A DNA stretch of 64,000 nucleotides from Pseudomonadota bacterium. GTDB lineage: Bacteria > Bdellovibrionota_C > UBA2361 > OMII01. Made by a program: the position numbers and the translations under genes. Under the pieces are notes generated by a model. The model had not been told where the DNA came from. It saw only the letters and a list, made by a program, of their open reading frames with translations, and made no database searches. Of this stretch, positions 1-64,000 are shown piece after piece. The DNA lies in assembly GCA_041178185.1 (NCBI GenBank), contig JBEGVS010000005.1, positions 14,103 through 78,102 on the forward strand, in the 5' to 3' direction. Positions within the stretch are counted from its first letter, which is position 1, and each line of letters opens with the position of its first letter.

Positions 1-480
1 TCCACGAACCTCCTCAAGCTGATGCTCCAACTCAGTTACCCGTCTTTGACTCGCCTCGAGCTCTCGTTTCAAGGCTGGGTTTGGATTCGGCGCTACCGCA
101 GGGGCTGCGGGAGCTGGAACGCTCTCGTGTCGCTCAGGGCGAGATTGCTGCGCCACACCTTTTGCTACAACTTCTTCAACGACGGGACGGTTTACCGCCC
201 CATTGACCTGCTCTTGTTTGATAATCGGCGCCTGATACGTGGCCGGCTTTAACTGCGCTTCCTGTGCCGAGGCTCCCGTGCTCTCGGGCTCAAATGCGCT
301 CTGACCCTTGGCGGAAAGTCCCTCCAAAAGCGCTCTCTCAGCGGCGACAAGTGCTGCGTCCTCTGAACTCTCACCGGACTGGGCATGAACGGCCCCGGCC
401 GTAACGAACGTTACCGCTACGAGAATCGCCAAACTATGCAGTACAACCGATGATGTTTTGGATCTGTGCGTTCGGAGCAT
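1..480 (-). CDS. partial CDS (N-terminal 160 codons; 3' end lies beyond window start): Sec-signal-peptide secreted protein, possibly a further periplasmic Tra/T4SS component
   Basis: Minus-strand ATG at 480-478 translates MLRTHRSKTSSVVLHSLAILVAVTFVTAGAVHAQSGESSED... and stays open in frame to position 1. Hydrophobic h-region followed by AxA-like cleavage site, then an Ala/Pro/Glu-rich region. Co-directional and immediately downstream of the tra gene string. Absent from the ORF track because it runs off the window. Confidence 0.4.
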   Translation of the reverse strand, partial: MLRTHRSKTSSVVLHSLAILVAVTFVTAGAVHAQSGESSEDAALVAAERALLEGLSAKGQSAFEPESTGASAQEAQLKPATYQAPIIKQEQVNGAVNRPVVEEVVAKGVAQQSRPERHESVPAPAAPAVAPNPNPALKRELEASQRRVTELEHQLEEVRG

Positions 481-609
481 AAGGAAAAACCACCTAACCG
501 AGAGGCTAACAAACCGCCTACCCCCGTTATGCACACCTATCCTGTGATGTGACCTGTTCGCTTCAGATTTTTTTTGAAGAACTCTAGGGGATTTTCCTAG
601 ACCGTGCCC

Positions 610-1038
610 CTACTCAAGCCCGAGTGAGCGCTTGATATCATTGAGCTTTTCAGGCTGTGCGGGGGCTTCTTTATCGGAGCCGCGGAAGACCTCCTGCCCG
701 GAATCTGAATCCTGCCCCCCCTGAAGGAGCTTCTCAACGGTCACATCCCCCGCTGCCGCCCCATCAGAGCGGGCCCCATCGGAGCGGGCCCCATCGGAGC
801 GGGCCTTAGTGCGACGGCGTGCCGCAAGGTACGAGTCGACATCGTCGCTTGCCATGGTGCTCTTCGCCGATACCTGACCGTATCCACGATCAAGCGAGGC
901 CTCGCGACTATCCTCTGTCGAGTGAGCGGAACCGGCTAACCGTAGAACCGCCACGAGCGCAGCGATGGCGAAGATCCCCACGATCTGAACCTTGCTACGG
1001 AGGGGAGCCACAAAGTTGGCGCCGCTTATGAGGCTCAT
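610..1038 (-). CDS. hypothetical small membrane protein (one TM helix) containing an ARSDG x3 tandem repeat
   Basis: ORF 610..1080. Internal ATG at 1038 (MSLISGANFVAPLRSKVQIVGIFAIAALVAVLRLAGS...) avoids overlap with the upstream lipoprotein gene. One hydrophobic helix. The 15-bp x3 DNA repeat at 761-805 encodes ARSDGARSDGARSDG. Co-oriented with the tra genes. Confidence 0.35.
   Translation of the reverse strand: MSLISGANFVAPLRSKVQIVGIFAIAALVAVLRLAGSAHSTEDSREASLDRGYGQVSAKSTMASDDVDSYLAARRRTKARSDGARSDGARSDGAAAGDVTVEKLLQGGQDSDSGQEVFRGSDKEAPAQPEKLNDIKRSLGLE
761..805. repeat. perfect/near-perfect 15-bp tandem repeat x3 (ccatc[a/g]gagcgggcc), in frame inside the CDS 610..1038
   Basis: Read directly: ccatcagagcgggcc / ccatcggagcgggcc / ccatcggagcgggcc at 761-775, 776-790 and 791-805. 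Confidence 0.75.
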
Positions 1039-1049
1039 GCATTCACCTA

Positions 1050-1340
1050 CTATCGAGACGGTTTGCGATAATACTGCCATCGACCCTGACGGATCTCAAC
1101 CACTTCGGAGTGAGCTGGTCGATAGTACACACCCTCTGGATCGAGTCCAGGTGGCACCTCTACTACATCAACCATCGGCTCCTCCCACGTGTACTCAACT
1201 ACACCGGGTACGTTGCGGACATTATACTCAATTACTGGTGGCACGACAGGTGCCGGCTCAGGGCGAGCGCACGCTGTTACCCCGGCGCTTACCAATATGG
1301 CGGCACTCAAACGAAGAGCGGTTGCCGTATACGATTTCAT
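1050..1340 (-). CDS. small lipoprotein (96 aa)
   Basis: N-terminus MKSYTATALRLSAAILVSAGVTAC has a signal peptide and a lipobox-like ...AGVTAC. Pro/Val-rich mature part. Sits between the traC-like gene and the downstream small ORFs on the same strand. Confidence 0.45.
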   Translation of the reverse strand: MKSYTATALRLSAAILVSAGVTACARPEPAPVVPPVIEYNVRNVPGVVEYTWEEPMVDVVEVPPGLDPEGVYYRPAHSEVVEIRQGRWQYYRKPSR

Positions 1341-1352
1341 AACCCAATCCTC

Positions 1353-4094
1353 CTACATTCCTGAATCTTTAAATCCTACATCCATCATAGCGTTCACTGC
1401 GCCCGCCACACTTCCGCCATCCAACTCCTCGGCTGAGAAGTTACCCATGAGGCGTTGCTGAAGGTCCTTGGCTCCGTACGGAGCGACGTTCACAACCTCC
1501 TCCAGAGCTCTACTGAAGTCACCATCGTGGCGAGTAAGAACGTCTTGGAAAAGCTGGTTGTCATCACCGTTGTTTGTGCTCACCCAGTAGAAAGCCGGTT
1601 CAACTGGTAGCACAAGCGCCCCTTCGCCGATGTCCGAGAGCAGGTAGAATTGCGACTCTACACCCTTGACCGTTCGAAGGCGCATAATGACATCCGCTTG
1701 TTGCGGTGTGAGGTTAAACGCCTCGGCAGTGAGGTGGAACTTATTCGGATCTTGCCGCAAGAAGATCTTATGGGCGCTGTTTTGCACGATCGCTTGACCG
1801 CCAGACCCAACATAGAAGTCCTCTCCCGACTGTGATGCAGCGATAACGATACCTTTACGTTTACGGTAGAGACGGAAGGCCGTCTCGATCGTATTTGATG
1901 CGGTCTTGCCGATAAGTTCATGAGCCTCATCGAACACGAGCACCTTTCGGGTATCGATCTCAGAGGGATCGTTCATGACCGTATCCGCCCATACCATCGC
2001 GATCTTGAGGAATACGCGCTGAAGGTCGGGGTTACGTGAAAGCGCCTTCAGATCGAATACGATCAGACGTTCTTTGAGTTTCAGAGAGCCGGGACGGTCG
2101 AAGAACCGCGCATAGGTTCCCTCACCGTAGTAATCAGCGATGAGAAGGCTGATACGTTGGCGACGACGAGCACTGTCCTCGGTTTCATCAACCCGTCTTG
2201 GAGCGCGCAACACAGAGACAACATCGCTCAAGATGAATTCGCGACGCATCGGACCACTCCGATAGATTCGATGCGCTTCAACGAGTGACTCGACGACACT
2301 TCCACGCTCCAACCTATCCGGGAGGTGCTGACCATCTGCCGCCATGTCGCAGATTACGTCGGCGCACATATCGATCAGGTCCTTGTAGTCATCGTTCTGT
2401 CGCTCAGCCGCGAGCGCACCGAGCCGTGCAAGGAAGTTCATCGCCGGAGCGCGAGACGGGGTAGCCTCATACACCTTTCCGCCGAAGAGTCTGGCAACCT
2501 TTTCGAATCCACAAGGTTGTCCGGTCATACCCTTGTCGAAGATGAAGGTAATCGGCTGCCGCTCAACCACCCGTCCATCCGACAGGGTTGAGTAGTGACC
2601 ACGATTCAACATCGTGATCAGGTAACACATGAGGTAGCTCTTACCGGCTCCCGATACACCGCTTATGAGAACGTTCGGGGCTATGTTCGAGTCGTAAAAA
2701 TCGAAACCAACGAGCTCACGATTCCACAACGACGGGAGGATAAACTGAGCACCTGAACTGCCACGCCAGTTGCCCCACAACGGGAAGAGGCGAGTTGCTC
2801 GTGACGACTGCATTACGGTAGTCCATCCAGCACCATCAGTTGCCGGATCATACGCTCCCGGGAGGGAGTTGATCATCACAGCCATGTCCGAGATCTCATG
2901 CACCATCCCTCGAGCGCCGTTGAGTTGCGGGAATGTAGCGACCGCCTCAGAGGTCGCCCGAATAGCTTCATCTTCGGTCTGACAGATGAAGGTCTGGTGA
3001 ACGCCGACTCGAACGATCTGCTCCCGTGAGTTGTACAGCTCCTGTCGAGCGCTACGGATAGCCGAGATCTGGTGTATCACCTTCTGGTTTGAGCGTCCGC
3101 CCGGGGCCCGTTCACGCATACCAAGCAAAGAATCGAGCTTATCAAGACGCTCAAGCTGCTTTTCTTTTGGGTCCTTTGAGAACGTTACGCTCAGAATGTT
3201 TTCGTACGGCGTCGACTGAAGAGGAGCGATCATGAGCGGCATGCAGCTCTTAGGGGGCTTCACCATCGACACAGAGCGATACACGCGACCATCCTTCTTG
3301 ATGATTCCATCGGTTGGATGCTCGACGTGCGTTTCAGAGATCTGGTTCGCTAAAAGGTCGTCGCGATCGTATTCGGGAACGGGAATCGATGTTCCACGTC
3401 CGCGGCGGTGCTTGCCGGGCTTCACGCTTCGTCGATTGAGGAGGGGATAGAGGACGTTGATGAGCTTCTGTCCGTCGACCTTGCGGGGATAGAATCCGAG
3501 GTCGGCGAGCTTCGCCGCAGTTCCATCCATGATGCCCTTAAAACGATTTGCATACGTGAGATACTCAGCATGCCGTTGGTCCGCGCTCAATCCAACGGCA
3601 CCGTACATGAACATCTTCATCGCCCGAGCGACCTGTGCAGCCAAGCCCTTGCCCTCCCACGGAGGGTCAAATCGGAAGCTCACGAAGAGACGAAGTCTGC
3701 GTGGACGGCGATGTAGGGATCGTGATTGAGACGCCATGCGAATGGAACGCACCCAACGTTTAGTCATCCAGCCGGCGGCCCCATTTAAGGGATAGGAGTA
3801 GAGGCTGTTGCGAAGGAGGTCCTCGACGTCGAAGGTTGTAATCCAACTAAATTGGGCGGAGATGGTATGCTCGAAGGAGTCAAGCATCTCCTGAACGCGC
3901 TCAGTTAATTGAAAAGCCTCGGCATCCGATACGGTTGTAATCCACTTAGGTTGAAGCTCCCAGACCGACCAGAGCGAGGCGTCTGTGTGGATAAATATCT
4001 CGTTCTCCTCGTCGTATCGAGCAAAAGGCAGGAGCTTGTTGAAGAGCTCTTCATCCTGAAACAACCTTTTTCGAGTTAACCTATTTATGCTCAT
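1353..4094 (-). CDS. traC: type IV secretion ATPase, TraC (F-type VirB4 homologue), 913 aa
   Basis: ATG at 4094. Walker A in the context LFPLWGNWRGSSGAQFILPSLWNRELVGFDFYDSNIAPNVLISGVSGAGKSYLM closely parallels the F TraC region ...LMPLVADNPLTPAGLL...MAVCGTSGAGKT. Walker B-like VLVFDEAHEL follows. The size (~900 aa) and position after the TraV-like gene fit F-type order. Confidence 0.8.
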   Translation of the reverse strand: MSINRLTRKRLFQDEELFNKLLPFARYDEENEIFIHTDASLWSVWELQPKWITTVSDAEAFQLTERVQEMLDSFEHTISAQFSWITTFDVEDLLRNSLYSYPLNGAAGWMTKRWVRSIRMASQSRSLHRRPRRLRLFVSFRFDPPWEGKGLAAQVARAMKMFMYGAVGLSADQRHAEYLTYANRFKGIMDGTAAKLADLGFYPRKVDGQKLINVLYPLLNRRSVKPGKHRRGRGTSIPVPEYDRDDLLANQISETHVEHPTDGIIKKDGRVYRSVSMVKPPKSCMPLMIAPLQSTPYENILSVTFSKDPKEKQLERLDKLDSLLGMRERAPGGRSNQKVIHQISAIRSARQELYNSREQIVRVGVHQTFICQTEDEAIRATSEAVATFPQLNGARGMVHEISDMAVMINSLPGAYDPATDGAGWTTVMQSSRATRLFPLWGNWRGSSGAQFILPSLWNRELVGFDFYDSNIAPNVLISGVSGAGKSYLMCYLITMLNRGHYSTLSDGRVVERQPITFIFDKGMTGQPCGFEKVARLFGGKVYEATPSRAPAMNFLARLGALAAERQNDDYKDLIDMCADVICDMAADGQHLPDRLERGSVVESLVEAHRIYRSGPMRREFILSDVVSVLRAPRRVDETEDSARRRQRISLLIADYYGEGTYARFFDRPGSLKLKERLIVFDLKALSRNPDLQRVFLKIAMVWADTVMNDPSEIDTRKVLVFDEAHELIGKTASNTIETAFRLYRKRKGIVIAASQSGEDFYVGSGGQAIVQNSAHKIFLRQDPNKFHLTAEAFNLTPQQADVIMRLRTVKGVESQFYLLSDIGEGALVLPVEPAFYWVSTNNGDDNQLFQDVLTRHDGDFSRALEEVVNVAPYGAKDLQQRLMGNFSAEELDGGSVAGAVNAMMDVGFKDSGM

Positions 4095-4099
4095 GAAAC

Positions 4100-4603
4100 C
4101 TACTCACTAAATAAGGTCGGCTCCAACGCGGTTCGCACCAGACACCGGACCTCTTTGTTTTCGTGGTCAACAACGACCTTTATCTGCGCCTTCTCTTCTA
4201 TAATCCGCGAGAGCTCATCAAGTGTTCCAAGATTTTGAATAGAAAATTTCTGATCGGTGAGAGATGGGCTTGTATACGAGGAATACCTAGCCATAGAAGC
4301 CAGGAGCTTGCACGTCTGATCTATGTTCGCATTCTTGAGTGAAAGCTCATACACCGGACGAAGGGGGGGAGCATCATACGAGGAGTCCGTACCGTCACTA
4401 TCGCGGGACGGCAACACCTCGGGCGGATGCACCCAACGGGTTCGGGCGTACACCTGCTCCGGTCCTGCGGTCGTATACGAGGGCAGGAAGAGCGTTCGTC
4501 CCTTCTTCGTTGTTGGCTCATAGGGCTTCACATCACTTGTGGAGCATCCAACGGATACGCCACACAGAATGAGCCCTACGATTATCTTGGAGACCCTTAT
4601 CAC
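4100..4603 (-). CDS. lipoprotein (167 aa), T4SS-associated by position, function unknown
   Basis: MIRVSKIIVGLILCGVSVGCSTSD is a signal peptide with a lipobox (VGC). GTG start. Lies between the TraV-like gene and traC, and overlaps the upstream gene by 4 nt, consistent with operon coupling. Confidence 0.5.
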   Translation of the reverse strand: MIRVSKIIVGLILCGVSVGCSTSDVKPYEPTTKKGRTLFLPSYTTAGPEQVYARTRWVHPPEVLPSRDSDGTDSSYDAPPLRPVYELSLKNANIDQTCKLLASMARYSSYTSPSLTDQKFSIQNLGTLDELSRIIEEKAQIKVVVDHENKEVRCLVRTALEPTLFSE

Positions 4604-5049
4604 CGTATATCCTCCGGATTAACGAATCCTACCGCGGAAGCGTTCCCACCGGTAGTACTTCCGAGTTGAGCCTCTAACTCAAACGCGTCCTGAAGTGCCC
4701 ACGACTCCTTCTTAACCTTGAGGTAGTAGTAGTGCGCTGGAACGAGGTCTCCATGGGCATTGAGGTGATCGGGAACCCACATGAGGCGAACCACGGCCGG
4801 CTGCATAACAGGATTATTCGGTTGAGGGGAGAGCGCTCGTTGGTAGGTCCCCATGGACTCAAGCGCAGCCCGGGCCTTTTCCCCCTTACCACCACCGCTT
4901 CCCTCGTTGAGAGCCGCGTCGTTCTTCTCCCCGAAATACGCCACCTCGGAGGGGGTTTCATAGAACGGATTGAGCACATGCGTCATGCTGGAGCATCCCG
5001 TGAGGAGCACCCCAAGTACCGGAATTATTGCGAGTCGTACACCTTTCAT
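4600..5049 (-). CDS. outer-membrane lipoprotein, TraV-like (F-type T4SS core lipoprotein)
   Basis: Internal ATG at 5049 gives MKGVRLAIIPVLGVLLTGCSS, with an LTGC lipobox. The C-terminal motif AVVRLMWVPDHLNAHGDLVPAHYYYLKVKKESW resembles the conserved TraV C-terminal region as I recall it (ALWIAPWVDNQGDLH..VYFVI). Its position immediately after the traB-like gene matches the F order. Confidence 0.45.
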   Translation of the reverse strand: MKGVRLAIIPVLGVLLTGCSSMTHVLNPFYETPSEVAYFGEKNDAALNEGSGGGKGEKARAALESMGTYQRALSPQPNNPVMQPAVVRLMWVPDHLNAHGDLVPAHYYYLKVKKESWALQDAFELEAQLGSTTGGNASAVGFVNPEDIR

Positions 5050-5068
5050 AACACTCACCTCGTCACCT

Positions 5069-6235
5069 TTAATCCAAAGACGTAAACACAACCGCTGGAT
5101 CCTCATCGTCGAGCTGCTCAAGGAGCTCTGGGATAGCCAATGATTGCGAGAATACAGCCGTCGCCTCACGTCCCGAGAGCACTTGCACTACGGGAACGAG
5201 TTGCGAGAGTCGGTCGCGAATAATCTGTTGCCATTCGGTCGCAGCCGAAGAGAGGGCGACACCACCAGCGTAGGCCGGAACGTCTCCAGAGTTTACGCTA
5301 CTCTGAGTATTTCCGTTCGCGTACACTCGGTTTTGCACGTTTGCAGCGGCGATACCTTGACCGAGACCCGCGAGACCTCCGGCCATACCAGCTCCAACGA
5401 TCGCCTTGCCGATCGGATCGATCAGAACACCCTCCATTCCTCGAATACCGTCCTCACCCACGATCCAACCATCGATCGGAAACTCCTTTCGCTTACCGTT
5501 TGGGAGTCGTAAAGAGAGTCGGGTAAGTCGGAAAAGCACCCGAGCGTCAGTCAAAGACCCCTGAGCAGCGGCGATAATACGAGCTTCTCCGAGGGGTACG
5601 CTGTTTCCATCCGGTCCCATAACGTCGCTGACCAGCTTCAGAACTACAGGATAGGGGGTTCCATCCGTCGGTGCGTTCACACCCGCAAGGAGTTTGACGC
5701 GCACAGAATCTCCAGGCATCAAAGCCGCAAGCTTAGGCTTAACTGGGAGTGCTGGTGGCGCGGCGCCCACATCTGGAGCTGCAAGGCTCTCAAGTTCATC
5801 CGGTTGAGCACCGACGAGGTCTGGAGCTGTAATCTCACCGATGCTCTGGGGGTTTCCCGCAGCGGCTGGTTGTGTGCCGGAGTTACTCTGAACCTCGGCG
5901 AGACGCTCAAGGATCTTCTTGAAGATCTCTGCGGTAGTCGCCTCGTACTCCTGCATGGCTTTCTTTTGCGTATCGAGGTCTTCGCGAAGCGCTGCGCTCT
6001 GCGTGGTCAATTGATTGAGCTGCCCATTGAATCGTTCGATCAGGTCGGTCCAACGTTCGTTTGGATCGTTATGCGAAGCGACAGCGTCAGCTTTAGGCTT
6101 CTGTTTAAGCCCACGACGGGGAGCTTGTGGCGCCAGGGCAAGGTACATCACACACCCGATCACCACGATGAAGATGATTTGAGTCTTCCTATCGCTCCGA
6201 AGCCGAAGTGGCAGGTCTCGAAGAAACTGTTTCAT
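5069..6235 (-). CDS. traB: TraB / VirB10-family T4SS inner-to-outer membrane spanning protein (388 aa)
   Basis: ATG at 6235 with an upstream AGAGGTAGAG RBS. N-terminal TM helix (IIFIVVIGCVMYLALA), then a coiled-coil (QLNQLTTQSAALREDLDTQKKAMQEYEA), a Pro/Ala-rich linker, and a C-terminal Gly-rich beta domain. This architecture is typical of VirB10/TraB/TrbI. Confidence 0.6.
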   Translation of the reverse strand: MKQFLRDLPLRLRSDRKTQIIFIVVIGCVMYLALAPQAPRRGLKQKPKADAVASHNDPNERWTDLIERFNGQLNQLTTQSAALREDLDTQKKAMQEYEATTAEIFKKILERLAEVQSNSGTQPAAAGNPQSIGEITAPDLVGAQPDELESLAAPDVGAAPPALPVKPKLAALMPGDSVRVKLLAGVNAPTDGTPYPVVLKLVSDVMGPDGNSVPLGEARIIAAAQGSLTDARVLFRLTRLSLRLPNGKRKEFPIDGWIVGEDGIRGMEGVLIDPIGKAIVGAGMAGGLAGLGQGIAAANVQNRVYANGNTQSSVNSGDVPAYAGGVALSSAATEWQQIIRDRLSQLVPVVQVLSGREATAVFSQSLAIPELLEQLDDEDPAVVFTSLD

Positions 6236-6246
6236 ATCTCTACCTC

Positions 6247-7062
6247 TTACCGTGCCCGCGTTACGATATAGACCTTTGCGCTATTTTTACCTGAGAGCTG
6301 GTCCTCGACGTTCATGGGACGAGGGGCTAGTTCCCAGGTCGACGCCGAGATAGCTCGCGTTCCATCAAGACGGAACGTTGCCGCATTTAATTTCTGTGTC
6401 TGGTCGAGAAGATTGGTCGTATCGAGTACGTATCCCCACAGGTTTGGCCCAACAAGGATCTTATCGATCTTCGCAAGAATGGCTCCATCGCTAACGACGG
6501 TCTGTCCCTTATGGCGCTCACTGATGGTATAGCCGGGAATCGCGCTCTTGCCGAACTCAGCTACGAGAACCATCTCACGCATAAGACCAGACACCTTACT
6601 TGGAGGAGCATAGTCGTAGGAGCGTTCCTTAAATGGAGCAACCTCCTCCTCATCAGCTCCGACGACGCTCTTGCCATCAGATACCGTGACCTGCGCATCT
6701 CTCGGATTGTCCGAATTGGCGCGACGAATACGGAGCGGGTACGAACGACCGTTATCGAGACGGACGAGGATGGCCTCACCGTTCTCGTTCAGACTCTGGT
6801 TCCCAAAAACCACGAGCGAGGAGTCCTTCTTATCGAGGGAGATTCCGGCGTTGGAGTTCTTAAATCCGTCCTTTATCTTGCCCCCTTCAAAGATGATCTC
6901 GGTTGGCTCGCCAACATTGACGAAAACCTCGACCTCTCCTCTTCCGGTGGTGTACTCAACATCACGCGCAAAAGCGTTTGTGAGAGCTGAGAGCGCCACC
7001 AAAACAGCGAGCGTCACTCGTGTGGTTGCGTTATGAATGCGTACTGCCTGCTTCATCGTCAT
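6247..7062 (-). CDS. traK: TraK-like (VirB9/secretin-N-like) periplasmic T4SS core protein, 271 aa
   Basis: ATG at 7062 with an AAGGAG RBS. Signal peptide (VTLAVLVALSALTNAFA). The position between the traE-like and traB-like genes matches F-type order. Confidence 0.5.
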   Translation of the reverse strand: MTMKQAVRIHNATTRVTLAVLVALSALTNAFARDVEYTTGRGEVEVFVNVGEPTEIIFEGGKIKDGFKNSNAGISLDKKDSSLVVFGNQSLNENGEAILVRLDNGRSYPLRIRRANSDNPRDAQVTVSDGKSVVGADEEEVAPFKERSYDYAPPSKVSGLMREMVLVAEFGKSAIPGYTISERHKGQTVVSDGAILAKIDKILVGPNLWGYVLDTTNLLDQTQKLNAATFRLDGTRAISASTWELAPRPMNVEDQLSGKNSAKVYIVTRAR

Positions 7063-7067
7063 ACTCC

Positions 7068-7763
7068 TTATGAATTCACTCCAGTTGTCGGGGGCTCGCC
7101 CTCGATATTCGATTTAAACGATACGCCGGTAATCACGATTCCGTACGGATTCAGTGGATTACGAGGTATCGTTGACATGGTAATCGTAAATCTACTCGTA
7201 ACGGTCGGAAGGGAGCTCCCTGCAATAACCTTCCAGCGCTCACCAACGAGCGAGACCGTAACCTCATTTCCATTTCGAGCTACCTTCGTTCGAAGTGGAT
7301 CAGTAAAGAATACCTGGGTCCGGCCCGTGCTTTCAATCGCTCCAAGCTCTGCTCCCATCATCTCTTCCTTGAATTTCGTGTATACAGGCTCCTTTAGCAT
7401 GGAGGCTGCGACCGTGAATTGGTTGCGGGCGGTTCCTGGCTGGTAGGTCGCTACGAGATTCACATAGGTATTCGCCGCGTTGATAAACTCGGTGTCAGGG
7501 ATATCCTGAGCAACGTGAATTCCGGGCTCTGGCTTGGAGGGAACGGTGAGGTTAATCACCCGCGTTGACCACATGACAAGAGCGAATATCAGCGCCACGC
7601 AGGTCATTGGGAATTGAATCAACGACAACGAACGCCACAGGAGCGCTTGGTCTTTGTAGTTCTCCCACAGCCGTATCGTATCGCTCTCAGAACGAGTAGC
7701 GTTCAGCCGTGTGTCAGCTACAACCTCTCGAACATTCGGAGCAGCCATTCGTCCCTTTCTCAT
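7068..7763 (-). CDS. traE: TraE-like (VirB8-family) bitopic inner-membrane T4SS protein
   Basis: ORF 7068..7769 has a TTG at 7769; ATG alternatives are at 7763 and 7748. One TM helix (LIQFPMTCVALIFALVMW) followed by a ~170-aa periplasmic domain. Position right after the traL-like gene. Confidence 0.5.
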   Translation of the reverse strand: MRKGRMAAPNVREVVADTRLNATRSESDTIRLWENYKDQALLWRSLSLIQFPMTCVALIFALVMWSTRVINLTVPSKPEPGIHVAQDIPDTEFINAANTYVNLVATYQPGTARNQFTVAASMLKEPVYTKFKEEMMGAELGAIESTGRTQVFFTDPLRTKVARNGNEVTVSLVGERWKVIAGSSLPTVTSRFTITMSTIPRNPLNPYGIVITGVSFKSNIEGEPPTTGVNS

Positions 7764-7783
7764 ACACAACCTCTCACTTGACC

Positions 7784-8188
7784 TTACGTTCGACCGGGAC
7801 GACGTGCGTCCTGGCTCGGCCTATTTCTCAATTCTTCAAGCCCTAACTGAGCGTACAAGCAGCCGTCCCTAACTGCCTTTATCGGAGCTCCACTCCATAA
7901 CGGTTGAAGCTTCGAAGGGGTCGGGATGCCCGGCGGCTCAAAACCGCAGGTCACCATCACCAGGTTTCGAACGCCACGTTCCTCATCCGGAAATTTCTTC
8001 CGAAGAAACGCGAGCGCCAGGGTCGTTCCGATCCAGATCATGACCAGTATCGGCATCCACTGCGCTGGTTTGTCGACCATGTTCGCGGCGAGAAACGAAG
8101 CCATGAAGCCGGCCATCCACTCGAAGGGCTTTGCCCCCGCGAAGGTCCAATCCTCATTTAAGCCTGGTATTACGTCGCCGCTGTCCAT
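7784..8188 (-). CDS. traL: TraL-like (VirB3-like) small inner-membrane T4SS protein, 134 aa
   Basis: ATG at 8188. Two hydrophobic segments (WMAGFMASFLAANMV and ILVMIWIGTTLALAFL). It is the second gene of the operon and precedes the traE-like gene. Confidence 0.4.
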   Translation of the reverse strand: MDSGDVIPGLNEDWTFAGAKPFEWMAGFMASFLAANMVDKPAQWMPILVMIWIGTTLALAFLRKKFPDEERGVRNLVMVTCGFEPPGIPTPSKLQPLWSGAPIKAVRDGCLYAQLGLEELRNRPSQDARRPGRT

Positions 8189-8220
8189 CGTTACCTGCCT
8201 CTCCCTGTAATCATCAGTTC

Positions 8221-8664
8221 TTACCTAGTTGCTTCAGGTAAAAGTCGGGGATCGGCCTCGAACCGAATACCTCCCTTAGTTGCGCGTGGTTGCGGGTCGA
8301 GAACTCGGTCAAGGTCCTCTGCACGATCAATCAAGGTGTTACGCCATTGCGTAGTATCTAACAGTTCGGAAGGACTGGCGATCTTTCTGCCCTTATCGAA
8401 TTCATGGATGGCCGCAATTATCAGGGAGCGGGCGCGCGCAAAGTGAGCAACGGCCTCGGTTGTCTGCTCCGGCCCGGCTCTTCCAAGGGTAGTACGTTTA
8501 GCCATAGCCCGGTCGGAATGGTGATGGGAGCTAGCCTCTCCGGGAAGTCGAGGGGAATGCCCGCTTTGACCACCATCGTAGCTGCCACCACCACCATCGG
8601 CGTAACTCGTTGAGCTGACGAAGCTAAGGGCTAAAATCGATAGAAAAAGACAACGTTTAATCAT
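8221..8664 (-). CDS. secreted Gly/His-rich protein, first gene of the tra operon (function unknown; not pilin-like)
   Basis: ATG at 8664 gives MIKRCLFLSILALSFVSSTSYA|DGGGGSYDGGQSGHSP.. with a clear Sec signal. The mature part is hydrophilic and contains HHH. There is no second hydrophobic segment as in TraA propilin. Confidence 0.4.
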   Translation of the reverse strand: MIKRCLFLSILALSFVSSTSYADGGGGSYDGGQSGHSPRLPGEASSHHHSDRAMAKRTTLGRAGPEQTTEAVAHFARARSLIIAAIHEFDKGRKIASPSELLDTTQWRNTLIDRAEDLDRVLDPQPRATKGGIRFEADPRLLPEATR

Positions 8665-8676
8665 GGACACCACCAC

Positions 8677-9073
8677 ACTTAACCAACCGTTTAGGGACGT
8701 TATCTCCCCAGATATGCCTTACCGTATCGAAAGATAGGGGCAAACTGCTCCAGCTATTCTGTAAAATCACAAAAATACCGAAGTACTTATTGAGGGCTAT
8801 CCAGAGAATCCCCTAGGAATCCTCGGATACCTTCACTAGCGGTATGAAACGAACTGATGGAAACGTGTCCTAAGAAGTGTGCTTGGTTGCGGGCCTCTGA
8901 TTGTTCAGTGGCGATACAACCCCTTAGAGGCTCCCGAGGGAGGAAGCCGGTCGCCCCAGCGGCCTACGGTGCGTGGCTCGCGCTTTTCATCGCCTTGATC
9001 TTACCTGGGGAGGGTCCTACACTTTCCGCTGGTTCACAGGTATTCGGTTCGGGGCGGATTTTTTAGAGGTTTT
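8677..9073. promoter_or_regulatory. ~400-bp divergent intergenic region between the tra operon (minus strand) and the 682-aa membrane protein/T4CP operon (plus strand); presumed bidirectional promoter/regulatory region
   Basis: Lower GC than the flanking sequence, with an AT-rich core (ctattctgtaaaatcacaaaaataccgaagtacttattgag) containing a TGTAAAAT -10-like element. Short palindromes are present (gaatcccctaggaatcc). No ORF with coding character. Confidence 0.3.
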
Positions 9074-11122
9074 GTGGCTGTCGACGGACTCCCTAACTCA
9101 CATCAGGATGACCTCAGTTGGCTCAAGGCCGGAGGCAAGGGGTCTGGTGCCCGCTTTGCGGCGATGGTCGTTTTGTGGTTTGGCGCGCTCGTTCTCTCCG
9201 TCCTGCTGATCTTTTTTATTCTTCACCAACTCCACGGAAGCCTCGATACCGCTCAATCCATTCAGCATCACCTCCTCGAACGCCAAGAGCCGTGGTCGGA
9301 GAGGATGGCTCAAGACCTTGAGAGCTATCGAGGGTGGTTGGAGCGGTACGGCACCGGAGCTGAGCTCTCGGTATTCGATGACATTTCAGCAGTGCTCGCT
9401 CAGAGCGCTCTTGCGATGTCCACCTCACCAAGCGAATCGCTTCTCGCATCCCTGTACGTCTCCGCTCACTCAGGAATCGTTCGAGCGCTCTTTCTCATCA
9501 TCGCCTCATTTCGCCTCTGGGTCGCAACCCTTCTTATCGCCGCATACTGCGGACTCACCTCCTATCGTCCGTACAAGGGCGACGACATCCTTGGACAAAC
9601 GGGCAATGGTAGACTCTTTTACTCCGGTGCCCGAGGTGGACTTGAGAACCTTGCGCCGTCAGGAGCCCCAGACGTGCTAGTGCGTGGATTGGCATGTCCG
9701 GACTACGCCACAAAAACGGAGACCCACGCCTCGTCGATCTGGAAGACCTTGAGCGAGTGGGGGGCTACCAACGCAACCAACGAGGCCCTTGCCGCGATAC
9801 TGACTAAGCATGGCGACACGGCATCATACATCCCCCGTCTTGAGGACGAGGGCATCTATGATCAGTGCTTTAAGGGCGCTTCGCTCAAAGAGCATGTACC
9901 AAACCTCCTTCAGGTGGCGTTGGAGCTTCATTCCTCGTACGCGTCGGGGAACTCTACCGATCTACCGGAGGACGCTCTGCCCGTGGATTCCTTACACGGC
10001 GCAAACTCTGAAACGTACGCTCGGGCACTTCAAGGAGCACTGCATCAGGTTCTTTCACCACACCTACGCACGCTCATCGGCCAGCTCTCCGCTCAGGAGG
10101 TAGCGACCTTCGTGCTTGCCCTCGAGAGTGGCAAGATTATCGCGCACTCGTACGAGGCGGGGAAATGGTTTCGACGCTCAAATTTCCCCCACTTGAGCGC
10201 GCGAGCCATCCTGCACTCAGTAGTTGCGTACCCTCGCGAGTTCGATTTCTTCTCCCGTCAACGAATACGACAGGCGTTGGTGTACGCATCTCGCACAAGC
10301 TCCTTTGCGCCCGTACGGATGCCGATCGGAATGACTGATGACATTTGGGCCCTTCGACAGTGGGCGGAGGTCCTCCTCGCGTCACCCCATGAATTATCAG
10401 ATGCGGTGCATGAGATCGAATTAGTGGGGCTTGTCCGCGCAGCTCACACCCGTTTCGAGCGAGAGGTGCTACCGAAGGCGCTCTCGTTCGTTCCCGAACT
10501 CACCACAACAAGTTTTACAACCATGTCGGATCTCTTCTTCCTCCCACTTGAGAGCATCGTTACCCTTCTTGGAAGGACCGTAGAGCCGCACATCCTCGCT
10601 CGCATCGCTCACCTGAGCTCGATCGTTGGCGTGAAGCAAAAGCAGAGGATTGAACGGGCCCAGGCATCAGAGGAGGGGGCAGGAACAACGCTCATCTACG
10701 ATCGGGTGTTCGCGCCTATCACAGACGAAGAGGTGGCGCAGTTAGCTAGTCTGCACACACTTAATCCCGCAGAGATTCGCGAATGGTCCTCACTTCGCAA
10801 CATCTTGGCTTCCTTTGGATGGCTCGCCCGACGAGTCGGCGACTACACCGTTCCCGAGAGCTCGATTATCTTCAGCGTTTTCAAAACCCCAGCGAACTAT
10901 CCCGGCGCCAATACCCTTAACCTGATCGGGAAGAGCGGTTTAGTTCCACTGCGCGGGTCCAAGTTTCGTGAGGTGTTGGGTGGCGACTGGGATAGAAAGT
11001 TCCAGAACTTCCAACGGGCGACTATGTCAGAGAGTAGGGAGGATTTCGAAAGGGTACTCAAGGGAATAGCGCAGGAGGTTGTGGAGGAGCCGATAACAGC
11101 TCCCCCGGCTTCCGTTTCATAA
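9074..11122 (+). CDS. hypothetical 682-aa inner-membrane protein encoded immediately upstream of, and probably co-transcribed with, the T4CP
   Basis: GTG at 9074 with an agagg RBS 8 nt upstream; alternative ATG at 9164. Two predicted TM helices (MVVLWFGALVLSVLLIFFIL and ALFLIIASFRLWVATLLIAAY), then ~500 aa of soluble sequence in which I see no recognisable motif (no Walker A, no relaxase HxH/Tyr motifs). The stop at 11122 is 12 nt before the T4CP ATG. Confidence 0.6.
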   Translation: MAVDGLPNSHQDDLSWLKAGGKGSGARFAAMVVLWFGALVLSVLLIFFILHQLHGSLDTAQSIQHHLLERQEPWSERMAQDLESYRGWLERYGTGAELSVFDDISAVLAQSALAMSTSPSESLLASLYVSAHSGIVRALFLIIASFRLWVATLLIAAYCGLTSYRPYKGDDILGQTGNGRLFYSGARGGLENLAPSGAPDVLVRGLACPDYATKTETHASSIWKTLSEWGATNATNEALAAILTKHGDTASYIPRLEDEGIYDQCFKGASLKEHVPNLLQVALELHSSYASGNSTDLPEDALPVDSLHGANSETYARALQGALHQVLSPHLRTLIGQLSAQEVATFVLALESGKIIAHSYEAGKWFRRSNFPHLSARAILHSVVAYPREFDFFSRQRIRQALVYASRTSSFAPVRMPIGMTDDIWALRQWAEVLLASPHELSDAVHEIELVGLVRAAHTRFEREVLPKALSFVPELTTTSFTTMSDLFFLPLESIVTLLGRTVEPHILARIAHLSSIVGVKQKQRIERAQASEEGAGTTLIYDRVFAPITDEEVAQLASLHTLNPAEIREWSSLRNILASFGWLARRVGDYTVPESSIIFSVFKTPANYPGANTLNLIGKSGLVPLRGSKFREVLGGDWDRKFQNFQRATMSESREDFERVLKGIAQEVVEEPITAPPASVS

Positions 11123-11134
11123 CTAAAAGGTATC

Positions 11135-13300
11135 ATGGCTCGAAACTATAAACGCACCGACTACCAAGCGCTCCGTCGAGAGGAGCTTCGGCGCGCCCTT
11201 GTTTCAAGCGGATTGGTATCGGCAGGGGTATTCGGTGCGGCGCTCTCTCCACTCCTTGCCAACCTGCCTCCAGCAGGGCTCATGGGACTTGGATTTCTCC
11301 CCGCTGCCGTACTCGGATCTGCCGCCTACACCTTCGCCAAGCAGCACTCTATTGAGCGAGCTCGTAAGCAGGAGTCCATCTTACGAGGGGGTAGGGAGGT
11401 GTTGGGGATGCCACCGGAACGAGATTGCTTCGGCAAAGCCCTTGAGGATGCTCGTAAGTCCGGAAAGAAGGTCCTTGATCGCTACTTGGTCGGATTCGAG
11501 CTCGACTCAGGTAAACCGCTGTGGGTTGATGACGACGAGATCTGCACACACGCGGCGGTGTTCGCAAAAACCGGCGTCGGAAAGACGCTCTGGCTAGAGT
11601 CCCTCATCTTTCAACAGATGGCGCGGGGACGTGCGAGCGGATGCACCTTCATCGACGCGAAGAGAGATTCAGCGACCCTCGCTCACATCATCTTGATGGC
11701 GCTCATCACGGGACGGATCGAGGACCTCGTAATCGTAGACCCATTTGACAGCGTTCATGCATACAACTTCGTCATGACAAATCAACGAGCCGACGTTAAG
11801 GCTCGTAAGGTGCTGCGTGCGGGGCTGCCTCCGACCTCTGACCAGAGCACCACCAAGCACTACGATCGACTCGCAGCGGACTCCATATATCGAATGGTTC
11901 GAGCCATGGAGAGCTTTGGGCTCGCCTGGTCGATACGTGATATCGCAGTTGCACTTTCTGCCTTTCAGCTTGCATATCCCCATCTCCGAAACATGCTCAA
12001 CAAGATCGGGGCTCGTCAGGCGATGGTCGAGCTTGGACACCTGGCGTCGAGCTACCGCAGCGTCAAGGGAGTGCTCGATACCGCTCGCATCACCGACAAC
12101 CTCCGGGGTATCGCTTCAGAGCTCCACGCGATATCTGGTAGCCAAGCTGGAGAGGTGTTCTGCACCAAGCACACCGATCTCGTGCTCACCGATGCGATCG
12201 TACGAGGGAAGATTATTTACTATATGCTTCCGCGGTTGGAAGAAGCTGAGAGCGCTGCCCGCATGGTGAAGGTTTTCCGCGAGGACCTTGAGGTCTCGAT
12301 CGGCGAGATAACATCCTCGCGGATTCACAATCTTGAGGACCCTCATCTGGTGATCATCGACGAGGGTTCCTCTACCTTTGGTCCAACTTGGGCAAACCTC
12401 TTTGAGCTCGCGCGCCGTGGTCGCTTCGCGCTCCTCTTCGGTGCTCAGTCGACGGGCGGGCTCACCGATGCCGCGATGGGGCTTAGCGAGGCGTTCTACG
12501 AGCGCGTCATGGCCAACGTTAATCTCAAGGTGATGATGCGAATCGGGGATAACCGAACCGCAGCTGACATGACCGAATGGTTTGGAAAGATCGCCTCCAC
12601 CAAGAAGTCTGTTGGAGCTGGCATCACCACCGGTATCCAAACGTCGCTACTCAAAGGATCCCTCGACCTGAATTCTCGCAGAACGGGTGGTGAATCTCAG
12701 TCGGTAAGCTACCAAGAAGCTGAAGAGGATCTCGTCAGCGCCGAGGAGCTCAAGCATGAGATGTCGGCGGAGAAGGGTTTGGCGTGGTTCGATCTCGGAA
12801 ATGGAAAGATCGTGAAAGGGCGCTCATTCTGGTTTAATGCCAACCTCCCGGAGACGTGGGAGGGGCGGGAGTTTATCGTTCATCCAGAGAAATTTGAGGT
12901 CGATGAGATCGGGCTCTCCGATTGGGTCGATGAGCAGATCCTCTCTCAGGAGCAGGACGAAACATCACAAAACTTCGCTCCTAAGGCGAAACCTGCGCCC
13001 GACCCTCAGGTGCCCCAACCGGACAAAAAAGGTACCGCTACCCAAAAGACTGTCACCGCTCCCGCCTCAGAACCCGTGCCTGATGGACCGTTCAGGCTCG
13101 GAGCGATCCCTAAGGGGGGAAGGCCGCGTGGCAGCGTTATGACCCTCAGCAGGCCAACCCCTCCACCTACAAAAGTGGTCGTAACGCAGGGCGCGCGCGT
13201 AGACCAGCGAGGAAAGGGGGGAGCAACGACCAATGAAAAGGGCCAACCGCCCGATAGCCCCAAAGGCCCGAAGACAGGTCCTTTCAAATTCAGAAAATAA
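11135..13300 (+). CDS. type IV coupling protein (TraD/VirD4/TraG-family ATPase), 721 aa, with a disordered Pro/Lys-rich C-terminal tail
   Basis: ATG at 11135 with an aaaagg RBS. Two N-terminal TM helices. Walker A AVFAKTGVGKT and Walker B HLVIIDEGSS. The last ~170 aa (QDETSQNFAPKAKPAPDPQVPQPDKKGTATQKT...PKGPKTGPFKFRK) are low-complexity. Confidence 0.8.
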   Translation: MARNYKRTDYQALRREELRRALVSSGLVSAGVFGAALSPLLANLPPAGLMGLGFLPAAVLGSAAYTFAKQHSIERARKQESILRGGREVLGMPPERDCFGKALEDARKSGKKVLDRYLVGFELDSGKPLWVDDDEICTHAAVFAKTGVGKTLWLESLIFQQMARGRASGCTFIDAKRDSATLAHIILMALITGRIEDLVIVDPFDSVHAYNFVMTNQRADVKARKVLRAGLPPTSDQSTTKHYDRLAADSIYRMVRAMESFGLAWSIRDIAVALSAFQLAYPHLRNMLNKIGARQAMVELGHLASSYRSVKGVLDTARITDNLRGIASELHAISGSQAGEVFCTKHTDLVLTDAIVRGKIIYYMLPRLEEAESAARMVKVFREDLEVSIGEITSSRIHNLEDPHLVIIDEGSSTFGPTWANLFELARRGRFALLFGAQSTGGLTDAAMGLSEAFYERVMANVNLKVMMRIGDNRTAADMTEWFGKIASTKKSVGAGITTGIQTSLLKGSLDLNSRRTGGESQSVSYQEAEEDLVSAEELKHEMSAEKGLAWFDLGNGKIVKGRSFWFNANLPETWEGREFIVHPEKFEVDEIGLSDWVDEQILSQEQDETSQNFAPKAKPAPDPQVPQPDKKGTATQKTVTAPASEPVPDGPFRLGAIPKGGRPRGSVMTLSRPTPPPTKVVVTQGARVDQRGKGGATTNEKGQPPDSPKGPKTGPFKFRK

Positions 13301-13650
13301 GGTGCCGAAACTACACGATTCCTTGAGCAAAAAGGTGTTATTGCAATTAGGTGGCCTTGGCGATAATCTGAAAGCCAGCTCGACTTTGGTAGCAAAGCGG
13401 GTCAATCGGCCTTCACTATCGTGAATCCGAGAAACTCGCAGAAGCTTTTCGGAAGCATCTCGAGCAGATCGAGCGATCGGAGTGCGACGCGGCGTATCAT
13501 CGACTGCGGACACGCTCGACCGCTCAGGGAAGAGTCATGTCGGATCGATCGGGAGCACAGGTCGATTGAATGTAACAAGGTACGGAGTAGGGCGCCATAT
13601 TCGAGGGGCGCGCACATCCCGAAAGGGTTTTAGAAGAGGTAAAGGTTTCT

Positions 13651-14130
13651 ATGTATCGCGGCGGTGTAACGTTCTCTATCAATAAATCCTTCGGACGCCT
13701 CCAACTCATTCCCGAAGCTCACGGCCTTCGTTTCTTCTACATTCCCATACTAGATGGCGTAGAATCACCAAACGCTCCAGGAAATCTCAACTTACTCCTT
13801 CCCATCGATGCAATAGGTGGACTGTGGGCAACAGCTCGCGCCTTCCTCTACGGCGTCGAATCGCTCGATGAAAACGTCATCCTTCAAAGCGGAGAGAGTG
13901 AGGGAGACTCAGATACTCTTATCAAGCTTTACCGTGACAAGCCTCGCGGACAGCAGGGACGCCTCAACGGTGAAGAGACCTGCTGGCTTCGTATCGTCAC
14001 CGGCCGCACCGAAGAGGAGCGTCGCCGAATTAAGCTTGGGCCCCGAGACCTGCTGTGCCTCGAGCTCGCCTGCAACTCGGTCATGATCCTCGCCGGTGAA
14101 GAGCGCACCCACCGACCTTCCCTCCAGTAG
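13651..14130 (+). CDS. hypothetical protein (159 aa)
   Basis: Lone ORF in the 1-kb gap between the T4CP and the convergent dehydrogenase gene. No motifs recognised; coding status uncertain. Confidence 0.25.
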   Translation: MYRGGVTFSINKSFGRLQLIPEAHGLRFFYIPILDGVESPNAPGNLNLLLPIDAIGGLWATARAFLYGVESLDENVILQSGESEGDSDTLIKLYRDKPRGQQGRLNGEETCWLRIVTGRTEEERRRIKLGPRDLLCLELACNSVMILAGEERTHRPSLQ

Positions 14131-14280
14131 TAAGGACTGTGTAGCCGTCGACGGGGAGAGGGGGTGCTTCACCACCCGCCCTGTTAGCCTCGTTGCGCTC
14201 AACTATATTATTGACCGATAAGTAAGGTTATCGGGACATATGAGGGTAGTTCCCGCATTACCGTGAGAACTCTAGCACCC

Positions 14281-16851
14281 CTACGGCTCATCCGGCTCTG
14301 TAAAGGCCCTGATTACGCTAGCCTTGCCAACTTGGCGCAGTACAGCCTTGGTACCCACCTTTACCTTACCCCTGAATACGGTGACGCCTCCCAAACGGTC
14401 ACGAACCGTCAACGTGATAGCGTACCAGCCGACCTTCCTAAAGGTTCTCGATACGGATGCGCCCGTCAGAACCTTTCTATCGGAGAACCTCCAGGTAAAC
14501 CGGAGCGGCTCTCCCTCCGGATCTCGCGACGCTCCCGCCTGAAGCCTAACCGTACGAGCCTTCAGTGAACGACTCTTAATACCGCGATTGGAGCCTAAGG
14601 TAACGGACACTGCCGGCGGCAGGTTTGAATACTGTGCCGTGAAGGTTCGCGCTTCGGTTCCGGTCACAAAGGTCCGCACCGGATCCGTGGAGCCATCGGA
14701 CCAGCGGATAAAGCTACGACCATTAGAGATGACGTTCGCGCTGATGGTTTGGCGCGAGCCCACGATCGGGTGGGCTACGTAGGGGGCCAATACCTCCTTC
14801 TCTTCGTCAATGTAGGCGATCTGGGCGCCGGGCGGCCTGCTCGCAAACGTGTAGGAGGTCGTGCGTGGCGGTATGGGACGGCACTTCTGATCGATGAGCT
14901 CCCCCTGCCCTTGAGCGCTCAAACACAGTTCGTAGGAGCAGTTGTCACAATGCTCCTCAGGTACAAACGAGCCCGTTGCTCCTGACACCTCACTCACGAG
15001 ATGTTCGTGAAGATTATGTCTTTGCAGAATGACCCACGACATCTCAACACCGCTGGATGGCTCTGTACGACCGCTAAAATTGACAGGTTTCCCGATCTCG
15101 TATCGATACGATTCAGCCGGAGCGTCGATAAAGGCGATCGGCGGATTGGCACCGGTACGGATCGTAAACGACTTGGTTGAGGCTGCAAACGGAGCGGTCG
15201 CTTCGCGTACGGTGAGTTCGGCCTTATAGGTACCAATATTCGTGTACACGTGCACCGGATTAGGCTCAGAGGATACATTGCCGTCTCCGAAATCCCACGA
15301 GAAGGTTATCGGCTGACCATCAGGATCGGCACTACCATCCGATGAGAAGCTCACAATTAGTGGGGTAGCGCCCACGAGCGGAGCCGCGGATGCCTTTATA
15401 GTTGGCGGATTGTTGCTCCCGACAATTGGGCGAAAGCGTCGCACCGCTCCCGTGCGGGTCTTTAGATCGAGAAACACACCGTAGATGTTTGAATCTGGTC
15501 CACTAATAAGCTGCACTGCGCCGAGATTAGAGCCAACCTCCTTAGCAAATTCATGCACGGTAGGAGCGCCATTCGCATCAAAGGTGAGGTACTTAATGAA
15601 GAGCCGCGCGTAATCGGCGAAAAAGAGCGCCCCCCGATATTTTTCCGGATAGGTCGTTCCTGAGTAGAATGCAACTCCGGTGATAGAGGCCCCGAGATCT
15701 TTTCCGGTGGCATCGTACGGATGTCGATAGGTGAAGAGTGGAGCCGTGACAACTCCAGGACCCTTAGCGTAGATGGCATTACAGAAATCAACCGTGGCGG
15801 GAGCCCGCTTAAAGCCAACCTGCCGCTCACTGACGGTCGCTTGGCCCTCCTGCTGCAAGCGGTCAGTGAATCCCCCCTCATAGCACGGCCACCCAAAGTT
15901 ACCCCCCTTCCCTACGTTAACCTCTTCGTAGTACGAGGTACCGACATCGCCCACGTACACCTGCCCGTTTGCGGGATTGATAGTGAAGCGAAACGGATTA
16001 CGGTATCCAAGGGACCACACCTTCGAACGATTGGACTCTGGATTGGCCGGGTCAAAAAATGGGTTCCCTGGCACACCCAGCCCGGTATCCGGATTCACCC
16101 GCACGACTCGACCGGACATCGCGTCTAAGTTCTGGGCGTTGAAAGCCACGGTTGATGGGTAGTCATAGTTCGCTGCATCGCCAAAGCTAGCCAAGAGCAT
16201 GCCGTCAGGGCCGAACATGAGGGACCCGGCGGTATGCGACAATGAATCCACAGGAAGGCAATCCTGTAGAGGAGTTCCGGCCATGGTAAGCCCCGTCATG
16301 CACGAGGCTCGTTCAGGATAGACAACCCCCGACGAGGTTGGCGGCGGTGCGATGAACTCAGGCTTGCTGTTCTTCCCAAGAATAATCTCCTCGCTACCCG
16401 CAAGAGCCACGTTGTATCCCCGTGCAGCATCCGCGGCGTATCGAACAACCCTGATCAGCCGCGAATCCTTTCCGTCCGGGGTGAATCCTGGAGGGTCCCA
16501 CACGTACGCGAGATACACATACGGTTTACTCGGGAAGCTGGGGTCCACTGCGATGCCGAGCAGTCCTCGGTCCGTGGATTTGTTGACGATCGTTGAGATA
16601 TCAAGAAAGGGGGTCGGTAGGAGCTGTCCGTTTTGTACCACGCGCACCGCTCCATCTTTCAGAGCGACAAATATTCGGGAATCCGGGGCGAATGCTATGG
16701 CGGTTGAGATGGGGATCCCCTCAACCACAACCTCCTCTATAAAGCGCTCGCCCGCGGCGAATTGCGATTCGGCTAACACCTCGACGCTTGATATGACCCC
16801 AAAAAAAACAAAGACAGAGACGATCACCTTAACAAGACGTCCACCTATCAT
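14281..16851 (-). CDS. secreted PQQ-dependent soluble sugar (glucose/sorbosone) dehydrogenase-like beta-propeller protein with C-terminal PKD domain(s), 856 aa
   Basis: ATG at 16851; signal peptide LVKVIVSVFVFFGVISSVEVLA. SGDH-family motifs are present (GLLGIAVDP, VWSLGYRNPFRFTINPANGQVYVGDVG, GGNFGWPCYEG). C-terminal PKD signature PITFSWDFGDG. Confidence 0.7.
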   Translation of the reverse strand: MIGGRLVKVIVSVFVFFGVISSVEVLAESQFAAGERFIEEVVVEGIPISTAIAFAPDSRIFVALKDGAVRVVQNGQLLPTPFLDISTIVNKSTDRGLLGIAVDPSFPSKPYVYLAYVWDPPGFTPDGKDSRLIRVVRYAADAARGYNVALAGSEEIILGKNSKPEFIAPPPTSSGVVYPERASCMTGLTMAGTPLQDCLPVDSLSHTAGSLMFGPDGMLLASFGDAANYDYPSTVAFNAQNLDAMSGRVVRVNPDTGLGVPGNPFFDPANPESNRSKVWSLGYRNPFRFTINPANGQVYVGDVGTSYYEEVNVGKGGNFGWPCYEGGFTDRLQQEGQATVSERQVGFKRAPATVDFCNAIYAKGPGVVTAPLFTYRHPYDATGKDLGASITGVAFYSGTTYPEKYRGALFFADYARLFIKYLTFDANGAPTVHEFAKEVGSNLGAVQLISGPDSNIYGVFLDLKTRTGAVRRFRPIVGSNNPPTIKASAAPLVGATPLIVSFSSDGSADPDGQPITFSWDFGDGNVSSEPNPVHVYTNIGTYKAELTVREATAPFAASTKSFTIRTGANPPIAFIDAPAESYRYEIGKPVNFSGRTEPSSGVEMSWVILQRHNLHEHLVSEVSGATGSFVPEEHCDNCSYELCLSAQGQGELIDQKCRPIPPRTTSYTFASRPPGAQIAYIDEEKEVLAPYVAHPIVGSRQTISANVISNGRSFIRWSDGSTDPVRTFVTGTEARTFTAQYSNLPPAVSVTLGSNRGIKSRSLKARTVRLQAGASRDPEGEPLRFTWRFSDRKVLTGASVSRTFRKVGWYAITLTVRDRLGGVTVFRGKVKVGTKAVLRQVGKASVIRAFTEPDEP

Positions 16852-17201
16852 AGTCCCCTCTCAGCACAGCGATGTTGTAGGTACGCAGTGATAGCGCCGC
16901 TTAGGGGGATATCATATGAGCTAGATCAAAGGACGAGAGCGGCGGATTTACTCGCACCCATCTCTCGGGAGACCCACCCCAGTATCGGTTAACACTCGTT
17001 GAGCATGCCGTTTATCTTCCGGGACCCTCGTGCGATGTCCCCTTGAACCGCATACTTAGCGAGACATTCCCGTCCTTGGGACCTTTCGCAAAGGTGTCCT
17101 CATTTTGCACTTAACTTTTCCACTAGACTGCCGAATACACTATGTGGAGCGCCCTGCTCTTCTCAGGGTTATCGATTTCGGATCACGATCGGCCGCTATT
17201 C

Positions 17202-18521
17202 ATGGGAACCATTTCACTCTGCATGATAGTCAAGAACGAGGAGCACACTCTGGGTCGCTGCTTATCAAGCGTGCGCGCCGTCGTGGACGAGATACTTGTA
17301 GTCGACACCGGCTCTACGGACCGAACGGTCGCTATCGCGCACGCTTTCGGTGCTCAGGTATTCCACGCCAATTGGGAGAATGACTTCTCACGCGCTAGAA
17401 ATTTCTCCCTCAGTAAGGCTACCAAGGATTGGATACTGGTCCTCGATGCTGATGAGGAGATAAACCCCCTCGACCACCCTCGGCTCCGCGAGATGACCCA
17501 GGACCCCACAAAGTGCTACTCCCTTCATCAACGCCACTACACCAACGATCTCCGAATTAACAACGCTCGGCGGTGCAGCGGCGAGCACCCGGCGATGGAG
17601 CGTGACTTTCAGGGATATTTCCAAAGCTCGTTGATTCGGTTGTGGCCGAACCATCGAGGTATCGTGTACGAGGGGATCGTACATGAATCGGTCACCTCCT
17701 CGGTCTCGTTGTGTACCGATCTCTCCGTTCAAGAGACCTCGTTTCTCATTCATCACTACGGCTTCACCGTGCACTCCTCTTCAGGACGAGAAGGCGTCAA
17801 GGGCAAGCTCTACACAGACCTTGGTCTTGAGAAGATTATACGAGAGCCCGACAATTGGCAGGCCTACTATGAGCTCGGGATTGAGCATAACCTCGCCGGG
17901 AGAATCCCCGAAGCTATCGCTGCATTCAAGGAAGCGGTACGGATCGATCCAACCCAACTTTGGGCGTGGAGCAATCTCGCGCACGTGCTCTCCGCGCACG
18001 GAGAGACTCAAGAGGCGCAGGCTGCATTCACACGAGCGCTCGCAATCGATCCCACCTGCAAGGAGGTACTGTGTAACTACGGACTCTTCTTCTATCGTCA
18101 CCGCTACTATTCCGACGCGGAAAAGGTTCTCAGAAAGGCTGTCACCGTGGATCCGTTGTTCGTGCCGGCTTGGTGTAACCTTGCGCTCGTGCTGTCCCGA
18201 TCGGGTAGAACAGCTCAAGCAGCACTCATATATAAAAGAGCTATTCAGGTTAATCCCCATTGCGTTACGGCGAGAGCTGCTCTCGCCTCGCTTTATAACG
18301 ATGTCGGAGACTTCAGAAAAGCTCGCGAGTGCGTTGAACCGGTCCGCGAACTTCCAGACCCACACAACGCCTTAGCGCTCCTCGCACTCGGGATCGCTTT
18401 GAAAGGGCTCTCGCATACCCAAGACTCCCTCTCGGTATTCTCACGCTTACTGGACGATCCTGACACAACGATGGAGGTGCGAGCCCTTGCGCATGACCAT
18501 ATGATGTCACTGGCTCACTAA
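17202..18521 (+). CDS. family-2 glycosyltransferase fused to C-terminal TPR repeats
   Basis: The ORF opens at 17142; the ATG at 17202 gives MGTISLCMIVKNEEHTLGRCLSSV..DTGSTDRT..LVLDADEE, with GT2 DxD-type motifs. The C-terminal half has TPR-like repeats (AYYELGIEHNLAGRIPEAIAAFKEAVRIDP; WSNLAHVLSAHGETQEAQAAFTRALAIDP). Confidence 0.7.
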   Translation: MGTISLCMIVKNEEHTLGRCLSSVRAVVDEILVVDTGSTDRTVAIAHAFGAQVFHANWENDFSRARNFSLSKATKDWILVLDADEEINPLDHPRLREMTQDPTKCYSLHQRHYTNDLRINNARRCSGEHPAMERDFQGYFQSSLIRLWPNHRGIVYEGIVHESVTSSVSLCTDLSVQETSFLIHHYGFTVHSSSGREGVKGKLYTDLGLEKIIREPDNWQAYYELGIEHNLAGRIPEAIAAFKEAVRIDPTQLWAWSNLAHVLSAHGETQEAQAAFTRALAIDPTCKEVLCNYGLFFYRHRYYSDAEKVLRKAVTVDPLFVPAWCNLALVLSRSGRTAQAALIYKRAIQVNPHCVTARAALASLYNDVGDFRKARECVEPVRELPDPHNALALLALGIALKGLSHTQDSLSVFSRLLDDPDTTMEVRALAHDHMMSLAH

Positions 18522-19585
18522 CCGACTGTCTCTCGGTAAAAAGTCTCTAAGTAATCCGAAAATCTCCCTGCGATCGCTGCCCAAGTTCTACCCTCAACCT
18601 GCTCACGCCCCGCTGCCACACACGAAGCCAGCATCTCATCATCGCGAAGCAAGGTATCAACGGCGCCGATGAAGCTTTCGAGGTAGGCCTGGGACCCAGG
18701 CTCCCCATCGATCAGGATACCAGCTCGCCCCACCGTCTCCGGAAGAGCTCCCAGTGCGCTGGTCGCGATGGCGCAGCCGGCTGCTTGTGCCTCAAGCGCT
18801 GTGATGCAGGAGGTCTCTTCAAAGGTATTCGGATAGCACAAGATCGAGGAGCGCATCATCTCTCGAGCTAATTGTTTCTGCGTAACATTTCCATGCTCGT
18901 GAAAGTGCGGAAATTTGCGCAGGGCGGCCAAAACCCTTTCGAACTCTACGACATCTCCCTCGGCGACCTGATTCTGATACACTCGGAAACCACCGAAACA
19001 GTGGAACTCAAGGTCGGGGTGGAGCTTAATAAGTGACGGCATTATCTCGGTCATCAGGTTAAGTCCTCGGTAGGGAACCGAGGAATAGATCAAACGTTTC
19101 CGAGAGCGCGGCTCGTGTCCCTCAAAGAGCGAGGGGTCGATACCGTTGCCGAGCACCCAAGCCTTTTCACGTGGAAAGCCAGAAGACTGACACAACACAT
19201 CGGCGTGCCATTCGCTCACTGCCAAGAGCGTATCAATTTGGGCCACAACCCGTTTATCCCCTAATCCCCGAGTGTAGGGTTGAAGCGGAGAATCGCCTGT
19301 CCATAAGAAACGCAGCTTTGCATCAACGGATAGAAAAAGATGATTCCAGTCTCGCACGCCCACAAAGACATCAACCCGACCGAGGTCATTGAGCGCATGG
19401 AGCGGCACGTACAACGGATCGCTCAACGGTGGGGCAGGATCGGTGGTGAACACGATCACCTCATGCCCCAGATCTCGCATGGAGCGTGATAGATGAATCA
19501 CTCCTGTCTCGGTGCCTCCGATCGGTTCGTGATCGATAGTTTTGTCGTTAAACGGTATCGTCTTAACGAAGAAAGCTATCCGCAT
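18518..19585 (-). CDS. family-1 (GT4-type) glycosyltransferase, 355 aa
   Basis: ATG at 19585. MRIAFFVKTIP...GGTETGVIHLSRSMRDLGHEV is a typical GT4 N-terminus, and the C-terminal E-x7-E region (SVPYRGLNL...FEETSCITALEAQAAGCAIATSALGALPE) is present. It converges on the GT2-TPR gene with a 4-nt overlap. Confidence 0.7.
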   Translation of the reverse strand: MRIAFFVKTIPFNDKTIDHEPIGGTETGVIHLSRSMRDLGHEVIVFTTDPAPPLSDPLYVPLHALNDLGRVDVFVGVRDWNHLFLSVDAKLRFLWTGDSPLQPYTRGLGDKRVVAQIDTLLAVSEWHADVLCQSSGFPREKAWVLGNGIDPSLFEGHEPRSRKRLIYSSVPYRGLNLMTEIMPSLIKLHPDLEFHCFGGFRVYQNQVAEGDVVEFERVLAALRKFPHFHEHGNVTQKQLAREMMRSSILCYPNTFEETSCITALEAQAAGCAIATSALGALPETVGRAGILIDGEPGSQAYLESFIGAVDTLLRDDEMLASCVAAGREQVEGRTWAAIAGRFSDYLETFYRETVG

Positions 19586-19599
19586 CTGAACAGCCTCTC

Positions 19600-20202
19600 T
19601 TACATTCCAAACGGAAAGTTTTTGTGGTCGATCGTCCCGCTCTCGCGTACGGAACGAAGTGCCCGCGCGTACTCACACAGCATAGCGACGCCATACCTAA
19701 GTCGCTCCCGCGTGGCCTGATCCCGTTCCCCCGCTGGCACATCACCGTGAAGCGTCTCCTCGACGTTCCGCACAATCACGTGCTCCGGTATGTAAACGAG
19801 TCTATTGTTCTTAAACGAGGAGACCCGCAGCTCCGAGATCGGGTAGCTTCCCCCGACCCCACTCGAGACCGAAACGATAAGAGCTGGCTTATGACCCACC
19901 TCGGCCGGAGAGCACAGAAGAAGGAAGTTTTTCAGGCCAGGCGGAACCATGCCCGCCCATTCGGGTGAGACGATCACGAGAGCATCACAGCTCTTCAACT
20001 TAGCCGATATCGGTCCCCAAGCGGCCTCCCATGTAGGATCGCCCGCCCACACCCCTTCATCCCAGAGCGGAAGGGGATTTTTTGAGAGCGATACTATGTC
20101 CGGCTCTGCTTGAGCCAACGTCACTTGGTGAGCGATGTACCGCGCTACGCGGTCACTTTGAGATTGTGCACGATGACTACCCGATACTATCGCTATCTTC
20201 AT
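19600..20202 (-). CDS. NADPH-dependent FMN reductase / flavodoxin-like fold oxidoreductase
   Basis: ATG at 20202 gives MKIAIVSGSHRAQSQSDRVARYIAH...ALVIVSPEWAGMVPPGLKNFLLL, the NADPH-dependent FMN reductase family signature. Confidence 0.65.
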   Translation of the reverse strand: MKIAIVSGSHRAQSQSDRVARYIAHQVTLAQAEPDIVSLSKNPLPLWDEGVWAGDPTWEAAWGPISAKLKSCDALVIVSPEWAGMVPPGLKNFLLLCSPAEVGHKPALIVSVSSGVGGSYPISELRVSSFKNNRLVYIPEHVIVRNVEETLHGDVPAGERDQATRERLRYGVAMLCEYARALRSVRESGTIDHKNFPFGM

Positions 20203-20372
20203 AGTTTTCACCCGTTTTCAAAGACCACAGCGACCGTACCAAATAGGCACCTACGACACCACCCACCAGTGCACCTGATGAGGTTAGTCGTAGGATTGAA
20301 AACAAACGAAGCTATGCCACCGGATAAACGCGGGTGTCTCGCTCTCGAGTGATGAACCGGGGATGGGAGGAT

Positions 20373-20582
20373 CTACGCACTGTCGCGCTGTTCAAGCCGA
20401 GCGTCGCTCTCTACAGGCTTGAGGGGATCGAGGCGGGTCATGAGGGATAGCGCTTTTTCCGCCTCTCTCTCAGCGGCGCGCTCCACGAATTCCTCGACAG
20501 TGCAACCGGCCATCTCAGCCGCGATTCGAACCTTCCGATACACCGAATCTTTGATGCGTACCTTGTTGCCACTACGAAACAT
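20373..20582 (-). CDS. small ribbon-helix-helix-like protein (possible orphan antitoxin-type DNA-binding protein), 69 aa
   Basis: KVRIKDSVYRKVRIAAEMAGCTVEEFVERAAEREAEKAL fits an RHH beta-strand followed by two helices (DUF1778/TacA-like pattern). No toxin partner is adjacent. Confidence 0.3.
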   Translation of the reverse strand: MFRSGNKVRIKDSVYRKVRIAAEMAGCTVEEFVERAAEREAEKALSLMTRLDPLKPVESDARLEQRDSA

Positions 20583-20709
20583 GGTTACTACCTACCCTTT
20601 CACTGGGCCGTTGTGGAGCGTCGTGACGCAGACCCTTTCCGTATGAATACCAAACCGCACTCCGTTAATAAAGCGGAACCTTAGCTCAGGAGCCATAGAA
20701 TGCAGGGTC

Positions 20710-21078
20710 TCACCCCCCGGCCCGCTTGGCCTTCACACCGCGACGTCCCAGCTCCCGGAGAATAAGCTCACACTGGTCACCCTGGATCTCGATAACCCCC
20801 TCCTTAAGCGCCCCTCCAGCCCCGCATAGGCGTTTCAGGTCCTTTAACAGCGCCTGTAGCTCAACGTGATTCATGGCTAACCCAGCGATGGTTGTTACGG
20901 TTTTCCCCCCTCGACCGCCGGTCTCTCGACGAACCCGCACGTTCCCGTCCCCTCGAACTTCCAACTTCCGAGCGTCAGCGCACCGGCACTTAGCTTTAGG
21001 GTTGCCGCAACCGGGACACACTGCCCCCTGCTCCGTCGTATATACCACTCTGTAGTCACTCTCTTTTGGTTTCGTCAT
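20710..21078 (-). CDS. yciH: translation initiation factor SUI1 / YciH family protein
   Basis: ATG at 21078. The Cys-x2-Cys...Cys-x-Cys N-terminal region (CPGCGNPKAKCRC) and the SUI1 core (VRVRRETGGRGGKTVTTIAGL...LKDLKRLCGAGGALKEGVIEIQGDQ) are diagnostic. Confidence 0.75.
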   Translation of the reverse strand: MTKPKESDYRVVYTTEQGAVCPGCGNPKAKCRCADARKLEVRGDGNVRVRRETGGRGGKTVTTIAGLAMNHVELQALLKDLKRLCGAGGALKEGVIEIQGDQCELILRELGRRGVKAKRAGG

Positions 21079-21118
21079 GGCGCGCCTCGTGGAACCAGAA
21101 TCCGCGGATAATGATAGA

Positions 21119-21745
21119 TCAATTCGACCGGCCCCCGTAGGCGCCCTTCATGGCAACTCCGACCAATTGCGACCGATACAACCTCTCGTCCAGCTGTCGA
21201 AGAGCACGCTCCTGACCGGGCAGTAGAAGCCGGTGATGTTTACGACGCCCTAGAAGAGCAACGATCACATCCCCTTGTCTATCATCGCACTCCCAGTTTA
21301 TCCGCTGACACGACGGCAGAGGCATCGGAGTCGAGTAGGAACGCAGGGTCTTCTCCCGCTCGAGGTTAAAGTAGAGCTCGAAATACGAAAGCACGAGTTC
21401 ACGTGCGGTACGAAAGACCGGCTCTCGATACCGAAGCCCTGGGAAATTGGACTTAGCTACCGCTCCCCACCGCCCCTTCCAGCGGAAGGAGCATAGGATG
21501 TGGTCGTCGTCCCGGGTGGCGCAGAGATCGATAAGAAGAGGCTCCAAGCCACAGCGCTTAAGCGCGGCTGCTGCTAAGAGGGATCCGTCAAAGCAATGGG
21601 CCTGACCATCTCGTAAAGCCGCCCTAGCCGATAAGTGGCCATCCTCGCACCTGTAGGGCAAGGCGTCCAAAAAACCTTGGATCTTCGAGGGGGTGTTAAG
21701 AGAGCGAAGGAGTCGCTCCTCACGCTTGTTCCAATCCCCCGTCAT
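21119..21745 (-). CDS. transglutaminase-like (papain-fold Cys/His) domain protein
   Basis: ATG at 21745 preceded by a GGAGGAGG RBS. GQAHCFDGSLLAAAALKRCGLEPLLIDL matches the transglutaminase-core catalytic Cys motif (GxCx[DE]xAxLxxAxLRxxGIPAR). The downstream DDDHILCSFRWKGRWGAVAKSN matches the HxW..GW..D His motif. Confidence 0.5.
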   Translation of the reverse strand: MTGDWNKREERLLRSLNTPSKIQGFLDALPYRCEDGHLSARAALRDGQAHCFDGSLLAAAALKRCGLEPLLIDLCATRDDDHILCSFRWKGRWGAVAKSNFPGLRYREPVFRTARELVLSYFELYFNLEREKTLRSYSTPMPLPSCQRINWECDDRQGDVIVALLGRRKHHRLLLPGQERALRQLDERLYRSQLVGVAMKGAYGGRSN

Positions 21746-21850
21746 ATGCCTCCTCCACGACAACCAACCCAGCAAGGTTGTACCCCCTTTTCTTCCATCG
21801 GGGGAGAGGGATTAAACGGTGATGTGGGAGACACGCCTGAAAACTGAAAG

Positions 21851-23371
21851 CTATGCAGCTACTCGGTGATGCGCGCTTTCTTTGGGTTTCAAAACGCTAA
21901 GGGGGAGCTTGACGGTAAATAACACCCCTCCATCCTGAGACAGCTCGACGCTCCCTCCTAGCTGTCGGGTAAGCGTTCTTACCAGGCTGAGACCGAGAGA
22001 CACGCTCTCATCAACGAGGTTCGATGGTACGGTCGTCTCTCCATTATCCCATACGGAGATCTGAACCCCACCTTCGGAAGAGCTCAGACCTATACGCAAC
22101 CTCATCGGTCGAGCCTCAGACTTAGCGTGCTTCAGACTGTTCGTCACCAACTCATTTACTATCAAACCGCACGTGATAGCAGTATCGATCGGGAATTGGA
22201 GGTCAGTCACCGAGTACTCGACCTCGATTGGTGTTTGGGAAGAGCTGGTAGAGCGAATCAACTGAGACACCAGGTCGTGCACGTAACCGCCAAAATTAAT
22301 GGTCGACAGCGATTCGGAACGATAGAGCTTCTCATGCACTAGGGCTAACGTTCGTATCCTCTCTTCGCTCTTTCTAAAAAGCCGTAACGCTGGCTCATCT
22401 CTGGCCTCCTTCGATTGAAGACGAAGAAGACTACAGATAAGTTGAAGATTGTTTTTGACCCGGTGATGAACCTCTTTGAGAAGCGCCTCCTTCTCAACAA
22501 GAGCGGCCGAGATCTTCTCCTCAACAGCCCTTTTGTCGCTCATGTTGCGAGCGATAATGGCGAATCCACCACCGCTCTGTTCAGGCAAATGAGAGACACT
22601 AAACCACACCGGCACGACCGTTCCATCGCCGGCGACCAAGGAAACCTCTCCCTGGCCCTTCAGGTATGGAAGCTCAACGCTCCGTTGCGCCTCCCTCCAC
22701 AGATTACTAGAGGTGCCGACCTGCACTATCGCCACCGACCTCCCCAGCACATCAACCACGCGCCTCTTGCACAGCTCCTCTGCTGCAGGGTTCCAATGCC
22801 AAATCGTTCCATCCTCATTCACTCCGATGACAGCCTCTTGAGAGGTTCTCACAAGAGCCTCGAAGCGGAACGCCTCCGCGGTCGATTTGGCGAGCGCGCT
22901 CGAACTAGCAGCGTATCGCTGATACAGCTCGCTCTGTTGGGCTCGGATCTCACTCGCCACGCGATCCGTAATTTGCATCTGGCCCCGTAGCACCTTGATA
23001 GTCTTTTGAGCGGACGCTGTACGAGCCAGAAGCCAGGGAAGCGCTACAAAACTCACCCCAAGGGCGAGCGACGCACCTACCCACTCTGCGAGCGAAAAGG
23101 GGTCGCGCTGATCAATCTCGAGCAACGACTTGACCAACTCGTCGACTCCGCCGACCATCAGAGAGACAGCAAAAATGGAGAGAGCGATCCGGATGCCCCG
23201 ACGAGCAAGTGAGAGCCGCTGGTTTGCGAGCGCAAGCATGGCAACCCCTCCCAGCGCGAGTGCCAGCCCAATACCGATATCGATGAAGGGATGGAGGTTC
23301 TCAAGCGTCGCGATGAAAGAGCGAGGGAGCTGCCAAAGGTTGGTGGTACTCACGAGAGATCTCCATAGCAT
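21851..23371 (-). CDS. membrane-bound sensor histidine kinase (TM region + PAS + HisKA_2/HWE-type + HATPase)
   Basis: ATG at 23371. Four N-terminal hydrophobic helices. PAS-like region (VIGVNEDGTIWHWNPAAEELCKRRVVDVLGRS). H-box EVHHRVKNNLQLICSLLRLQ (HisKA_2). G-box at the C-terminus. No adjacent response regulator. Confidence 0.7.
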   Translation of the reverse strand: MLWRSLVSTTNLWQLPRSFIATLENLHPFIDIGIGLALALGGVAMLALANQRLSLARRGIRIALSIFAVSLMVGGVDELVKSLLEIDQRDPFSLAEWVGASLALGVSFVALPWLLARTASAQKTIKVLRGQMQITDRVASEIRAQQSELYQRYAASSSALAKSTAEAFRFEALVRTSQEAVIGVNEDGTIWHWNPAAEELCKRRVVDVLGRSVAIVQVGTSSNLWREAQRSVELPYLKGQGEVSLVAGDGTVVPVWFSVSHLPEQSGGGFAIIARNMSDKRAVEEKISAALVEKEALLKEVHHRVKNNLQLICSLLRLQSKEARDEPALRLFRKSEERIRTLALVHEKLYRSESLSTINFGGYVHDLVSQLIRSTSSSQTPIEVEYSVTDLQFPIDTAITCGLIVNELVTNSLKHAKSEARPMRLRIGLSSSEGGVQISVWDNGETTVPSNLVDESVSLGLSLVRTLTRQLGGSVELSQDGGVLFTVKLPLSVLKPKESAHHRVAA

Positions 23372-23547
23372 CGATTACCCCCGATGCCCCTCCATCATAA
23401 GCCGATACTGATCCCACTTCTAGCCGAAAACGACCCCAAGAAAGGGGGCCTGTTCCCGATCATAGCGGGAACCTGGTGGGTATATGGGGAGAGACGGTGA
23501 CATCGCTCCCAGAACTAAGGGACCGTCGAGCGGAAAAGCGCGGCATG

Positions 23548-24051
23548 CTACCGAGCAGGGGGGAGGGTAGATGCTATGTGTAGCACTGCGCCCGATTCTA
23601 CTCCGTATCGTTTCATGGTGCCGCTCGCAAATTCAAGCACATACATACTTGGCTTGCCTATCGTTCGGGGGAGCTCATTGAGCGGCGGAACGTCATGCAG
23701 AATACCCACAACCTTCATATCTTTACCCACAAAAACCATATCGAGGGGAATGTAGGTGTTCTTCATCCAAAATGAATTCTCCCGCTCCTGCGGAAAAACG
23801 AAGATCATTCCGGCATCTTGAGGGAGAGAGCGCCTATACATAAGCCCCATCGCACGCTCTCCATCGTTGGCGCATACCTCTAGACGAAACGGAGGGGTTT
23901 CAACACCAGCCATCGTTGTGAAATGTCCCTCGACCACTGGGAGTTTAGAGGTCGCAGAGCAGGCAGAAACAACAAACGAGACAACGCACCCCAGCAGGAT
24001 TAACGATCGGGATATACGGGCGAGAGTGCGGTACGCTAGTGGGAGCCGCAT
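23548..24051 (-). CDS. DUF192-family protein (exported)
   Basis: ATG at 24051 overlaps the ETF-alpha stop (TAATG). Signal/TM N-terminus. Core GLMYRRSLPQDAGMIFVFPQERENSFWMKNTYIPLDMVFVGKDMKVVGI matches the DUF192 (COG1430) pattern. Confidence 0.6.
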   Translation of the reverse strand: MRLPLAYRTLARISRSLILLGCVVSFVVSACSATSKLPVVEGHFTTMAGVETPPFRLEVCANDGERAMGLMYRRSLPQDAGMIFVFPQERENSFWMKNTYIPLDMVFVGKDMKVVGILHDVPPLNELPRTIGKPSMYVLEFASGTMKRYGVESGAVLHIASTLPPAR

Positions 24052-25037
24052 TACGACCGAAGCCCTCTCACCTTTTCCGTTAATTCGGGAGCGACAGCGA
24101 AGAGATCCGCCACCAATCCGTAGTCCGCTATCTCAAAGATGGGAGCATCAGGATCTTTGTTGATCGCGACGATAACCTTAGAGTCCTTCATGCCCGCAAG
24201 ATGCTGAATTGCACCCGAAATACCCACGGAGATGTAGAGGTTCGGAGCAACAACCTTGCCTGTTTGCCCGACCTGCCAATCGTTCGGGGCGTACCCCGAG
24301 TCCACGGCCGCCCGTGAAGCCCCGATCGCGGCACCGAAGGCATCAGCAAGAGGGAAGACTACCTTCTGAAAATTCTCCGCCGAACCGAGGGCTCGTCCAC
24401 CACTGACGACGATTGCAGCATCGGAGAGCTCAGGACGATCAGCCTTCGATATCTCGTACCCAACGATCTCTCCGAAGCGCTGCTGCTCATGAAGCTCAGG
24501 ATCCCCAGCCAGAGCAAGCTCAGCGCACTCGGAACCGCCGGCCTCTTGCGTGGCAGGCGAAAAGGCGGTCGAGCGCACGGATACGACTCGACTCGAAGAC
24601 AACAGCTCAACCTCAGCGATAATATTTCCGGCGTACATCGGTCGCTTCACCGAACCATCTGCATTCACACCGATGATGTCCGAGGCTTGCGCCGCATCGA
24701 GGAGTACGGCGACTCGAGGTAGTACATCTTTACCGGTGCTACTCGCAAGACCCACCACGGTTGACGCAGATAACTCCTTGGCGGCGAGCGCTATCCCTCG
24801 CGCGTAGGGCTCTGCTCGATACTTTTCGAAGAGAGCGTCCTCTGAGTATCGCACGCTGGACAATCCGTAGCCGAGCATCTCTTTGGCAGCAACCTGAGCG
24901 CCCGCACCGAGCGCGACCCCCACAATTTGATTGGCCTGCCAAGGCCCCTTGAGCTCCCGGGCTGCGCTCAAGGCGCTCAAAGTGCCCTTTAGAACCTTTC
25001 CATCCACGTGCTGAATAAAGAGTAGAATATTTCCCAT
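24051..25037 (-). CDS. etfA: electron transfer flavoprotein alpha subunit
   Basis: [23 protein letters not shown]..., the C-terminal FAD-binding region ([92 protein letters not shown]) is highly characteristic. Confidence 0.85.
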
Positions 25038-25049
25038 CGCGTCTATCCT

Positions 25050-25799
25050 TTAGAGAACCTTCGCTTCGTTCTGAAGCGCATCAACGAGCTCTTGAACGCT
25101 GGCCACCTTACGACCGGCCTTACGGGTGCCCGGCATCGAGAGCCCACGAACCTTGACCTTCACATCAGGCGACACACCCAAGGCATCAAGAGTAAGCACC
25201 TCAAAGGGCTTCTTCTTGGCCTTCATCAGATTTGGAAGCGCCGCATACCGTGGCTCGTTAAGGCGAAGGTCGGTCGAAACCACACAGGGCAACGGAATCT
25301 TGATCGTTTCGAGGCCCCCATCAACCTCTCGAGTCACGGTCGCCGCACCACCATCGACGACAACCTTAGAGGCGAAACACGCCTGCGGAAGGTTGAGACG
25401 ACCCGCTACGAGTTGCGCTGTCTGATTGGCGTCAGAATCGATCGCTTGCTTACCAAGCATAATCATCGAGTAATCTCCCCTCTTGAACACCTCCGCGATC
25501 ACTCGCGAAGCGAGGTCTGAGTCGGCAGCGCCGTCGTGCTTCACGAGTATGGCCGAGTCGGCTCCCATAGCGAGAGCGTACTCAAGACGCGCGCGAACAT
25601 CCTCTGGACCGACGCTCACGATAACGATCTCCGTCACTATCCCCTTCTCCTTCAGTCGGATTGCCTCCTCTACTGCGATCTCATCAAAGGTGTTGAGAAT
25701 CCACTTGATTCCATCGGTCTGGATACCGGAACCATCGGGAAGGAGTTTGAGCTTAAGCTGCCAATCAGGAACGCGTTTTACGGGAACAAGTATTTTCAT
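25050..25799 (-). CDS. etfB: electron transfer flavoprotein beta subunit
   Basis: MKILVPVKRVPDW...NTFDEIAVEEAIRLKEKG..EIVIVSVGP is the ETF-beta signature. A 12-nt gap separates it from etfA. Confidence 0.85.
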   Translation of the reverse strand: MKILVPVKRVPDWQLKLKLLPDGSGIQTDGIKWILNTFDEIAVEEAIRLKEKGIVTEIVIVSVGPEDVRARLEYALAMGADSAILVKHDGAADSDLASRVIAEVFKRGDYSMIMLGKQAIDSDANQTAQLVAGRLNLPQACFASKVVVDGGAATVTREVDGGLETIKIPLPCVVSTDLRLNEPRYAALPNLMKAKKKPFEVLTLDALGVSPDVKVKVRGLSMPGTRKAGRKVASVQELVDALQNEAKVL

Positions 25800-25995
25800 G
25801 CATCAACTCTAACCTATACGTCGGTCATCCGACCAGGGATTTCTATCGTTGGATGCACGGGAAGCCTATTAGTTTCAGGGCATTCGGAAGATTTTGTGGA
25901 GTATGGATTACGAGCCCACGGAGGCGGCCCGGCCCGGCCCGGTAGCAAGAGGCGGGCCGGGATTCCAGCTCCGCATCTCCTGCCCTCAGGATCCG

Positions 25996-27414
25996 CTATC
26001 CGGTTGCGATCAAAGCCTCGGAGAAGGGAGGCCGTAGGAGACGCGCCCGACCAACCTTAGCCGCCTGAGCCAAGGTGGGATGGGTCTTCTCAAGTCGTGA
26101 GAGCTGATTGAGATGGTCTGCCGTCTGGCTCACCAAGCGCGCGACATCTCCGTCGGCGACCCCTGATAGTCGCAAGAACCCCGAGAACTCCTGCCAGGTC
26201 TCCGAATCCATCCACGTGATGACCGTCAACGCGGCATCAGGTAGGACCACCACCTCTGCACTCCCAGGGCCCTGGTACTGGGTTTTCACACGCTCAACGA
26301 TGTGAGACATCTGCTCAAAGAGCTCCTGCTTTATCGGATTCGCCTTGAGTCTAAAGTATGGTCGATGGGGATCCCCTGCGATACTCGCAACCAGTCCTAC
26401 CAACTCAAAAAGGGCGCAGTCGTCGAAAAGTTTATCGGAGATTGCCTCGGCCAACTCAAGCACTAGGCTCGTACACAGCTCGGCAGCCCAGTATCCCTTC
26501 TCGGTAAGACTTCCACCCTCGAGATATCCGAGAGCGCGCAATCCATCAAGGGACTGCAGCAAGGAGGTCTCCTGCTTCTGCTCAAGGTCATCGGCCTCTC
26601 GTAGCTTGCGGCGAATGCGCTTCTCCGCTTTTTTCCGCCTCTCGCCGCTTAAGCCCCTATCGCTCTCGCAGTTCTGCTGATCCGTAATCGCCTCCTCTCG
26701 GAGCCTGCTCGCATTTTTTCTATCCAGGAAAGCTGCGAGACTTCTCTCGACCGTGAACTGAAGGTCGTCCACATTTCGATAGCGAAGGAGGTTAAGAACG
26801 GTTGAAGGGGCTGCGAAGTATGAGGACCGCAAGGGCTCCGGCGGTCGCTTTGACACCTCAAGTAAGACCCGTGCGTCAGAGAATTTACTCGGTGTTATGA
26901 CACACACTCCGACGGCGTCCTTTCCTCGACGACCGGCCCGTCCAGCCATCTGCTGAAACTCAGAGGAGGATAACACACTGAAACCCTCCGAACCTCGCCG
27001 AGAGTGCGCCGTAACCACTACGGTTCGAGCTGGGAAATCAACCCCGGCGGCGACCGTTCCGGTGGCGATCATAAGTCGCAACATGCTGCGCGACATGAGC
27101 TCCTCGAGTAGCAGGCGCCAAATGAGAAGCTGCCCCGCGTGGTGCGCCCCCACCCCGGTTGTAATGAGAGCCTGATACTGGGGATAGCCCGTAATAAAGT
27201 CGGGGTCGAACCCGTACTTCGAGATCACGGCTTGAACTTCAGCCTCAAGTTGTTGTTGCCGTTGGAGCGGTAAGATCGCATGCGGGTTCCGAGATAGGCT
27301 CTCCACGTCCGAATCACACTGCTTCCGGGCGGTCCGAAATAAAATTGCCGGAAGTAACTCGTCCCGTTCAAGCTCTCGGAGAATCGTGTTTACAGGAAAA
27401 TCAGCGTACAACAT
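25996..27414 (-). CDS. Ski2-like (HelY/Mtr4-type) superfamily-2 RNA helicase, C-terminal part (RecA2 + winged-helix/ratchet region), 472 aa
   Basis: Motif VI QMAGRAGRRGKD and TAHSRRGSEGF (motif V region). Begins MLYADFPVNTILRELERDELLPAILFRTARKQCDSD, resembling the start of the Ski2 RecA2 domain. Its ATG overlaps the stop of the N-terminal part by 1 nt (TAATG). Confidence 0.65.
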   Translation of the reverse strand: MLYADFPVNTILRELERDELLPAILFRTARKQCDSDVESLSRNPHAILPLQRQQQLEAEVQAVISKYGFDPDFITGYPQYQALITTGVGAHHAGQLLIWRLLLEELMSRSMLRLMIATGTVAAGVDFPARTVVVTAHSRRGSEGFSVLSSSEFQQMAGRAGRRGKDAVGVCVITPSKFSDARVLLEVSKRPPEPLRSSYFAAPSTVLNLLRYRNVDDLQFTVERSLAAFLDRKNASRLREEAITDQQNCESDRGLSGERRKKAEKRIRRKLREADDLEQKQETSLLQSLDGLRALGYLEGGSLTEKGYWAAELCTSLVLELAEAISDKLFDDCALFELVGLVASIAGDPHRPYFRLKANPIKQELFEQMSHIVERVKTQYQGPGSAEVVVLPDAALTVITWMDSETWQEFSGFLRLSGVADGDVARLVSQTADHLNQLSRLEKTHPTLAQAAKVGRARLLRPPFSEALIATG

Positions 27415-28271
27415 TATCGTCCCCTCTTCCCACGACCACGAGTGCTTCCACCACGTTGACCGCGGCCCCCACGTCCCCGGCTGCCGCGCTCGGGCCGACC
27501 TCCATCTCGCTCAAATCGACCTTTCACACGAGTTCCCGTCTCATCCACCGACATCGAACCGTAGAAGTGTGCGACCTCTGGCGAAAGGTGTCCCTTCTCG
27601 TCTGCGAGCGGGATCACACCGAATTTCGGATGCATGAATCCAAAGCGAAGCTCAACCGGTCGATCCTTCTTCATGACGATTCGGCACTCTTTGTTTCGAG
27701 TTTCTTCGATCCACGCAGCGATCTCCTCTGCGTTCGATATGGACGCCGACAACATTAAGAGCGTTGAAGAGTGCGGGGTCAGGATGATGCTCTCCTCCCA
27801 CACCGCGCCCCGTTGAGGATCCGCGATGTAGTGAACCTCGTCCAGAATCACGAGCGAATACCGACCGGCCCCCTTATAGAGCTCGTTGCGATATATTTCG
27901 GTTGTGGCGATAACCACATCGGAATCACCCTCGATCTTGCGATCGCCGGTCAAAAGCCCAACGGAGTGATCAGGAGCGAAGATTCGCTGAAATTCGGTGT
28001 ATTTCGTGTTGGACAGCGCCTTGAGTGGCGTGGTGTAGACGGCGTGCTGCCCCTTCTTTATCAGATGGCGCATCGCCTCGATTGCGATGAAGGTTTTACC
28101 GGAGCCGGTTGGTGCCACCACGAGAGTGTCAATTCCATTCGCAAGGTTTTCGATGGCCTGCTTTTGGAAGTCATCGACGATGAAATCTTCTTTTTTCGGG
28201 ACACCGATACCCGATAGAAAGCGCTGTCGCGACTCCTCAATTGCACTATCTTTTAACATTGATCTCTTCAT
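27414..28271 (-). CDS. Ski2-like superfamily-2 helicase, N-terminal part (RecA1: motifs I, Ia, II, III) ending in an Arg/Gly-rich tail, 285 aa
   Basis: Motif I VVAPTGSGKT, Ia TTPLKALSNTKYTEF, II ILDEVHYI, III LSAS. Followed by RPVELRFGFMHP... and then GRPERGSRGRGGRGQRGGSTRGRGKRGR before the stop. Confidence 0.7.
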   Translation of the reverse strand: MKRSMLKDSAIEESRQRFLSGIGVPKKEDFIVDDFQKQAIENLANGIDTLVVAPTGSGKTFIAIEAMRHLIKKGQHAVYTTPLKALSNTKYTEFQRIFAPDHSVGLLTGDRKIEGDSDVVIATTEIYRNELYKGAGRYSLVILDEVHYIADPQRGAVWEESIILTPHSSTLLMLSASISNAEEIAAWIEETRNKECRIVMKKDRPVELRFGFMHPKFGVIPLADEKGHLSPEVAHFYGSMSVDETGTRVKGRFERDGGRPERGSRGRGGRGQRGGSTRGRGKRGR

Positions 28272-28274
28272 GCA

Positions 28275-29027
28275 TTACTCCATCACGGTCGGCTCAGCTG
28301 CGGGCGCGGGAAGCTCATACCGACAGGAGACAAAACTACGAACAAATACCGGCGCAGACTGCGCAAGCTCCTCAACAGATCCATCGAACGCTATCGTACC
28401 ATCAAAAAGGGCGAGAACTCGTTCAACGCACGGAAGTAGCCGACGCAGGTCGTGGCTCACCATGACGGTTGTTGGACGATACTCCCGATGAAGTTCTACG
28501 ATGAGATCCATGATAACGCTGCTCGCAACCGGGTCCAAGCCGCTTGTTGGATCGTCGAGAAGTAGGATGCGGGGCCGGCCAACTAATGCACGCGCCAAGG
28601 AAACCCGCCGACGCATACCACCACTCAACTGCCCGGGCATCTTCGACGCGGCTTTCACTAAACCGACACGAGCGAGGATGCGGCCGACCTTCTCACACAC
28701 CTCCTCTCGTACGTCACGGGGCAACGCGGTGGTTGGAACCTTTCCCCCCACAAGAGGGAAGGCAACGTTGTCGTAGACCGTCATCGAATCGAAGAGTGCG
28801 CCCTCTTGAAACATCAGCCCAACATCCGCCAGCGAGGCACCCTTCTCGAAGAGAACGGAGCCGTACTCACACCTGCAGGTGTTCGCAATAATCTTAAGCA
28901 GAACACTCTTCCCGCCGCCACTCGGGCCGATAAGCCCATTTATCGATGCCGGCTTCAAGGCGAAGCTGACGCCCTGCAGAACCGGACGGTCACCAAAGCT
29001 TCGATAGAGATCATTTACGCGCAACAC
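28275..29027 (-). CDS. ABC transporter ATP-binding protein (stand-alone NBD; MlaF/ABC-ATPase-like)
   Basis: GTG at 29027. Walker A GPSGGGKS, ABC signature LSGGMRRRVSLARAL, Walker B ILLLDDPTSGLD, H-loop VMVSHD. No permease gene is adjacent. Confidence 0.7.
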   Translation of the reverse strand: MLRVNDLYRSFGDRPVLQGVSFALKPASINGLIGPSGGGKSVLLKIIANTCRCEYGSVLFEKGASLADVGLMFQEGALFDSMTVYDNVAFPLVGGKVPTTALPRDVREEVCEKVGRILARVGLVKAASKMPGQLSGGMRRRVSLARALVGRPRILLLDDPTSGLDPVASSVIMDLIVELHREYRPTTVMVSHDLRRLLPCVERVLALFDGTIAFDGSVEELAQSAPVFVRSFVSCRYELPAPAAEPTVME

Positions 29028-29051
29028 GAAATACTTTCTTTCCTCTCTACT

Positions 29052-30113
29052 CTACGCGGAGTACATATCACATGAGACGTCAGTAGGTTCCGTTTCTTCA
29101 CCATGAATAGCCGCCGGACGCCAACGTCCCTCGCGCACCGCCACGAGGAGCGATTCATGATCCTTGAGCGTATTCAATTGTAGGAGCTGCTTCCGCCAGG
29201 GAGCGCCTCTACACATCTGCGAGGCGAGCTGCTTAAACTTTCCTCCGCACGCACTCTCTTGAAAGTCCTCTCGTAAAAGCTCCATGTACCGGAAGAGCAC
29301 ATCGAGCATCAGGTCATGATTACCCTTCAGACGAGAGGGCTGATCGTTCAAAATCTCAGAGAACACGAAGGGATTCATCATACTCGCCCGACCGATGAAC
29401 AGTCCGGCCACCTTCCCCTTTAACCGAGCCTCAGCGGTCTTGCGACACACAACATCACCGCTACCGAGAACCGGTATGGATAGGCGCTCAGCCACCTCCT
29501 GAACGAGGTCCCAATCAGCCTCTCCACGATAGAGCTGAGAGCGGGTCCGGCCATGTATCGCGAGCGCCTCGACCCCCTCTCCTTCAGCCATTGTGGCGAC
29601 TTCAAGGGCGTTCCTCGAACCGTCATCCCAGCCGGCGCGTATCTTAATTGTAAGCGGGATGGAGACAGCGCGTTTAACCTCTCTGATAATCTTTTGCAGG
29701 TGGTCGGGTTGCCGCATCAGCTCACATCCACCACCACGCTTCACAACTTTCGGCGCCGGACATCCACAATTGATGTCAACGAGATCGGCTCCTACATCCT
29801 GCACCATGAGCGCAGCGTCACGCATCCGATCAACGTCATACCCAAAAATCTGCACGCAGTAGGGACGCTCCTGCTCCGAGAACCTCATCATCTCAAGGGT
29901 CCGCTGAGAACCTCGGGTCATACCCTCGACCGAAACGAACTCACTTACCACCAACCCTACCGCTCCGGGGTTGAGCTCCTTGATCAGACGACGGAAAGGG
30001 CGCGTCGTCACTCCGCTCATCGGCGAGAGAACGAGACCTGGATTCACTTGGATATGGCGGATCTGATACGACTTAATCACACAAACACCCACGAACTTTT
30101 CTTGATAAAACAT
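29052..30113 (-). CDS. tRNA-dihydrouridine synthase (Dus family, TIM-barrel flavoenzyme)
   Basis: ATG at 30113. LVLSPMSGVTTRPFRRL..., VQIFGYD..DINCGCP..KVVKRGGG (the catalytic Cys loop) and the IPLTIKIR lysine region. Overlaps the upstream kinase gene by ~40 nt. Confidence 0.75.
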   Translation of the reverse strand: MFYQEKFVGVCVIKSYQIRHIQVNPGLVLSPMSGVTTRPFRRLIKELNPGAVGLVVSEFVSVEGMTRGSQRTLEMMRFSEQERPYCVQIFGYDVDRMRDAALMVQDVGADLVDINCGCPAPKVVKRGGGCELMRQPDHLQKIIREVKRAVSIPLTIKIRAGWDDGSRNALEVATMAEGEGVEALAIHGRTRSQLYRGEADWDLVQEVAERLSIPVLGSGDVVCRKTAEARLKGKVAGLFIGRASMMNPFVFSEILNDQPSRLKGNHDLMLDVLFRYMELLREDFQESACGGKFKQLASQMCRGAPWRKQLLQLNTLKDHESLLVAVREGRWRPAAIHGEETEPTDVSCDMYSA

Positions 30114-31530
30114 CTATCAGGAACGGCTTCTGAATAAAGTCCCTCCCACCACCGCTCAGGATACGAGCGACTACATCTCCCGAACTGAAACCGCTTACGA
30201 GGAGCACCCGAACATCCGGGTTCATCTTCTGTAAGCGGATGAACACATCCTCCCCCGAAAGACCGGGCATGAGGATATCTAAGATCACGAGATCAAACGC
30301 CCCTCGCTCCTCAGCATAGATCTCAAGCCCTTCTAGACCGGAGGACGCCATGACGACTTCGTATCCCAGGTGCGAGAGACTTAACCCGAGGACGTTACGA
30401 ACAGCGTACTCATCGTCAACTATCAGGATGCGTTCGCCACGGCCACGAACCGGCCCGCTCTCCTCAGAATCTCCGTCGACATGGGGAGACTCATCCGTAA
30501 CCGAGGGAAGAACGATGCGGAACTCAGTGCCTTTATGTTTTTCAGAGCGCACGACTATCGCGCCTCCGAGCTGCTTCACGATGGAGTGAACGGTGCTAAG
30601 ACCGAGACCGGTTCCGCCCTCCTTCTTGGTGGTGAAGTAAGGCTCAAAAAGACGCTCTTTGACCTCATCGTCCATCCCCTCGCCCGTATCTTTCACAACG
30701 AGCGCGCAATAGGTCGCGGCGGGGGGCTCCGCACCAAAAAGTTCGTGAACCTCCTCGGCGCTACATAGTCGGTCTACCGTCACCTCGATGGTGCCTCGCC
30801 CTTTGATGGCATCACGGGCGTTTACGATAAGGTTAATGATGACCTGACTTAGATAGGCCTCGGAGGCCATAACGAAGAGCGGGTTGCTGAGTGGGTCCCA
30901 AGCCAACCGTATCTCGGAGGGGATAGCGCTCTTTATGAGCGTTGAAATGCGAGAGATGATGTCGACCACGTCGATCCTGGTCGATATCTCTCCACCATCG
31001 ATTCGAGAGAAGCGCAGTATCTGCTGGGTCAGGGACGCGGCACGCAGCGCTCCCTCTTCGATTGCGGCGAGGGATTCAACGTGGCTCCCATCGCCCGGTA
31101 AAACGCTGCGCGCGTACGCAAGATGGCCGAGAATTCCGGTCAAGAGATTGTTGAAATCGTGAGCGACCCCTCCGGCTAACAATCCGAGGGTCTCAAGCCT
31201 TTGTCCGTGAAATACCTCACTGGCCCGGTCTTCGGAAAATGTCGAGAGGATTCGCACCAGGAGAAACTCCCCATCGAAGGTCGCTATTCTGACGAGCAAA
31301 GGTCCCCGTCCAGCCAACTGAAACTCGGTGGAGAACTCCCGATTACTCCACGGAATACGCTCGACCTCGGGCCAAAAGATGTGCGCGGGAGCACCCACGA
31401 GCTCATGAAGCTCAATGCCGAGCAAGGTGGCGAAGCTTGTATTGGCGCCCACGCAGGTGAGCTCTCGAGAGAGAACGCAGTGCGGCTCCGGTAAATTCTC
31501 AAGAATGGAGTGGACGAATGAATCAGACAT
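30073..31530 (-). CDS. hybrid sensor histidine kinase / response regulator (PAS - HisKA - HATPase - REC), cytoplasmic
   Basis: ATG at 31530. H-box LAGGVAHDFNNLLTGILGH. N/G boxes (IVNARDAI, DTGEGM, GGTGLGLS). C-terminal receiver RILIVDDE...DLVILDILMPGLSG..KPF. Confidence 0.75.
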   Translation of the reverse strand: MSDSFVHSILENLPEPHCVLSRELTCVGANTSFATLLGIELHELVGAPAHIFWPEVERIPWSNREFSTEFQLAGRGPLLVRIATFDGEFLLVRILSTFSEDRASEVFHGQRLETLGLLAGGVAHDFNNLLTGILGHLAYARSVLPGDGSHVESLAAIEEGALRAASLTQQILRFSRIDGGEISTRIDVVDIISRISTLIKSAIPSEIRLAWDPLSNPLFVMASEAYLSQVIINLIVNARDAIKGRGTIEVTVDRLCSAEEVHELFGAEPPAATYCALVVKDTGEGMDDEVKERLFEPYFTTKKEGGTGLGLSTVHSIVKQLGGAIVVRSEKHKGTEFRIVLPSVTDESPHVDGDSEESGPVRGRGERILIVDDEYAVRNVLGLSLSHLGYEVVMASSGLEGLEIYAEERGAFDLVILDILMPGLSGEDVFIRLQKMNPDVRVLLVSGFSSGDVVARILSGGGRDFIQKPFLIDVLSRKVRGCLCD

Positions 31531-32078
31531 TTTCTGAAGGGACTACCGAGCGAGCTACACTACTGAAGGATATGCAGGGCCCCGCTTCGAAGACCCCCAA
31601 GACCGAGCAACCTACCGAGCTAATTGATATTTTGTAGATACGCCCAGCTGCCCCACTATACGTGGTTGGTCCCTCTTTTATCAACGTCCTCTCTTTTATC
31701 CACACCGCCACGAGAATAGGGACCTCCCGGCTTTATAAGGATATAGAAATACTGCCTATTTCAGCCAGCAAGGGAACTCCTCCTACCCCAACTACTCGCC
31801 GCCGATCTAACCGTACCGCCAGTGTCGCCCGGTCAGAGGCCCCATCCTACCCTCTCGATGGGTGCCGTCAGGAACTCACCGATCCACTCAAAACGAGCTA
31901 ATTTAGCTCCTATTTTAGGTGCACGAGCGTACCTGAAGAAATAGTTGGATCCCTTTCACGGCCGCACGAATCTCAATTCCTGAGGTGGCGATCACCTCAC
32001 TGTAGTTAGGCTTGTAACCTGAAATGAATGTGGTAGGTTTTATCAACCGTAAGTTTTTTTAACGGGGAGTCAGTAGTT

Positions 32079-32384
32079 ATGTCTGAGTCTGAGTCCGAGA
32101 TCCTCAAAGGGGTAGTAAAGTGGTTCAATGACGCCAAAGGTTTTGGCTTCATTCAACACACAAGTGGTCGTGATGTATTCGTGCACTACTCGGTAATTTC
32201 ATCCGATGGGTTCAAAACCCTGAAAGATGGGGAGACCGTAATGTACGAATTGAAGGAGGGTCCGAAAGGCCTCCAGGCTTCTAAGGTAGTTCGCACGAAG
32301 AGTGAAGAGGAAGCCGCTCAAGAAGCTGCCCAGAACGCAGACGCGGAGGCAACCGCCGCGATTGAGTCCGAATCCGCGGAGTAA
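32079..32384 (+). CDS. cold-shock protein (CspA family) with an acidic Glu/Ala-rich C-terminal extension
   Basis: ATG at 32079 with a ggggag [20 protein letters not shown] (RNP1), VFVHYSVI (RNP2), then ~35 aa [26 protein letters not shown]. About 550 bp of non-coding sequence lies upstream. Confidence 0.85.
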
Positions 32385-32412
32385 TCAAAGATTGCTTCTG
32401 TAGGTTTGACCG

Positions 32413-32450
32413 GCCCCGGCCACGAGTGATCGTGGCCGGGGCTTCTGTTA
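32413..32450 (+). terminator. rho-independent terminator downstream of csp
   Basis: Perfect 13-bp GC-rich stem (ggccccggccacga / tcgtggccggggc, 32413-32425 and 32430-32442) with a gtga tetraloop, followed by ttctgtta. Confidence 0.6.
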
Positions 32451-32568
32451 TGACGCTCCGAAATCTGATCACTGGAATCTGAATCACTAGGCTTCGTTGA
32501 CCAAAATCTCTCAGACACAGTCGAGAGCCACACCTCTCTCACCCTGCCCGCCCAAGAAACTACCTGCC

Positions 32569-32967
32569 TCACGCACGACACCCCCGTATCGCTCTCCTCA
32601 AAGCGGTAAGATCACCCTGAGCAGCTTTGCACGCCGCGGCCTGGTGCGATCGTTCGCACGCCCGATCTGCGACACTCGCCAGAACCTCTACAGCGTCTGA
32701 AGGCGAAACCTGCTCAAAGCGTTGCGGCGACATCCGTTCGTGCATCACCATGCCATCAACACAGTAGAGTCGACCGTGGGGAAGCGTCACCGGCAGCGCC
32801 CGAATCTCTTTTCGCTGAACTGACCTGCGCAGATCCGAGACACCCATGCGCCCATTTTCAGTGGTCACGTGAAGCCGGGAAGATAGAAGCATCATAGAGC
32901 CTGCGGCGAAAGCAACCCCAACTGAGAGCTGAAGAAACTTCGTAAGGTACCAGACGTGACTGACCAT
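32569..32967 (-). CDS. hypothetical small membrane-anchored protein (132 aa)
   Basis: ATG at 32967 with a GGTGGT RBS-like element upstream. One N-terminal hydrophobic helix (LQLSVGVAFAAGSMMLLS). Co-directional with the IMPase gene. Coding status uncertain. Confidence 0.3.
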   Translation of the reverse strand: MVSHVWYLTKFLQLSVGVAFAAGSMMLLSSRLHVTTENGRMGVSDLRRSVQRKEIRALPVTLPHGRLYCVDGMVMHERMSPQRFEQVSPSDAVEVLASVADRACERSHQAAACKAAQGDLTALRRAIRGCRA

Positions 32968-33150
32968 ACCACCACACTACACAGCAACAGGCGACTATTC
33001 CCGTTTGGGCAATGACCGTACCAACCGCCGTAGCTCCCCCTAACCCCTTAGTTCGTCCCGCATCCCCCGGGCAGGAAGGGCACCGCACTTCCGAACTCGC
33101 TAGTATTTGCAGATCTCCTAAGAGAAACCCGTACCGCTTGTAGCGCCACC

Positions 33151-33987
33151 TTACCGGAGGGCCTCAAGCACCTTCTTATGAACAGCAGGATTCACGGAGA
33201 GCACAAGATTGGGCAGTACCCGCGAAGGCACCGATCGAAAACTGGGGATGGCATTCCCATAAAAATCCGTAAGCATCGCCCCACTCTCTGTTGCGATAAA
33301 GGCAATCGAGCCCCCATCGATCGCCTGACAGGTGCGGTAGACCACCGCTGATGCGGTTCCCTCGAGAATATCGGTGGAATGGTAGCGACCAGGCTCTGCG
33401 GTATATGCTGTTACGAGATCCTTCGCCAGCATCGTTTTCGAAATACGCTCTGTAAGCTCTGGAGAATTAAAAAGCAACACAGGCCCGTCCCCCTTCCTCA
33501 CATCCCAGCGAAGGCCGGGCCGCCCAGAGGCGACATCCTCCCGTGTGAGAAGATATGCCCCCGATCCCTTCGTTGCGACAAAGCACCTATTTCGGCGAGG
33601 CATGTAGCAGATCGAACCGACGATCTCACGGTCGTCATGCAACGTGACGATGATCTGATAATATTCCTTACCATCGATGTACGGACGGGTTCCATCGACC
33701 GGGTCGAGAAGAATTTCCAGCGCTGAATTCCCAAGGAAGTATTTCCTGTTCAGCGATTGCTCCTGCTCCTCGGAGAAGTAACAGAGGTTTGGGAAGCGAG
33801 CTAGGAGTGCAACCTCGAGGAAGGCCTGAATTGAGAGGTCTGCATCTGAGAGAGCATGGTGAAAGATAGTGTCCCCACCCTTCTGCTCCCGGCTAGCCAC
33901 GCGCGCTTGAATCTCGGCGCTGTAGGCGCCGGCCGTGACTACATACGGGAGAAGATAACGAAGCACTTCATTCATATCTGTTTGCAT
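33151..33987 (-). CDS. inositol monophosphatase-family phosphatase (IMPase/CysQ-like)
   Basis: The ORF runs to 34041; the ATG at 33987 gives MQTDMNEVLRYLL.... Metal-binding motif ILLDPVDGTRPY and the downstream WDVRKG...GPVLL region are typical of the IMPase/FBPase fold. Confidence 0.7.
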   Translation of the reverse strand: MQTDMNEVLRYLLPYVVTAGAYSAEIQARVASREQKGGDTIFHHALSDADLSIQAFLEVALLARFPNLCYFSEEQEQSLNRKYFLGNSALEILLDPVDGTRPYIDGKEYYQIIVTLHDDREIVGSICYMPRRNRCFVATKGSGAYLLTREDVASGRPGLRWDVRKGDGPVLLFNSPELTERISKTMLAKDLVTAYTAEPGRYHSTDILEGTASAVVYRTCQAIDGGSIAFIATESGAMLTDFYGNAIPSFRSVPSRVLPNLVLSVNPAVHKKVLEALR

Positions 33988-34507
33988 GGGGAAAAAGTAG
34001 CAAAGACGGAGAGCAACGACCACCTGTTTCAGGGAGTGCACGTGGCATCTTTGTCGATCCGTCCCTCGAAAATTACCAAGGCATGCCTATCTGTACGATA
34101 GAGCGGAGAGCTTTGGTGGGCACGTTCATCTGGATTTCAGCCCCCTTTGAGGAATCTCCACCCGTCATGATTCAACATATACACACAGCGGAGAGATGCC
34201 ATGTATTCAAACAGCGGTGGAAAGAGCAATCGAGGGCTGCGGCACCCCGTGACAAGCCTGTTCGACGAGGCCAATGGTTATTCGAGCAGTCCCTCGACGC
34301 GCCGCGATCAGCTTCCTGTTTATCGACAGGAATGGGGACTGGCCTAGCGCGCGGACCTCTCCGGACCAGGGCCACGCACTTGAACGAGACCTCTATCGGT
34401 CACCCCAGGCAATGCTTAATCGGCCCAAATTGCTTTTTTATCTATTAGAACATCGAAAGATCCCCTACTATCACTCAGAGAATTTAACATTTTCAGATGA
34501 TACGGTT

Positions 34508-36094
34508 ATGATCTTTCCTCGCCTTAGGTTTGACTTTCTCCGGCAAGACATTAGCGCAGGCTTTGTAGTTTTTCTGGTAGCCCTCCCCCTGTGTCTCGGC
34601 ATCGCGATTGCATCCGAAGCTCCCCCACTATCTGGACTTATCACGGGCATCGTCGCTGGAATCCTAGTGTCCTTTCTTGCGGGTAGCGAGCTCAGTGTGA
34701 GTGGTCCCGCCGCAGGCCTCACGGTCACGGTGATCAGCGCAACGCAGTCCATCGGGTCCTTTCAGGGACTCCTCGTGGCAACCATGCTCTCAGGCGTTTT
34801 CCAACTTCTTTTTGGCGCGCTTCGTGCTGGGCACCTCGCAACGTTTTTCCCCTCTGCCGTCATTAAAGGGATGCTTGCGGGAATAGGTATCATCATCGCC
34901 TTCAAACAACTCCCACACGCGATCGGCTGGAAAAGCCCGTTCAATCCAGAAGAGGGAATGTTCTGTTTCTTTTCGCCCTTCTGCCTTAAGAGCCTATGGG
35001 AGCAAGTAAGCACCACCGGTGGACACTTTAACCTCGTCGCTATCCTCATCTCAGGGACCTCACTGATAATTCTTCTTTGGTGGCCATTGATAACCTCTCG
35101 GCTGCCAAGGGCGTTATCGATTCTTCCGGGCCCACTAGCGGTCGTTTTCGTCGGACTGATAATCAACGATATCTTGACGGCGATAGCGCCGAGCATCGCT
35201 CTGACCTCCAACGAGGGACAGTTAGTGACCATTCCCACAATAACGAGCCTCAGCGATCTCTTCTCCCACGGGCCGACCGATGTATGGTCCTGGCTCGGGT
35301 CGCCGAGGGTCTGGAGCGCAGCCCTCATCATCGCAATGATCGGAAGCTTGGAGACACTTCTTAGCCTTGAAGCGGTCGACAAACTCGACCCCCTTCGACG
35401 GGTGTCACGACCGAACCGTGAGCTGGTCGCGCAAGGGATCGGCAACATCGCTGCTGGCGGGCTCGGTGGTATCCCGATGACATCGGTTATCGTGCGCAGT
35501 AGTACAAACGTGTATTCCGGTGGACGCACCCGGCTCTCGGGCATCGTTCACGGATTTCTCCTACTGTTGAGCGTTGTCGCTATCCCCGACCTGCTTAATC
35601 AGATTCCCCTCGCCACCCTTGCAGCGATCCTTATTTTGGTTGGATACAAGCTCGCCAACGCAACCCTCATCAAAGAGGTGTGGCGGAGCGGTCTTGATCA
35701 GTTCCTTCCATTCGCGATTACAGCTTTGGGGGTAGTGGTATTTGATCTCCTCACAGGAGTATTGATCGGAACCGTCTTCGGGTTAGGAGTGGTTCTCGTC
35801 ATGAACCATCACTCAGCCTTCTCGGTGGTGCACGATGGTGAATACTACTTTTTGCGGTTCGCCAAGGATGTCACGTTTCTTCAGAAGATAGCTCTTAAGC
35901 GAGAGCTCGCGAGGCTCCCGAACGACTCCCAAATTGTGATCGACTGTGGAGGGGCGATGTTTATTGATCATGACATCCTGGAGCTTCTCAAGGACTTTAA
36001 GGAGTCCGCAGTAGACCGCCGCATCTCGGTCGAGGTTACAAACCTCCCTTCATCGAAATTCAATTTACTCTCCGCTTTTTCAAAGAGGCCATAA
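34508..36094 (+). CDS. SulP-family anion (sulfate/bicarbonate) transporter with C-terminal STAS domain
   Basis: The ORF opens at 34274; the ATG at 34508 gives MIFPRLRFDFLRQDISAGFVVFLVALPLCLGIAIASEAPPLSGLITGIVAGIL, the SulP N-terminal signature. More than 10 TM helices, then the STAS region (YYFLRFAKDVTFLQKIALKREL...IVIDCGGAMFIDHDILELL). Confidence 0.75.
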   Translation: MIFPRLRFDFLRQDISAGFVVFLVALPLCLGIAIASEAPPLSGLITGIVAGILVSFLAGSELSVSGPAAGLTVTVISATQSIGSFQGLLVATMLSGVFQLLFGALRAGHLATFFPSAVIKGMLAGIGIIIAFKQLPHAIGWKSPFNPEEGMFCFFSPFCLKSLWEQVSTTGGHFNLVAILISGTSLIILLWWPLITSRLPRALSILPGPLAVVFVGLIINDILTAIAPSIALTSNEGQLVTIPTITSLSDLFSHGPTDVWSWLGSPRVWSAALIIAMIGSLETLLSLEAVDKLDPLRRVSRPNRELVAQGIGNIAAGGLGGIPMTSVIVRSSTNVYSGGRTRLSGIVHGFLLLLSVVAIPDLLNQIPLATLAAILILVGYKLANATLIKEVWRSGLDQFLPFAITALGVVVFDLLTGVLIGTVFGLGVVLVMNHHSAFSVVHDGEYYFLRFAKDVTFLQKIALKRELARLPNDSQIVIDCGGAMFIDHDILELLKDFKESAVDRRISVEVTNLPSSKFNLLSAFSKRP

Positions 36095-36095
36095 A

Positions 36096-36725
36096 ATGGA
36101 CAAATACAAAAGGCTCCTTCTCGCTAACAAGGCTTGGGTACAAGGAAAGCTCTCCCTCTCACCAAATTTCTTCGGGGACTTAGCGAAGGAGCAGAAGCCT
36201 GAATTTCTCTGGATCGGATGTTCGGATAGCCGAGTTCCGGCGGAAGAGATCACCGGAACCGCACCCGGAGAGATCTTCACGCACCGCAACATCGCCAATC
36301 TTGTTAACCACACCGACTTCAACCTGTTGAGCGTTCTCACCTTTGCCGTCGAATACCTCAAGGTGAAGCACGTTATCGTCTGCGGTCACTATGGCTGCGG
36401 TGGTGTCAAAGCCGCACTTTCATCCCACCGTTACGGCGTTCTCGATGAGTGGCTCCGTCAGATTAAGGACTCCTACCATGCGAATAAAGATATCGTGACG
36501 CATGCGGGAGATCTCGATCATCAGGCCGATAAGCTTGTAGAGATAAACATCCACGAGCAACTCAAGAACCTGATGAAGACCAACGTCATCCAGAAAGCGT
36601 GGCACGAGGAACGGCGTCCGGTCCTCCATGGTTGGGTCTATGGAATAAGTGATGGCCTTCTGAAGAGCTTGTACAAGATAGAGCCCGGAAGTCCTATCGA
36701 CGATATCTATCGCTTTGACTTCTAG
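36096..36725 (+). CDS. beta-class carbonic anhydrase
   Basis: Starts 2 nt after the SulP stop. Zinc ligand motifs are present ([10 protein letters not shown]; [12 protein letters not shown]). Confidence 0.8.
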
Positions 36726-36800
36726 TTAAACACCAGCACTCGGTTTCCCCGCTGCGGTATCAGTCGTGCCAGGTACAGAGGGACATCCTTTCCCTCTCTC

Positions 36801-37112
36801 CTACCGCTTCTGTTGCAAGCAGTAGCCCCCTGAAGCGTAGTAGCCATTCGGGCACGTGCCGTTTTTAGGTACCGCCGGTCGAGCGTCCTTGCGAACCGCC
36901 ACGCAGTACTTCCCACTGGTAAAGTATCCGCTCGGACACTGACCCGCCCGCAGCATCGCCGGCTTCGCGTCGTCCTTGATCGGGATGCAGTACTTGCCAC
37001 TCGTGTAGAACCCCGGCGGACACGCTCCCTCTTTAGGAAGGGCACTCTGAGCACGCCCCTCTCCGACGGAGAGACCGAGGACCAGTACGAGCCATATCAA
37101 TGACCGAGCCAT
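36801..37112 (-). CDS. secreted miniprotein made of three tandem CPxG[FY][FY]xSGxYC repeats
   Basis: The ORF runs to 37139 (GTG); the ATG at 37112 gives the signal peptide MARSLIWLVLVLGLSVGEGRA. The mature part contains ACPPGFYTSGKYCIPIKDDAKPA / QCPSGYFTSGKYCVAVRKDARPA / TCPNGYYASGGYCLQQKR. Confidence 0.5.
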   Translation of the reverse strand: MARSLIWLVLVLGLSVGEGRAQSALPKEGACPPGFYTSGKYCIPIKDDAKPAMLRAGQCPSGYFTSGKYCVAVRKDARPAVPKNGTCPNGYYASGGYCLQQKR

Positions 37113-37342
37113 GTTACGTTCCTCCCGAGGTCGACCCACCTTGCATTCCTGTCGGTATTAGCTCTCTTTAGTGTGACTGTGCAAGCATAACCCACTGCGA
37201 ATCCTCCGCAGCGCTATTGCCACTCCGCTCGCTGACACTCAACGTGTAACCTCTTGTTCGAATCATAAAACAAGCTCCAAAGATTGGAAACTACGCTGAA
37301 AAACGACATACTAAGGCTTCTTTCATTTCAGAGAAGTAGATC

Positions 37343-37801
37343 ATGAGAGAACCTCAAAAACCATCGGTTACCATACAGGGCGTTACAGTGGAGCGCCAGG
37401 ACATCATCCAACACCTTCGGCTACCCGCGAGCTTCGTCGGCAGGGGAAATCAGTTAGGCGATGGAACGATCCCCTCCCTCATTCAGGAGCATCCAAGTGA
37501 ACTAAGACGGATCGGGCTCTACCAAAAAGATGTGTACGCGCCCTATTGCACCAATGTCGAGGAGGGAACGTGGGCCATCAAGACTCACAAGGTGTGGTTT
37601 GATGAGCACCGCGGAAGACCACTCGACGAGGAGACCATCACTATCCTCGAGAGTCTTCCGCTCTCACTTTCATCATCGCCGCGTCGAGAACTCCTTGAGT
37701 ACTTGCCGCCAACGTACTGCAAAAACCGAGAGGATGCGGCGTTGCTGGTTGACCTTCTCCAGAAGGCTGGCCCCACGCACCTGTGGCGCCAAAATCGGTA
37801 A
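37343..37801 (+). CDS. hypothetical protein (152 aa)
   Basis: ORF of reasonable length convergent with alaS. No motifs recognised. Confidence 0.3.
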   Translation: MREPQKPSVTIQGVTVERQDIIQHLRLPASFVGRGNQLGDGTIPSLIQEHPSELRRIGLYQKDVYAPYCTNVEEGTWAIKTHKVWFDEHRGRPLDEETITILESLPLSLSSSPRRELLEYLPPTYCKNREDAALLVDLLQKAGPTHLWRQNR

Positions 37802-37898
37802 CGTCGCGCGAGCCACCAATCAGCTCTTCGTGTAAGAGGGGCTCCCGCTGTGCAGTATGAAGAGGGCCCCGATGTTCGGCATCAGGGGGGTGAAGGCC

Positions 37899-39803
37899 CT
37901 AACCTATGAGCGCTGCCTTAACCCGTTTGATGCCAGCACCCACGTTCTCCTGCTTCTGAATCTTAAATCGCCTCGAGCCCTCCGCGATCTCGGCAGTTGA
38001 GCTCACGTGAGGACCACCGCAGAACTCCGCAGAGAACCAGTTCTTTTGGTCTCCAACGAAGTACACACTTACGATATCAGGATACTTCGCCCCGAACTCC
38101 ATCTGAGCACCAAGGGCTTCAGCCTCTTCACGCGGCATCTCCACCCTCACAACCGGCAAACTCTCACTGATCTGCTGATTAACGAGCTCCTCGACCTTTG
38201 CAATCTCGTCTGGGGTCATCTTGCGGTCGAGGTTAAAGTCCATGCGCAGACGTTCTGCCGTGATATTACTTCCCTTCTGCCGGATGTTTGAGTCAACAAC
38301 CTTCTGCATGGCAGCAAGGAGAAGGTGGTGCGCTGTGTGCAGCTTAGTTGTCTCCCTGGATTGATCCGCAAGACCACCTTTAAACTTCTGCTCAGCTCCG
38401 GCACGGGAGAGTTCACGATGGCGCTTCTCCGCTGCAGCGAACTCCTGAGAGATCGCCTTGGCCTGTTCATCGGTCACCTTGAGCTCATCCAGTGTGAGCT
38501 CGAGAGGGAATCCATATGATTCGTAAATGAAGAAGGCCTGATCACCAGAGATCAGCTTTCCAGGCTCAAGCTGCGACTGGATCTTTGAGAGCTCCTTAAG
38601 TCCCTTCGCGAGGGTCTGATTGAAAGCTACCTCTTCGTCATGAATCTTTTGAAGAACTACCTTCCGATTCTCCTCAAGATGCGGGTACGCATGCGCGAGG
38701 GTGTTGATAACCGCATCCGCAACCTCTGCGGTAAACTCCCGCTCAAGGCCAAGCTTCTTTCCGAAACGCACAAGGCGTCGAATGAAGCGCCGCAGGATAT
38801 ACCCCTGGTCCTTGTTCGATGGAGAGACCCCATCCGCTAAGATAAAAGTTGCGGCTCGGCCGTGATCCGCAATGACACGGAATGCAGCGGTGTCCTCGTT
38901 TTCCCTTCCATCTGTCTTGTAGGATCGTCCCGATAGAGCCGCGACTCGGTCGATGATAGGACGATAGATGTCGCTCTCGAAGATCTCCGTCTTCCCTTGA
39001 ACGATCATGCAAACACGCTCAAATCCTCCGCCAAAATCGATATTCTTCTGGGCCAGGGGCTCCCACTTCATCTCGGCGTTGAGCTTGTACTCCATGAATA
39101 CGTTATTGCCGATCTCAACGAACCTACCCGAATCATCGTTAATATCGTACCTATCCTGTATGCGCTCAGGCACGCCCAGGTCATAGAACATCTCAGAGGT
39201 GGGGCCCCCAAGTTCTCCCGGCGCATCTGCGCGCTGCCACCAGTTCTTCTTCTTATTGTACGGGAAGATGTGGTACTTCCACCCTTTGGACTGCTCCAAA
39301 GTTGGGGGCACGTTGTACACGTCCTCGCTGAACTCAGCCTCAACCCCATACTGACGGAAGACCTTTTTCCAGGTCTCGATTGCGAGATCGTCGCGAGGCG
39401 CGGTTTCGTCGCCAGCAAACACCGACACGTAGAGACGCTCTGGGTCCATGCCATATACCTTGACCCACAGCTCCATAATCCACGGAATCTGTTGTTCCTT
39501 CGAAAAGTCACCGAGAGACCAGTCGCCGATCATCTCGAACATGAGGGTGTGCCGATTATCACCCACCTCCAGCATGTCCTCGTAATTGGTCCGAAGGCAT
39601 CGCTGAATATTACAAAGGCGCTTTCCAAGCGGGTGCGGTTGCCCCCCAAGGTACGGAACGAGCGGGAACATCCCCGAATTAACGAAGAGGAGCGTTGAAT
39701 CCACATTGGGGACCAGTGACATGTTGGGGACTACGCCACACTTGCGGGGAGCCTGAGTCCAAAACTCAATAAACTTTTCTCGTACTTCTCGTGATGTCAG
39801 CAT
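37899..39803 (-). CDS. alaS: alanyl-tRNA synthetase, short form (catalytic + tRNA-recognition + editing domains; no C-terminal C-Ala domain)
   Basis: ATG at 39803 with an AAGGAAG RBS (the ORF extends to 39863). Class-II AlaRS motifs: FVNSGMFPLVPY, HHTLMFEMIGDWSLGDFSK, YDLGVPE...FVEIGNNVFMEY, FGGGFERV. Editing-domain HxxxH (HTAHHLLLAAM) and C-terminal CGGPHVSSTAEIAEGSRRFKI. ~635 aa versus ~870 aa for canonical bacterial AlaRS. Confidence 0.8.
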   Translation of the reverse strand: MLTSREVREKFIEFWTQAPRKCGVVPNMSLVPNVDSTLLFVNSGMFPLVPYLGGQPHPLGKRLCNIQRCLRTNYEDMLEVGDNRHTLMFEMIGDWSLGDFSKEQQIPWIMELWVKVYGMDPERLYVSVFAGDETAPRDDLAIETWKKVFRQYGVEAEFSEDVYNVPPTLEQSKGWKYHIFPYNKKKNWWQRADAPGELGGPTSEMFYDLGVPERIQDRYDINDDSGRFVEIGNNVFMEYKLNAEMKWEPLAQKNIDFGGGFERVCMIVQGKTEIFESDIYRPIIDRVAALSGRSYKTDGRENEDTAAFRVIADHGRAATFILADGVSPSNKDQGYILRRFIRRLVRFGKKLGLEREFTAEVADAVINTLAHAYPHLEENRKVVLQKIHDEEVAFNQTLAKGLKELSKIQSQLEPGKLISGDQAFFIYESYGFPLELTLDELKVTDEQAKAISQEFAAAEKRHRELSRAGAEQKFKGGLADQSRETTKLHTAHHLLLAAMQKVVDSNIRQKGSNITAERLRMDFNLDRKMTPDEIAKVEELVNQQISESLPVVRVEMPREEAEALGAQMEFGAKYPDIVSVYFVGDQKNWFSAEFCGGPHVSSTAEIAEGSRRFKIQKQENVGAGIKRVKAALIG

Positions 39804-40029
39804 AGTCTTCCTTGGGTGGCGGAGGGCCAGTGCGGCCACATGACTGGTATATCTCACCGCCATTTCATACGTGCGTACGGCAGTGTAATCGTGACCGGAG
39901 GAGCTGGCAAGTCGGGCTTACAGGGGGAAAATCCCTGCTAAACGGGGGCATACGGGAGATCTTTACGAAGCGCTTGGATGCGAGCATGGTCGATTGCCCG
40001 GTTCAGGCCATCTCCCGCGGAATCATCAA

Positions 40030-41358
40030 CTACCGACCGGAAACCACGTCGAGCTCGGGAACGACCTCAACATCGGTCGCCAACACGTATCCCCCTCGCC
40101 CCTTCTTCGAGCGGAGTCTAAGCCACCGACCGACCCGCCCTTCAACGAGGACTCGGTCTCCCGGCTCAAGCTGGCCGATCACCCTTCCCCCATAGCTCGG
40201 AGCTGACACCACTGAGGCGCGATTCAAAACACGGTACGTTCTCTGGTCATCACCTCCCCGTGATGAGGAACCTGGAAGCACAGCCTGAGGGGCTCCCCCC
40301 TGAAGCTCCTCACGACGACTCGCTGAGGGTCGGATACGACCACGTTCAACCCGCTCACGGAACTCAGGCCCCTCGATCGGCCCCCGTGTGTTCACCTCCT
40401 CTTTAGGACCAGGAGGTGAAGATTCAGTTTTGGCGAGTTGAGACTCGGGAGATGACTGAGGCATCGGCCCTTTAACCGATTGAGCGGCGCGAGCAGTGGC
40501 CGGTTCCGTATTTGTCCCCTCACCGATGGAATAGAAGAGCGCTCCGAGTCGCCCACTTGGATCTCGTCGACCCGGAAGCTCTGTCGCTTGGTTAATATCG
40601 AGTGGCGTCTGCTCAAAGCTCTCTGATGCGATATCCAATGCAGGGGTTCGAATGTGAGGAAACATCCGGTCGATCGTAATCAACGCGACGACCGTAATCA
40701 GACACACCGTCGTCCACACAAGACGTTTCTGTCCACTGCGCGGCAAGCCAACTGAAGGATGTTGAGCGGATGTTGGTGCGGTCGCCTCCGCAGAGACGCT
40801 TTGCAGGGACCGGAAAGAGCTGGTGCTACTGCGCTCCCGACTACCTCGAGCTTCCTGTATTCCAAGCCGCGCGAGCGAACCCCGCACGTCGTTGACATGG
40901 GCGGTATCGCCCACCTCTTGGAGACGCTGAAGCACCAAGAGACCGGTCTCTTTCAGCAGAGGGCTCAACGAGTCGGTTACGCTCTCAGGCGCGAGCTTTT
41001 TGCATACGGCATCAAACGGTGCAGAAAGAAAGGAGACAGGCATCGAGAAAGCGCCGAGATGTCCCCGAATCCACCACAACTTCACCCCAAGATCATCTCC
41101 GTGCGCGAGACGGCCCTCAGCGAGACGAACGATCTCAGTCCACTTGGACTCGGCGGCAAGCAACTCAAATTCATTTCTTGCTGGTGGTTGCTGGGTTGTG
41201 GAGGCATCGCCGATCGTCCATGACGAAGAGCGCGAAGACCCGTGCGAGAGCTCAAGGTCGATCGAGATCTCCTTCTCTTGCGGGGCCTCCGCTCGAGCCA
41301 GGAGCGCCTCTAACCCGAGGTCGATCCGCTCCCTATTTTTAGCTCCCTTGGTATCCAT
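40030..41358 (-). CDS. bitopic membrane protein with disordered Ser/Pro-rich periplasmic region and C-terminal bacterial SH3 (SH3b) domain
   Basis: ATG at 41358. Single TM helix LVWTTVCLITVVALITI. C-terminal YRVLNRASVVSAPSYGGRVIGQLEPGDRVLVEGRVGRWLRLRSKKGRGGYVLATDV matches the SH3b fold pattern. Confidence 0.5.
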   Translation of the reverse strand: MDTKGAKNRERIDLGLEALLARAEAPQEKEISIDLELSHGSSRSSSWTIGDASTTQQPPARNEFELLAAESKWTEIVRLAEGRLAHGDDLGVKLWWIRGHLGAFSMPVSFLSAPFDAVCKKLAPESVTDSLSPLLKETGLLVLQRLQEVGDTAHVNDVRGSLARLGIQEARGSRERSSTSSFRSLQSVSAEATAPTSAQHPSVGLPRSGQKRLVWTTVCLITVVALITIDRMFPHIRTPALDIASESFEQTPLDINQATELPGRRDPSGRLGALFYSIGEGTNTEPATARAAQSVKGPMPQSSPESQLAKTESSPPGPKEEVNTRGPIEGPEFRERVERGRIRPSASRREELQGGAPQAVLPGSSSRGGDDQRTYRVLNRASVVSAPSYGGRVIGQLEPGDRVLVEGRVGRWLRLRSKKGRGGYVLATDVEVVPELDVVSGR

Positions 41359-41482
41359 ACCCTCACCGTGGCATGCCCCTTACAAAGGAACACACCCAAC
41401 GTGGCTACTCGTCCTTACAGCCTTACTGTACTATCGTACCGGCAGGCACCTCCCTACTGAAGTGCCATAACGGGGTTTTTCT

Positions 41483-42070
41483 ATGGTAAGACGCTTCCCA
41501 GGTGCCCGATGGCTCCTTAATGTTCTCCTCTCGATACTCCTAACTGGCTGTTTCGCCTCGGAGCTTCCGCCACTAACGCCACCTTCAGGGCTCGAAAAGC
41601 TCCTCTCTGTATCAGATTCCACTATTCCCGTACGGATTCAAACAGAGGGCCTCAACGACAGGTCCCTCGGTCACCAGTACCTCTTCCTTCTCTTGCCGCT
41701 CACGAGAATACACGTTCCCACACTTGCGACGGACCTGCGCACGCAACTCTCCGTCGCGTGTGGCGTGCGCGGCTATCGATGCAGCGAAGAGCCAACACCA
41801 ACATCGAAGCGTGTGCTCGAGATCACCATTCGAGATCTCTCCGTAAATGGATATGACCTAGTCGTGGTGAGAAAACCAACCGCTTCAGTGACCCTGTCGG
41901 GACAAATCTTTGAGAGTGGTCGCCTCGTGCGAGCCTGCGAGGATCACTATACCGCCACCAATACAGCGCACTACGCGTTCGCCGGGGAGTTACAGAACGC
42001 TCTCGGCGAAGCGCTCCTTCATGGTAGCTACAAGCTCCTCGATTGTCTTGGAATGAAACAAAGCACCTGA
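41483..42070 (+). CDS. lipoprotein (195 aa), function unknown
   Basis: MVRRFPGARWLLNVLLSILLTGCFAS is a signal peptide with an LTGC lipobox. Confidence 0.45.
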   Translation: MVRRFPGARWLLNVLLSILLTGCFASELPPLTPPSGLEKLLSVSDSTIPVRIQTEGLNDRSLGHQYLFLLLPLTRIHVPTLATDLRTQLSVACGVRGYRCSEEPTPTSKRVLEITIRDLSVNGYDLVVVRKPTASVTLSGQIFESGRLVRACEDHYTATNTAHYAFAGELQNALGEALLHGSYKLLDCLGMKQST

Positions 42071-42096
42071 GCGCCAGGAGCCTATGTGAGCGTGGA

Positions 42097-42675
42097 ATGA
42101 AACGAGCATCTGTTCTGTTGATAGCGGTCGTATCGGAAGCGATTCTCGTCGTGGTTGCCTATGCGGTCGCCTACCTATTCGCGCTCGACCTGGCGTGGAG
42201 AGTATCGGCTCACGCGCTCACAGTGGGAGTTGCAGCAGCGTTCCCCCTCCTGCTCGGAAACCATCTTTTATGGCGATGGACGCTCCGCAATCAAAACTCT
42301 GTGTACGCCCGATTTAGCCGTGAGGTCGTGATTCCGCTCTGTCGTAGGGTTTCGCCCATCGACGCCCTCCTGATCGGGCTCCTTTCAGGCATAGGAGAGG
42401 AAGCGCTCTTTCGGGGGAGCCTCAACCTTTTAGTGACCCGATGGGGAGGGCTATGGCTTGCGCTGATCGTTACAAGCCTTGCATTTGCGTGTATTCACTT
42501 CATCGGCTCGTTCAAACGATATGGCGCAATGATACCTCTATACTCGGCCGTCGGCGGTATCCTCTGGTTAGTGTGGTTTGAGACAGACTCCCTTGCCGCG
42601 GCAGCGGCAACACACGCAACGTACAATTTTCTCGCCATTATTTCGATCCGTCGCATGGCGGAACGTAGTTCGTAA
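42097..42675 (+). CDS. CPBP-family intramembrane metalloprotease (CAAX protease / Abi-type)
   Basis: The ORF opens at 42043; the ATG at 42097 gives MKRASVLLIAVV.... Conserved motifs GIGEEALFRGSL (EExxxR), FACIHF (FxxxH) and a downstream H. Confidence 0.65.
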   Translation: MKRASVLLIAVVSEAILVVVAYAVAYLFALDLAWRVSAHALTVGVAAAFPLLLGNHLLWRWTLRNQNSVYARFSREVVIPLCRRVSPIDALLIGLLSGIGEEALFRGSLNLLVTRWGGLWLALIVTSLAFACIHFIGSFKRYGAMIPLYSAVGGILWLVWFETDSLAAAAATHATYNFLAIISIRRMAERSS

Positions 42676-42694
42676 GGTTTCGAGGCAACGACAG

Positions 42695-43978
42695 CTACGA
42701 GAACATCTTTCGTGATTCGCGGATGGCGCTCACAACCGCTTGAAAGTCCGATTCGCACGAGTAGATCCCGAAGCTCATCCGAACTGTGGCAGGAACTCCA
42801 AGTTTTCGCAGCGTCGGCATGGCGCAATGATTTCCGGCCCGAATCTGCACGTTATGCGTATCGGCTATCGTTGCGAAGTCGTGCGGATGCACAAGATCTA
42901 TCGTAAAGGAGCATACCGATGTTTGCTTTCCTCCCGAAACTCCAGGGCCGTGCAGCGTCACCCCCGGTTCTCCCTTGAGGAGGTCAATAGCGCTCTGAAC
43001 AAGTTCGACCTCATGGGAATTAATCTCTGATCGTGAGAAACGAGAGAGGAAGTCAACCGCTGCTCCAAGAGCGATCGCCTCCGGAAACGCAGGGGTACCC
43101 GCCTCGAATCGTTGAGGCACCTCAGCCCATCCCGAGCCTTCAACGCTCACGTACGAGATCATGTCACCGCCACCTTGGAAGGGTTGCAGTGACTCAAGCC
43201 GCTCCGGCCTCCCGTATAAAACCCCGATCCCGGTTGGACCGTACATCTTGTGTCCCGAGCAAACGTAGAAGTCGCATCCAAGCTGTTCAACATCGACCCC
43301 GAGATGCGTGACACCTTGCGCCCCATCTACCAAGGTCATAGCTCCATGGCTCTTTGCGAGCCGAACGACCTCCTCGATTGGCGTAATAGTTCCAAGTGAA
43401 TTCGCAAGCTGAGTGCAAGCCACCATCTTCGGCTTCAACGACGAGAGCTTCGTCTTGAAGTCATGCATATCAAGCTGTCCATCGGGTGTAATATCGGTGA
43501 ATACAACCTTGAGACCTCGGCGCTTGGCAAGCATCTGCCATGGCACGATGTTGCTGTGATGCTCCAAGAGGGTTACTAAGATGACATCCTGAGGTTGAAA
43601 AAGCAGCTCAGCACCGTATGCGACAAGGTTGATAGCTTCCGTAGCACCTCGCGTGAAGATGATTGACCTCTCTGAGGTGGCTCCAAGATATCGCGCGATC
43701 TTTCGACGGGCTTCATCATACATCTCAGTCGCAACAGCGCTGAGGCTATACGCTCCACGGTGCACATTTGCGTTGTGATTGACGAGCACATCACGCAGCG
43801 TATCCAACACGACTAGAGGCTTCTGAGTTGTCGCAGCTGAGTCGAGGTAACACCCTCCCGGCCCCTCGGTGAAGAAGGGAAAGTGCTCTCGGATAGCTTT
43901 GCCAGGATGAAGAATGTCGCTTCCTGGTTCGACTGATTTTTGCGCCACGTTCACGGTCCTTTGCGTCAGATGGGCCAC
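42695..43978 (-). CDS. sufS: cysteine desulfurase, SufS/CsdA (class V aminotransferase, group II)
   Basis: GTG at 43978. PLP-Lys region FYVCSGHKMYGPTGIGVLY and the active-site Cys loop VQIRAGNHCAMP (SufS-type RAGHHCA). Confidence 0.8.
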   Translation of the reverse strand: MAHLTQRTVNVAQKSVEPGSDILHPGKAIREHFPFFTEGPGGCYLDSAATTQKPLVVLDTLRDVLVNHNANVHRGAYSLSAVATEMYDEARRKIARYLGATSERSIIFTRGATEAINLVAYGAELLFQPQDVILVTLLEHHSNIVPWQMLAKRRGLKVVFTDITPDGQLDMHDFKTKLSSLKPKMVACTQLANSLGTITPIEEVVRLAKSHGAMTLVDGAQGVTHLGVDVEQLGCDFYVCSGHKMYGPTGIGVLYGRPERLESLQPFQGGGDMISYVSVEGSGWAEVPQRFEAGTPAFPEAIALGAAVDFLSRFSRSEINSHEVELVQSAIDLLKGEPGVTLHGPGVSGGKQTSVCSFTIDLVHPHDFATIADTHNVQIRAGNHCAMPTLRKLGVPATVRMSFGIYSCESDFQAVVSAIRESRKMFS

Positions 43979-44676
43979 TTAAGACCCTGAAAAGCATATA
44001 GAATTTTGGCCCAATGATCAACCGAGGGCAACAGGTGAGGGTTCTCGCATGGGACCACACTCAAACGCCCCCGTCCACATCACCGTCCCATACCACCGAG
44101 CGGTAGCACAACGGTCAGGAAACGAACAGATAACGACAGCTGTACGGGGTGGTAACTTTCTCGGCGTGGATGAAAATAATCCTTGACCTTCATGATCCCC
44201 AAGGATTATTCTCCGGCTCCGGTTTTGCTCAGGGTTTAGCCTTTGTAGGTTAACAGCCCGTTGAAGCGGGAACCTCATTCGATACTAGCTCAGCAGTTAA
44301 GAAGCCACGCAGCGCCCTCCGTTGAAGAACAGAAAGGGACCGGGCTTTTGTTCTGTTGAGTCAGGGTTGGAGGGTTCAGAAGTGATACGAACACTTGAGA
44401 GTCGTGCCACTGAAGTGCGGTATACGCCCCGTAGAAAACGTTCTGTTACATATAATAGGTCACCTCGTTAAGGTGCCCCTCCCCTCTAAATTCAGTGTAG
44501 CTCACTGAGCCAAAAAGGAGCGTGACGGTAGTCATGGAGGAAGATCGGCGCGGTTGGTTTTATCTGGGGTCTGGATGTACGGACAACGGATGGTGTTCTG
44601 ACTGAAGAGCTTGACGGAAATGATTTCGTCGCAAGCTTCGGTCAGAGATGAATAACTTTTTGATGGGACAACAATC

Positions 44677-44967
44677 ATGAAATTCTGGTCAAATTCTGAT
44701 GTTCCGACCTCTGGTGCTGCGATTCCCGAACTGCGATTACTTGCAGCGGTTCTTCAACGGGCGATCCATGATTTCATCGGTGGTGAGGGAGATGTTCGTG
44801 AAGGTGCTCGCTCATGGCTCATGGACGAAGAGCCGACCGACGCTCCACTTTCCTTCAAGTTTATTTGCGAGGCTCTTGACCTCGACAGCGAGAGCCTTCG
44901 AAAGGCTATCGGGCGACAAGCTGAAGCGCAGCTTCGAGAGTTCGCCGCCAACGACGCTTTAGCGTAA
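44677..44967 (+). CDS. small putative HTH protein (sigma-70 region-4 / LuxR-like helix-turn-helix), paralogue A
   Basis: 96 aa. ARSWLMDEEPTDAPLSFKFICEALDLDSESLRKAI aligns with paralogue B at 47242..47604 (AFTWVMDTSAEEPFSFNGVCDALGISPEYLRLGL). The spacing resembles sigma region 4.2 (LSYEEIAEILGVSxGTVKSRL). Confidence 0.45.
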   Translation: MKFWSNSDVPTSGAAIPELRLLAAVLQRAIHDFIGGEGDVREGARSWLMDEEPTDAPLSFKFICEALDLDSESLRKAIGRQAEAQLREFAANDALA

Positions 44968-45266
44968 CGTCACCGTGATAGAGGGTCTCAACCTCTACGG
45001 TATCTTCCTAGACAATAAGGCTAGATCGTAGCGAGGGCGCGACGTGAGAGGGAATAAGTTCCCTGTCATATCGCGCCCTTAAGTTTTTGATACTTTCAGG
45101 TCTCGAGTAACCCGGGGTATACTCTCAGTAGGGCAGATAGATCTGATGAGACCCCAAATCTTCATCTTACCTATCGAAACCCTTGCACAATGTAGCTTCT
45201 CTGACAGGCGGGTGTGAAACATCATCCGACCAACGGGGTCGTGTTACAAAGGGATGGTGACGGCGC

Positions 45267-45542
45267 ATGAGCGATGGAGTAGCAAAGGGCAATAACCCCG
45301 TATTGTGGGAGAAGTTCTTGGCGGATCTCGATGAGAAGTTGCAGCTCGGTCTTCTCGATAGAATGCGCAGGGTCCAAGCCTACCACTTCGAGTCGGACAC
45401 CCTCTTCGTCGAACCCGGTTCAAAGGAGGACGAAGCCTACCTTAAAAAGAGCGCTCAATTTACCCAGCTTTGTCTTCTAGCACAGGACTCAACCGGGGTG
45501 ACCGAGGTCAAATTCAGACCGGCAGCTCCATCAGAAGAATAG
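45267..45542 (+). CDS. hypothetical small protein, weakly DnaA-N-terminal-domain-like
   Basis: NPVLWEKFLADLDEKLQLGLLDRMRRVQAYHFESDTLFVEPGSKEDEAYLKK loosely follows the DnaA_N pattern (LW..CL..L...L....F..WI.PL......L.L..PN.F). Weak. Confidence 0.3.
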   Translation: MSDGVAKGNNPVLWEKFLADLDEKLQLGLLDRMRRVQAYHFESDTLFVEPGSKEDEAYLKKSAQFTQLCLLAQDSTGVTEVKFRPAAPSEE

Positions 45543-45603
45543 CTCTTCGACGAAATTTCTTTGGACTCTTTCCTTCCGTCGCCGCTTTTGCGACCTTTGT
45601 GAC

Positions 45604-45822
45604 ATGGACACGCGGAAAAAAACGGGGAGCAAAGATTCGAAAGAGGTTACCCACTGCAAGATATGTGGGATCCCCCTTCCTCCCCCTCACGATCCCACCC
45701 GCTCCCCATTTTGCTCAGAGCGATGTCGCATGAACGACCTCTCGAAATGGTTTGGAGAGAACTACCGCATAGCGTCTCATCCGGTTCCACAATCACAGGG
45801 CGAAGAGGAGAGCGAGTCCTAA
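45604..45822 (+). CDS. yacG: DNA gyrase inhibitor YacG (zinc-ribbon)
   Basis: CKICGIPLPPP...RSPFCSERCRMNDLSKWFGENYRI matches YacG (CPxC...PFCSxRCxxIDLGxWxxExxxI). Acidic C-terminal tail. Confidence 0.65.
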   Translation: MDTRKKTGSKDSKEVTHCKICGIPLPPPHDPTRSPFCSERCRMNDLSKWFGENYRIASHPVPQSQGEEESES

Positions 45823-45833
45823 ATAAAAGAGGG

Positions 45834-47021
45834 CTAACGAGGATCGCTGACCAACCCGACAAACAACGGCGCCCGAGAGGGACGGTGAACGAGCGCAAAC
45901 ACGAACGGCCGATCAACCTTCACCTCTTTCGGTTCCGGAGTGTGTGGCATAAACGCCCCGCGGGTCATGGTGATCGCCGTAGCTGCGGCGGCCTCGGTCC
46001 CCTCTTCGTCTACAGAGACGACCGCCTCATGGAGGATCTGCCCGATCCCACCGACCCCACGCGCCGATATCCCCGAGTAGTCACCACCCTGAAAATCGCC
46101 AAGACCGTATGCAGAAAGTTGAGAGAGAAGTTCGGTACCAAAGCGCACCTTCAACCGGGGTAGCGACAACGTAACCTTCGCATAATCTATGTCCCCCAAC
46201 GCCTTGGTGAGCAGCTCAGACGAGAGCCCTTCGGCCACCTCTCCTACAGAGAGCCTCTTCTTGGGCACGAGTACTACGAAGGTAAAATCAAACCCCTGGT
46301 AGGGAAGTCGCACACCTTGCCATTCCCCATCTTCGAAGTAATCCATGTTCTCGGTTTTGTGCATCATCGCCACCTTGACCGGCGTGGCGGGATTGGTCCA
46401 AAACTCCCCCTCCTTCGTTGCCTTTTTCTCAAAATGGGTTAGCCAGGCGGCCTTAAAGTACAACGCGTTGACAAGGACGCAGGTAGTGAGCTCCGTTACC
46501 GAACCAGGGGGTAGCAGGCTCGGAATCAAGGCATTCGTCGCACTCGAAACCCACGTATTGATTTTGCCTCGAGCCGTGTCAGGGGGACTGAACGCGATGT
46601 TTCGGGGCTCAGACTCGAAGATTCGGGTGCTATCGGCGACGTAGCTCTTCTGAACATCATATCCGTTGGCGAGCCAAACCGAATTAGCGAGACGCGACGT
46701 GACGAACTCGCCGGAGCGAACAATCTGGGAATTCATGGTGGCGTAGACACCCTGGAGATCAGAGGCAAAGGGCGCCGGTAACAATTTCGTATCAAGAAGC
46801 GTCGCTGTCCTCCCACGAGCACCTAGTCGAAGGAGCATCAGGGCCGAGTGAATGCTGTACGGAGAGACGGTGATATTCGGCCCCCTCTTCGCCTCCTCTT
46901 TCAGGAGGAAGACACCGAGATCTAGCTGCTTACGAGCGATATCCCCCTCGGTAACTTGGGCGAGAGCCTGAGGGCCCGAGATAGACAAGATCAGCACGAA
47001 GATGCAAATGAAACGTTTCAT
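45834..47021 (-). CDS. secreted serpin (serine protease inhibitor), 395 aa
   Basis: ATG at 47021; signal peptide MKRFICIFVLILSISGPQALA. Serpin motifs: NALYFKAAWLTHF (breach/shutter), hinge EEGTEAAAATAITMT, reactive-centre-loop region, C-terminal DRPFVFALVH. Confidence 0.8.
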   Translation of the reverse strand: MKRFICIFVLILSISGPQALAQVTEGDIARKQLDLGVFLLKEEAKRGPNITVSPYSIHSALMLLRLGARGRTATLLDTKLLPAPFASDLQGVYATMNSQIVRSGEFVTSRLANSVWLANGYDVQKSYVADSTRIFESEPRNIAFSPPDTARGKINTWVSSATNALIPSLLPPGSVTELTTCVLVNALYFKAAWLTHFEKKATKEGEFWTNPATPVKVAMMHKTENMDYFEDGEWQGVRLPYQGFDFTFVVLVPKKRLSVGEVAEGLSSELLTKALGDIDYAKVTLSLPRLKVRFGTELLSQLSAYGLGDFQGGDYSGISARGVGGIGQILHEAVVSVDEEGTEAAAATAITMTRGAFMPHTPEPKEVKVDRPFVFALVHRPSRAPLFVGLVSDPR

Positions 47022-47241
47022 GGTGGTGACTACCTCGTTACGAAAGGGGGAAACCTAAGGTTTCCACCCAGCATGTTCGTACCAAAGAGTACCGTAAAGG
47101 GGGCTTCGCTCCTAGAGAAGACCACTCCTCACCCTTCGTGAACCTATTCCATGCCTTCTCCGGCTCTAGGAACACGACTCCGGGAGCGAGCGCTCGCCTT
47201 GGGTCCCACTGCGCCGCAGGTAGACCGCCCTAATGGGAGAC

Positions 47242-47604
47242 CTAGAAGTTACGGCGGGCCTTTCCTATCTCATGCAAAAGTGAGGTCGATGCGTTCATAA
47301 GCCCCAGTCGCAGATACTCGGGAGATATCCCTAACGCATCGCACACCCCATTGAAGGAGAAAGGCTCCTCGGCTGATGTATCCATTACCCACGTAAAAGC
47401 CTCGGCGTATCGAGCCTTTTCGGTAGGGGTACTTGCAACGGCATAGGCGATATACGCTTGGATGCCATCGAAGAGAAGAGCACCCAACAACGAACGTTCC
47501 GGACCGCGGGCGTAGCCGCGAGTGCTTTCGACGATCTCTTCGGTCACCGACCGAGCGAAATTCGATGGGGAAACTACCGAATTAAGGAACTCAGGGACTG
47601 ACAT
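47242..47604 (-). CDS. small putative HTH protein, paralogue B of 44677..44967
   Basis: 120 aa. Shares ~35 aligned positions with paralogue A (ERSLLGALL..I.AYI......E.AR....TWVMD....EPFSF..VCDALG.S.E.LR..L). Confidence 0.45.
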   Translation of the reverse strand: MSVPEFLNSVVSPSNFARSVTEEIVESTRGYARGPERSLLGALLFDGIQAYIAYAVASTPTEKARYAEAFTWVMDTSAEEPFSFNGVCDALGISPEYLRLGLMNASTSLLHEIGKARRNF

Positions 47605-47765
47605 ACAAGCCTCCGCAAAAACAACGTGCTTATAATTCGGATGCCGGAGACCCTCGTTCGGTGCTCGGAACGTATGAAAGGTTAGCTTCCCTGCTCAGGG
47701 GTTGTCATAAGGTGTGCAGAGGTGTCGGTTTTAGAATCCCAAGGGGGCGAACTACGGAGCGCTTC

Positions 47766-49649
47766 CTACAGGAAGATACAGAGCGCTATCACCGGGACCA
47801 AAGCTACCGGAATAAGCGGCGTAACGAATCCGGCGAACACCAGACACACCGATACAAAGGTAGCAAAAAGGAGCCAGGCTCGTGCCCTGAGCACCTCATG
47901 AACGTGCCGGCGGCACTCCTTGACGAGAGCGGGCACCAGATCGAGGTGAGAGCTTAACGCTACAACGGAAGCTGATGGGACCTCCAGTGTGTTGGGCTTA
48001 AGGAGGGCTATCTCTGGGGAGTGTGAGCGTCCGACCAGATCCGACTCGTCGCCACGAACCAACAACACATCCGCGGACAGCTCTCGTTCACCTTCATCAA
48101 TAATCCTTCCCGTGAGGTTCCGGGGCCATTTTAGAAGAGCTTCATCGGACAGGAGATCGGTCTGACCATAGGCAACTACAAACCGCGCGATCAGGTCATC
48201 TCCGATGGCTACAAGCACAACTCTCTCCTGAGCCCCCTCTTCGACCAAACTCTCGGTCGGCTGAATCAGAATCCCCCGATCAACGAGGAAATCCTCGGAC
48301 CCGATTGAGAACTCGATACCCTTGACCGTTCCACAAATGCCCCTGTCCTCATACTCATGAAGATCGATCACACGTTCGGTAACGACGCTACCTACAACCC
48401 GCTGGCAGTAATCACCGATCGTAGCAAGCGCGGGGTCTTCGGCACGACCAACGATAGAGGAGATGCACGAGCAGAGAGAGCTCTCGCTTATCCGGTCGTC
48501 CATCAAGGTAAGATCCTTCACGTGACACGCCGTTGACGACGCGAGCCTGGAGGGATCGTATGCAACGGTGCGAACATTGTAGAGCTCTGTCCACGCCTTG
48601 GCAGAATTAATGAGAAGTCCCCGCTGTGCCCACGCACGAACCAAGCGACTACGGGTGCCGTACAGAGCCTCTCCGAGTTGGAGCAACAAGGCAACGGTGA
48701 GGATCGAGCCACCTGCAAGGAGGATCGTAGCCCCACTCGCTCCCCGCTCATCCCAGAAGATAGCCGAGGAGACGAAACAGAAGAGCAGCACGTACACGAG
48801 GGGTGTCACAATATGGTCGTGGTCCCGCTTCAACGAGTCCTCAACCCACCGAAGTCCCGGCAGAACCGCCTGCTCCAGTCGTTTGAGGCACGAGTCATAC
48901 GAGGCTGTGAGGGCCTGGACGGTAGCCTCGCCACTGAGAACATAAGAACCCGCGAATACCACATCGGTCTCATCCTTGACCCGGAAATGGGTCTCTGGTG
49001 AGAGGTACCGCTCAAGAACAGCACACGTGCCAGCCCGCACGCGACAGTCGGTGGGAACTATGATACCGGCGGTGAGTGGGAACGCCTCTCCCTCTGCCAC
49101 CATCTTCGCGTCAGCCGGAAAATTCGGCACCAGCGAGGTCATCTGATCTGCCTGATCCCATACTCGGGCTATCAGCGCACGGACGAGGAGAACAGCCCCA
49201 ACGGTAAGAGCTGGGCCTCCAAGAAGCGCAGCACCTATCGACTCCTGCCCACCTCCGGGCACAAACGCTGCCATGAGTGCGGCGAAGCTGACGAGGAGCG
49301 CTCCCGTTGCCGGTACGAAGGTAAGGGGTGAATAGCGCCGCCCAGAATTCTTGAGGAGGAATGCGAGCTCTCGGGCGATGATCGCGGTTGCGATCAGGCC
49401 GCCCACTCCACATGCAGTCCTGAGGCTATCACGCCCCAAACCCGCGGACTCGAGACCGAAGCCGATCAGGCCGACGCCCACCAGGGCGGTGCCGAGACCG
49501 AGTCGTCTCCACAGCGGTTCAGGGGAAAAATGTTCTGGAGAATGGGGAGGAGGTGAGGATGTGTCGATGGGGTTCGTTGATGAAGTGACAGCTGCGGTAT
49601 GACCCGCAGCCGCGTCGATTGCTCCCGTGCTCTCAGCCGGTAGACTCAT
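47766..49649 (-). CDS. P1B-type (heavy-metal) P-type ATPase homologue with degenerate catalytic motifs (probable non-catalytic/pseudo-ATPase membrane protein), 627 aa
   Basis: ATG at 49649. N-terminal TM helices. The actuator-domain region IIVPTDCRVRAGTCAVLERYLSPETHFRVKDETDVVFAGSYVLSGEATVQALTAS parallels GD.V.V.PGE.IPVDG.V..G.S.VDESMLTGES.PV.K..GD.V..GT.N..G. However TGES is replaced by SPET, CPC by AGGSILT, DKTGT by DPSRL and GDGxND by GDDLIAR. Two C-terminal TM helices. Confidence 0.5.
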   Translation of the reverse strand: MSLPAESTGAIDAAAGHTAAVTSSTNPIDTSSPPPHSPEHFSPEPLWRRLGLGTALVGVGLIGFGLESAGLGRDSLRTACGVGGLIATAIIARELAFLLKNSGRRYSPLTFVPATGALLVSFAALMAAFVPGGGQESIGAALLGGPALTVGAVLLVRALIARVWDQADQMTSLVPNFPADAKMVAEGEAFPLTAGIIVPTDCRVRAGTCAVLERYLSPETHFRVKDETDVVFAGSYVLSGEATVQALTASYDSCLKRLEQAVLPGLRWVEDSLKRDHDHIVTPLVYVLLFCFVSSAIFWDERGASGATILLAGGSILTVALLLQLGEALYGTRSRLVRAWAQRGLLINSAKAWTELYNVRTVAYDPSRLASSTACHVKDLTLMDDRISESSLCSCISSIVGRAEDPALATIGDYCQRVVGSVVTERVIDLHEYEDRGICGTVKGIEFSIGSEDFLVDRGILIQPTESLVEEGAQERVVLVAIGDDLIARFVVAYGQTDLLSDEALLKWPRNLTGRIIDEGERELSADVLLVRGDESDLVGRSHSPEIALLKPNTLEVPSASVVALSSHLDLVPALVKECRRHVHEVLRARAWLLFATFVSVCLVFAGFVTPLIPVALVPVIALCIFL

Positions 49650-49688
49650 GCAACGACCTCCTCAAAGGAAGTTAGCCCTACAGGGGAA

Positions 49689-49913
49689 TTACTCGCTCTT
49701 AGCCTCAGCTGAAGCGGCGGCAACGTACTTCTTCTTAAGCTTCGAAAGCTTCTTGTCTTCGAAAACAACGTGCTTTCGAGCAACTGGATCGTACTTGCGA
49801 ATCTTGAGCTTGTTCTCGCCCTTACCCTTCTTCTTGTTCTTACGGTTGGTGTAGAAGAAGCCGGTGCCTTCTGACGAAACTAAGAAAAAGGTTTCTTTTG
49901 CGGCCTTAGCCAT
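49689..49913 (-). CDS. rpmG: 50S ribosomal protein L33 with a ~20-aa C-terminal extension
   Basis: [56 protein letters not shown] matches L33 ([28 protein letters not shown]...[20 protein letters not shown]). The extra [17 protein letters not shown] tail is unusual. Confidence 0.7.
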
Positions 49914-50272
49914 AATAAATCCTCACAACTAGAGCTTCCTCAAAGGCAGACCCAGAAAAAGGGTGTCGGGACGGAAGCACTCCCAAGCCCCTGGTTTGTA
50001 GCCTAAAACGGGGTACGTTTCAACCCAAGCGTGCGATTTCGTAGCGAGATGTTTGATGCTGAGGGTTGCGCGACCATAGGCACAACGGGGCGCAACAGAA
50101 GAGACACTGGCTGCGTATGCTGTCAGATCCGTTGAGGAATTTAGCGCGGACACCCCCACAGCAGCAATCCCAGCATCCACATACCTCCCACCGGAGCCCG
50201 TTTTTCACCTTATGTTACGTACACCAGGGCCCCTGCCTTTTGTGCATAGGGAGGCAGTGAGCCGCAGCCTCT

Positions 50273-51472
50273 CTATGAGCGGGGTCCCACAACGACCGAT
50301 ACGGAATTACCACCAAATCCGGCTGTATTGATGAGCACGACCCGAGTCGCTCCCTCACGGCGGGCCCGTATCGGGGTCTCATAGGGGAATCCGCTCCAAC
50401 GAGCACCCTGAATGAGCGCCTGGGCGAACGCCAAACTAACCATACCGGAGGCACCGTAGGTGTGGCCCGTGAGATGTTTCGTTGAGGCCACCGTGATCTG
50501 GTCGGAGAAGACTCGGGAAACGGCGCTCAATTCCGCCTCATCTCCTTTCAAAGACCCAGGGGCATGCACCACGACCGTATCGACGATCACCCCCTCGGGC
50601 ATCGCAGCGAGAGCCATCCGCATCGAGCGCTCGAAGGCCCGTCCATCTGGGGAGAGTCCAGTTGCTGTCGGGGTCTCCTCGACGGCCCATCCGAGCCCGA
50701 GCAGCGCGAGATCTCCCTCCACCTCGGCTCCATCATCAGCCATAACGAGGGCCGTCCCCGCACCCTCTCCCAGGGCGACCGTGTTGGATGAGACCGCGAG
50801 ACTTCCACACGGCCGACACGGCCACGGAGTCGCGCCATCGGAGTAGAGTCGAAGCGCCTCGAGGTGCGCGATAGTGTACGGCGTCAAACACGCTTCGGCT
50901 CCACCGAAGAGAGCAACAGTGCTCATTCCGCTCCGAACAAAAGCGCAGGCCGTCAACAGGGATTGAAACGCGGAGGAGCAGGTCATCGAGGTTCCGATGC
51001 TCACAACCGAACCCCGCTCCCCTCTCGCACCGAGCCGAGAGACGCACTCTTGAGCGACCCACGAAGAGATAGTGCCTGCGGTAGTTGTCGGCGATGTTTC
51101 AGTCGGAACCTTGGAGGGATCTCCCGTGAAATCGCCGATCGTTCTCTCGAGGGCGTGCGTAGCACCGCGCGAGGAACCGATCGTCACGCATCCGATAGCG
51201 AAATGCCGACCCCGAGCTGCATCCAACGTATCCCGTGCAGCTGCTATCGCGAGATGGGCAACCCTATCGAGCCTGCTGTAGCGCTCCTCCTGAGCGACCG
51301 CTCTCACGAGCTCCTCACCACGCTGCGACAAGGGGAATATCGGTCGGTTTCCTCGTTCAGCGCACGGCACAGCGGAGAGCGAGGGCTCCTCAAGAAATTC
51401 CGCGATATCCTCCCGCGATGTGCCGAGAGGAGAGATGGTGGAGAGCCCTCGCAGGATCAAACGTCTATCCAT
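50273..51472 (-). CDS. beta-ketoacyl-ACP synthase (FabF/FabB-like KAS I/II fold)
   Basis: The ORF runs to 51478 (TTG); ATG at 51472 gives MDRRLILRGLSTISPLG. Active-site Cys region GTSMTCSSAF, His motifs VVHAPGS and HLTGHTYGASG, C-terminal NTAGFGGNSVSVVVG. Confidence 0.75.
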   Translation of the reverse strand: MDRRLILRGLSTISPLGTSREDIAEFLEEPSLSAVPCAERGNRPIFPLSQRGEELVRAVAQEERYSRLDRVAHLAIAAARDTLDAARGRHFAIGCVTIGSSRGATHALERTIGDFTGDPSKVPTETSPTTTAGTISSWVAQECVSRLGARGERGSVVSIGTSMTCSSAFQSLLTACAFVRSGMSTVALFGGAEACLTPYTIAHLEALRLYSDGATPWPCRPCGSLAVSSNTVALGEGAGTALVMADDGAEVEGDLALLGLGWAVEETPTATGLSPDGRAFERSMRMALAAMPEGVIVDTVVVHAPGSLKGDEAELSAVSRVFSDQITVASTKHLTGHTYGASGMVSLAFAQALIQGARWSGFPYETPIRARREGATRVVLINTAGFGGNSVSVVVGPRS

Positions 51473-52607
51473 GCACAACCTCCTTGGGAAGACTCTCCGC
51501 GATAAGTCCGAGACAGAAGCGCACCTCTTCTACCGTATTGAATGAATGGAGGCAGAGCCTAATCCGCTCAGAGCCGGCGGGAACGGTTGGAGAGCGGATT
51601 GCCTTGGCGAAGACCCCCGCACTTTGAAGAGCAGCTTCGACCATGAGCACCCGCTCATTTGAGGGGAGAACTACACCTTGAATCGGGGAGGTCGATTCAA
51701 GAAAGGAGAGCGATGAAAACTCACCTCGCAAAGCTCGAACACTCTCTATGAGAAAGCGCACGGCATCCCGCTCTGCACAGGCGTCCGCCATCAAGCGATA
51801 GGCTCGATCGATATAGCGAAGCGTTACGAGATCGGGAGCTGTCGAATAAATGAAAGGACGAGCGAAATTTATCAGGTACTCACGCAACATCTCACTACCT
51901 AAGACGATGGCGCCGCGATACCCGACCGCTTTGCCAAAGGTATGTACCCTTGCAAAGATGCGGGACTGAAGACCGAGGCTTTGAACCAACCCCTCCCCTC
52001 GCTTTCCGTAGATACCCGTTGCATGCGCCTCATCAACGATAAGATACGCGCCGTGCTCATCGCACAACGAACACAGCTCTTTGAGTGGAGAGAGGTCCCC
52101 ATCCATCGAGTAGAGGGACTCCACCGCTATAAAGAGATCTCCTCGGGCTTGCGCTATTTTGTTGCGCAGATCTTCCAGGTCATTGTGACGGAAGGAGTAT
52201 GAGCGCGCAGCACTTAAACGAATGCCATCGCGCATCGACGCATGGACTAACTCATCGTATATGATCGTGTCGTGGCGTGTCCCAATACTGCTGAGGACAC
52301 CTACATTCGCTTCATAGCCTGAGCCGAAGAGCAGGGCTGCGGGCGCATCGTGAAACTCCGCTAAAAAGCTCTCAAGGTCCTCGTGCGCTCGTGTCGTCCC
52401 GCTCACCAACCGGGAACCGGTCGCTCCCATAACGCCGAACTCAGCCACCGGTCCCAACTGGGTCGATGCGAGCTGCCGGGAGAGGCCAAGGTAATCATTT
52501 GAGCAGAGGTCGATTCCCCCGGCTACAACGGTCAGGCGACGCAACGACCCCGCCTCGCGTCGATCGCGCAACGCATCCTCCATGCTTTTCGGACTTCTCG
52601 GGTTCAT
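51465..52607 (-). CDS. alpha-oxoamine synthase, 8-amino-7-oxononanoate synthase (BioF)-like PLP enzyme
   Basis: ATG at 52607. CSNDYLGLS, GSGYEANVG, IVDEAHATG, and the PLP lysine in HTFGKAVG. Overlaps the KAS gene start by 8 nt. Confidence 0.7.
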   Translation of the reverse strand: MNPRSPKSMEDALRDRREAGSLRRLTVVAGGIDLCSNDYLGLSRQLASTQLGPVAEFGVMGATGSRLVSGTTRAHEDLESFLAEFHDAPAALLFGSGYEANVGVLSSIGTRHDTIIYDELVHASMRDGIRLSAARSYSFRHNDLEDLRNKIAQARGDLFIAVESLYSMDGDLSPLKELCSLCDEHGAYLIVDEAHATGIYGKRGEGLVQSLGLQSRIFARVHTFGKAVGYRGAIVLGSEMLREYLINFARPFIYSTAPDLVTLRYIDRAYRLMADACAERDAVRFLIESVRALRGEFSSLSFLESTSPIQGVVLPSNERVLMVEAALQSAGVFAKAIRSPTVPAGSERIRLCLHSFNTVEEVRFCLGLIAESLPKEVVHG

Positions 52608-52687
52608 ATACGTTGCCAGCCTCTTGAGCGGATTGTATGGTAGCAGAACTCACGAGAGATACAAAAAGGTATAAACACTGGGTAATT

Positions 52688-53950
52688 ATGAACGTTTTTG
52701 AAGAACTGACGTGGCGCGGACTCATCCAGGACATCTCCGATCCTGAGGCTCTCTCGAAACTCAAAACGGGCGACGCTTTCTATATCGGGTTTGATCCTAC
52801 AGCTCCCTCTTTTCAGGTGGGAAACCTCGTTCCCCTCTTGGTAGCTATCCATCTTACGAAAGCGGGCCTCAAACCGATCCTTCTCTTCGGCGGCGCGACC
52901 GGCATGATCGGCGACCCAGGCGGGAAGAGCGCTGAGCGAAACCTCCTTCCACTTGAACAGGTAGCGGAGAACGTCAAACTCCAACAGACCCAAGCTGCCG
53001 ACCTATGGAGGAGCGCAGGCCTCACGGTCATCCCCGAGATCGTCAATAATATCGAGTGGACGAAAGATGTCTCCATGCTCACCTTCCTTCGAGATGTAGG
53101 TAAACACTTTACCATCAACTACATGCTCGCGAAGGAGTCCGTAAAATCACGCCTCTCTGGAGACGGCATCTCCTACACTGAGTTCAGCTACCAGCTCCTG
53201 CAGGCGTTCGACTTTCTTCATCTCTACCAAAACAGGAACTGCAAGCTCCAGATAGGTGGCTCCGACCAGTGGGGGAACATAACCTCTGGACTTGAATTAA
53301 TCCGCCGCAAGGTACAGGGCGAGGCGTACGCGCTCTCGTTTCCTCTGATCACCAACAGTGAGGGGAAGAAGTTCGGCAAATCTGAGGGTAACGCGGTATG
53401 GCTCAGTCCAAAGTTGACCACCCCGTACAAGTTCCATCAGTTCTGGCTTAACGTTCAGGACGCCGAGGCGATTCGACTCCTTAAGATCTTCACCCTTGAA
53501 TCGAAAGAGAAGATCGAAGAGATCGAAGCGCTCATGAAGGCAGCTCCTGAGAAACGGGATGCTCAAAAGTTCCTTGCTGACACCATCTGCACATTTGTGC
53601 ATGGGGCGGAAGCTACCTCCGACGCTAAGAAGTGCGCACAGGCGCTCTTTAGCGGCACGCTCTCCGAACTCTCTAACGAGCAGATCCTAGAGATTTTCGA
53701 TGACGCTCCTTCAAGCGCTCTCACGCGTTCGCAAGTTGAGGAGCTCGACATCCTAACCCTTCTGAGCACCACGGTTTCAAAATCGAAGGGCGAGGCTCGC
53801 CGACTTGTGCAGGCAGGCGGTATCTACCTCGACAGTGAGCGAGTATCGAACGAGGCTCTTAAGCTCAAAGATACCGCCATCCTCTCGAAAGGTTTCATCG
53901 TTCTTCGAAGCGGCAAGAAGAACTACCACCTTGTACGCCTCGCTGACTAA
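52688..53950 (+). CDS. tyrS: tyrosyl-tRNA synthetase (class I, with C-terminal S4 domain)
   Basis: The ORF opens at 52637; the ATG at 52688 gives MNVFEELTWRGLIQDIS. HIGH-type motif region YIGFDPTAPSFQVGNL and KMSKS-type KFGKSEGN. C-terminal S4-like KGEARRLVQAGGIYLD. Confidence 0.85.
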   Translation: MNVFEELTWRGLIQDISDPEALSKLKTGDAFYIGFDPTAPSFQVGNLVPLLVAIHLTKAGLKPILLFGGATGMIGDPGGKSAERNLLPLEQVAENVKLQQTQAADLWRSAGLTVIPEIVNNIEWTKDVSMLTFLRDVGKHFTINYMLAKESVKSRLSGDGISYTEFSYQLLQAFDFLHLYQNRNCKLQIGGSDQWGNITSGLELIRRKVQGEAYALSFPLITNSEGKKFGKSEGNAVWLSPKLTTPYKFHQFWLNVQDAEAIRLLKIFTLESKEKIEEIEALMKAAPEKRDAQKFLADTICTFVHGAEATSDAKKCAQALFSGTLSELSNEQILEIFDDAPSSALTRSQVEELDILTLLSTTVSKSKGEARRLVQAGGIYLDSERVSNEALKLKDTAILSKGFIVLRSGKKNYHLVRLAD

Positions 53951-53983
53951 GAACCTCGCCTAGCAGGAGTGCGCAGAGGTTTT

Positions 53984-54430
53984 ATGAGCGTACGGACGTT
54001 TCAGGAGGGAGATGAAGTTCAGATAATCTCCCTCAAAAAGATGGGCGTGATTCAGACCCCGCTCGGCGGAGAAAGATATCGTGTTGCGATCGGATCGCTG
54101 TCGATCGCCTGTAGCGCTCACGACCTCGTACTCCATGAAGGTCCCCGTCCTAGATCCGGCACAACGCAACACCGATCGCTCCCGCCAAGCTCCTCACGCC
54201 CCCCGCAATCTCTCGACCTTCATGGGCTGACCGTCGAGGAAGCTGTGCGCAAACTAGACGCATGGCTCGATTCGGTAATCCTCTCGGACCTCTCTCATGT
54301 GAAAGTAATCCACGGGCTAGGAACAGGAAGGGTTCAACGAGCGGTGCACCAGCGCCTGCAGATCTTCAAGGCAGTGAAACGTTTTGCTCTTAATCAGTCG
54401 AACCCCGGCGAGACCGACGTCTACCTCTAG
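53984..54430 (+). CDS. Smr-domain protein (small MutS2-related endonuclease-like)
   Basis: ATG at 53984 with an agagg RBS (the ORF opens at a GTG at 53969). LDLHGLTVEEAVRKLDAWLDSVILSDLSHVKVIHGLGTGRVQRAVHQRL is the Smr signature. Confidence 0.6.
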   Translation: MSVRTFQEGDEVQIISLKKMGVIQTPLGGERYRVAIGSLSIACSAHDLVLHEGPRPRSGTTQHRSLPPSSSRPPQSLDLHGLTVEEAVRKLDAWLDSVILSDLSHVKVIHGLGTGRVQRAVHQRLQIFKAVKRFALNQSNPGETDVYL

Positions 54431-54649
54431 ACGATCCTCGACACGGTCCACTATGCAGAGAAGGGCCCCACCTCTCAACACCGTCACAGACACCTCTTCT
54501 TCGATGTAAAAAAATTTTCTTCACCCTAGTGCCATTACTACAACCGCTGTAATCTGCCGCTCTCGCTCTTGCGGAACTATTCGCGGGAAGAAGCGAGCGC
54601 CGCAAAAATGCGGTCATGTAAGTTATGTACCTAAGGAGATAGTTCGTTC

Positions 54650-57103
54650 ATGTCATCCGCTGTTCAGTCAGAGCCTTCCATACCCCCTGCAACCTCGTAT
54701 AGCGCGGGAGATAGCCAGACGGCGAACGGTTCAGACGAGATACTAGCGGGCGATCCAACCCAATTCGCGCGTTGGTTTCAGGAGCAATTTCCAGCGATAC
54801 CCTTTCGCTCCGCCCTCGCAGTTATTCGCTTAGCCGCTGAAAAGGCAACCGTTCCATTCATCGCGCGCTATCGAAAGGAGCAGACCGGAAACCTTGACGA
54901 GGTCGCTATCGGAAACATCATCGACGCGGTGACGCGATGGAAGAGCATCGTTGAACGAAAGGCCTTTATCCTCTCCGAGATCGAGGCCCAAGGTAAGTTG
55001 ACCCCTGAGCTCAGGAGCCAGATCGAAGCAACATTTGACCTCTTAGTGCTCGAGGACCTCTATCTTCCCTATAAGCGAAAACGAAAGACAAAAGCCACTA
55101 TCGCCCGCGAGGCAGGGCTTGAGCCGCTTGCGCAGTGGATTTGGGATTGCGCCCACGGCGCTGCTTTTAACTCAGAGGACACCTTGCAGAGCAAGGCCCA
55201 GTCCTTTGTAAACGCCGAAGTCGGCATTGCGGACACGGCGGCGGCGATTCAGGGCGCGGAATCAATCCTGATCGAGCGGATCTCTGAGGTAGTCGAGTTA
55301 CGGCAAGAGGTACGAAACCAGCTCTTCACCAACGGACATCTCGCCTCAACCAAGGGCGAGAAAGCGAAGGTCCCGAGTAAGTTCGATAGGTATTTTGAGT
55401 ACAACGAACCGATAGCGGCTCTCATGAAGCGCGAGAACAGCCATCGATACCTAGCGGTCCGTCGAGGAGAGGGGGAAGGAGAGCTCGCGCTCTCTATCGG
55501 TAGCGCCCCACAGAACGAGGCTCTCATGGCGAATCTGCTCACCATGTATCAGAACCACGCCTGCCCAACGAAGGGGAGCCCCGGCGAAAAGCAACTTCTG
55601 ATGTCGGCTCGACTAGCGCTCAGGGTGTACGTGCTTCTGTCGATTGAGAACGAGATCCACTCTGCACTCCGAGAGGTTGCCGACACCGCCGCTATCGAGG
55701 TCTTTAGTGAAAATGTAAGAAAGGTGCTCCTTGCATCTCCACTGGGTAGTAAGTGCGTACTCGGCGTTGACCCAGGCCTACGAACGGGGTGCAAGCTCGC
55801 GCTCATTAACTCATCGGGCGAATTTCTCGCCAGCGGCGTTATTCACCTCCTCACTCCGGAGCAGCAAGCGCATTCGTACCAGCAGCTCAAGACGGTGCTT
55901 GAGAACGGCAAGGTTGAGGCGATAGCGGTTGGAAACGGTACCGCTGCGCGCGAAACCGAGAAATTCTTACGCGACACGGTCTCCAAGATGAGCCTCAAGA
56001 TACCAGTTGTGATGGTGAGCGAGTCAGGTGCGAGCATTTACAGCGCAAGCGAGGTCGCCCGAGAGGAGTTCCCGGACCTCGATGTAACGGTACGAGGCGC
56101 GATCTCGATCGCACGCCGCCTTCAAGATCCCCTTGCAGAGCTGGTGAAGGTCGATCCAAAGAGTATCGGCGTGGGGCAATACCAGCACGACGTATCCCAA
56201 TACGCCCTTAAGAGCGCCCTCGAGCGCGTGGTGGAATCATGCGTGAACACCGTGGGTGTCAACGTTAACACCGCCTCGCGACACCTGCTCGCCTACGTCT
56301 CTGGAATTGGTCCCTCACTAGCCCGCTCCCTGGTCGAGCATCGCGCGAAGAAGGGCCTTTTCACCTCGCGTGAGCAGCTCAAGGAGGTGCCGTATTTTGG
56401 CGAGCGAGCGTTCGAACAAGCCGCAGGGTTCCTCCGAATCCCGAACAGCTCCAATCCACTCGATACCACGGGGGTCCATCCGGAACGTTACACAGCCCTT
56501 GAAACCTTTGCTGCGCAGAACCAAAAGAACCTTGGAGATCTCCTTGGCAAAGGAGTTGCTGCCCTCAAGAGCAATACCCAACTCAAACAGACCCTCGGAG
56601 ACTTCACCTTTAACGATATCATTCAGGAGTTGGAGAAGCCGGGCCGAGATCCGCGCTCAGAGTTTGAGTACGTTCAGTATCGAGAGGATATTCATGAGCT
56701 CTCCGATTTAAAGCCCGGGATGGTATGCACGGGAGTGGTTACCAACGTCACGAATTTCGGAGCGTTTGTGGATATCGGTGTTCATCAAGATGGGCTCGTG
56801 CATATCTCCCAACTCAGCGACTCCTTCGTGAAGGATCCTCGCACAGTGGTAAGCGCCGGCGACAAGGTGCAGGTACGCGTTCTTGAGGTTAACGTAGAGA
56901 AGCGTCAGATCGCATTGACGATGAAAAAGAACGCGGAGCGAAGACCCTCCTCCAGCGAATCGCATGGCGCACCTACCTCACGGGGTGAGCAACGAACTCG
57001 GGAAGGCTCCTCGAGGCACTCGCGATCTATGAGCACCCTCCCTCAATCCCAAAGCATCGGGAATAACCCCTTCGCGAACCTTGGAGCGATGCTCAAGAGG
57101 TAA
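54650..57103 (+). CDS. tex: Tex-family transcription accessory protein (YqgF/HhH/S1 domains), 817 aa
   Basis: ATG at 54650 with an AAGGAGA RBS. N-terminal VPFIARYRKEQTGNLDEV. YqgF-like region VLGVDPGLRTGCKLALIN. HhH region. C-terminal S1 domain GMVCTGVVTNVTNFGAFVDIGVHQDGLVHISQLSDSFVKDPRTVVSAGDKVQVRVLEVNVEKRQIALTMK. Confidence 0.85.
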   Translation: MSSAVQSEPSIPPATSYSAGDSQTANGSDEILAGDPTQFARWFQEQFPAIPFRSALAVIRLAAEKATVPFIARYRKEQTGNLDEVAIGNIIDAVTRWKSIVERKAFILSEIEAQGKLTPELRSQIEATFDLLVLEDLYLPYKRKRKTKATIAREAGLEPLAQWIWDCAHGAAFNSEDTLQSKAQSFVNAEVGIADTAAAIQGAESILIERISEVVELRQEVRNQLFTNGHLASTKGEKAKVPSKFDRYFEYNEPIAALMKRENSHRYLAVRRGEGEGELALSIGSAPQNEALMANLLTMYQNHACPTKGSPGEKQLLMSARLALRVYVLLSIENEIHSALREVADTAAIEVFSENVRKVLLASPLGSKCVLGVDPGLRTGCKLALINSSGEFLASGVIHLLTPEQQAHSYQQLKTVLENGKVEAIAVGNGTAARETEKFLRDTVSKMSLKIPVVMVSESGASIYSASEVAREEFPDLDVTVRGAISIARRLQDPLAELVKVDPKSIGVGQYQHDVSQYALKSALERVVESCVNTVGVNVNTASRHLLAYVSGIGPSLARSLVEHRAKKGLFTSREQLKEVPYFGERAFEQAAGFLRIPNSSNPLDTTGVHPERYTALETFAAQNQKNLGDLLGKGVAALKSNTQLKQTLGDFTFNDIIQELEKPGRDPRSEFEYVQYREDIHELSDLKPGMVCTGVVTNVTNFGAFVDIGVHQDGLVHISQLSDSFVKDPRTVVSAGDKVQVRVLEVNVEKRQIALTMKKNAERRPSSSESHGAPTSRGEQRTREGSSRHSRSMSTLPQSQSIGNNPFANLGAMLKR

Positions 57104-57683
57104 GCGAGGGGGGCGGGCCCTATCCTCGACCCGATGCGGCCTCTTAGAGAACTCCACCGAAGCCGCTCACACGGAGCGGCCCACGCGGAGCTTTACACGC
57201 TCTCTTTTTGGAGGTTATCCAACTTAATCTTTTTAGCGCGAGCTAGATCACGGTGAGCGTCTACTCGTCACCGTCCTGCGCGGCTCTTCCTGGCGAACCA
57301 AAGCCGAGGATTGTGGGAGTGCTGCCCGGACCTCCGGGCTCTAACATGTGATTATCAAAAGGGCCTCCAGCCGGCGTATTCCGGAGGAAATAGAGGGGAA
57401 AACGACCTCGTGGGAAATTGCATCGCTCTCGGGGGAACAGACATAAGCATGGCCACACGTGCGCGTCCTCGTGACGATGATTGGGACACCTTGCAGGGCC
57501 ACAGATTCGGGGTTCCGGCGGTAGTACAATCGGCACAACCGAAGGGACCTTGCGTTCGCCTCCCACAACTTTGCCTGAACTCCAAAGGAGTGGTACCTTC
57601 ACGAACCACGCACTGACAAGCCCCAGGAAGAAAAAGACCTAAAGACTAGCTTAACCTCTGCCCAAAACGTAACGGCCGTGAAC

Positions 57684-58955
57684 ATGAACCAGATCACAAA
57701 AGCTCCCGAAGAGATCACCGTCTCCATCACCAGCCTCGCGTCAGGAGGTAGCTTCGTGGGCACCATCTCGGCACCGGAACGGCATGCCGGGAAGAAAGCC
57801 TTCATTCCCTATACCGCTCCTGGCGAGAACGTAACCGCAACTATTACACTCAACAAAAAGAGCTTCGTAAACGGAGCGCTCATCGCCGTCTCGAATCCCT
57901 CTCCCGATCGAACCACCCCGCCGTGCCCGGTGTTCGGCCAATGCGGCGGGTGCGATATCCAACACCTCAAGTTACCGACGCAACGTTCCCTCAAATCTCA
58001 GATGGTGGCAGATCTCCTCCGCGTCCATGGTGGAATCGAGGTGCCAGGCGATGTGCAGGTACTAGGAGAGGATCTCCCAGGATTGAACTATCGACGAAGG
58101 ATGTCGTTCCACATCAACAAAAAGGGGGAGTTTGGCCTCTACCGTAAACACGCCCGCTCCATCGTTGAGATAGACAACTGTCCGATCTCAACACCGGCGA
58201 TTAATGCATGTCTCAAAGAGAACCTCGACCTCTTCCGGGCGTGCGCTCCTGAGTGCGAGACGGTCACGATTGAGGATCACGACGAGGGAATCTTCATAGC
58301 GCTTGAGGTTCACCCCCGAAACGACAAAGCGCTCACAACACTCGAACCGAAGCCCGCCTTTCAGGAGCTCCTCAAGCGGGTACCGAACCTCCAAGTAAAC
58401 TACCGCCACAAACCTATCTTTAAGGCTGCCGGACGATCACTCGACGCCCCTCCTGTTGGACACTTCTCTCAGAACAATCGCGCCGCAAACGATCTGATGA
58501 TCGACTATATCAAGCAGCACGTTACCACCGAGCGAGTCACCGACCTCTACGCTGGAGCCGGCAATATCTCGATACCCCTCGCGCAGGCGGGCCATATCGT
58601 CACCGCCGTTGAGCTCGATCCTCATCTCGTTGAGTTCGGTCAATCTCGGGCCGTGGCGGCCGATCTCGGCCTCTCCCTCACCTTTTACCACCAAGGGTGT
58701 GAGAAATGGATCGATGCCCATACTCCGGATACGACGGTAGTGCTGGACCCCCCGCGCAGCGGTGCGCTTGAGGTGTGTCAGCGACTCTCCCCGAGCGTCT
58801 CAACGACGCTCGTCTACGTTAGCTGCTACCCACCGACCTTCGCACGTGATGTGCAGGTACTCGTCGAGCGCGGATACAAACTTCAAAGTGTGAAGATGTT
58901 GGATATGTTCCCCCAAACGTACCATGCGGAGCTGATTGGGGTACTCGTTGCCTAA
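57684..58955 (+). CDS. 23S rRNA (uracil-C5)-methyltransferase RlmD/RumA family (TRAM + 4Fe-4S Cys cluster + class I SAM MTase)
   Basis: GTG at 57678 / ATG at 57684. TRAM-like N-terminus. Cys cluster CPVFGQCGGCDIQH. SAM motif DLYAGAGNISIPLA. Catalytic VVLDPPRSG and C-terminal YVSCYPPTFARD. Confidence 0.75.
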   Translation: MNQITKAPEEITVSITSLASGGSFVGTISAPERHAGKKAFIPYTAPGENVTATITLNKKSFVNGALIAVSNPSPDRTTPPCPVFGQCGGCDIQHLKLPTQRSLKSQMVADLLRVHGGIEVPGDVQVLGEDLPGLNYRRRMSFHINKKGEFGLYRKHARSIVEIDNCPISTPAINACLKENLDLFRACAPECETVTIEDHDEGIFIALEVHPRNDKALTTLEPKPAFQELLKRVPNLQVNYRHKPIFKAAGRSLDAPPVGHFSQNNRAANDLMIDYIKQHVTTERVTDLYAGAGNISIPLAQAGHIVTAVELDPHLVEFGQSRAVAADLGLSLTFYHQGCEKWIDAHTPDTTVVLDPPRSGALEVCQRLSPSVSTTLVYVSCYPPTFARDVQVLVERGYKLQSVKMLDMFPQTYHAELIGVLVA

Positions 58956-59013
58956 CCTCTAGGTCCACATTCCCGGTTTCACCCCCGTTGCCTCGGATGC
59001 TATAAGGGGTCCC

Positions 59014-59583
59014 ATGCGACACATCATCCTTTCACTCTTTTTTGGCACCGCTCTCCTGTGTTCCGGCCACCTGTGCTCCATTCAAAGCTCCTTGGCGCAG
59101 GATAGATACACCGATGGGAAGTACAGCGACCTTGTCCCTACGAGCCCCAAGGAGGGGTGGTCGAAACTTGAGCCGATCGATAAGGGCGAAGGAGCGCCGT
59201 TTTGGTCGCACGTGCTCTTGTGGATCCCCAACCGTATCCTGGACTTTATTGACATCTTTCGGATAGACGTGGGCGTTGGCCCCTCCTTTGGGGCGGTGGC
59301 TCGGGTCACAAAGTATGGGGAGATCGGCTATCGACAGATGGCTCCGGCGTCCGTTCGCGTCGGAGATTTCGGTCGACAGATGCCTTTCCTTATCGAAACG
59401 AGCAACGAATTTGGTGTTGGACCTGCCTACGTGAACTCATCTGACCGCAAGGTGTGTGACGGAGAGATCGGCCTTGGGGCCGACCTGCTCGTAGCCGGAG
59501 CATACGGGGGAGTATGCGTTGACGAATTCGCCGATTTTGTGGCCGGAATCTTTTTCATCGACCTGAAAGATGACGATCTCTAA
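59014..59583 (+). CDS. hypothetical secreted protein (189 aa)
   Basis: ATG at 59014 with an aagggg RBS. Signal peptide MRHIILSLFFGTALLCSGHLCSIQSSLA. Gly-rich beta-type composition. No motif recognised. Confidence 0.4.
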   Translation: MRHIILSLFFGTALLCSGHLCSIQSSLAQDRYTDGKYSDLVPTSPKEGWSKLEPIDKGEGAPFWSHVLLWIPNRILDFIDIFRIDVGVGPSFGAVARVTKYGEIGYRQMAPASVRVGDFGRQMPFLIETSNEFGVGPAYVNSSDRKVCDGEIGLGADLLVAGAYGGVCVDEFADFVAGIFFIDLKDDDL

Positions 59584-59593
59584 CAGGCGTGCC

Positions 59594-60121
59594 ATGACCC
59601 TCATGCAGCAGATCGAGCTCCTCTTTTCGAGGACTGTGAGGCGGTCCACCAACCCGCCTAATGCTCGCCGGATGCGAGGCCCACGAACTCGGCCACCGGC
59701 GGAAAGCGACGAGTTCCTTCGCAATCTGTGGACTGGCCTGAGAAGTGAGTTCTATCCCGAACGACCGGAGCTCGATTCGTATGTAGTCACCTGGAGCAAT
59801 CGTCCACAAAAGCGAGTGCTCGCTTCCTGCAACATCAGACAGCGCCGGGTCGTGGTCGCGAGAGAGCTCTTTGAGCCAACCGCCTGTCGGTGGATAGCTC
59901 CGGTCCTCTACCATGAGCTGTGTCACGCAGTTATCGGAGAGGGGGTACACCTTCGCAGCGGCAAACGGCAGTGGCATGGCTATCAGTTTCGGGCTCTTGA
60001 GTCGCGGCATCCCGACATCCCCGCCATGAACGCCTGGATCCGATCCGGTGGTTGGGCAATGGCGGTTCGGTCTCATCGCGCTCGCCGAGCCTGGTCACGC
60101 CGCAAAACCGCAATCGGTTAA
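59594..60121 (+). CDS. SprT-like zinc metallopeptidase-fold protein
   Basis: The ORF opens at 59570; ATG at 59594. The HExxH motif context ...IAPVLYHELCHAV... and the upstream CNIRQRRVVVARELF resemble the SprT family. Confidence 0.5.
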   Translation: MTLMQQIELLFSRTVRRSTNPPNARRMRGPRTRPPAESDEFLRNLWTGLRSEFYPERPELDSYVVTWSNRPQKRVLASCNIRQRRVVVARELFEPTACRWIAPVLYHELCHAVIGEGVHLRSGKRQWHGYQFRALESRHPDIPAMNAWIRSGGWAMAVRSHRARRAWSRRKTAIG

Positions 60122-60161
60122 CGCCCCTCCCCTCGATCTCCGATCCGACGTATAGTGTCGC

Positions 60162-61070
60162 ATGCTCTCGCGTCGCGCCCTCTTACAGTCTGCAGCTCTT
60201 GCCGGAACCGGAATCGCCGCAGCAGCTCTCACACACGATATGCGTCCCGACGGGTACACCGGGACACCGATCTGTGAGCGACTTAAGCTTACCATTCCCG
60301 ATCTTCCCCCAGCGTTCCTTGGATATCGCATCGGATACCTCACCGATCTCCACCTTGGGTTGTGGGTGCCCCAATCATGGATCACCGACGCATTCGAGAG
60401 GCTAATCGCTGAGAAGGTAGACATCCTCCTCCTCGGTGGTGACTACATCTTTGTGAGCGATAACCCCTTGTGGGAGACGACTCATTGTCTGAGGAATACC
60501 GACTACCTCGGGATCTCCCGACGAGAGATGGCGCGGCGCGCTTTTTCCGACATCTGTCGAGTGATGGCCGGATATTCATTCACGGACGGAATCGTGGGTG
60601 TGGTGGGCAATCACGAACATTGGAACTCCCTTGAAACCTTTACCACCGCAGCTCGTGACTATCCCTCCCTGAAGTTCTTGATAAATGAAACTCACCGAAT
60701 CACTCGAGGCGCGTCATCCCTTGAGATATTCGGTGTCGATGACTTTCTGACCGGTTTCCCGATCAAACCTCCACCACGAACGAGCAATACTCCGCGCATT
60801 ATGATCAGTCACAACCCGGACTACGTAGCCATGCTGAGTGATGACGAGCGGGAGTCATTCGATCTCGCTCTCTGTGGCCACACGCATGGTGGACAGGTGC
60901 GCATCCCGGGCCTTATGGGGGTCGTCATCCCCGTTCAAGATCCGCGCTTTATGTCGGGACTCACCGATATCGGAACGGGATATGTATACACCTCACGGGG
61001 ACTTGGGGTGGTCGGATTACCGATTCGAGTCAACTGCCCACCGGAGATTACGGTTATTGAGCTGACCTAA
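60162..61070 (+). CDS. calcineurin-like metallophosphoesterase with twin-arginine (TAT) signal
   Basis: MLSRRALLQSAALAGTGIAAAAL has the RR motif. MPE motifs: ILLLGGDYIF (GDxxD/GDY), GNHEHW (GNHE), CGHTHGG (GHxH). Confidence 0.7.
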   Translation: MLSRRALLQSAALAGTGIAAAALTHDMRPDGYTGTPICERLKLTIPDLPPAFLGYRIGYLTDLHLGLWVPQSWITDAFERLIAEKVDILLLGGDYIFVSDNPLWETTHCLRNTDYLGISRREMARRAFSDICRVMAGYSFTDGIVGVVGNHEHWNSLETFTTAARDYPSLKFLINETHRITRGASSLEIFGVDDFLTGFPIKPPPRTSNTPRIMISHNPDYVAMLSDDERESFDLALCGHTHGGQVRIPGLMGVVIPVQDPRFMSGLTDIGTGYVYTSRGLGVVGLPIRVNCPPEITVIELT

Positions 61071-61625
61071 ATAGGAGCTCCCACCGAATCACAACATCCC
61101 TCACAGCGGCACTCTGATGACGTAACGCAAGCCCCACACAACAGGGCGGGCCCCATGTTCCCTCTCCGGAGAGGGGCCTGCAGGTGACCACCCAACCCAC
61201 TCCCCTCGGGCTCTTAGCCGTCCAGCGCTCAAGGCGACCCCATGACCTGTGCGTACACGATGGCTGCCAATCCGTTGTAACACCCTGGGATTACTGGCTA
61301 TATATACAACCAACTCGATTAAACCCGGGGCTCGCCCTAAACGGTGCCACCTGTCCATCCAGCACAACCCCGATCTCTTTACTTATCCCCCTGTTTTTTG
61401 CTAAAAAACCCCATCACTTAATGGCACGCATCGTACGTGGAGCGTGGTTCCCCGAAGGGAACGTAATGTAAGCATGGATTTGAAATGGTAGTTGGAGCTA
61501 TGAACGACGAAGTTGATTCTGAGAAGACAGCAGCAAAAGGCAGCACTGATTCGGTAGGTGGTGCTCCCCGGGCTCGCGAGCCACGTGCTGCAGCTCCAGG
61601 CGATGACCGCGCTCGCGCAGGCGCC

Positions 61626-61829
61626 ATGGAGGTAGTCGTTTCTCACAACATCGAGAAGGCTATGAAGATCCTCAAGCGTAAGCTTATCAAAGAGGGCCTC
61701 TTCAAGGAGCTCAAGGCTCGTAAGTACTACGAGAAGCCATCCGAGCGCCGCAAGCGTAAGGAGAAGGAGTCTCGCAAGAAGGCTCGAAAAGAGCAGGCTC
61801 GCATCAGCAAGGGGCCAGGCCTCATGTAA
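61626..61829 (+). CDS. rpsU: 30S ribosomal protein S21
   Basis: MEVVVSHNIEKAMKILKRKLIKEGLFKELKARKYYEKPSERRKRKEKESRKKARKEQ matches S21 (V.V..NE..E.ALRRFKR....EGI..E.RRR.FYEKPS..RKR). The ORF opens further upstream at 61485, but the S21 homology begins at this internal ATG. Confidence 0.6.
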   Translation: MEVVVSHNIEKAMKILKRKLIKEGLFKELKARKYYEKPSERRKRKEKESRKKARKEQARISKGPGLM

Positions 61830-61855
61830 TCTTCGCTCTCATGAGCAAGATTCTC

Positions 61856-61886
61856 AAAGAGGAGCCGTTCGGCTCCTCTTTTTTTG
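61856..61886 (+). terminator. rho-independent terminator after rpsU
   Basis: aaagaggagcc-gttc-ggctcctcttt stem-loop followed directly by a T7 run. Confidence 0.7.
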
Positions 61887-62146
61887 CCTTTCGAGCTAGC
61901 GCCACCTGTCAACAGCTCGCCCCCCCAAACGCCTTCAACATCGAAGGCTCAAGATAGTCGCGTCACTACCAAAGAGTTCCCATTCTCGGCCCGGAGGAGG
62001 CCCCAATCACTCCGTTATGACGGGTGAAATGAGCGTTTCCTGCACGAGAGCCCTTTGCCTTATCTTCCTAACAGGGTACTTTTCCCTTGTATGCATTTGG
62101 CTCTCCCCGAGCACAAGCGCCGCAATGTGAAGCAGAGAAACCGCCT

Positions 62147-63391
62147 GTGAGAATCATCTCCCGATACGTGCTGAAAGAGGTCTTCACCTTCTTCTCAATC
62201 AGCCTCCTCACCTTCACGGGCCTCCTCCTCACCGTCAGGATGCTTAAGCTCACATCCCTGATCGTGAATCGTGGAGTTGAGGTCGGCCAAATCGCAAAGG
62301 TGTTCCTCGCGATCATTCCAACTTTTCTTGAGATAGCGCTCCCCATGTCGACCCTTCTTGGGGTGATGCTCGCGTTTGCGCGTATGTGCGGGGACTCCGA
62401 AATGGTGGTTCTTCGCGCGAGCGGAATCAGCATCCTGAAGTTCATCGTCCCCATCGGCATCTTCGCCCTCGTCGTCGGTTCAAGCGGTCTCTTCGTCTCG
62501 TTTGTGTTGCGACCGTGGGGATTCTCTACCCTCTCTACCGCGCTCTTTGAGATAGCTCGATCCAAAAGCACCTCGGGACTCACCGAGGGGGTCTTCAACA
62601 AGATTGGGCAACTTACTCTGTATGCCGAAAAGATCGACTACCAAACGGGTGACCTCTCGCGAGTAATCGTTGATGACAAACGCAACGATACGCAACGCAA
62701 GGTTGTGGTCGCGCGTCGAGGAAAGATCGTAGCCGACGAGGAGACGCAAACGCTCTCCCTCTTGTTGGGTGAGGGGATCGCTCATGAAACCGATGGCGAA
62801 AACTACTCTCGTACCGAGTTCCAATCAAACAGCTTGAGCGTTAACCCGATGGAGCTCAAAGACGAGGCAAAAAAAGGGGCAGTGGCTCGTGAACTCTCCG
62901 GCCCCAAGCTCCAGGAGACCGTCGAGTACTACAAGCAGAAAATACGGGCGATCGAAGGGGATACGATCGAGGTATACGGTCAGACCCTCACCAAGAAAGA
63001 GCTGCTCAAAAAATTTCGTCGCGCCAAGATTGAGTACGGTCAACGACTATCCCTCCCCTACGCCTCTGTCGTGATGGCGTTTATCGGTATGGCGCTCGGA
63101 ATCATGTCCCCTCGCACGCAGCGCACCTGGGGAGCTGGCTTCGCAGCCACCCTCGGTCTCGTAGTTTTCATCCTGTACTATTCGATCTTTTCGATTGGCC
63201 TCACGATGGCGGATAGCGGGGCGCTCAAGGTGTGGATCGCTCTGTGGGCTCCCAACATCATCACTACCGCTATTGCGGTACTTCTCGTCTACAAAGTGGG
63301 CACCGAGCAGTGGCAATCGGTTTCTGAGGGAGCGCAAAAAGCCTTAGAGCGTGTGGCTACCTTCGCGAAACGTTGGAGGAAGCACTCATGA
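62147..63391 (+). CDS. LPS export ABC permease LptF/LptG family (YjgP/YjgQ)
   Basis: GTG at 62147 gives VRIISRYVLKEVFTFFSISLLTFTGLLL (the characteristic LptF/G N-terminus); alternative ATG at 62087. Six TM segments and a central periplasmic beta-jellyroll region. Confidence 0.7.
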   Translation: MRIISRYVLKEVFTFFSISLLTFTGLLLTVRMLKLTSLIVNRGVEVGQIAKVFLAIIPTFLEIALPMSTLLGVMLAFARMCGDSEMVVLRASGISILKFIVPIGIFALVVGSSGLFVSFVLRPWGFSTLSTALFEIARSKSTSGLTEGVFNKIGQLTLYAEKIDYQTGDLSRVIVDDKRNDTQRKVVVARRGKIVADEETQTLSLLLGEGIAHETDGENYSRTEFQSNSLSVNPMELKDEAKKGAVARELSGPKLQETVEYYKQKIRAIEGDTIEVYGQTLTKKELLKKFRRAKIEYGQRLSLPYASVVMAFIGMALGIMSPRTQRTWGAGFAATLGLVVFILYYSIFSIGLTMADSGALKVWIALWAPNIITTAIAVLLVYKVGTEQWQSVSEGAQKALERVATFAKRWRKHS

Positions 63392-64000
63392 AGATCCTCC
63401 ATCGATACATACTTTCGCTCCTCATAAAGAACTTCCTAATCGGACTTACGACCTTTGTGTTCCTGTTTCTCGTCGTTGATTTTATCGACCGTATCGACAA
63501 CGTGCTCAGCGAAGGGGCCTCGGTGTGGCTGATACTGCAGTATTTCTTGTGCAAAGTTCCACTTATGGCACAGTTGATGTTGCCGGTGGCGCTTATCTTT
63601 GCCACCCTCTTTACGTACGGACTCCTCTCTAAGAGCTCCGAGATTACCGCGATGCGAGCCTCAGGCCTCACGGTTGCATGGCTCGGTCGTCCGTTGATGA
63701 TGTTTGGAATAGCCCTCTCCCTTTTCTCCCTCTTTCTAGGGGAGGTCATCGTTCCGATCTCGGAACGGAGACAAAAGGAGCTCTACAACATCGACATTCG
63801 GCAAAAGGATAAAAAGGGCGGCTATAGTCAATCAGACTTCTGGTGGCGCCAGGGGCAGAACTTTTACGCCTTTGACCTCTTCGATTCACGGACCAATACC
63901 ATTCACTCCCTCTCACAATTTGAGATCCCTGAGGACTGGCGGGTGGCTCAACGAACCGACGCCCGAACCGCTCACTGGATCGACCAAGGACTAGGATGGA
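63389..64000 (+). CDS. second LptF/LptG-family permease, 5' part (continues beyond window end)
   Basis: The ATG at 63389 overlaps the preceding stop (ATGA). MKILHRYILSLLIKNFLIGLTTFVFLFLVVDFIDRIDN is the LptG/LptF signature start. No stop codon before position 64000. Confidence 0.65.

What the first reader, a model, noticed from the sequence alone, without database searches (positions are those of the whole stretch)
47766..49649. P1B-type ATPase homologue with every catalytic signature degenerate
The overall architecture (N-terminal TM helices, actuator-like domain, TM pair, P/N-domain-like region, C-terminal TM pair) and the actuator-region similarity indicate descent from a heavy-metal P-type ATPase. 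However TGES is replaced by SPET, the metal-binding CPC by AGGSILT, the phosphorylation site DKTGT by DPSRL, and GDGxND by GDDLIAR. It has a 50-aa disordered N-terminus and no HMA/CxxC domain. This suggests a non-pumping, possibly regulatory or structural pseudo-ATPase.
Basis: partly seen in the sequence, partly recalled or inferred. Interest (0 to 1): 0.55.

Follow-up and report, generated by a model that had tools for sequence, protein, structure and literature searches.

The report
Conserved dead copper-pump homologue
This gene encodes a full-length relative of bacterial heavy-metal pumps that has lost every residue needed to bind metal or use ATP, yet uncultured Bdellovibrionota keep it under strong selection at a fixed place next to a ribosomal protein gene, so it looks like a repurposed "pseudo-pump" whose new job is unknown.

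Summary
The ORF is real (47766-49649, minus strand, 627 aa) and descends from a P1B-type ATPase: PF00122 scores above its cut-off, hhalign gives 99.8-100% against real pumps, and the AlphaFold model matches ZntA, CopA and ATP7B over the full length. The canonical motifs are gone. TGE is SPET, CPC is LLL, DKTGT is DPSRL, the N-domain His is Asp, the TGD unit is deleted, and the M5 YN and M6 MxxSS ligands are lost. CPC aligns to L321-L323, not AGGSILT. GDDLIAR is not the GDGxND counterpart; the best candidate for that is V531-RGDES, with invariant R532 at the Mg-binding Asp.

It is not a decaying pseudogene. There are 47 full-length relatives, dN/dS is about 0.04-0.09, and the family has its own invariant motifs. 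It is one clade of a much larger set (about 140 clusters at 50% identity) of equally degenerate proteins. In every locus checked the order is rpmG, then this gene, then a ~120-aa helical protein, and all loci come from uncultured Bdellovibrionota-type MAGs. Conservation is highest in the cytoplasmic A and N domains and lowest in the membrane helices.

Best reading: a non-catalytic, membrane-anchored binding or regulatory module. The function is inferred. I found no published description.

The parts
47766..49649 (-). Whole gene: 627-aa P1B-ATPase-like protein lacking all catalytic and metal-binding motifs
   Evidence: ORF; PF00122; hhalign against real P1B pumps at 99.8-100%; AlphaFold2 model with pLDDT 80 and pTM 0.75; Foldseek top hits ZntA, CopA, ATP7B, HMA4 and CadA at E=6e-20 to 7e-17
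49521..49649 (-). Residues 1-43: disordered N-terminus with no HMA/CxxC. The first ~10 residues (MSLPAESTG) are conserved among close relatives and the rest is variable
   Evidence: pLDDT<50 for residues 1-43; alignment A1; no PF00403 hit; no CxxC
49143..49520 (-). Residues 44-169: four N-terminal TM helices (MA, MB, M1, M2 of the P1B topology)
   Evidence: Helices 44-69, 73-100, 108-129 and 136-169; aligned to the same helices of AfCopA and real pumps
48891..49142 (-). Residues 170-253: actuator (A) domain. It is one of the two best-conserved parts. The superfamily motif is v-E213-R214-[RK]
   Evidence: PF00122 match over residues 180-320; beta strands 189-246; mean conservation 0.43
48990..49001 (-). 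S217-P-E-T220, at the position of the TGE(S/P) dephosphorylation loop. E219 aligns with the catalytic Glu but is not conserved in the family (SPE, SPD, STD, NPL, TTV, SSV)
   Evidence: alignments; family columns
48624..48890 (-). Residues 254-342: M3 and M4. M4 is predicted as one unbroken helix. The periplasmic M3-M4 loop carries the clade-specific motif I297-FWDER
   Evidence: Helices 254-301 and 306-342; I297 and W299 invariant
48681..48689 (-). L321-L322-L323, at the position of the CPC metal-binding motif of M4. Both the helix-breaking Pro and the two Cys are lost. The next residue, Q324, is Arg or Lys in about 41% of the superfamily
48543..48557 (-). D365-P-S-R-L369, at the position of DKTGT. 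D365 and S367 are invariant in the close family. Across the superfamily the position is D in 60 and E in 15 of 104 sequences
48240..48533 (-). Residues 373-470: nucleotide-binding-like (N) domain, the most conserved region. SEHP is replaced by A403-E-D-P406 (His to Asp). The Gly residues (G437, G440, G450) are kept. Superfamily-specific near-invariant residues absent from real pumps are D384, R386, E452 and R458-G459
   Evidence: alignment; invariant residues; mean conservation 0.44
48183..48203 (-). G483-DDLIAR489: the strand homologous to 'G.D..L.G..AV.D' that precedes DPxK/R in real pumps. The DPxK position is G495-Q496
48039..48065 (-). L529-LVRGDESD537: the best candidate for the counterpart of 'MVGDGINDA'. 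Invariant R532 sits at the first (Mg-binding) Asp, G533 at Gly, E535 at Asn and S536 at Asp. A deletion of about 35 residues just upstream removes the TGD unit
   Evidence: hhalign of superfamily profile A2 against real pumps A3. The alternative alignment places GDGxND in a gap. Invariant residues
47772..47936 (-). Residues 572-626: M5 and M6. The Cu(I)-pump ligand motifs YN (M5) and MxxSS (M6) are replaced by A596-T597 and V618..I621-A622
   Evidence: Helices 572-605 and 612-626; column comparison with real pumps
49689..49913 (-). rpmG (ribosomal protein L33, 74 aa), 39 nt upstream on the same strand. There is no terminator-like site between the two genes, and GAGGAGG lies before the ATPase-like start, so they are probably co-transcribed
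   Evidence: Conserved block; PF00471 at 38.1 bits against a cut-off of 25; sequence; terminator scan; same arrangement in L023, L024 and L026
47242..47604 (-). Conserved 120-aa all-helical protein of unknown function. It lies downstream of the ATPase-like gene in all 19 loci whose DNA extends far enough, directly downstream in all but L026
   Evidence: Synteny; family of 481 clusters; model with pLDDT 80; no fold match; no family hit

Best explanation
The gene encodes a pseudo-pump: a stand-alone membrane protein that descends from a Cu(I)-type P1B ATPase and keeps its complete fold (8 TM helices plus A, P and N domains), but can no longer run the ATP-driven transport cycle.

Shown by the alignments:
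- The metal ligands of M4, M5 and M6 and the helix-breaking Pro of M4 are gone.
- The adenine-binding His and Glu of the N domain are gone.
- Only the Asp of DKTGT survives.
- The TGD unit is deleted.
- The GDGxND Asp is replaced, probably by the invariant R532.
- The TGE Glu is not conserved.

Also shown:
- The gene is kept under strong purifying selection as a lineage-wide gene of uncultured Bdellovibrionota-type bacteria.
- It sits at a fixed position directly downstream of rpmG and upstream of a ~120-aa helical protein.
- Constraint is concentrated on the cytoplasmic A and N domains, with new near-invariant charged residues (D384, R386, E452, R458) around the former nucleotide pocket.
- The membrane helices are the least constrained part.

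Inferred mechanism: the 8-TM bundle now serves mainly as a membrane anchor. The remodelled A/N headpiece acts as a binding module, for a small ligand or for a protein partner such as the co-located 120-aa protein, and so works as a scaffold, sensor or regulator and not as a transporter. Transcription is coupled to a ribosomal-protein gene. In the window's clade, the invariant D365 may be held in a salt bridge by R532, which occupies the Mg2+ site and would fix the P domain in one state (inferred, not tested).

My confidence by step: non-catalytic and under selection, about 0.85. Cytoplasmic binding or regulatory module, about 0.4. The 120-aa protein as the partner, about 0.2.
For: Homology and fold:
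- Searches show the homology.
- One search gives pLDDT 80 and one search matches ZntA, CopA and ATP7B across the full length.

Motif loss:
- Searches give the aligned positions, and one search finds no intact motif anywhere in the protein.
- PF00702 is not detected even at E<=10.
- TIGR01525 scores 63.6 bits against a cut-off of 346.

Selection:
- 47 full-length relatives at 35-100% identity.
- 55 invariant columns, including family-specific motifs.
- dN/dS of 0.04-0.09 among the close orthologues.

Superfamily:
- 517 representatives at E<=1e-10.
- Of the best 150, only 6 have canonical motifs, and these score 93 bits or less.
- Superfamily-wide residues D384, R386, E452, R458-G459 and R214 are absent from real pumps.
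- Mean conservation is A 0.43 and N 0.44, against 0.25-0.31 for the TM helices.

Synteny:
- The order rpmG, this gene, ~120-aa gene holds in 22 loci of close relatives and in 5 loci of relatives at 25-31% identity.
- The rpmG gap is 39 nt, with no terminator-like site between the two genes.
Against: - No biochemical data exist, so loss of activity is inferred from motif loss.
- D365 and S367 are invariant in the close family and the N-domain Gly loops are retained, so some nucleotide or phosphate chemistry cannot be excluded.
- The two profile alignments disagree on the GDGxND counterpart.
- The partner hypothesis rests on gene adjacency only, and the 120-aa protein has no recognisable fold or family.
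- dS is saturated (1.4-3.3), so the dN/dS values are approximate.
- The TM region, although the least conserved, still has clade-specific conserved positions (E94, G116, P146, the W299-x-E-R loop, P611). These could mean a membrane-side function.
Confidence: 0.6

Rival explanations
1. It is still an active ATP-driven pump that uses very divergent motifs. D365 would be phosphorylated, S367 would stand in for Thr, and E535/D537 would bind Mg2+. The substrate would be something other than a soft metal.
For: D365 and S367 are invariant in 27 relatives, and E535, S536 and (nearly) D537 are conserved. The Gly loops of the N domain (G437, G440, G450) are kept. All domains and all 8 TM helices are retained.
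Against: The Lys, Gly and second Thr of DKTGT are lost. The TGD unit is deleted, and no counterpart of the conserved P-domain Lys of real pumps (the K of 'LLPExK' in A3) is identifiable, while the first Asp of GDGxND is Arg or deleted. The adenine-binding His is Asp and the upstream Glu position is Val/Leu. The TGE Glu varies within the family. The M4 Pro found in all real pumps compared here is missing, and M4 is predicted as an unbroken helix. In positional orthologues the Asp itself is often E, H, W or absent. PF00702 is undetectable.
Confidence: 0.06
2. It is a decaying pseudogene or an annotation artefact of a former copA/zntA gene.
For: All catalytic signatures are lost. The gene evolves much faster than its neighbours: 25-31% identity at the distance where TyrRS is 55% and L33 is 70-74%.
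Against: The 627-codon frame is intact here and in 47 or more relatives of the same length. dN/dS is 0.04-0.09. There are 55 invariant columns and new family-specific motifs. The AlphaFold model is confident. The syntenic position is fixed across deep divergence.
Confidence: 0.01
3. It is a passive, ATP-independent channel or facilitator, or a periplasm-facing receptor, in which the TM bundle is the functional part and the headpiece is a gate or a relic.
For: The 8-TM bundle is retained in every member. Clade-specific conserved TM and loop positions exist: E94, G116, P146 and the periplasmic W299-x-E-R loop. About 41% of the superfamily has Arg or Lys next to the former CPC site, reminiscent of built-in charges in other P-type ATPases (from general knowledge).
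Against: The TM helices are the least conserved region (0.25-0.31 against 0.43-0.44 for A and N). No polar TM residue is conserved superfamily-wide. The periplasmic loop motif is limited to the window's clade.
Confidence: 0.12
4. It is a regulatory pseudo-paralogue that pairs with an active P1B pump encoded elsewhere in the same genome, as many pseudoenzymes regulate their active relatives.
For: This is a general pattern among pseudoenzymes (background knowledge). Full retention of the pump fold would suit heterodimerisation.
Against: No active P-type ATPase is encoded in the 64-kb window or in any of the 27 loci examined. The conserved neighbours are rpmG and small orphan proteins, not metal-homeostasis genes. 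Whether these genomes encode an active P1B pump at all could not be checked here.
Confidence: 0.1

Closest known systems
Cu(I)- and Zn(II)-exporting P1B-type ATPases (LpCopA 3rfu/4bbj, AfCopA 7r0g, ZntA 4umw, ATP7B)
   Same: They share a common ancestor and the same overall fold and topology: MA, MB and M1-M6, with A, P and N domains in the same order. Structural residues of the A domain are shared (P.DG..G, the E of 'DES', aG[ST]..G), as are the Gly loops of the N domain. The nearest active relatives found carry CPC, YN and MxxSS, so they are the Cu(I) type.
   Different: The protein has no HMA domain, no CPC/YN/MxxSS ligands, no Pro in M4, no TGE, no DKTGT beyond the Asp, no HP His, no TGD and no GDGxND. 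About 35 residues of the P domain are deleted. It has new invariant residues (D384, R386, E452, R458, R532). Its genomic context is a ribosomal-protein gene, not metal-homeostasis genes.
Degenerate P4-ATPase modules of alveolate guanylate-cyclase chimeras (P4GC of Cryptosporidium, P4GC-beta, gregarines, Tetrahymena)
   Same: A P-type ATPase module is retained and structurally conserved although the DKTGT and actuator motifs are altered or lost (PMC13466520). It is thought to serve a sensing or regulatory role within a signalling protein (PMC6592433).
   Different: Those are eukaryotic, derive from P4 lipid flippases, and are fused to a cyclase output domain. In Plasmodium GC-alpha the Asp is still required (PMC7858053). 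The protein here is bacterial, derives from a P1B pump, stands alone with no fused output domain, and has lost far more motifs.
Transporter-like non-transporting sensors (for example UhpC in E. coli, Snf3/Rgt2 and Ssy1 in yeast). This comparison is from general knowledge and was not tested here
   Same: The concept is the same: a full-length transporter homologue kept under selection after losing transport, and used as a receptor or regulator.
   Different: Those are secondary carriers (MFS or APC folds) whose substrate-binding sites are largely retained. Here the substrate site itself is obliterated, and the conserved part is the cytoplasmic headpiece.

Membership tests
P-type ATPase superfamily (homology and fold) | Detectable sequence homology to the E1-E2 ATPase core (PF00122) and to solved P-type ATPases | tested here: met
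   PF00122 at 44.3 bits against a cut-off of 28.1; 3rfu at E=1.6e-15 with the family profile; hhalign at 99.8-100%
P-type ATPase superfamily (homology and fold) | A, P and N cytoplasmic domains inserted between TM helices, in the P1B topology of 8 TM helices | tested here: met
   Secondary-structure layout of the AlphaFold2 model; Foldseek full-length matches to ZntA, CopA, ATP7B, HMA4 and CadA at E=6e-20 to 7e-17
P-type ATPase (functional enzyme) | DKTGT phosphorylation motif | tested here: not met
   The aligned segment is D365-P-S-R-L and only the Asp is kept. No D[KR][TS]G occurs anywhere in the protein
P-type ATPase (functional enzyme) | TGE(S) dephosphorylation loop in the A domain | tested here: not met
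   The aligned segment is S217-P-E-T. The Glu varies among relatives (D, L, V)
P-type ATPase (functional enzyme) | HAD-type P domain: TGD, the conserved Lys, and GDGxND for Mg2+ binding (PF00702) | tested here: not met
   No PF00702 hit at E<=10. The TGD unit lies in a deletion of about 35 residues. GDGxND aligns to V-R-G-D-E-S or to a gap
P-type ATPase (functional enzyme) | ATP hydrolysis with an aspartyl-phosphate intermediate | not testable with these tools
   This needs biochemistry, such as [gamma-32P]ATP labelling and a D365N control
P1B-1 Cu(I)-ATPase (CopA/ATP7 type) | Transmembrane metal ligands: CPC in M4, YN in M5 and MxxSS in M6 | tested here: not met
   The aligned residues are L321-L-L323, A596-T597 and V618..I621-A622, against CPC, YN and M..SS in five real pumps
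P1B-1 Cu(I)-ATPase (CopA/ATP7 type) | N-terminal HMA (CxxC) metal-binding domain, present in most but not all members | tested here: not met
   No PF00403 hit, no CxxC, and residues 1-43 are disordered
P1B-1 Cu(I)-ATPase (CopA/ATP7 type) | SEHP(L) motif of the N domain, whose His binds adenine | tested here: not met
   The aligned segment is A403-E-D-P406. The His is Asp and this change is conserved in the family
NCBIfam TIGR01525 heavy-metal translocating P-type ATPase | Score at or above the curated cut-off (346.25 bits) | tested here: not met
   63.6 bits
Pseudogene | Disrupted frame or neutral evolution (dN/dS near 1) | tested here: not met
   The frame is intact, dN/dS is 0.04-0.09, and there are 47 full-length relatives
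Pseudoenzyme (conserved homologue of an enzyme that lacks its catalytic residues) | Clear homology to an enzyme family, loss of key catalytic residues, and retention under purifying selection | tested here: met
   Searches show the homology. Searches show the residue loss. Searches show the selection
Pseudoenzyme (conserved homologue of an enzyme that lacks its catalytic residues) | Demonstrated absence of catalytic activity | not testable with these tools
   This needs an enzyme assay

The most novel reading that the evidence does not exclude
This would be the first stand-alone prokaryotic family of pseudo-P-type ATPases. An ancient Cu(I)-pump fold lost catalysis and transport before a whole uncultured Bdellovibrionota-type lineage diversified. 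It became a lineage-wide gene co-transcribed with ribosomal protein L33. Its remodelled nucleotide-binding and actuator domains now read out a new ligand or partner at the membrane, possibly together with the adjacent orphan 120-aa protein.
Probability: 0.4. Interest if true: 0.75.

Novelty: new variant of a known kind. Interest (0 to 1): 0.6.

Why it matters
P-type ATPases are among the best understood membrane enzymes, and their signature motifs are treated as universal. The 2023 review I checked (PMC10654040) describes no non-catalytic family. A large, old, selectively maintained family that keeps the entire pump fold while discarding every catalytic and substrate-binding residue would show that this fold can be repurposed, as kinase and protease folds have been. 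It would also give a natural experiment on which parts of the fold matter apart from catalysis. In practice, these proteins are currently annotated as 'cation transport ATPase' or 'HAD family hydrolase', which would inflate metal-resistance inferences from Bdellovibrionota MAGs. The fixed cluster of rpmG, the pseudo-pump and the small orphan proteins is also a marker of an uncultured lineage, and it points to unknown lineage-specific biology.

Tried and rejected
- AlphaFold-database fold search (afdb50), to find named carriers: the library was not available.
- Search of the 5.8-billion-protein database with the diverse superfamily alignment A2: it returned only the close family and then genuine pumps, because the word-index candidate list was swamped by real P1B ATPases. 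It gave no taxonomic information on the distant tier, though it did supply real pumps for the profile comparison.
- Functional leads from the adjacent 120-aa protein and its 96-aa paralogue: no Pfam, NCBIfam or PHROG hit. The only PDB sequence hit was a chance-level match to SMARCB1 at E=0.03. No fold match was found, the best being E=2.1.
- Rfam scan of 44000-53000 for a regulatory RNA near the gene: only a chance-level miRNA hit.
- Terminator and promoter scan: nothing informative between rpmG and the gene.
- Literature searches for a pseudo, inactive or degenerate P-type ATPase in bacteria or Bdellovibrionota: nothing relevant.
- The idea that rpmG linkage implies a zinc connection: rejected. 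This L33 contains no cysteine at all, so it cannot be a zinc-ribbon form (sequence), and there is no evidence for regulation by zinc.
- The model coordinates are not exposed, so the distance between D365 and R532 and the clustering of the new invariant residues could not be measured.
- The better TM-scores against E1-state structures (0.48-0.53) than against E2P/E2.Pi structures (0.35-0.42) are noted, but I do not rely on them, because they compare an AlphaFold conformation.
Full report
**1. Observation**

The ORF 47766-49649 (minus strand) encodes 627 aa. It is the only open frame across the interval, with 1 stop against 12-33 stops in the other frames.

Homology to P-type ATPases is well beyond chance:
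- Pfam PF00122 scores 44.3 bits against a gathering cut-off of 28.1, over residues 180-320.
- NCBIfam TIGR01525 (heavy-metal P-type ATPase) gives E=1.6e-17, but at only 63.6 bits against a cut-off of 346.
- Legionella CopA (3rfu) is hit at E=1.5e-7 by the single sequence and at 1.6e-15 by the family profile.
- hhalign against 16 genuine P1B pumps gives 99.8% probability, E=7e-29, over 552 columns.

An AlphaFold2 model built on 27 relatives is confident (mean pLDDT 80, pTM 0.75).
- residues 1-43 disordered
- four TM helices
- a beta-rich actuator domain
- two long TM helices
- a P/N region
- two C-terminal TM helices

Foldseek against the PDB returns ZntA, AfCopA, LpCopA, ATP7B, HMA4 and CadA as top hits (E=6e-20 to 7e-17) over the full length, followed by KdpB and P2/P3 pumps.

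**2. Motif by motif**

Three independent alignments agree on these positions:
- TGE(S/P) corresponds to S217-P-E-T220.
- CPC corresponds to L321-L322-L323.
- DKTGT corresponds to D365-P-S-R-L369.
- SEHP corresponds to A403-E-D-P406, so the adenine-binding His becomes Asp.
- G483-DDLIAR489 corresponds to the strand 'G.D..L.G..AV.D' that precedes the DPxK/R position. It is not GDGxND.

For GDGxND the two profile alignments differ. The close-family profile puts it in a gap. The richer superfamily profile (100% probability, E=4e-58, 604 columns) aligns L529-LVRGDESD537 to 'MVGDGINDA', with invariant R532 at the first Asp. It also shows a deletion of about 35 residues that removes the TGD unit.

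Column comparison with five intact Cu(I)-type pumps shows that YN (M5) and MxxSS (M6) are lost as well. A regex scan finds no intact DKTGT, TGE-loop, CPx, GDGxND, TGD, HP or CxxC anywhere in the protein. PF00702 and PF00403 are not detected.

One qualifier applies: the phospho-Asp itself is retained.

**3. Not a pseudogene**

- The large protein database holds 47 clusters of full-length relatives (620-660 aa, 35-100% identity).
- The alignment has 55 invariant columns. These include D365, S367, L-D384-D-R386, G401-R-A403, E432, G437, G440, G450-x-E452, R489, Q496, R532-G-x-E-S536 and R588.
- dN/dS among the close orthologues is 0.04-0.09. dS is saturated, so these values are approximate.

**4. 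A much larger degenerate superfamily**

An exhaustive profile search of 1.84 billion representatives found 517 proteins at E<=1e-10.

Of the best 150, only six carry DKTGT, and five of those also have CPC and GDGIND. All six score 93 bits or less. Every other hit lacks the canonical motifs. These are about 140 clusters at 50% identity, and the full-length ones are 640-780 aa.

These degenerate proteins share their own signature:
- 'v-E-R-[RK]' in the A domain
- often 'P-R', or a basic residue, where CPC was
- 'D-[YF]' or nothing at the DKTGT position
- 'Y..kG..G.v.G.eFS.G.E..L.eRGv' and 'YVA...E.vAR' in the N domain

Across 82-104 members the invariant or near-invariant residues that real pumps do not have are D384, R386, E452 and R458-G459; R214 is the majority residue (76%) at its position. 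Mean column conservation is highest in the A (0.43) and N (0.44) domains and lowest in the TM helices (0.25-0.31).

The window's family is the clade with the shortened P domain. The distant relative in L021 still gives a PF00702 hit.

**5. Genomic context**

The roughly 620-nt gap upstream contains an unlisted gene for ribosomal protein L33 (rpmG, 49689-49913, minus strand; PF00471 at 38 bits). It ends 39 nt before the start codon, with a GAGGAGG ribosome-binding site and no terminator-like site in between. A 120-aa ORF (47242-47604) follows downstream.

In 22 genome loci of close relatives, the flanking genes that each contig reaches stand in the same order as in the window: TyrRS (divergent), an AONS-like gene, a KAS-like gene, rpmG, this gene, the 120-aa gene, two further small ORFs and a class-V aminotransferase.

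For relatives at only 25-31% identity, the core order rpmG, ATPase-like gene, ~116-120-aa gene is still in place (L023-L027). In L026 a 603-aa gene lies between the ATPase-like gene and the small gene. No L33 gene was called in L027, and L025 begins inside the ATPase-like gene. These proteins are therefore positional orthologues of one fast-evolving gene. At the distance where TyrRS is 55% identical and L33 is 70-74%, this protein is 25-31% identical over about half its length.

All sources are uncultured MAGs labelled Bdellovibrionota, Bdellovibrionales, Deltaproteobacteria, Pseudomonadota or 'Ca. Dadabacteria', and at least several are freshwater (Lake Mendota, Loclat). No cultured carrier was seen.

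The 120-aa partner family has 481 clusters. It is confidently all-helical and matches no known fold or family.

**6. Mechanism**

The protein cannot run the Post-Albers cycle as known. It has no metal ligands, and M4 is an unbroken helix without the Pro. The adenine-binding His and Glu are gone. There is no Lys/Thr-Gly-Thr around the Asp, no TGD, no acidic GDGxND and no conserved TGE Glu.

Selection nevertheless preserves the whole fold and, above all, the cytoplasmic A and N domains, with new charged invariant residues near the old nucleotide pocket. The best-supported reading is a non-catalytic, membrane-anchored binding or regulatory module that is co-expressed with a ribosomal protein. The invariant pair D365 and R532 in this clade may be a salt bridge that replaces Mg2+ and phosphate.

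The rivals are listed with their tests: a residual ATPase with exotic motifs, a passive channel or periplasmic receptor, and a regulator of an active paralogue. A decaying pseudogene is excluded.

**7. Comparison with what is known, and novelty**

By descent the protein is a P1B (Cu(I)-type) ATPase. By every functional criterion tested, it fails membership of the enzyme family.

The nearest conceptual precedent is the P4-ATPase module of alveolate guanylate-cyclase chimeras, in which DKTGT is altered or lost in Cryptosporidium, P4GC-beta, gregarines and Tetrahymena (PMC13466520). Those are eukaryotic fusion proteins derived from flippases.

Literature searches and a recent broad review (PMC10654040) gave no description of a stand-alone bacterial dead-pump family. 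Public annotations call these proteins 'cation transport ATPase', 'HAD family hydrolase' or 'hypothetical protein'.

I rate it a new variant of a known kind, with interest 0.6. It is surprising for the P-type ATPase field and well supported as an evolutionary fact. Its function is unknown and its hosts are uncultured.

Noticed in passing
window 49689-49913 (-): An rpmG gene (ribosomal protein L33, 74 aa) lies in what looked like a 620-nt intergenic gap. At 74 aa it falls below the 80-aa ORF cut-off used. It contains no cysteine, so it cannot be a zinc-ribbon form, and it has a Lys/Ala-rich C-terminal extension of about 20 aa beyond the Pfam L33 match.
   Followed up: yes
window 49995-50035 (-), upstream of rpmG: A strongly conserved non-coding block (cttgggTTGAAAcg...17 nt...TACAAAccaggggcttggga...) is shared by window, L001, L002, L003, L007 and L005. 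By eye it looks like a promoter plus leader. The consensus scan did not call it, because the -10-like hexamer lacks the final T.
   Followed up: partly
window 47242-47604 (-) and window 44677-44967 (+): Two small orphan proteins (120 aa and 96 aa) are paralogues. They share a domain of about 70 aa, 'PE..LL.A.L...I......W....F.F..[VI]C[ED]AL......LR'. The 96-aa protein is very conserved, at 84-88% identity in loci where TyrRS is about 72%. Neither has a Pfam, NCBIfam or PHROG hit. The 120-aa one is all-helical with no fold match.
   Followed up: partly
window 45267-45542 (+): A third conserved small ORF (91 aa, 58-68% identity across loci) belongs to the same syntenic block and has no family assignment.
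   Followed up: no
window 45834-47021 (-): A serpin (395 aa, PF00079 at E=3e-85) with a hydrophobic, signal-peptide-like N-terminus lies between the small ORFs and the 120-aa gene. It had no tblastn match in any of the related loci L001-L022, including those that span the equivalent interval (L009, L011-L014, L020), so it looks like a local insertion in this genome.
   Followed up: partly
window 50273-52607 (-): An AONS/BioF-like aminotransferase gene (380 aa) overlaps by 14 nt with a divergent beta-ketoacyl-synthase-like gene (401 aa, weak PF00109/PF02801 hits). The pair sits upstream of rpmG in the close relatives (L001-L020) but not in the distant loci L023-L027. It may be an amino-lipid or biotin-related condensing pair.
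   Followed up: no
window 49622-49649 (-), residues 1-9 of the protein: The extreme N-terminus MSLPAESTG is almost invariant among relatives at 52-100% identity, although the next ~35 residues are variable and disordered. It could be a short linear motif, or a constraint on the translation-initiation region.
   Followed up: no
window 1353-4094 (-) and neighbours to about 8700: A 913-aa TraC/TraG-like P-loop protein (PF11130, PF19044) heads a run of same-strand ORFs, suggesting a conjugative or type-IV-secretion module at the start of the window.
   Followed up: no
window 9074-13300 (+): Two adjacent large ORFs (682 and 721 aa) have no Pfam match at E<=1e-5.
   Followed up: no
L021:116-1954 and L022:1589-3760: These distant positional orthologues keep a longer P domain. 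L021 still hits PF00702 and has 'SGD' where TGD would be, yet both are equally degenerate at DKTGT ('DYAFD' and 'FDGARC'). They look like intermediates between real pumps and the window's shortened clade.
   Followed up: partly
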